From Pseudomonadota bacterium (GTDB lineage: Bacteria > Pseudomonadota > Alphaproteobacteria > Rhizobiales > Aestuariivirgaceae), in assembly GCA_963205315.1 (NCBI GenBank), contig CAUJIO010000056.1:94917-118916 (forward strand): a stretch of 24,000 nt of DNA. The letters are read 5' to 3'. Positions within the stretch are counted from its first letter, which is position 1. Every line of letters begins with the position of its first letter. The notes beneath the pieces are model-generated. The model had not been told where the DNA came from. It was given only the letters and a program-made list of their open reading frames with translations, and did not search any database. This document shows positions 1 to 24,000 of the stretch, in pieces. A program made the translations under genes and the position numbers.

Positions 1-1977
1 GGCTTTCTGATCGGGCAGCACGTCGGCTTCCACTTCGGTGAGCCCCAGTCTCTTGGCAATGGCGTTGGCCGTGGTGCGATTGTCGCCGGTGAGCATAACA
101 ATACGAATGCCAGCATCTTTCAATTCGTTGAGCGCCTGCGGAGTCGAGGCCTTCACCGGATCGGCGATTGCGATAGCACCCGCCGCCCTGCCGTTGACCG
201 CGATGAAGATAGCGGTAGCACCATCCTGCCGCAGCGCCTCGGCGGCAGCGGCCAGGACTGTGGTGTCAATCTTCAACTCACCGAGGAATTTGGCATTGCC
301 CAGTACGATGCGCTTACGGTCGACCATACCGATAGCACCTTTGCCCGTGGGCGAGTCGAAGCCCATGACCTTGGCAAGGGAGATGCCGCGCGACTTGGCC
401 GCCGCCACGATAGCTGCCGCCAACGGATGCTCGCTGGCTTGTTCGACGCTGGCTGCGAGGCGCAACAGCTCGGTTTCCTCAAAACCCTCGGCTGGAACGA
501 TGGCTGTGACCGCTGGTTTGCCCTCGGTCAGCGTGCCTGTCTTGTCGACCACCAGAGTGTCGACCTTCTCAAAGCGTTCCAGGGCCTCTGCGTTCTTGAT
601 GAGAACGCCGGCCTGGGCGCCGCGGCCGACACCCACCATGATCGACATCGGCGTGGCAAGGCCCAGCGCACAGGGACACGCGATGATCAACACCGCCACG
701 GCGGCGACGAGACCATATGCAAAACGCGGCTCCGGCCCCCAGATGGACCAGGCGGCAAAGGCCACAACCGCAATCAGAATGACCAGCGGCACGAACCAGC
801 CGGATACCTGATCGGCTAGTCGTTGAATCGGTGCCCGGCTTCTCTGAGCGTCGGCCACCATCTGGACGATGCGGGAAAGCATCGTGTCGCGGCCGACCTT
901 CTCGGCCTTCATGATGAAACTTCCCGAGGCATTCAAGGTGCCGCCGATGACCCTCGAACCTGGTTCCTTGCTGACCGGCATTGATTCACCGGTCACCATG
1001 GATTCATCAATCGAGACATGGCCTTCGGTGAGTGTGCCATCGACCGGCACTTTCTCGCCGGGGCGAACGCGTAACTGGTCACCCACGGCGATGTGGTCGA
1101 TGGATATTTCCTCGTCATTGCCATCGCCTTTCAGGCGCCGGGCCGTCTTGGGGGCGAGATCGAGCAGGGCCTTGATGGCGCCCGAGGTCTGCTCACGGGC
1201 GCGAAGTTCAAGCACCTGCCCAAGCAGCACCAGGACGGTGATGACCGCAGCCGCCTCGAAATAGACGGCAACCGAGCCGTCATGTTCACGGAATGTGGTG
1301 GGAAAGATATCTGGAGCGAGCGTGGCGACGACGCTATAGATCCAGGCCACGCCCGTACCCATGGCAATCAGCGTGAACATATTGAGGTTGCGGGTAATGA
1401 GAGACTGCCAGCCACGCACAAAGAATGGCCAGCCCGCCCACAGCACGACGGGTGTGGCCAGCACCAATTGAATCCAGTTTGAGGACTGGCGGCTCAGGAT
1501 AATCATCAGGCCGGTCAGATGCCCACCCATCTCCAGCGCAAGAACGGGAAGCGCAATGACGAGACCAATCCAGAAGCGGCGCGTCATGTCGATCAATTCG
1601 GGATTTGGTCCCGTATCCGCGGTCGCCTGCAGAGGTTCGAGCGCCATGCCGCAGATCGGGCATGAACCAGGGCCCACATGGCGGATCTCCGGATGCATGG
1701 GGCAGGTGTAGATGGCATCCTGGGGCTCAGCATCCGCGGCAGCCTTGATCAATTCAGGGTCGAGATATTTCGCTGGACTGGCGATGAACTTGGTGCGGCA
1801 TCCGGCGGAACAAAAATAATAGGGGTGCCCGCCATATTCCGCCTTGAGCATTGTTGTATCCGGGTCAACGGTCATGCCGCAGACAGGATCAACCGTGAGC
1901 AGGGCCGTAACCGGGGCTTGTGCTGACATCGCTGTCATGCCGTGATGGGAATGATCATGGCCGGAGTGCTCAGTCAT
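1..1977 (-). CDS. copA: Cu+/Ag+-type P1B heavy-metal translocating ATPase (first 659 codons; 3' end lies beyond the left edge)
   Basis: Minus-strand translation from the ATG at 1977 reads [15 protein letters not shown]. It continues with DPVCGMTVD...[12 protein letters not shown] (YHS/TRASH-like), [24 protein letters not shown] (second metal-binding motif), membrane [13 protein letters not shown] (CPC), the phosphorylation site [11 protein letters not shown], and [15 protein letters not shown]. The frame stays open to position 1. It is absent from the ORF track because there is no stop in the window. Confidence 0.9.
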
Positions 1978-2161
1978 GGCCATGCCCGCCGCAACAGCCC
2001 TGATCAGCACTTTGGTCCTGCGCGGCGTTATGTCCGCAGCATGCAGTCTCGATCGCTTTCGCGCTAACGGGGTCGAGCGTGAGGTCCGGCTCTACCTGCT
2101 GTCTGGCCTTGGTATTTCCACCGCAACCGCAACCGTGTTCATGTTTGGAATGGTCTGCCAT
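1970..2161 (-). CDS. Small (63 aa) Cys/His-rich putative metal-binding protein, first ORF of the CueR-controlled transcript
   Basis: ATG at 2161 with AGGAG 7 nt upstream. Sequence: [15 protein letters not shown]...ACCGHNAAQ...GCCGGHGHD. The TGA stop (1972-1970) overlaps the copA ATG (1977) by 8 nt. The longer ORF-track start at 2203 falls inside the -10 box of the promoter, so it is unlikely. Confidence 0.5.
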
Positions 2162-2200
2162 CGACTTTCTCCTAGACAAGCAATCACTACGATGGCATCT

Positions 2201-2231
2201 CATATAGACCTTCCAACGATGGTAAGGTCAA
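2201..2231 (-). promoter_or_regulatory. MerR/CueR-type promoter-operator driving the small ORF and copA
   Basis: Read on the minus strand: TTGACC (2231-2226), 19-nt spacer, TATATG (2206-2201). The spacer carries the dyad ACCTTCC-AACGATG-GTAAGGT (2208-2228): 7-bp arms, 6/7 complementary, 7-bp centre. This is the same geometry as CCTTCC-N7-GGAAGG CueR boxes. It lies between divergent copA and cueR. Confidence 0.75.
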
Positions 2232-2255
2232 GCGTTAATTCTGAGGAGAATCCGG

Positions 2256-2651
2256 ATGCAAATCGGAGAAGCGTCCGCCGCATCGGGCGTATCGGCCAAA
2301 ATGATACGTTATTATGAGGATATAGGCCTCATTCCCTCCGCAACGCGCAAGGACAGCGGATACAGGCTCTATGTTGAACCCGACGTGCACCGGTTGCGAT
2401 TCATACATCGCGCCCGGGAGCTTGGCTTCCCGGTCGAGCGTATCCGTGATCTGCTGCGATTGTGGAATGACCGGAAGCGTCCCAGCCGGGAGGTGAAGAA
2501 ATTGGCCGCTCAATACATTGCCGAACTCGAAGCACAAATCACTCGCATGCAAGGCTTGCGCGATACCCTCAAACATCTGGCCGATGCCTGCGACGGCGAC
2601 AGCCGGCCGCATTGTCCAATTCTTCATGACCTGGCGGGTACCCACAAGTAG
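2256..2651 (+). CDS. cueR: MerR-family Cu(I)-responsive transcriptional regulator (CueR/HmrR type)
   Basis: MQIGEASAASGVSAKMIRYYEDIGLI is an N-terminal MerR HTH. A C-terminal metal loop CDGDSRPHC (C-x7-C) is present. GAGGAG lies upstream of the ATG. The gene is divergent from copA. Confidence 0.9.
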   Translation: MQIGEASAASGVSAKMIRYYEDIGLIPSATRKDSGYRLYVEPDVHRLRFIHRARELGFPVERIRDLLRLWNDRKRPSREVKKLAAQYIAELEAQITRMQGLRDTLKHLADACDGDSRPHCPILHDLAGTHK

Positions 2652-2783
2652 TATACTCCAAAATTGCTCCAGCGAAGCTAAGCCCGCTCGATAGCGTATA
2701 AGTTGCTGCCAAATTTCAATTAACCAGTTCAATCTCTTGCGGTTGTTGGACATGAGCTGAGTGAATCTGTGCCTCCGGCGGAA

Positions 2784-2816
2784 GTTGCGGCCAGGATAGG
2801 GGACCCAGGCCGCAAC
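2784..2816. terminator. Possible bidirectional stem-loop between convergent cueR and the small secreted-protein gene
   Basis: GTTGCGGCC (2784-2792) and GGCCGCAAC (2808-2816) form a perfect 9-bp stem with a 15-nt loop. There is no clear U-tract on either strand. Confidence 0.3.
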
Positions 2817-2833
2817 CGCGACTCCTTGACTAA

Positions 2834-3079
2834 CTACATGTTGCCAAGAAGTTGCAATGCATCCTTCGCCGTAACGACCGCTTCATCGTGTTTGCCGGCG
2901 TCGTGTTCGGCCTGAGCCTGCGTAATGTGATCGTTCACTTTCTTCATCATGGCGTCATCCATGCTCGGCATCGCCTTCATGGCTTCCTGTGCCTTCAGGA
3001 TGAGAGAAGGGCATTCATTTGCCAGCGCGGGGCTGGCGAGGAAGAAGAGCGCGACAGCACCCGAGATCAAGAGTTTCAT
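2834..3079 (-). CDS. Small secreted/periplasmic protein (81 aa), Met-rich, unknown function
   Basis: The internal ATG at 3079 is preceded by AGGAAAGAAG. Signal-peptide-like MKLLISGAVALFFLASPALA-NE, then KAMPSMDDAMMKK and a helical C-terminus. The longer ORF-track start at 3193 adds a non-protein-like N-terminus. Confidence 0.55.
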   Translation of the reverse strand: MKLLISGAVALFFLASPALANECPSLILKAQEAMKAMPSMDDAMMKKVNDHITQAQAEHDAGKHDEAVVTAKDALQLLGNM

Positions 3080-3449
3080 GTATTGTACTTCTTTCCTGTT
3101 TGAAGACGGCGCATCCCACCATCTTATTAGTTTTGAAGCACCTCTGAGCCGGGAGGATTTGCGACTGCAGAGTAGCAACGAGGCAATAGCCAAATGTAAT
3201 GGCGAAAATGAGGCGAAAGTATCATAACTAACTGATAATAAACAAGATTTTCAAGAACGCAGGTTCTCGCTCCCACGCTGCGAAGGTGGTTGTTGAATTG
3301 CTGCAGTCCTAAAGTTTCTGATGCACAAGTTCTGCAATTGACCGAGCGCTGAAGGCGCTCTTCAGGACGAATTCATCCACACCTTTCCCCTTCCCTTCAA
3401 AGTTCGTGGCGGAACCGGGCTTATCAGCACGTCTGAGCGGCGACAGAAA

Positions 3450-4157
3450 CTAGAGGAAATCAAAGAGATACCTCCTCTTCTTCTGAAGCTTCTCCTGATT
3501 CTGCGGCTTCTCCTGAACAGACTCGGCGCTTGGTGTTTCGGGTGGTGGCGCGGGTAGGACGACGACTTTCGCACCTATTTTTACACGCTCATAGAGATCG
3601 GCAATATCGGCATTGATCAATCTGACGCATCCAGACGAAACCGCCTTGCCAATCGAGTCAGGTTGGTTGGTTCCGTGAATGCGATAGAGCGTGTCGACCG
3701 AACCCTGGTATAAATAGAGCGCGCGCGCGCCCAACGGGTTGTCGGGTCCTCCAGGCATACTGTCGGCCCATTTCGCTGCGAGAGGATCGCGAGCTACCAT
3801 CTCCTTGGGAGGTGTCCAGCGCGGCCACTTAGCCTTTCGACGAACCGTGGCTTCTCCGTTCCATTCGAAGCCTTCCCGTCCCACACCAATACCGTATCGG
3901 ATCGCTGTCCAACCATTGAGAATGAAGTAGAGGTACTTCGCACCTGGATCGACGACGATGGAGCCAGGGACTTCTGCTGTTGCGTACTTAACCTCGGTTC
4001 GCCTGAATCGGGGTTTGAGTTTCAGCACGTCGCCATAGTCAATCGGAAACTGCTCACCATTTGACGATGCGGTAGACCGGATCCCGGCGGCGGCAGTTGC
4101 TGGCAGTAATGTTGCCGCCAGTTGGCTGGCGGATACAATGAGTAGGCGTCTGTTCAT
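3450..4157 (-). CDS. L,D-transpeptidase (YkuD domain), exported
   Basis: Catalytic signature HGTNQPDSIGKAVSSGCVRL. N-terminal signal MNRRLLIVSASQLAATLLPATAAAG. Confidence 0.85.
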   Translation of the reverse strand: MNRRLLIVSASQLAATLLPATAAAGIRSTASSNGEQFPIDYGDVLKLKPRFRRTEVKYATAEVPGSIVVDPGAKYLYFILNGWTAIRYGIGVGREGFEWNGEATVRRKAKWPRWTPPKEMVARDPLAAKWADSMPGGPDNPLGARALYLYQGSVDTLYRIHGTNQPDSIGKAVSSGCVRLINADIADLYERVKIGAKVVVLPAPPPETPSAESVQEKPQNQEKLQKKRRYLFDFL

Positions 4158-4542
4158 GTCAAATTATCGCTTGTTGCAAGTTGGCTTGGAGTTATGGGTG
4201 CTCTTGGATCCTTTGGGATGCGGGAGTCGCGTGGATGGCGAACGGTCACCCTACCGAGTAAGTGCTCAGCAAGAATCGGGGGATTTCTCCTGTGACAGGG
4301 AGACTGCTGGCGGCAGATCGAGCTGGGGAGAGGGGGGCATTGAATCGTCACAGATCTATATGCCGACGTGAATTGAGCTACCGCGCAGACACAGTGCGCG
4401 ATACGGAGCCCGTTTCCCGCGATTGGTACAGTCTCGCGAGCGGAGCGTAAGCCGCCGCCTGAAGCCAAAGAAAACATGAATGACCCGAATGTGAATACCG
4501 CACGGCATTATCTGGCGTGCGGTTCCTCAACGGTCTCGCACG

Positions 4543-4971
4543 TCAGTCGATTTCACTCCTGGTGCGTGGGGGCCGCCGCAGCGGATCGTATCCAGTTGGA
4601 ACAGGTTCTCTCAAAGACACGTTCCAATTCGCTTGTGGATCTTTGCGCATTGCTGGTAAAAAAAGATCCACGAGCATAGCCGAAGGGCTGCAAATTGCAG
4701 AACAGCATGCTGAATCCGACATCTTCTTTGATTGCGACTGGGAAATGTAGGACGTTATGCTCGATTTGATTTTTTGGTCGGCACTTTTTTGAAATGCAGT
4801 GTCTCTCAATCGTAATCTGTCAGCCTGGCTGGACTCTACCCGACAGTCGAATCGGTCTCCTATCTGCGTCGCATGCGCTGTGGAGGAAGAAAATCCAACG
4901 CCGCCTGCGATGGATATCGCCAGCACGACCGCAAGCAGCCTCCGAAATATATTGCCAATCCAACAGTGCAT
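4543..4971 (-). CDS. Hypothetical membrane-anchored/secreted protein with a Cys cluster
   Basis: Hydrophobic N-terminus IFRRLLAVVLAISIAGGVGF, then CCSAIC and a Pro/Arg-rich tail. No family recognised. It sits in an AT-richer stretch and coding status is uncertain. Confidence 0.3.
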   Translation of the reverse strand: MHCWIGNIFRRLLAVVLAISIAGGVGFSSSTAHATQIGDRFDCRVESSQADRLRLRDTAFQKSADQKIKSSITSYISQSQSKKMSDSACCSAICSPSAMLVDLFLPAMRKDPQANWNVSLREPVPTGYDPLRRPPRTRSEID

Positions 4972-5330
4972 TATGGCTGCGTGCCCAAGAGTTGTGGCAG
5001 AATTCGGGCGGGCGGCGGTGGGGTGCTACACTTGGAGTGAGGCGCTTCCCCTTGTTCTCGCCAAGGGACCCAACTCGTTTTTGCACAAGCCCCATGCCAT
5101 CGGGCAGCCTAGAACATTCAAACGCGGAATCGACACGAAATCAGCGGCCAATTCGGCCCAGCGAATAAGCTTCGCAATAAGACAAGTCGGTCGAACCCAG
5201 CGTTTAATGACCATAAGGACAGCTGTATGAATTATTAACCGTGATAGCATCGAATGGTCTTCCGTTGGCCACTTTGGTGTGCGCAGCGTGCTTTGCGCTG
5301 GCAGGCCTAGTCAAAATGCGGGGATATAAG

Positions 5331-6035
5331 ATGGAGATACAATCTAAACCGAAGTTGGAAATCATGCCAGGTGTGCAATTTGGACGCGTGGACGACGTTT
5401 TCAGTCCAGCGTTCTGGGGTGAAATGGCCAAAGCAGCGCAACATGGCGCCTTCGGTGGCATCCAACTCGGCTCTGACCTATGCGAAGAGATTGCTGCATG
5501 CCTACTAGGGGGCTATGGGATGCCGGCAGAGATGGGCCTTGCCGCGTTCAACAGGCTCAAAGAGCGTGCATTGTTGTATTCAGGCGTTATGGCAATAACT
5601 TTGGAGACCGCGCTTTCCGAACCCTTCAATGGCCGAAAGTACCGGTTTCCTCGACAGAAAGCGCGCTTTCTTGCCGCTTCGCTCGACCGCTTGCCGCGAC
5701 TGCAGGAAAGTCAATGCGATTTAACGTTTCGGGATGACCTGGCAACACTTCCTGGGGTGGGCCTAAAAACTGCATCATGGGTCGTTAGAAACCGACGCTA
5801 CTCCGATCATGTCGCAGTTCTTGACGTCCATATAATTCGGGCCGGACGATACATTGGACTGTTCACGCCAAGTATGGATCCGAGCAGACATTATAGAATT
5901 ATGGAAGATCGGTTCATTTCTCTCGCACGGGCACTAGGTGTGCGCGCAGCTGATTTAGACTCGGCGATGTGGCAAGTGATGCGGTCGATCGGATATTTGC
6001 TTCCGGGCACTCCCTATCGAAAACATCTGGTCTGA
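5331..6035 (+). CDS. Ogg2-like HhH-GPD DNA glycosylase (8-oxoguanine glycosylase/lyase family type 2-like)
   Basis: YRFPRQKARFLAASLDRL, then the helix-hairpin-helix LPGVGLKTASWVVRN followed by AVLDVHIIRAG. This has the Ogg2 pattern GxGxK(E/T)AS...LDxH, with Lys and Asp retained. The ATG at 5331 has GGGGA upstream. The ORF-track GTG start at 5241 is an alternative. Confidence 0.7.
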   Translation: MEIQSKPKLEIMPGVQFGRVDDVFSPAFWGEMAKAAQHGAFGGIQLGSDLCEEIAACLLGGYGMPAEMGLAAFNRLKERALLYSGVMAITLETALSEPFNGRKYRFPRQKARFLAASLDRLPRLQESQCDLTFRDDLATLPGVGLKTASWVVRNRRYSDHVAVLDVHIIRAGRYIGLFTPSMDPSRHYRIMEDRFISLARALGVRAADLDSAMWQVMRSIGYLLPGTPYRKHLV

Positions 6036-6060
6036 GTAACCGGCTTCACTGCGTTAGACC

Positions 6061-6735
6061 CTAGGAATATTTCCCAATCGCGATGAGGCCACACGCCATT
6101 GTTCTCTGGGCATCGAGGCCAAGCGCCGGCAATAGTTGCTTTCCATGAGGCCCTAAGGGGCACGCAGCAAGTCCCAGAGCATAAGCTGCCATCGCAGTGA
6201 CCTGAAGGAGTGCGCCGCTGTCTCGCCAAATCAAACTTTCGCAAAATTCATAAGCTGCGTGATACTTCGACACGTCAGCAAGAAGGCAAACAATCATTGC
6301 TTCCGCATCTGGGAGACATTCTCTGGTCACGCTCCGGAGTGCAACCACCTGCTTGGGATCGGCCAAGACCAATTCTTCTAATCTACCGCTTCTGCGAACA
6401 AATCGGAACAGCCGCGCACAACCGGTTGGAGGCCCAAAAACGATATCGATGCCGTGCAAGCCACCAGCTGAAATGGAAGGTGCGTTGTGTCGATCAATGG
6501 CCTGGAAAATCCACTCACTGTGCAACTGCGAAGATAGCTGCAATAATTCAAGTACCTGTCCCACGGATGGACGGGTCATCCACCTCTGACTTCTTCGACT
6601 GCTGCTCACATCGGAGAATCGCGCCGATGGCGCGGGCACGGGCGGTCGCAACGCGATATTCCGTCGAACAGGCCAATCAATAGACTTCCACGAAAGAGCC
6701 TCACCCCGTGGCCGTGGATCATTAATAAGCGCCAT
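6061..6735 (-). CDS. Nitroreductase-fold protein, SagB-type dehydrogenase-like (224 aa)
   Basis: RRSQRW (FMN-phosphate-type RxSxR), PSISAGGLHGIDIV, SKYHAAYEFCESLIWRDSGALLQVTAMAAYALGLAACPLG. The start at 6735 overlaps the upstream QueC-like stop by 14 nt. The alternative start at 6798 would overlap by 77 nt. Confidence 0.65.
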   Translation of the reverse strand: MALINDPRPRGEALSWKSIDWPVRRNIALRPPVPAPSARFSDVSSSRRSQRWMTRPSVGQVLELLQLSSQLHSEWIFQAIDRHNAPSISAGGLHGIDIVFGPPTGCARLFRFVRRSGRLEELVLADPKQVVALRSVTRECLPDAEAMIVCLLADVSKYHAAYEFCESLIWRDSGALLQVTAMAAYALGLAACPLGPHGKQLLPALGLDAQRTMACGLIAIGKYS

Positions 6736-7318
6736 AGCCAAGCGCTTGCATCGTATCGTAGTGCTTAAGACACCCTCTGCATACTCCACAGGCCTCATTG
6801 GCGCGATGACATGAATGCGCCCACGCGAGCACCTCGAACGGGATGCCAGACAGCTTTGTTAGCTCGGTAGCCGTTAAGTGAATTGCGGGCGCTTCCACAG
6901 ACATTCCGCCTTCTTGAATTGAAAACACGCTATTCATTGCCCTAATGAATTCGGGTTTTCCGTCGGCATGTTGATCGTCCGTAGAAAGGCAGCCGATCAG
7001 CAATCGTCTTGCATCTAGAGAGACCGCCTTCATCGCTGCCGCAGTCAAGAGCATCTGATTCCGAAACGGCCACCACTCTGGGATAGGCGCCAAAGCCAAC
7101 GGGGGCTCACCCGCCATGTCACCGGATCCGATTGAAGATAGATCAAAGCGAACAACCTCGTGCTGAATGCCTAAGGCTGTTGCGACAGCGCTCGCTGATC
7201 GTAGTTCCGCTTCTGCTGGCTTCTGGCCGTAGTCAATTGTGATTGCTATGTCGGGCTTCTGCCACCAAGCAATTGCGACCGAGTCCATTCCCCCCGAAAG
7301 TAGCAATGCAGTCCTCAT
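6722..7318 (-). CDS. QueC-like PP-loop ATPase (7-cyano-7-deazaguanine synthase family, divergent, 198 aa)
   Basis: MRTALLLSGGMDSVA (SGGxDS PP-loop), IDYGQK, PFRNQ, DGKPEFIRAM, and the C-terminal zinc motif SCHRANEACGVCRGC (C-x6-C-x2-C-x2-C). ATGA overlap with the upstream gene at 7318-7315. Confidence 0.85.
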   Translation of the reverse strand: MRTALLLSGGMDSVAIAWWQKPDIAITIDYGQKPAEAELRSASAVATALGIQHEVVRFDLSSIGSGDMAGEPPLALAPIPEWWPFRNQMLLTAAAMKAVSLDARRLLIGCLSTDDQHADGKPEFIRAMNSVFSIQEGGMSVEAPAIHLTATELTKLSGIPFEVLAWAHSCHRANEACGVCRGCLKHYDTMQALGYGAY

Positions 7319-8505
7319 GTCCGTTGCGCGACCTTCAGAATTAACGAAGCGAAATCGTCGCTTATGGTGCAGTGAGAGCCCTCCATCATTTTCAGATCTT
7401 CTTCCGGTACAGATTGTGCCAATCCGAATACCGGTTTGCCGAGTGCGCGCGCGTATCCAATTTCAAACACCGTGCCGCTGTCTAATCCATCGATGATGGC
7501 AAACATCGCGTCGCATTCGTGAATTGCTGCGATGTCTTGTGGTGCGACTTCGTGCGCGCTTCCGCGGCCAACATCATGAACCGGAGAGAAAACGTTCAAA
7601 TCCAATTCGATTAGGATACGTCGAGCCTCATCTACCAGCCATCTTTGTCCTATCGAGAAAAATGGACCTGCCAAGTATACCTTGCCGGATGCCTTCTGGA
7701 CTTCCTTGCGTCCTCGATCGTCGAGTTCGACTGGAAGGATCGAGCTTTCGATGAAATTTGCTGTGGCCTTCGAAGCTGCCAGTGTGGCATCGACCGGGGA
7801 TAGTCCGTCGTACATCCAACCCTTAGCGAAAACTGCAACAAACACGTCACCAGAACCAATTGTCTGTGCGGTCTCGACTGAGAAAGCGGGCACTCGGACA
7901 GTACCGGAGATTGACGAGACAATGGCGCCATCGAGTCCACATTTGACCACAACAACTTCGGCCTGCTCATCCTCCCGTAGCTTCGCTGCGGCAGATGAAA
8001 TATCTATCAAATTCGTTAGCGCCTTAACTTCTCCGGAGTTGGCGACTATCGCCAGCCTATTTGCTCGACTTCCATTGGCGCGAAATCCGACGGGCACATA
8101 AGCGGACTGTGGATCGTATACGCACATGTCAGCATCAACGACGGCATCGCCTTCCAGCATTCCGAAGCGGACCACTCTATCTTCCTTGATTTGTAGGGGC
8201 GGCATCCGCTGAATGTTAACTAGATTGGGTGTTATTGTTGGCACGGCAAGGCAGTGAACATAGTCGAAAACCGGATCGGTCGTCCGCTCATGCTTCTCCA
8301 TGAAAAAATCGAAGCCGCCAAGAATTAAGTCAATGTTGTCGTGAAGGTCTGGCCCAACATAAGTATGCAAGACACGCTGGATACCAGTCCCTTGCAACGC
8401 CGCAGCTGCACGCCCAGCGGAGCCGAATACTTGATCGGTCTCTGGCATTGGCCATCTACACCGCTCGCGGTACACGCCGCCGACAATGTGCAATGGTATT
8501 GTCAT
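7315..8505 (-). CDS. Fusion protein: PfkB/ribokinase-like domain plus nucleoside 2-deoxyribosyltransferase-like domain (396 aa)
   Basis: N-terminal part: GSAGRAAAAL, VVVKCGLDGA, TIGSGDVFVAVFAKGW (PfkB signature). C-terminal part: VYLAGPFFSIGQRW...FSPVHD...IIDGLDSGTVFEIGYARALGKPVFG (NDT family). The ATG at 8505 forms an ATGA overlap with the upstream stop. The ORF-track start at 8586 is the alternative. Confidence 0.75.
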   Translation of the reverse strand: MTIPLHIVGGVYRERCRWPMPETDQVFGSAGRAAAALQGTGIQRVLHTYVGPDLHDNIDLILGGFDFFMEKHERTTDPVFDYVHCLAVPTITPNLVNIQRMPPLQIKEDRVVRFGMLEGDAVVDADMCVYDPQSAYVPVGFRANGSRANRLAIVANSGEVKALTNLIDISSAAAKLREDEQAEVVVVKCGLDGAIVSSISGTVRVPAFSVETAQTIGSGDVFVAVFAKGWMYDGLSPVDATLAASKATANFIESSILPVELDDRGRKEVQKASGKVYLAGPFFSIGQRWLVDEARRILIELDLNVFSPVHDVGRGSAHEVAPQDIAAIHECDAMFAIIDGLDSGTVFEIGYARALGKPVFGLAQSVPEEDLKMMEGSHCTISDDFASLILKVAQRT

Positions 8506-8876
8506 AAATTCGATACCCTTACGCGGACAGCTGCGCCTTTGACCGATACGACGTCTGCTTTGTAGTCCACGCCCGCCTCTAAACATTTGATGATCTGAGG
8601 AAGCTTTGCGCTCGTAATGGAACCGGCCGTAAGGCCTGCCGACGTCTGCACGATCACGCGCACAGGTGGCCCCGGCTCCAGCTTGACGGCCAGAACCTCG
8701 CCAGCTTTCAGCGACCCAACGACAGCTGGCACTGGCGAATTGAGGTTGGTATCTTCAATAAGGACGCAAGGATCAGGCCCTCCGGCGCCTCCGGAACCCC
8801 CTCCGCCCGGCGATCTCGGAGCAATAGGCGTTACAGGGTCCGGACGCGAACTTCCCCCACCACTACCTCCAGACAT
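8502..8876 (-). CDS. Small protein (124 aa) with a Gly/Ser/Pro-rich N-terminal tail, unknown function; first gene of the operon
   Basis: ATG at 8876 with AAGGGA upstream (a TTG alternative lies at 8906). Sequence: MSGGSGGGSSRPDPVTPIAPRSPGGGGSGGAGGPDP, then VLAVKLEPGPPVRVIVQTSAG...DYKADVVSVKGAAVRVRVSNL. The stop is coupled (ATGA) to the next gene. Confidence 0.55.
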   Translation of the reverse strand: MSGGSGGGSSRPDPVTPIAPRSPGGGGSGGAGGPDPCVLIEDTNLNSPVPAVVGSLKAGEVLAVKLEPGPPVRVIVQTSAGLTAGSITSAKLPQIIKCLEAGVDYKADVVSVKGAAVRVRVSNL

Positions 8877-8999
8877 GCGAAGTCTTCCCTTTTTCTCAAG
8901 AGTCAATTGAAGTTCGATATGCGCTCAGGAGTCTATTATCACGGGTTTGATGACATCGATATGAGTTCCATTAGGGAGATACGACATAGCTGGGATCGA

Positions 9000-9650
9000 A
9001 GAGTTGATGTTCGCCATCGAAATCCACCTATCACCAAATTGGCAATTGACGTCACCGACAAGAATGGCCGATAATATGCAGCTCAAATAGAGCGTTGTCG
9101 ACGGATCTGCCCTGGGGCGCGAAGCAGAACGGGGAGTTGGCGGGTTCATTGAACGGGGCTCGTTAAGTTCGCGGTGTCGAGCAGCACAACCACTCCTAGC
9201 GCTGTTGGCAGTGGTAGGCATGCACTCTCTCGCAAAGAGGATTTTGGCTCATATACGCTGCAAATTGGTGGTACCTTGACCGGTGTCGGAAGGTATCAGC
9301 GCTGTGGACCAAAAACTTCGCACATCCGGGCTCGTCCCCGAGGGTGTCGTTGGCGATCACGGCACCATCGAAGTGGAGCGCTTGACGTCCAACGTCCCCT
9401 CGGTGGCCAGTGGATGCGTCCGTCTGCCTTACGGGGTTGTCTTTTCCTATCCAGAGCACGTGCTAGCGGCGAGTTACTGGTCCACCGTTCGAAGTTCTGC
9501 GGGTGAACAGCACCCGAATTCAATGATGTGCAGGCTGATTGATAATTCGGACCACGTTTGCGGAGCGAAACCACCATAATACATGTCGACTGCACTCGGC
9601 ACTCTGTTGTAGGCCGCCAGCGCCATTCGCTATCGCACCAAGACTACATC
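9000..9650 (+). pseudogene. IS3-family transposase OrfB (rve/DDE integrase) remnant with an in-frame stop and frameshifts
   Basis: Frame fragments resemble IS3 OrfB landmarks. NPPITKLAIDVTDKNGR*YAAQIERCRRICPGA matches PNxLWxTDITY..G..YLA.VIDL.SRRIVGWA. VVGDHGTIEV matches SDNGPEF. AERNHHNTCRLHSALCCRPPAP matches WRRHYNTVRPHSSLGYRPPAP. The pieces lie in different frames. No inverted repeats were identified. Confidence 0.5.
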
Positions 9651-10138
9651 CACGACATCTCCATGTTCGGCCCTTCCGGCTTGACCAGCATGGGCAAGCC
9701 CATATCACAACTTTGCAAAGCGAATCGAGACAAGATCTGTGTTCGACCTACCACACTGCGAATTATCTATTCCGCCAAATTCTCCTGATCCTCGCGCCAC
9801 CTTAAGTTCTCTTTTTCTTGCAGTTTCCATCTCATTTCCATTGGCCTGGAGTTTCGAGCGACAGGGCGGATCTATCGTTGTCATGTTGTTTTCCACGGGC
9901 TTATACAAGTAGGGATCAAGATTGTCGACGCAGGCGAGGACTTTGTCCTCTCATCACCGGTTTCTCGCGTCAGGGATCGAGCCTGACAGGGCGGAAACGC
10001 CTCGGGCGTTCCGGCAAAGCCGAAGAGCCCGGCCCACCAAGGCGACGCCCAGCTGCCGCTACACGCTGATTAAACCAGGAACAAAAACCGTTAACTTGTG
10101 CTATCTGCAGCATTCCTCATTAGGACGCGGGTCGAATC

Positions 10139-11938
10139 ATGTGGCGTGATAGCGAGAGCGAGCAGGACTTCCTCAACTTTACTGAAGTCGCGGATCAGAT
10201 TGCCACGCTTGCCACCAATCCCGTTCTCCTACCTATCTCAATCGGTGTTTTCGGCACCTGGGGAACCGGCAAGTCCACCGTCCTCAAGCTGGTGGAGGCC
10301 CGGCTGTCAAAGCCCAAGAAGGGAGAAGAGACGAAAGCGAATGGCGAGGATGAGCAGGTCGCGCCGCCGGTCGTCGTGACGTTCGATGCTTGGATGTATC
10401 AGGGTTTTGACGACGCGCGCGCCGCCCTGATGGAGGTAGTTGCCTCGGAGCTGCTGAAGATCGCAGAGGAGAAGAAGACCTTCGTGGACAAGGCGAAGGC
10501 ATTTGCCGGGCGAGTCAACTACTTCCGCGGCCTCAGTATGATCGCGGACTTCGGCATCGGCATGGCGCTCGGCATCCCACCGGGCCTGCTCACCCGTGCT
10601 GGTTCGGCTGTGTCATCAGTCTTCACCGGCAACGTGACCGAAGAACAATATGGCGATCTGAAGAAGGAGGCCGTAGAGGCCAAGAAGGGGCTAACGGAGC
10701 TGATTAAGCCCGCAGAGAAGCGCACGCCACCGAAAGAGATTGAGGCGTTCCGACACGAGTTCGGCGAGCTGCTCAAGGGCCTAAACACCACGCTGGTTCT
10801 CTTTATCGACAATCTCGACCGCTGCCTTCCGGACGTGGCGATCGGCACGCTCGAAGCGATTCGATTGTTCCTGTTCATGCCGCGCACCGCGTTCGTGATT
10901 GCGGCCGACGAAGACATGATCCGGCACTCGGTCGCCAAACACTTCGACGATCCGAACGCTTCTCACGTCCGCGACTACCTCGACAAGGTCATCCAAGTGC
11001 CCTTGCGCGTCCCGCAGGTCGGGGCGGAGGACCTGCGCGCCTATATGTATTCGCTTTTCGTAGGGCTTGCCGCGCCCGACAAGCTCGGTGACGTACAGAC
11101 GCGGCTGATGACTGCCCTGCAAGGAGGCTGGAAGGGCGAGAGCTTCGATAAGGCCGAGATTGCGAAGCTCGCGGGCGATCCCCCGGAACTCCTCGACAAT
11201 CTGGCTATCGCCGATCGCCTGGCGCCGATGATGGCGTGGGCACCGAAGATCCAAGGCAATCCGCGCATTGTGAAGCGCTTATTGAATGCCGTTTCCCTGC
11301 GGCGAGTGCTCGCGGCCAACCGCCAAATGAATGTGGATTTTGCCACTTTGGCGAAGCTCGCGATCTTCGAGCGCTGCACCGACGGACCAGCGACCTTGGC
11401 GCTCTTTCACTTGATCATGGAAGGGAAAGATGCCGAGACGCTGCTGCTGCCCCCTGACAAGGTGAAGGGCAAGACCCCTGAGCTTCCCAAAGACTGGGCG
11501 CCGCACGCGGACTTCATCGAGCAGTGGCGCGCGATGGACCCGCCCTTCGAGAGCGTCGAGAAGCTGCGGCCTGCCGTGTTCCTCAGCCGCGATGTGATGG
11601 CACCCGCACGGTCGCGCTCCGACCTCAGCGAGGCGGCACGCGACGCGATCGAAGCCTTGCTCAAAGTCGACAACGTGAACTCGCCTGTTGGCAAGAAGAT
11701 CGTTGAGGATCTCACGCCCGCGGACCGTCGCGCCGCGATGTCAGGGCTGGTTGAAGCGACACGCGACGCAGACTGGTCAACGGTCGTACCCGGCGTCCAC
11801 GGGGCGCTGCTTATTGCCGAAGCCTCACCGGAAGCCAAAACGGAAATGAAGGCCTTTGTGGCTGGCCTCCAAACCGGTGAGATGGATAAAGGTATCCGTT
11901 TCCTGCTCCGCCGCGTGGGCATGATCGAGGGTAAGTAA
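10139..11938 (+). CDS. qatA: KAP-family P-loop NTPase, QatA of QatABCD
   Basis: Walker A in ISIGVFGTWGTGKSTVLK, Walker B-like TLVLFIDNLDRC. 599 aa. The TAA stop shares one nt with the next ATG. Confidence 0.85.
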   Translation: MWRDSESEQDFLNFTEVADQIATLATNPVLLPISIGVFGTWGTGKSTVLKLVEARLSKPKKGEETKANGEDEQVAPPVVVTFDAWMYQGFDDARAALMEVVASELLKIAEEKKTFVDKAKAFAGRVNYFRGLSMIADFGIGMALGIPPGLLTRAGSAVSSVFTGNVTEEQYGDLKKEAVEAKKGLTELIKPAEKRTPPKEIEAFRHEFGELLKGLNTTLVLFIDNLDRCLPDVAIGTLEAIRLFLFMPRTAFVIAADEDMIRHSVAKHFDDPNASHVRDYLDKVIQVPLRVPQVGAEDLRAYMYSLFVGLAAPDKLGDVQTRLMTALQGGWKGESFDKAEIAKLAGDPPELLDNLAIADRLAPMMAWAPKIQGNPRIVKRLLNAVSLRRVLAANRQMNVDFATLAKLAIFERCTDGPATLALFHLIMEGKDAETLLLPPDKVKGKTPELPKDWAPHADFIEQWRAMDPPFESVEKLRPAVFLSRDVMAPARSRSDLSEAARDAIEALLKVDNVNSPVGKKIVEDLTPADRRAAMSGLVEATRDADWSTVVPGVHGALLIAEASPEAKTEMKAFVAGLQTGEMDKGIRFLLRRVGMIEGK

Positions 11939-12783
11939 TGGGGACATCTCGACCGAAGCCGGACGCGCCACCTGCATCGCCCCTAATTCCGCCTTGGGCG
12001 GATCAAGACCCGGTGCCACCTGCGCCACCGCCCGAGCCCTTGCCCGAGGACCCGGTGCCGGAGCTTGAAGAGCCCGGACCTCCGGCCGACGAGGGTGAAG
12101 AGGACGCTGATTTGGAGGTGGCGGAGCCGAGGCGGTATGCCAGTTTCCGCACGGCCCTGAGTCGCTTCGCAGGGTCGGGCGAACGCGGCGACGCGCGAAC
12201 AGCGCTTGGCCGCTGGGCCAGCCGGTCGGTCGGCGGTGGCGCGGCAGGAGCGCGGCGGACGGCGCGCGCAGCGCGGACCGGCGGTGCTGCGCTTGCAGGC
12301 TTGGCACGCGCTGGGGCGGGCCGAGCTCCCGAAGCGGGCGTGCTCGATATCCGTGCGCTCGCTGGCCAGCCAGTCGAGGTTGCGATCGGCGCGATCGTCG
12401 ATGCATTCATGGCGCCTGGCATTCTTGACGAGGTCGCGGCGCGGCTCGCGATGGAGCAAGCCTTGGCAGAGGCGCTCGGCGGAGCTGATACTTTCGATCC
12501 CGTGGCGGTGGACGCCAATGCCGTACGAGTTGCAACCTTGGCGTTCGTGGCCGAGTTGGTCTTCGTGCAGGTCGCCGGCGATGCAGGACGCTCATTGGCG
12601 ACAGTTGGCCCCGTGGCGGCGGCGCTGCGCGAAGCAGAAATCCGATCACTGGTCCGCGAGGTCGTGAACTTGGTGGGAACGCCGATTCTTGTCGCAGCGG
12701 GTGCAGTGCTGAGCGAGCAACGGATGTCGGCCCTGGTGTCTCAGCTTGTGCGCGAGACGCTGGAGGAGGTAGCGACGTGGTGA
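11938..12783 (+). CDS. qatB: QatB-position protein (281 aa), Pro/Glu-rich N-terminus, Ala/Arg-rich core
   Basis: The frame is delimited exactly by overlaps with qatA (TAATG) and qatC (GTG 12777 / TGA 12781-12783). There is no recognisable enzymatic motif. The assignment is by position in the operon. Confidence 0.65.
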   Translation: MGTSRPKPDAPPASPLIPPWADQDPVPPAPPPEPLPEDPVPELEEPGPPADEGEEDADLEVAEPRRYASFRTALSRFAGSGERGDARTALGRWASRSVGGGAAGARRTARAARTGGAALAGLARAGAGRAPEAGVLDIRALAGQPVEVAIGAIVDAFMAPGILDEVAARLAMEQALAEALGGADTFDPVAVDANAVRVATLAFVAELVFVQVAGDAGRSLATVGPVAAALREAEIRSLVREVVNLVGTPILVAAGAVLSEQRMSALVSQLVRETLEEVATW

Positions 12784-14048
12784 CTCGCACACCTACGCGC
12801 GTCCTTGCCAGCCCAAATGCTGGTCGCGCTGCCGCGGCTCTCGCTCATGGCGATATCGGAGTGGCCCTATATAACATCGGTCGCCCCGAACTGGCCGGAT
12901 TAGGCGCGGGCCTCAATCAAACCGCGGCCCGCTTGCCCCGACCACCTTCTGCACGGGCATGGGACTTCCTTTCCATCGCGCTCGCGGTCCATGCTGCAGA
13001 TCGGTTCGTTGTGCGGCGAAACGCACAAGACTCCTGGACGCGAATGATCGCGCTTGAGGTCGAGCTCATGGAGCCCGAGCCTTGGGCTGGGCAAGCGGCG
13101 GCGCTAGCAGACGCTCTGCGTTTCCTGTCGAGCGACATCTGGTACTTACGCTTCCGCGCCGGGGGCGCACCACCACCGACATTTCAGGACAGCCTATCGG
13201 ATCGCGATTGCGCCTGCTTGTTCTCGGGCGGCCTGGACAGCCTGATCGGGGCTATCGACCTCACGGCGCAGGGCCGGCGGCCGCTGCTCGTCAGCCAAGC
13301 CTCTCCCAAGGAAGGGCCGGTGCAGGCGGAGCTCGCGGACCAGATCGGTTCGGCGGACCATCGCTTCGAGGGCCGCGCCTCGGAGCGGTGGCGCCAGCCC
13401 TATGAACCATCCTCGCGGGCTCGATCGGTGCTTTTCATCGGTTACGGAGCTGTGGTGGCCTCCACGCTCGGTCCGGTCAACGGCCGTGCCGAACTTGTCG
13501 TGCCCGAAAATGGTCTCATCTCGATCAATGCGCCACTCACCCGCCGTCATATTGGAAGTCTAAGCACGCGAACGACGCATCCGCACTTCATCGGCTCGCT
13601 TCAGCGGGTGCTTGATGCGGTTGGGCTCGGCGTGCGGCTGAACAACCCTTATGGCTTTAAGACCAAAGGCGAAATGCTCGCTGAGTGTCAGGACCGTGTG
13701 GTCGAGCAGTTAGCGGCGTCTTCCTACTCATGCGGCAAAGGCAAGCGCCTCAATCAACATTGCGGCCGTTGCGTGCCGTGCCTGATCCGCCGGGCGTCGT
13801 TTCACGCGGCCGGTGTGGCGGACGGCACTAGCTATTGGGCTGATGATCTGTCGACCCATGTAGCGAACGAGGATGTCGCAGCCGCCCGGTATGCGGCGGC
13901 GAGCCTGCGGCACCGTGACGTGGCGCGATGGGCTGCCCAAGCCGGGCCACTTCCAAGTGATCCTGTTCAGCGGAACGGCTACGTTGATGTTGTGCGGCGA
14001 GGGACAGAGGAACTGCGGGCGTTCTTCGGTACAATCGCCTGGCCGTGA
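12777..14048 (+). CDS. qatC: QueC-like PP-loop ATPase with a long N-terminal extension, QatC
   Basis: CACLFSGGLDSLIGAID (PP-loop) about 150 aa into the protein. Zinc motif SCGKGKRLNQHCGRCVPCLIR (C-x10-C-x2-C-x2-C). GTG start. Confidence 0.85.
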   Translation: MVTRTPTRVLASPNAGRAAAALAHGDIGVALYNIGRPELAGLGAGLNQTAARLPRPPSARAWDFLSIALAVHAADRFVVRRNAQDSWTRMIALEVELMEPEPWAGQAAALADALRFLSSDIWYLRFRAGGAPPPTFQDSLSDRDCACLFSGGLDSLIGAIDLTAQGRRPLLVSQASPKEGPVQAELADQIGSADHRFEGRASERWRQPYEPSSRARSVLFIGYGAVVASTLGPVNGRAELVVPENGLISINAPLTRRHIGSLSTRTTHPHFIGSLQRVLDAVGLGVRLNNPYGFKTKGEMLAECQDRVVEQLAASSYSCGKGKRLNQHCGRCVPCLIRRASFHAAGVADGTSYWADDLSTHVANEDVAAARYAAASLRHRDVARWAAQAGPLPSDPVQRNGYVDVVRRGTEELRAFFGTIAWP

Positions 14049-14776
14049 TTGACCTGCATTGTCACCTCGACCTTTACCCTGATCCCCGCGCCGTTGTCGC
14101 GGAGTGTGTCGCACGGCGGATTTATGTGCTGTCGGTCACGACCGTTCCAAGCGCCTTCGAGGGAACGGCGGCACTTGTCCTCGCCCAGAGCCGGATTAGA
14201 ACGGCGCTGGGCCTGCATCCGGAGCTTGCTGCCGCGAGGGCGCGCGAGTTGCCCCTTTTCGAGCGTTTGCTCCCGCAGACTCGCTATGTAGGCGAGGTCG
14301 GCCTGGACGGCTCGCGAGACCACCGTGGCAGCCTCGACGCGCAGCGTGGCGTGTTCGCCGACGTTCTGCGGCTCTGCGCGCGCGCCGGTGGCAAAGCATT
14401 ATCGCTGCATAGTCGAGGAGCGACCGGGATCATCCTCGACGCGCTTGGGGCGGAACCCACGGCCGGGAAGGCTATCCTTCACTGGTATGTCGGCACGCCG
14501 AAACAGGTGGCGCGAGCGGCTGAAATGGGCTGCTGGTTTTCGGTCGGGCCGACTATGCTCACGAGCGAGCGCGGCCGCGCGGCTGTGTTAGCGATGCCAA
14601 AGGATCGAGTCGTGCCCGAATCGGACGGACCCTTCGGGCTCGTCGAGGGGCGTGCAGCTCATCCGTGGGATGCTTGGTCCGTGACGTCCAAGCTGGCCGA
14701 ACTCTGGCGTGAGCAAGAGGATCGCGTCGCAGCACAACTCCGCTCGAATTTTAGAACGCTGAGCGGGGGCGCTTAG
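14045..14776 (+). CDS. qatD: TatD-family metal-dependent hydrolase/DNase, QatD
   Basis: MIDLHCHLDLYPDP (HxH metal site), GEVGLDG, SLHSRGA, PESDGPF. GTGA overlap with the qatC stop. Confidence 0.85.
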   Translation: MIDLHCHLDLYPDPRAVVAECVARRIYVLSVTTVPSAFEGTAALVLAQSRIRTALGLHPELAAARARELPLFERLLPQTRYVGEVGLDGSRDHRGSLDAQRGVFADVLRLCARAGGKALSLHSRGATGIILDALGAEPTAGKAILHWYVGTPKQVARAAEMGCWFSVGPTMLTSERGRAAVLAMPKDRVVPESDGPFGLVEGRAAHPWDAWSVTSKLAELWREQEDRVAAQLRSNFRTLSGGA

Positions 14777-15045
14777 CGCTTCGGGCGTGAATAACTCGAC
14801 CGGGCGGTATGAGTCCGGCGAGACCCGCTGCCTCTACCCTCAGCCTGCCGCGGACTTACGACAATCTACACTCAGCTGAATCTGCTCTTCTTCATCCGAA
14901 TCTTCAATATACCGAGATAAATCTACTTCCAAAGCCTCTTCATGATTGCGGGGATTACCATCGGCGGAGTCAGCGTACGGAAGAGCGCCTTTGGCTGTTG
15001 GGATATCTCCTGACCTGACCGAGGAACGGCCCTCACCTATCGGGT

Positions 15046-16515
15046 TCAGTGCCCAAGCAAACTGAGTATAGTTTCGCCTGATGGGACGCGAGGGACATCG
15101 TTTATGCCAAAATCTGCTTCGAAATAGGACCAGCGCCTCTCAGCAATCCAACCAAGAAATTGCGTGAGTGCGTCAACCTGATCGTCGTGCCTGGCGTGCG
15201 GAAAGGCGAGATACTCTTCCTGAAAATCAATCTGCCAATGCGCTCCTCTAGGCAGGTGCAGTATGGCTCCTTCCAGAAGCGGGGTGATGGCTGCTGCTCG
15301 GGTGTACTTATCTTTTTCAGGTTTGATGCCTCTAAGCCCTCGGACTTGGGATCGGAGATACTGAATCAACGACGTGCCTGAAGCTTGTTCTTCGATCAGT
15401 ACGGCCGTTGCTTGCCATTTGTCAGCCTCTCGGATGATGCGGTCTTTCAGCGGCGCGAATTCCAAGCGCTCGCGCACCACGTCGAGGAGATAGACTTCAT
15501 TCTTGCCTCGAATGAGAAAGGTAAGCCCCACTGAATAGTCGTTGGTTTCCTTGATTTTGTAAGCGGTATCCCAACTCTGGACGATTTGATCGCCCTGTTG
15601 GCGCTGTGGGACCGCATTGACATAGCGCAGCCATGCCTGTTTTAGCAGGTTACCCTCGGCAGGAATGGGATTCTGCAGGTATTGGGCGCTGAACGCCGCC
15701 GAGCCGATGTCGGATTTGGTGGACGCCAGATAGGAGAGTGGCAACCGTTCAGGATGAAGGGACTGGCCACCGCGCCAGGTGAATGTTCGATTTCTTCCAA
15801 GCGCTATCGTCCTGTCTTCGGGCGCAATGGCTGGCAGCGACAGGTGCTTCCAGCCTCCTTGAGCGAGGAGAATGCCAGAGAGATCGTCCATGTGCAGCCG
15901 CTGCATTACGATCAAAATCGTGCCGAGTGTCGGATTGTCGAGCCGAGACAGAAGGGCGGACCGGAACCAGTCATTGACCCGTTCGCGGCTGGTCTTGGAA
16001 TCGGTTTCGCTGGCATTGAGGGGGTCGTCGACGATGATGATGTCACCACCACGTCCGGTGAGACTGCCACCTACCGAGGTTGTCAGTCGAAACCCGCCGG
16101 CGGTGGTTGAGGTTTCTGCCTCCGTGTCCTTGTCGATGTGCAAACCAGGAAAGATGCGCTTGTACCAGGCTGCGTTCACGACCCGTCGAAAATCGAAGGC
16201 GAGCTTGCCTGCTATTGCGTCGGAATAGCTCGCGCAGATGATCTTGGCGGATGGATTGTGGCCGAGAAGGAAGGCTGGAAGTGCCACGGAGAAGATGATC
16301 GACTTCAGTGAACGGGGCGGGGCATTGACGATTAGCCGAGGACAGTGCTGATCGACAATCGCCTGTGCATTGAGGCACAGAAGTTCGATATGCCAATTTT
16401 CGAGAAATGGAGTTGTAGGGGAGAGCGTCTCAAAGACCTTTATGACAAAGGAGTATAGGTCAGTTCGAACAAGTGCATCGCGTTCGCGTGGGATTGGTTT
16501 TGCCATTTCAGTCAC
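15046..16515 (-). CDS. Phage terminase large subunit-like protein
   Basis: ATPase motifs LIVNAPPRSLKS (Walker A-like) and GDIIIVDDP (Walker B), followed by an RNaseH-like C-terminal half. GTG start at 16515 overlaps the upstream stop by 8 nt. Confidence 0.8.
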   Translation of the reverse strand: MTEMAKPIPRERDALVRTDLYSFVIKVFETLSPTTPFLENWHIELLCLNAQAIVDQHCPRLIVNAPPRSLKSIIFSVALPAFLLGHNPSAKIICASYSDAIAGKLAFDFRRVVNAAWYKRIFPGLHIDKDTEAETSTTAGGFRLTTSVGGSLTGRGGDIIIVDDPLNASETDSKTSRERVNDWFRSALLSRLDNPTLGTILIVMQRLHMDDLSGILLAQGGWKHLSLPAIAPEDRTIALGRNRTFTWRGGQSLHPERLPLSYLASTKSDIGSAAFSAQYLQNPIPAEGNLLKQAWLRYVNAVPQRQQGDQIVQSWDTAYKIKETNDYSVGLTFLIRGKNEVYLLDVVRERLEFAPLKDRIIREADKWQATAVLIEEQASGTSLIQYLRSQVRGLRGIKPEKDKYTRAAAITPLLEGAILHLPRGAHWQIDFQEEYLAFPHARHDDQVDALTQFLGWIAERRWSYFEADFGINDVPRVPSGETILSLLGH

Positions 16516-16897
16516 TCTCTGTCTTTGGTTGGTTGCGGCGGAGGAAGCTGTCGATGATGAGTTGGTCTGCCTCGCTCAAGGTTTCCTGCTCGTGAGCTCC
16601 CTCATCGGGCTGTTGGAGTTTCATGACCATATCGAACAAGGTCTTGGCGGCACGACCGTCTTTTTGGAGGGCGCGCTGAAATAGGCTGAGCAGCAACGCC
16701 TCTTGCCTGCTGGCCTTGCGCTTCTCACCGTTGACGGTGATCTCAACCTTGCCGCCCATTAAATTCGCGAGGTCGGTCTTGAGGTTCGAGGTGCCCTTTG
16801 GCCGACCCTTGGGGTTCCCCGATTGGCCAGCGCGAAACTGACGGTGCTTCGGTGGCCGGCCTGGTCCAACGCCTGATGCGGAATCATCGGCGCTCAT
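16508..16897 (-). CDS. DUF5681-type protein (small-terminase position)
   Basis: The GQSGNPKGRPKG motif is typical of this family, which sits upstream of terminase large subunits in alphaproteobacterial prophage-like regions. ATGA overlap with the methyltransferase stop. Confidence 0.65.
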   Translation of the reverse strand: MSADDSASGVGPGRPPKHRQFRAGQSGNPKGRPKGTSNLKTDLANLMGGKVEITVNGEKRKASRQEALLLSLFQRALQKDGRAAKTLFDMVMKLQQPDEGAHEQETLSEADQLIIDSFLRRNQPKTESD

Positions 16898-18276
16898 GTT
16901 TGATCTCCTTCGTCATTGGCCAAGCGGCCAGCAAGCAGGCGTGGCCCTGGCTGATCGCTACCTTGCCACGCCTCACACTGGGCGAAGGTGTCGCCGGTCG
17001 CCAGCAGGGTGGCGACACGTCCCGTCATCTGCTGCCAGCGGCGTACCGCAGCATCGACATAATGCGGGTCAATTTCGATGGCGGCGGCGACCCTGCCGGT
17101 CTTCTCGGCCGCGATGATGGTTGTTCCCGATCCACAGAAGGGATCGAGCACTAGGTCGCCGCGCCGCGTGCAGTCCTTGATGGCGTCACCGATCAGGGCC
17201 ACCGGCTTGACGGTCGGATGGATGGCAAGAAGGGAATCCCGGTCGCGGCCAAAGCTGTTGATGCCCGCGTAATCCCAGACATTGGTGCGGTAACGTCCGT
17301 GCCGGCCCAATTCGATGTTGTTGATGTGCGGCACGTTACCCACCTTGTAGACGGCGACCAGTTCATGCTTGGAGCGATAGAGTGATCCCATGCCGGCATT
17401 GGTCTTGTTCCAGACGCAGATGTTCTTGAGCTCACCGTAGATGGAACCCGCGGCAGCGAAGAGGTGAGGCAGGTGGCGCCAATCCATGAACACGTAGTGG
17501 AGGGCACCATCCCTACTGAACCGTGCCGCTAGGCCAAGACTGGTGTTTAGGAAGCCAGTGAACTCGGTATCGGTCATTTCGCCCGATGCCATGGCGAACT
17601 CCCGGTGTTTCACCTGGCCAATCCCGCAGACGTGGCCGTCGATCGGCACGTTGTAGGGCGGATCGGTGATAACGGCTGTCGCCAGTCTTCTTTCGAAGAG
17701 CTGATCGTATGACGCAGGATCGAGGGCGCTCCCACAAAGCAGACGATGGTGGCCGAGGCACCAGATATCGCCGAGAGTCGAAACGGCGGGCACCTGAGCG
17801 TGAAGCGGTGGCAGATCATCCAGCTTTGAAGACGCGGAAGCGGGACCATCAAGCAGCAGATCAACTTCCGCGGTCTCGAAACCGACAGCCTCGAAATCGA
17901 AACTGATGTCGAACTTCGCCAGGAAGTTCAGCTCGCGCGCAAGAATCTCCATATCCCATTCGGCTTTTTGGGCCAGTCGGTTGTCAGCAATCCGAAAGGC
18001 ACGAATCTGTGCGGGCGTGAGATGTGAAATACGAATGACGGGGATGGAGGTCAGGCCGAGCTGGATGGCAGCCCGCCATCTTGCTTCACCGGCGATGATC
18101 TCATTGTCATCATTGACGAGCGCTGGGACGAGAAAACCATGCTCCATGATGTTGCGTACCAACATTTCAATTTGACGCTGAATGTGCCGCCGGGGATTGT
18201 TGGGACTTGGTCTCAGTTGGTCGGGGGAGACATTTTCGATCTGTAGTCGAAGATTGTCGTGGTATATGAGGTTCAT
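16894..18276 (-). CDS. ParB-like nuclease domain fused to a beta-class N6A/N4C DNA methyltransferase
   Basis: LRPSPNNPRRH (ParB/Srx-type N-domain). ITDPPYNVPIDG (motif IV) precedes VLDPFCGSGTTIIAAEKTGR (motif I). The start is uncertain: ATG 18276, ATG 18324 or TTG 18339. Confidence 0.85.
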   Translation of the reverse strand: MNLIYHDNLRLQIENVSPDQLRPSPNNPRRHIQRQIEMLVRNIMEHGFLVPALVNDDNEIIAGEARWRAAIQLGLTSIPVIRISHLTPAQIRAFRIADNRLAQKAEWDMEILARELNFLAKFDISFDFEAVGFETAEVDLLLDGPASASSKLDDLPPLHAQVPAVSTLGDIWCLGHHRLLCGSALDPASYDQLFERRLATAVITDPPYNVPIDGHVCGIGQVKHREFAMASGEMTDTEFTGFLNTSLGLAARFSRDGALHYVFMDWRHLPHLFAAAGSIYGELKNICVWNKTNAGMGSLYRSKHELVAVYKVGNVPHINNIELGRHGRYRTNVWDYAGINSFGRDRDSLLAIHPTVKPVALIGDAIKDCTRRGDLVLDPFCGSGTTIIAAEKTGRVAAAIEIDPHYVDAAVRRWQQMTGRVATLLATGDTFAQCEAWQGSDQPGPRLLAGRLANDEGDQT

Positions 18277-18422
18277 CGAGGTACCCGTTATAAATGTGGG
18301 GACCCGCTTAAGTGCAGTTCCCATACTATTACGGCGCAACTAACTCTGTAACAGAGCGGAATTTCCCACTGGCTCGGAAGTCGTCGGTCGGCGCCTTTGT
18401 CGGTAAGTTTTGCGATGACGGA

Positions 18423-18595
18423 GATGTTGCCCCTCTGAAGATTGCAGACGGGGACAGGCAATCGATTCAAATGGCGAACCATTCATCATTTGGGCAGCGT
18501 TTCACATTGCTGAAGTGGCGGGTATAGGCATCGGGAACTGTCGTACGGACCGGCACGACCGCGTGGGTCGCATGGATGCGGCATAACGCAGCAGC
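18423..18595. repeat. Direct repeat copy A, containing the decayed 3' end of an unidentified gene (minus strand, stop at 18467)
   Basis: By-eye alignment with 19519-19690 gives roughly 85 percent identity over the ~120-bp core. The minus strand encodes ...AVVPVRTTVPDAYTRHFSNVKRCPNDEWFAI*. Confidence 0.7.
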
Positions 18596-18766
18596 GATTT
18601 TGGGTCGACATGGCCTGGGCTGTGACGCTGGATGAGCGTCTCGCTGCGGTCGCAGCTGTAATCGGATGATCCGCTGCTGTTTAATGGCCAGATGCGTGAA
18701 TGGCGCCGGATGCATGAATGAGCATCAAGCTCAGATGTTGTCGCGTTTCGCTGTGTGAATGATCAA

Positions 18767-19186
18767 TCAACAAACCTCCAATGCGGCGTCAGAAAGAAAG
18801 GCTTGAGTCTCCCACAGCCCACGTCTGAATGAAAGAATGTCCAGATCATCTTGCCTGTCCCATTCCACATTGAGAACCTTGCGGACGTACTGAGACGTGA
18901 AGTCTTTCATGATGTCCGGGTGGTTCGCCATGTGTTCGGGGATGTCCTCAAACCAAATATTGAGGCCATAAGGCAGATTGGCTTTCTGACTGCATAGCGC
19001 GAGCCAATACTTTGCCTCCTTGGTTGCGTTGAACAACCGTTGAAACGGTGTTCGATATGACAGCATGAGCGGCCACGCTCGTGCGGTAAGCCGCCGCTGT
19101 GTGCCGATCGCCTCCCAGTGTCTGTTCGCCATTGCGAACTGTACTGCCCGGTCTCGTATCATCCTAACTCGCTCTTTGCGCGTCAT
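18767..19186 (-). CDS. Hypothetical protein (139 aa) between the two repeat copies
   Basis: The ATG at 19186 has GAGG 6 nt upstream (the ORF-track start at 19246 is the alternative). Sequence: MTRKERVRMIRDRAVQF...NIWFEDIPEHMANHPDIMKDF. No family recognised. Confidence 0.45.
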   Translation of the reverse strand: MTRKERVRMIRDRAVQFAMANRHWEAIGTQRRLTARAWPLMLSYRTPFQRLFNATKEAKYWLALCSQKANLPYGLNIWFEDIPEHMANHPDIMKDFTSQYVRKVLNVEWDRQDDLDILSFRRGLWETQAFLSDAALEVC

Positions 19187-19518
19187 ACCGACCTCACTTA
19201 AGACCAGACTTGGGACTTGAGAAACAAGGGCAATGCCAAGTTGCATGGCTCTGGCGATGTCGTCTCGGATTGTCGGGGCACACTTTCCGGTCCGTCAGGC
19301 AAAGACGTTTCGTTTGTAGGCAGAGATTGGCAGGATAAGAGAAATGCATAGGCTCACTCGTCATGGTTTCGGGCACCCATGCGAGACTTTGCCCTTACCT
19401 TAACCGCCGTATTAACCCGTTAACAGAGCCGGACCGCCAAACAGCCATCTTATCCCCACAGGTTCGGGATTGGAGCGCGGTTCGACGTTTGCGGCCACAA
19501 GGTAATCGCAGGAGCAGC

Positions 19519-19690
19519 GATGTTGCCTATTGGAGAGATTGAGTAAGCTGTTGATACCTTCAAACGGCGAACCATTCACCATTTGGGCAGAGTTTCACAT
19601 TGCTGAAGTGGCTGGCATAGGCATCGGGAACTTCGGTATGGATCGGCACCACGGTGTCGGGCCGCATGGCTGCGGCAAAGCGTTGCACGG
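19519..19690. repeat. Direct repeat copy B, containing a start-less 3' gene fragment (minus strand, open 19763-19560)
   Basis: The minus strand encodes ...AEILVIAVQRFAAAMRPDTVVPIHTEVPDAYASHFSNVKLCPNGEWFAV*. There is no start codon upstream and the frame is closed by a stop at 19766-19764. Confidence 0.7.
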
Positions 19691-19931
19691 CAATGACTAA
19701 GATTTCTGCGAAGCGCGTCGCCGCGGAGGCCGAACTGATCGAAATCGCCCGGCAGCTTTCGGATCAGCAGCTCGCGATCGCCATCAAGCAGTTGCATGCG
19801 CTCAAAGAAGGAACGTGAAGCACCAGAAACTGACCCGGCCGTCCGAAGCGAACAGTGGTTTTAGGCAGCCGCAACAATTCCGCTGCACCCTCTGAATAGG
19901 CACACGGTTTGGCGAAGAGGAGGCTCAGTCT

Positions 19932-20093
19932 CTCCCTGATAACCAGAGCTGCCCCCCTGTTCTGACAAATCCGCTCCCTGTTATAAATTGACTGTCGCCT
20001 TAAAGTAAGCCGCTGATATACAAAGGGAAACCGAGAAGTTCACGGGAAATTTGGCTTTGATGTGAGTTCTTCCCTGTATTTCTCCCTGTTATT
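19932..20093 (+). repeat. Array of five same-orientation TCCCTG(T/A)T-type motifs in non-coding DNA
   Basis: CTCCCTGATAA 19932-19942, CCCCCTGTTCT 19953-19963, CTCCCTGTTATAA 19974-19986, CTTCCCTGTATT 20069-20080, CTCCCTGTTATT 20082-20093. Confidence 0.5.
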
Positions 20094-20907
20094 GGTGGCA
20101 CCGGCCAGAGACAGGTTCGCAGCAGTTCGAATCCACCGCCATTAATTCCTTGCATATTCATAAAGTCCTGACATGTTTCCCGAGCCGCGTGAAATGCCCG
20201 CGAAACGGGCCTGCTTTGCGTCGGCTAGCATCGGGATATTCGAACCGCACCAGAGACAACTTGGACTTCTGCGCTCACCTGGCCCGGAATTCTCAGTTCG
20301 GCGTTTCGGCAGTCAAGATCTCCGATGCAAACCATCATGAGTTGATGCAGTTGAGGAAAGTCATGTGCATCGGGTTCCAGAGTGGTTGCCGGTCAACTGC
20401 CTAGCAATTCACCGAAGGCGATAATTTGGTGTTCTCCGCGGACTCATATGCCCGGCGTTCATGGGTCCAAGCCAGATATTGAGACCGGAACGCACGAAGG
20501 CAGCTTCCCTGTTCGAAAGCCGCCTCTTCAATCACCAGGATGATTTTGAGACTTGAACTGCGGGTGCAAACCCCAGGATCTGCCTCTGGCTCGGCCAATC
20601 AAGCGGAAGATCATGAAGCGCCTGCAGCCTGCACGTGTGTTCAATGAGAAGATCATCGCCAACCGCCGCGAGTTCATTGCCAGTGAAATAGCAGCGCTCG
20701 AAGTTGCAGTGATGGATCGTGATGCCCAGCCCGTTACTCTGTAGCGGGCCTCCCCACTGTTGATCATAGAACATGTATGGAGGACGTCTAAAGGAGTTAA
20801 CCCGGTTCGCAGCGAGCGCAATCAATAAGAGAATTTGCCGCGCAGAATGTGAACGAGGCCTGCGGCGAGACCGGCTTTGGGCAATCCAGAAACCGGCCGG
20901 AAAATGA

Positions 20908-21567
20908 CTAAGAAGCCGACTGACCGCGTCTTGGCTGCGATGGTGGCGGAGTGCAGACGACCAGGATGCGTGCGTCTTCCTTGCTTGATGAAGTGTAGTT
21001 ATGTCCCCGGCTGCTGTCGAAATAGATACTTTCGCCTTCCCTCACCGTGGCAGGCGGCGCGCCGTCGAAGTATATTGTGATCTCGCCAGATATCACGTGG
21101 ACGAATTCCTCACCGACATGGCTGTTGAAGCCGGCGAAGTCCGATGGACTATGGGATTTGACAGTGCCGGTAATCGGCACCATGGCTTTGCCCCAGACAT
21201 CGGTGAAAAGGTACTCATAATTGTATTGAGCTGTTTCCTGTCGCCGAAATTTCCCCGTTTCGGCAAGGGCAATGAGCCCTCTGTGATATGTATCGCCCCC
21301 GGACTGGAAGAGGGCGGCAAAGTCGACGCCCAAGCCCCCAGCCAATTGCTGCAGGCGGTCGTAGGTCAATGCCATTTGATTTCGTTCGACTTTGGAAATG
21401 GTCGAGACTGCTAGTCCGGTCAAAGCCGCCACGTCTGACAGGCGCAGGTTCCGCTGAATGCGTAGTTCCTTCAGTCGCTTGCCGAACTCATCGCGCCGTG
21501 CTGCCGGAATGCCGGGAACTGCTTTCGGTTCAGACTTCATGATGAAAACCATATCACGAGTCTTCAT
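20908..21567 (-). CDS. XRE-family HTH plus C-terminal cupin-domain transcriptional regulator
   Basis: FGKRLKELRIQRNLRLSDVAALTGLAVSTISKVERNQ (HTH_3), and the cupin motifs HVGEEFVHVISGEITIYFDG...EGESIYFDSSRGHNY. Confidence 0.85.
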   Translation of the reverse strand: MKTRDMVFIMKSEPKAVPGIPAARRDEFGKRLKELRIQRNLRLSDVAALTGLAVSTISKVERNQMALTYDRLQQLAGGLGVDFAALFQSGGDTYHRGLIALAETGKFRRQETAQYNYEYLFTDVWGKAMVPITGTVKSHSPSDFAGFNSHVGEEFVHVISGEITIYFDGAPPATVREGESIYFDSSRGHNYTSSSKEDARILVVCTPPPSQPRRGQSAS

Positions 21568-21604
21568 TTTCGTATCCGAAAACGCTTGTTTTCCTATACG
21601 AAAA
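21567..21604. promoter_or_regulatory. Imperfect palindrome in the divergent regulator/ABC-transporter intergenic region (candidate operator)
   Basis: TTTCGTATCCGAAAAC (21568-21583), GCTT, GTTTTCCTATACGAAA (21588-21603). 14 of 16 arm positions are complementary. It abuts the regulator start codon. Confidence 0.5.
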
Positions 21605-21670
21605 TTGATGTTATGCGTCGGTGAGAAAAGTCAAGAACCGGCCCATTGATACTGAAAAGGGAGAGTGATC

Positions 21671-22657
21671 ATGAACCGCAAGGAATTTCTCAAGTCAGTC
21701 CTGGCTGCGGCCGGGGCTGCCACGTTTGGCGCGGGCGCAGCCCGGGCCGCTGAACCGCTCAAGATCGCCATTGCCAATTTCGGCGATCACCCGCAGCTCA
21801 ATGCGGCCTGGGAAGGTTTCAAAGCCGAGATCATCGCCGCCGGCTACAAGGAAGGCACCGATGTCACCTTTACGGTCGATCACGTGAACTTCGATGCGAC
21901 CCTCGTGCCGCAGATGCTCACCAAGATTGAAGCGATGAAGCCGAACCTCATTCTGGCCGTCACCACGCCCGTGGCGCAGATGGCCAAGAACCAGCTGGGC
22001 AAGAGCGGCATTCCCATCATCTTTACGGCAGTCACCGATCCGGTGGCGGCGGGCCTCGTTCCCTCGTGGGACAAGGGCGACGAAAACATGACCGGCTCGT
22101 CCGACATGCAGGACTTCGCCGCCACCATCAAGTTCACCCGGCAGCTTCTGCCTGATGCCAAGACCATCGGCGTGCCGTACAATCCGGGTGAGGCCAACGA
22201 CGTGGCCATGCTCGCCAAAATGAAGGAATTGGCGCCGGCGGAAGGCTTCGGTGTGGCCGAGGTCGGCATCGACAATGTCAACGACATCCAGCAGCGCGTG
22301 GCCTCGCTGGCCGGCAAGGCGGACGTGATCTATGTGCCGGGTTCGAACCTGATCCAGCCGGCCATTGCCGCAGTCGCCTCCGCAGCGCTTGCCGCCAAAA
22401 TCCCCATCGTCAACACCGATGACGGCCCGGTGAAGGATGACGTCGTTCCGGCAAGCTTCTCGATGAGCTATGACAAGGTGGGCCGCAACGCCGGCAAGAT
22501 TGCCGTGCGCGTTCTCAAGGGCGAAAAGCCTGCTGATGTGGCGCCCTCCAAGCCTGCCTATGAAGACCATGCGCCTGCCATCTCCAAGAAGGCGGCGGCG
22601 GCCTTCGGCATGGCCATCCCCGACAGCTTCAAGGATTGCGGCTGCATCGTTGAATGA
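21671..22657 (+). CDS. ABC transporter substrate-binding protein (ABC_sub_bind / BMP-like family), Tat-like signal
   Basis: MNRKEFLKSVLAAAGAATFGAGAARA signal, then KIAIANFGDHPQLNAA..., IIFTAVTDPVAAGLV. The ATG at 21671 has GGGAGAG upstream. The ORF-track GTG at 21665 is the alternative. Confidence 0.85.
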   Translation: MNRKEFLKSVLAAAGAATFGAGAARAAEPLKIAIANFGDHPQLNAAWEGFKAEIIAAGYKEGTDVTFTVDHVNFDATLVPQMLTKIEAMKPNLILAVTTPVAQMAKNQLGKSGIPIIFTAVTDPVAAGLVPSWDKGDENMTGSSDMQDFAATIKFTRQLLPDAKTIGVPYNPGEANDVAMLAKMKELAPAEGFGVAEVGIDNVNDIQQRVASLAGKADVIYVPGSNLIQPAIAAVASAALAAKIPIVNTDDGPVKDDVVPASFSMSYDKVGRNAGKIAVRVLKGEKPADVAPSKPAYEDHAPAISKKAAAAFGMAIPDSFKDCGCIVE

Positions 22658-22704
22658 GCCGGACGGGGAGGCTTCCGGGCCTCCCCCACTACCGAGGGAA
22701 TAGC

Positions 22705-23484
22705 GTGTTAGAAGTAAAAGCGGCGCGGCGTTTGTTCCATCGCGGCCAGCCTGACGAGAAGGTTGCGCTCGACGGCCTTGATCTGTCGCTCGCCAGCGGT
22801 GATTTCGCGGTGGTGATCGGCTCGAACGGCGCCGGCAAGAGCACGCTGCTCAACGCCATTTCCGGCGCACTTCTTCTTGATTCCGGTTCCGTTGCCATCA
22901 ACGGCCGGGATGTGACTGCCATGCCGGTGCACCGGCGCGCGGCGTATGTGGCGCGGGTGTTCCAGGACCCGATGAAGGGCACCGCCGCTCCCATGACCAT
23001 TGCCGAGAACATGCTGCTCGCCGAGCTTCGCCACAAGCCGGCGACCCTGTCACGCGGGCTTACAAAAGAACGCCGCGAGTCCTATCGCGAGCAACTCTCC
23101 TATTTGCGCCTCGGGCTGGAGAACCGGCTCGATACGGTCGTGTCCACATTGTCCGGCGGTCAGCGGCAATCGCTGTCCCTGGTGATGGCCGTTTCTGGCA
23201 CGCCCGACATTCTGCTGCTGGACGAACACACGGCGGCGCTTGATCCGCGCACTGCCGATCTCGTGATGGATGCGACCATCCGCGCCGTCACGGCACTCAA
23301 GCTCACCACGCTGATGGTGACACACAACATGAAACACGCGGTCGACTACGGCAACAAGGTGGTCATGCTCGATTCCGGCAAGGTGCGCTTCGAGATGCAC
23401 GGCGAAGAAAAGAAGAATGCCACGGTGCAGGACCTCATTTCGCATTTCTCCATCAAGACCGACCGCATGATGCTGGATATCTGA
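22705..23484 (+). CDS. ABC transporter ATP-binding protein
   Basis: Walker A GSNGAGKSTLLN, signature LSGGQRQS, Walker B ILLLDEHTAALD. The GTG at 22705 has GAGGGA upstream. The ORF-track start at 22654 would overlap the binding-protein gene. Confidence 0.85.
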   Translation: MLEVKAARRLFHRGQPDEKVALDGLDLSLASGDFAVVIGSNGAGKSTLLNAISGALLLDSGSVAINGRDVTAMPVHRRAAYVARVFQDPMKGTAAPMTIAENMLLAELRHKPATLSRGLTKERRESYREQLSYLRLGLENRLDTVVSTLSGGQRQSLSLVMAVSGTPDILLLDEHTAALDPRTADLVMDATIRAVTALKLTTLMVTHNMKHAVDYGNKVVMLDSGKVRFEMHGEEKKNATVQDLISHFSIKTDRMMLDI

Positions 23485-23486
23485 TC

Positions 23487-24000
23487 ATGCTCGCTTCCTT
23501 CATTTCCAGTTTCATCGCGCTGATACCGGTCACCATCGCCCAGAGCCTCATCCTGAGCTTCGTGGTGCTGGCGATCATGATCCCTTTCCGCATCCTGAGC
23601 TTTCCGGATCTCACCAGCGAAGGCGCCTATCCACTGGGCGGGTGCGTCTGCGCCTTGGGGATGATTGCCGGGCTCAATCCGTTCCTCGCAGCGCTGGTCG
23701 CGATGGCCGCTGGTTTTCTCGCGGGTTCCTGCACGGCCTTCATCCATCTGCGCTTCCGCATTCATTCGCTGCTGGCCGGCATCCTGATGATGACCATGCT
23801 TTACAGCGTGAACCTGCGATTGCTGGGCCGTTCCAATCTTCCTGTCTTCAATATCCAGACGATCTATGACTACGCGCCCTCGGCACTGTCCGGGCCTTAT
23901 GCCAAGATCTTCATCGCGGGTCTGGTGGCGATTGCCGCCTATGTGGTGCTGCGTCTCTATTTCCTCACTGAAAAGGGAACGGCGATGCGCGCCGTCGGCG
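23487..24000 (+). CDS. ABC transporter permease (5' part; runs off the right edge)
   Basis: The ATG at 23487 lies 2 nt after the ATPase stop. Translation MLASFISSFIALIPVTIAQSLILSFVVLAIMIPFRILSFPDLTSEGAYPLGG... is strongly hydrophobic and open to position 24000. It is absent from the ORF track because there is no stop in the window. Confidence 0.8.
   Translation, partial: MLASFISSFIALIPVTIAQSLILSFVVLAIMIPFRILSFPDLTSEGAYPLGGCVCALGMIAGLNPFLAALVAMAAGFLAGSCTAFIHLRFRIHSLLAGILMMTMLYSVNLRLLGRSNLPVFNIQTIYDYAPSALSGPYAKIFIAGLVAIAAYVVLRLYFLTEKGTAMRAVG

Follow-up and report, generated by a model that had tools for sequence, protein, structure and literature searches.

A conserved five-gene cassette with a QueC-like enzyme that most likely tags the N terminus of a small protein

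The question raised by this locus was why a QueC-like gene should be coupled to genes for a kinase/deoxyribosyltransferase fusion, a SagB-like flavoprotein, a Gly-rich small protein and a DNA glycosylase, and on what such an enzyme might act. The window analyzed was a stretch of 24,000 nucleotides (contig CAUJIO010000056.1 of assembly GCA_963205315.1, positions 94,917 to 118,916), in which four overlapping minus-strand genes converge with an Ogg2-like gene between positions 5331 and 8906. The set is a conserved, mobile cassette and is most likely a third QueC-family system that modifies the N terminus of a partner protein, probably for antiphage defense. The function is inferred from sequence, predicted folds and genomic context. 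The QueC clade and its PfkB-NDT neighbor were catalogued in 2026 as "Cluster 4" and assigned to purine salvage (Libby et al., PMC13329287), so that the description of the set as undescribed in the initial annotation is only partly true, although the system itself is undescribed.

Gene organization and domain assignments

The gene structure given in the initial annotation was confirmed. The small protein is encoded by the ORF at 8502-8906 (−), and its likely start is the ATG at 8876-8874, which lies 7 nt after an AGGGAAG ribosome-binding site at 8890-8884 (−) and gives a product of 124 residues (8502-8876). The same 124-aa protein was obtained from independent database gene calls. No promoter match above chance was found upstream. 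The PfkB/NDT fusion (7315-8505, −, 396 aa) overlaps the small gene through an ATGA at 8505-8502, the QueC-like gene (6722-7318, −, 198 aa) overlaps the fusion gene through an ATGA at 7318-7315, and the ATG of the SagB-like gene (6061-6735, −, 224 aa) at 6735 lies 14 nt before the end of the QueC-like stop codon at 6722. The Ogg-like gene (5331-6035, +, 234 aa), the start of which agrees with database gene calls, converges on the 3′ end of the operon with 25 bp (6036-6060) between the stops.

The domain assignments were supported by HMM or fold comparisons. The QueC-like protein matched PF06508 (2.2e-25), while its TIGR00364 score of 79 bits was below the 150-bit equivalog cutoff. It contains the SGGMDS loop (in LLLSGGMDS) and the motif C170-H-x5-C177-x2-C180-x-G-C183-x-K, and these match the Cluster 4 signature. 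The fusion protein matched PF00294 (PfkB, 1.5e-12) and PF05014 (NDT, 3.4e-19); residues ~1 to 265 are a ribokinase-family kinase domain and residues ~272 to 396 a nucleoside 2-deoxyribosyltransferase domain, with GSGDVF and YLAGPFF...DSGTVFEIGYARALGKPV motifs. In 16 diverse homologues the kinase N156xxE159 and G217-S-G-D220 motifs and the NDT Y277-L-A-x-P-F-F and D342-x-G-T-x-x-E348 motifs were invariant, and the NDT domain aligned with the solved NDTs 6evs and 1s2d, including the catalytic Glu. More than 2,462 homologues of the fusion were found. The Ogg-like protein matched PF22175 (7.7e-13) and the solved Ogg2 enzymes 3n0u, 3knt and 3fhf, and the helix-hairpin-helix (HhH) Lys (GVGLKTASW) and the Asp (VLDVH) were conserved across 73 sequences.

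The SagB-like protein, which carries RRSQR...SAGGLHG...GLAACPLG, had no Pfam hit and only a subthreshold NCBIfam hit (TIGR03605, 2.9e-5). Its assignment was confirmed by a profile search, which matched ThcOx/CyaGox at 4.8e-10 and BmdC at 5e-6, and by fold: the AF2 model (pLDDT 80, pTM 0.82) gave ThcOx (2e-9, TMq 0.72-0.75), BmdC and McbC as the best Foldseek matches. The protein is closest to azoline oxidases. The RRSxR motif is conserved and the invariant Y162 aligns with the Tyr of the azoline-oxidase Lys-Tyr motif, although the Lys of that motif is not conserved.

Conservation, mobility and genomic context

The five genes form a real unit. All five were found in 74 of 80 species-level genomes across Proteobacteria, Myxococcota, Acidobacteriota, Planctomycetota, Abditibacteriota and others, with recurrence of the same gene order far beyond chance. 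The Ogg-like gene was found in 76 of 80 loci, and in the 74 five-gene loci it was always adjacent, convergent downstream in 43 and codirectional upstream in 31. The flanks vary and are often defense or mobile genes. The fusion gene is on 37 plasmids, 19 of them conjugative, including haloarchaeal plasmids, and it is present in 10 of 5,426 Escherichia coli genomes, inside an integrase island. No full-length copy occurs in 50,697 phage records, and only 5 were found in 2.9 million IMG/VR contigs.

No PADLOC-DB v2 model matched any of the five proteins except the generic CBASS QueC model, which matched the QueC-like protein. The homologous clusters were not embedded with queD, queE, folE or tgt, and the only recurrent neighbors in the 80 loci were an XRE-type HTH, a Dam-like methylase and a dGTPase-like gene. 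The exclusion of Qat and type IV CBASS in the initial annotation also holds, as no KAP ATPase, TatD, CD-NTase or TGT belongs to the unit.

A defense role was inferred from context only, although this association was not measured against a genome-wide baseline. Within the window, QatABCD at 10139-14776 and a terminase/DUF5681/ParB-methylase remnant at 15046-18339 were confirmed, and the GC content was 0.52-0.56 across 5001-9000 against 0.58-0.72 in qatABCD. The IS3 remnant proposed in the initial annotation was not confirmed, as no transposase domain was found in the ORFs of 4150-5240 or 8907-10138. Immediate neighbors in other genomes include OLD/AriA/GajA-like ATPases, GajB, a type I restriction enzyme, Mrr, SIR2, Upx and antiphage dGTPase, and in Moraxella a dGTPase gene sits inside the operon. 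The cassette itself has no recognizable effector such as a nuclease, pore, TIR or Sir2.

The small protein as the likely substrate

Of the candidate targets named in the initial annotation (a deoxynucleoside, the nucleotide pool, DNA or a protein), a protein is now the best supported, and the Gly-rich small protein is the likely substrate. It starts MSGGSGGGSS, and residues 1 to 36 are a disordered Gly/Ser/Pro-rich tail followed by the invariant Cys37 and a predicted HIRAN-like beta domain (residues 37 to 124). In the AF2 model residues 1 to 35 had pLDDT below 50, while the domain was above 90, and Foldseek matched 3k2y and the HLTF HIRAN domain (E 7e-4 to 2e-2, prob 1.00, TM 0.55-0.74). The HIRAN assignment rests on this predicted fold only, as no Pfam hit appeared even at E <= 10. 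Homologues were present in 80 of 80 loci, of which 75 start MSG, 3 MSS, 1 MSN and 1 MTG (the eightieth, locus L079, is a truncated ORF with no readable start), and the junction Cys was kept in 80 of 80. The family has 1,354 representatives at 50% identity. A minority start MGGSGG, which equals the N terminus of the type IV CBASS substrate CdnD (MGGSGGS), while QatB, which is also NDG-modified (PMC13639016), starts MGTS.

H117 and D119 of the QueC-like enzyme align with Y129/D131 of Bacillus subtilis QueC and Y115/D117 of Cap9, the positions of the stacking Tyr and the base-reading Asp, which QatC has lost. Both residues were at least 90% conserved in 77 sequences. The SagB-like gene was found to track residue 2 of the small protein: its presence went with Ser or Thr at this position in 80 of 80 loci, and its absence with Gly2 in 6, Cys2 in 1 and Ser2 in 5 loci (Fisher p = 9e-8, not corrected for phylogeny). 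All 7 Gly2 or Cys2 variants lack the gene, but since Ser2 persists in 5 loci without it, the link runs one way only.

Proposed pathway and alternatives

From these data we hypothesized that Met1 is removed to expose the alpha-amine of Ser2 (or Gly2), and that the QueC-like enzyme uses ATP to activate 7-carboxy-7-deazaguanine (CDG) from the host queuosine pathway and joins it to that amine, as Cap9 does on CdnD and QatC on QatB. CDG as the substrate is inferred from two conserved residues. In Ser/Thr-type systems the acyl-Ser would be cyclodehydrated, the intramolecular equivalent of the second ATP-dependent step of QueC (amide to nitrile), and the oxazoline then oxidized to an oxazole by the SagB-like flavoprotein, although no YcaO-type cyclodehydratase is present. 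The NDT domain would take the place of the TGT-like Cap10, either docking the tethered base or placing 2-deoxyribose on its free N9, and the fused kinase would phosphorylate the sugar, so that the tag could become a nucleotide. The HIRAN-like domain would direct the conjugate to DNA 3′ ends, and the Ogg-like glycosylase would reverse or limit the reaction, the role proposed for Cap11. The substitution of NDT for TGT is supported by the absence of a TGT from the cassette and by a related Neorhizobium locus, where a homologue of the fusion with no detectable NDT domain sits beside a TIR-TGT fusion, an Ogg, a Cap9-like QueC and a TIR protein starting MGGGGGG. It is also consistent with the remark of Wassarman et al. 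that NDG leaves N9 free for "subsequent addition of ribose." The probability of this overall reading is estimated at roughly 0.55.

Less favored alternatives are a small-molecule pathway and a DNA-directed system. In a small-molecule pathway, the operon would salvage purines or deoxynucleosides or make a free 7-deazapurine 2′-deoxynucleotide, with the base processed by the QueC-like enzyme, placed on deoxyribose by NDT, phosphorylated by PfkB and tailored by a redox step of the SagB-like protein; the product would serve DNA modification or act as a toxic nucleoside, with the Ogg-like enzyme providing self-protection. This agrees with the assignment of Libby et al., the only published opinion on this clade, which was based on the PfkB-NDT neighbor, with the normal action of NDT and PfkB enzymes on free nucleosides and sugars, with their intact catalytic residues and with the retained base-recognition residues of the QueC-like enzyme. 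It was nevertheless considered unlikely, as it explains neither a nonenzymatic protein present in 80 of 80 loci, whose only strictly conserved sequence apart from its domain is an N-terminal MSG/MGGSGG like the known protein substrates of Cap9 and QatC, nor the SagB/residue-2 link. Furthermore, no other salvage or queuosine genes recur nearby, and the sporadic, plasmid- or island-borne distribution is unusual for salvage. A DNA-directed modification or restriction-like system, in which the QueC-like, NDT and kinase activities supply or exchange a modified base and self and foreign DNA are told apart as in the Dpd or restriction-modification logic, was judged slightly less likely still. It is supported by the catalytic Lys and Asp of the Ogg-like enzyme, by the HIRAN-like fold and by a D12 adenine methylase that is co-operonic with ogg in 10 of 80 loci and in E. 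coli and Citrobacter. However, this methylase is absent from most loci, including the window, no DpdA/TGT-like DNA transglycosylase and no nuclease belong to the unit, NDTs are not known to act on polymeric DNA, and neither the conserved N-terminal tail nor the SagB/residue-2 link is explained.

Two further readings were deemed improbable. In abasic-site capture, the Ogg-like enzyme, which looks like a bifunctional glycosylase/lyase, would make an abasic site or 3′ unsaturated aldehyde, the HIRAN-like domain would hold the 3′ end, the N-terminal Ser, Cys or Gly amine would condense with the aldehyde to an oxazolidine or thiazolidine, presumably as for Cys2 of SRAP/HMCES, and the SagB-like enzyme would oxidize the ring to give a stable DNA-protein cross-link. 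While the identity of residue 2 (Ser/Thr, Cys or Gly) and the tie between the SagB-like gene and Ser/Thr2 fit this scheme, it leaves the QueC-like ATPase and the NDT-kinase, the two most tightly coupled partners, without a role, the G-type tails equal the known deazaguanylation substrate motif, and the three-gene haloarchaeal and Moraxella variants lack Ogg altogether. A RiPP-like cluster, in which the Gly/Ser-rich part of a precursor is converted to azoles, as in microcin B17, by a noncanonical ATP-dependent cyclodehydratase (QueC-like) and a SagB-type dehydrogenase, was the least likely. The Gly/Ser-rich tail and the SagB-type oxidase are consistent with it, but no protease, exporter or immunity gene is present, NDT-kinase and Ogg have no place in such a pathway, and the Gly2 variants lack the oxidase. 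A well-folded, conserved C-terminal domain is also atypical of precursors, and only the first three residues of the tail are conserved, the rest varying in sequence and in length (0 to 50 aa in the alignment, median 33).

Gene organization and conservation of the cassette

An ORF listing and direct reading of the sequence confirmed the initial annotation's description of four chained minus-strand genes met by a convergent plus-strand gene. The small gene was assigned to 8502-8876 (−) because, while the mechanical ORF runs to a TTG at 8906, an ATG at 8876-8874 sits 7 nt after AGGGAAG and gives a protein of 124 aa. It is followed by a 396-aa gene at 7315-8505 (−), whose ATG overlaps the stop of the small gene (ATGA, 8505-8502), by a 198-aa gene at 6722-7318 (−) (ATGA, 7318-7315), and by a 224-aa gene at 6061-6735 (−), whose ATG lies 14 nt before the end of the previous gene. 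The 234-aa gene at 5331-6035 (+) converges on them with 25 bp between the stops. Independent gene calls on four metagenome contigs that carry the identical locus give the same 124-, 396-, 198-, and 234-aa products; two of the four also give the 224-aa product, while the other two call a shorter 172-aa product for that gene. The GC content is 0.52-0.56 across the cassette and 0.58-0.72 in the neighboring qatABCD. A scan for promoters and terminators gave nothing above the shuffled expectation, and no Rfam match to a riboswitch (such as preQ1) or other RNA appeared at gathering score in the window or at E ≤ 1 in 8700-10200.

The 198-aa protein matches Pfam QueC, PF06508 (2.2e-25; 89.9 bits against a cutoff of 22), with the PP-loop LLLSGGMDS at residues 5 to 13, but it scores well below the NCBIfam equivalog cutoff for the canonical preQ0 synthase (TIGR00364, 79.4 against 150.3 bits). 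Of the canonical YPDC and YxQxHxxE motifs, YPDC is replaced by H-A-D-G. The 396-aa protein is a fusion of PfkB, PF00294 (1.5e-12; 47.9 bits against 25.8, although only the C-terminal third of the model aligns) and a nucleoside 2-deoxyribosyltransferase (NDT) domain, PF05014 (3.4e-19; 69.5 bits against 28.8). The kinase residues N156, E159, and G217-S-G-D220 and the NDT residue E348 in DxGTxxE are invariant, and the NDT domain aligns with solved NDTs, including the catalytic Glu, while phmmer of the kinase domain found no PDB match at E ≤ 1e-3. The 234-aa protein matches Ogg-HhH (7.7e-13; 48.8 bits against 27) and aligns with solved Ogg2 enzymes, and the Lys in GVGLKTASW and the Asp in VLDVH are conserved. 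It is not an equivalog of the housekeeping enzyme (PRK01229, 58 against 183). The 224-aa protein has no Pfam hit, including to nitroreductase, and only a subthreshold SagB hit (TIGR03605, 2.9e-5; 23.6 bits against 78.4). However, a profile of it and 11 homologues found the cyanobactin azoline oxidase ThcOx/CyaGox (4.8e-10) and the bacillamide thiazoline oxidase BmdC (5e-6) as the best solved relatives. This was supported by its AlphaFold model (pLDDT 80, pTM 0.82), which Foldseek matched best to ThcOx (E 2e-9, TMq 0.72-0.75) and then to BmdC and McbC, ahead of most ordinary nitroreductases. PADLOC-DB v2 recognized nothing among the five proteins except for its generic CBASS QueC model on the QueC-like protein (9.4e-16), and no system or candidate (PDC) model matched.

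The five genes are one unit. The fusion protein has more than 2,462 homologues of nearly constant length, and a scan of one genome per species found 305 genomes that encode it, from which the best 80 loci were fetched. Iterated HMM searches with the five window proteins against all ORFs of those loci found the small protein in 80 of 80, the QueC-like protein in 78, the SagB-like protein in 76, and the Ogg-like protein in 76, with all five present in 74. Three of the six exceptions are contig ends, while the other three are real variants: L047 lacks Ogg, L048 lacks SagB, and L078 is degraded. The order small, fusion, QueC, SagB is invariant, with overlapping genes, and the fusion and QueC-like genes are adjacent in 78 of 80 loci. 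The Ogg-like gene is convergent downstream in 43 loci, as in the window, and immediately upstream and codirectional in 31, and it therefore belongs to the unit rather than being a chance neighbor. The hosts span Alpha-, Beta-, and Gammaproteobacteria, Myxococcota, Acidobacteriota, Planctomycetota, Abditibacteriota, and others. The closest relatives are Roseiarcus and Methylocystis.

Outside the five genes, the neighborhoods differ. Clustering of all flanking ORFs gave only three recurrent families, namely, a small XRE-type HTH (15 loci), a Dam-like D12 methylase co-operonic with ogg (10 loci), and a dGTPase-like protein (7 loci), and no queD, queE, folE, or tgt recurs. Among 144 immediate neighbors, PADLOC and Pfam found OLD/AriA/GajA/PtuA-type ATPases (5), GajB, a type I restriction enzyme, Mrr, SIR2, and Upx, as well as conjugation genes. 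Our rough lower bound, not set against a genome-wide baseline, is about 20 of 144 neighbors with a defense-model hit. The fusion gene is on 37 plasmids, 19 of them predicted to be conjugative, including P. aeruginosa megaplasmids and three haloarchaeal plasmids. On a Citrobacter plasmid, the cassette lies between a Gabija-like ATPase/helicase pair and an annotated anti-phage dGTPase. This plasmid copy matches, at 97.6% identity or more over at least 80% of its length, the chromosomes of 10 of 5,426 complete E. coli genomes, in one of which it sits in an integrase-bearing island next to that dGTPase. A phage origin was rejected, as no full-length copy exists in 50,697 phage records and only five exist in 2.9 million IMG/VR contigs. 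This is the distribution expected of a mobile accessory, defense-type module and not of a salvage pathway.

The small protein and its partner enzymes

The small protein has no Pfam match at E ≤ 0.01, and nothing relevant appeared at E ≤ 10 across 21 family members, yet its family is large (1,354 representatives at 50% identity). In the 80 loci, the aligned N terminus is MSG in 75, MSS in 3, MSN in 1, and MTG in 1; the eightieth locus, L079, has a truncated ORF with no readable start. This is followed by a tail that varies in sequence and length (median 33 residues, up to 50) and is about 72% Gly/Ser/Pro/Asp/Asn/Thr, by a Cys conserved in 80 of 80, and by a conserved domain of about 85 residues. 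Among 148 diverse representatives, as annotated by their sources, 101 start MSG, 5 MSS, 2 MTG, 13 MGG, and 1 MCG, and most of the rest are overextended starts that contain these motifs internally. The G-type starts read MGGSGGG. For comparison, the published deazaguanylation substrate CdnD starts MGGSGGSFGSGFDPR and is modified on Gly2, while QatB, including the one in this window, starts MGTS, and an NDG-modified QatB N-terminal peptide has been detected (PMC13639016).

AlphaFold predicted residues 1 to 35 to be disordered and residues 36 to 124 to be folded with pLDDT above 90. Foldseek matched that domain to L. plantarum lp_0118 (3k2y) and to the HLTF HIRAN domain (4xzg, 4s0n, 6kcs, and 5bnh) with E values of 7e-4 to 2e-2, a probability of 1.00, and TM of 0.51-0.74, whereas the next-best folds had probabilities of 0.66 or lower. 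The assignment rests on a predicted model and is by fold only, since no HIRAN hit was obtained for any of the 21 family members, even at E ≤ 10. In HLTF, the HIRAN domain is known to bind free 3'-OH ends of single-stranded DNA, which suggests how a tag could be aimed at DNA. Two Cys residues stand out, Cys37 (8768-8766, −) at the junction of tail and domain, which is the one conserved in 80 of 80 sequences, and Cys98 (8585-8583, −) in the helix of the HIRAN-like domain, which is nearly invariant (at least 90% in a 21-sequence alignment). These are not a described HIRAN feature.

The QueC-like enzyme carries the signature given for PF06508 "Cluster 4" by Libby, de Crecy-Lagard, Hutinet et al. 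(Biochem J 2026, PMC13329287), namely, CH(x)5CxxCxGCxK, SGGxDS, and YGQ(x)6E, read here as C170-H-RANEA-C177-GV-C180-R-G-C183-L-K185 and Y30-G-Q-KPAEAE-L. It also has the PfkB-NDT neighbor found in 89% of Cluster 4 neighborhoods. Alignment to B. subtilis QueC and to Cap9 placed H117 and D119 at the positions of the Tyr that stacks on the 7-deazaguanine and the Asp that reads its Watson-Crick edge (roles taken from PMC13279940). Both are at least 90% conserved in 77 family members, whereas QatC has replaced both with Thr. The enzyme therefore looks built to bind a guanine-like base, as Cap9 does, although Tyr is replaced by His and the protein is only about 30% identical to a Cap9-like QueC.

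The SagB-like gene was found to track residue 2 of the small protein. Variants lacking this gene were collected from plasmids, IMG/VR, and metagenomes. Wherever the gene is present, residue 2 is Ser or Thr (80 of 80 evaluable loci), and where it is absent, residue 2 is Gly in six loci (two haloarchaeal plasmids and the loci L093 and L174 to L176), Cys in one (Halorientalis), and Ser in five (Fisher's exact P = 9e-8, without correction for shared ancestry). Inside one SagB-less clade, two near-identical proteins differ at exactly this position (MGGSGSGG against MSGSGSGG). A strict two-way rule was rejected because of the five SagB-less loci with Ser2. The rule therefore runs one way: the oxidase needs a hydroxyl-bearing residue 2, whereas the rest of the system works with Gly or Ser. 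Azoline oxidases act on rings made from Ser, Thr, or Cys. The family keeps the FMN-type RRSxR motif (R47-R48-S49 are conserved) and an invariant Tyr, Y162, which aligns with the Tyr of ThcOx WKY and BmdC PKY. The adjacent Lys, however, is present in only 15 of 73 sequences, with a Lys or Arg lying five residues earlier in 52 of 73, and no YcaO or McbBD-type cyclodehydratase is present in the cassette. We infer, but have not shown, that after the base is joined to Ser2, the N-acyl-Ser is cyclodehydrated and then oxidized to an oxazole; the cyclodehydration would be chemically the intramolecular version of the second ATP-dependent step of canonical QueC, amide to nitrile.

All catalytic motifs of both domains of the fusion are invariant. 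Since an NDT typically exchanges the base on a 2-deoxyribose through a covalent sugar-enzyme intermediate, it is a mechanistic counterpart of the TGT-family enzymes that acts on free deoxynucleosides. The idea that NDT stands in for the TGT-like Cap10 is supported by a related locus, L090, on a Neorhizobium petrolearium plasmid (NZ_CP123001.1, locus coordinates 5007-10824). Here a homologue of the fusion with an intact kinase but no detectable NDT domain lies in a row with a TIR-TGT fusion, an Ogg-HhH (30% identical to that of the window), a Cap9-like QueC, a ThsB-type TIR protein that starts MGGGGGGNW, a SLATT two-TM effector, and a second ThsB TIR, with more TIR and TPR-S genes upstream. This locus looks like a TIR-based counterpart of type IV CBASS. 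This kinase family thus travels with QueC-type tagging modules in an unmistakably immune setting, and where a TGT domain is present, the NDT domain has decayed.

Proposed function and relation to known systems

The most economical reading, to which we assign a probability of about 0.55, is a third QueC-family N-terminal protein modification system, probably defensive. In this reading, the substrate is the small tailed protein with a predicted HIRAN-like fold, the QueC-like enzyme is the ligase, the SagB-like enzyme is a tailoring oxidase for Ser-type substrates, the NDT-kinase is either the reader of the tethered base or the enzyme that turns it into a nucleotide, and the Ogg-like enzyme is an eraser or regulator. 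A more elaborate scheme, in which the cassette would build a protein-linked nucleotide, is not excluded but is considered unlikely. The QueC-like enzyme would acylate Ser2 with 7-carboxy-7-deazaguanine and, in a second ATP-dependent step, cyclodehydrate the acyl-Ser; the SagB-like flavoprotein would aromatize the ring to an oxazole; the NDT domain would put 2-deoxyribose on the free N9 of the tethered base; and the fused kinase would phosphorylate the sugar. The HIRAN-like domain would then carry the conjugate to 3' ends of invading DNA, where it would block replication, with the Ogg-like glycosylase as the eraser. This would be a new posttranslational modification (an oxazole-linked deazaguanine deoxynucleotide), a new job for the nitrile-forming half-reaction of QueC, and the first enzyme-supported case of the addition of ribose to N9 that was only speculated for type IV CBASS.

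The rival readings considered were a small-molecule deazapurine or salvage pathway, a DNA modification system, abasic-site capture, and a RiPP cluster. The strongest of these, small-molecule metabolism, is in line with the purine salvage proposed for Cluster 4 (PMC13329287), but it fails to explain the universally present small protein, its N-terminal motif, and the link between residue 2 and the oxidase. That Cluster 4 entry is the only prior mention of the cassette, as full-text searches found no paper that describes it. The Cluster 4 study listed a nitroreductase in 23% of neighborhoods, consistent with Pfam missing most of these divergent proteins, but did not mention the small protein, its N-terminal motif, or the Ogg gene and reported neither the five-gene unit nor a defense or protein modification role. 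The present reading would correct a published annotation for a widespread cassette (more than 2,400 fusion-protein clusters, bacteria and haloarchaea, and conjugative plasmids) with natural copies in E. coli and Citrobacter.

Protein deazaguanylation was discovered only in 2025, and two systems are known. The accessory module of type IV CBASS, in which Cap9 (QueC-like), Cap10 (TGT-like), and Cap11 (OGG-like) act on the CD-NTase CdnD (Wassarman et al. 2025), likewise has a minimal QueC-like enzyme of about 190 to 200 aa that keeps the base-reading Asp, a partner protein with a flexible Gly-rich N-terminal tail (the G-type variants here start MGGSGG, like the MGGSGGS of CdnD), an OGG-family accessory gene, a base-exchange-type enzyme as the second partner, and a location in defense islands. 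However, no CD-NTase was found in the window or as a recurrent neighbor in the 80 loci, there is no cyclic-nucleotide effector, and no TGT is in the cassette, a TGT appearing only in the distinct locus L090. Instead, the presumed substrate is a small protein with a HIRAN-like fold and no enzymatic domain, an NDT domain fused to a PfkB kinase replaces Cap10, residue 2 is usually Ser rather than Gly, a SagB-type oxidase is added, and OGG was found in 76 of 80 loci, against about one-third of type IV CBASS operons. In QatABCD, a QueC-family enzyme, QatC, is also paired with a nonenzymatic partner, QatB, whose conserved N terminus sits on a long disordered tail and is essential for defense (PMC13279940, PMC13639016). 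QatC, however, is about 420 aa with N- and C-terminal extensions and has lost the Tyr/Asp base recognition pair, whereas the 198-aa enzyme here keeps the Asp and has no QatC hit. QatB is all-helical, whereas the small protein is a predicted beta domain that starts MSG and has no QatB hit, and no KAP ATPase or TatD nuclease belongs to the cassette.

Relative to the azoline dehydrogenases (SagB, McbC, ThcOx, and BmdC), the presumed substrate here also differs, being a single N-terminal residue of a folded protein and not a peptide core. The Dpd 7-deazaguanine DNA modification system similarly uses queuosine-pathway chemistry in a mobile island linked to conflict with phages, but no DpdA/TGT-like transglycosylase, DpdB/C, or preQ0 synthesis genes are present here.

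Variant loci and neighboring elements

A three-gene variant (substrate, fusion, and QueC-like) without SagB or Ogg was found on haloarchaeal plasmids of Halorubrum, Haloarcula, and Halorientalis. The substrate protein has two tandem HIRAN-like domains, and the N termini are MGGGSGG, MGGGGSS, and MCGGGS. In Halorubrum, the acidic tail is about 190 residues long, and the copy sits among TIR and DUF262 genes. On the Moraxella osloensis plasmid pNP7-2 (4611-8270 of the locus), an annotated anti-phage dGTPase gene overlaps the end of the QueC-like gene in the place where the SagB-like gene normally sits. In an IMG/VR provirus contig (6851-11324), a second small-protein gene (starting MSGMNPLKP) and a second fusion gene follow directly after the QueC-like gene, and one ligase may therefore serve two substrate/partner pairs. 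The Dam-like D12 adenine methylase of 10 of the 80 loci (for example, L035, L040, and L060), also seen in the loci L085 (10243-10911) and L170 (13611-14147), is cotranscribed with the Ogg-like gene, overlaps it by 4 nt, and matches the PADLOC PD-Lambda-5_B model. It is absent from the window.

In the window, a complete QatABCD system lies beside the cassette at 10139-14776 (+), with PADLOC E values of 6e-174 for QatA, 9e-35 for QatB, 1e-99 for QatC, and 2e-87 for QatD, and two different QueC-family systems therefore sit side by side. The MGTS start of this QatB is the motif shown in the literature to be essential. The idea that the cassette is an accessory of this Qat system was rejected, as the cassette occurs without Qat in the 80 genome loci and has a different GC content. 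In the 1.2-kb stretch between the cassette and qatA (8907-10138), no ORF has a Pfam hit, and the stretch has no Rfam match and no match in the plasmid collection. The IS3 remnant reported in the initial annotation was not confirmed, as no transposase domain was found in the ORFs of this stretch or of 4150-5240, whereas the prophage remnant was found at 15046-18339 (−) and comprises a large terminase (Terminase_6C), DUF5681, and a ParB_N-N6/N4 DNA methylase fusion. An HTH_3-cupin regulator at 20908-21567 (−) and an AAA ATPase with PADLOC mad3, mad8, AriA, and PtuA-like hits at 22654-23484 (+) may belong to a further defense element.
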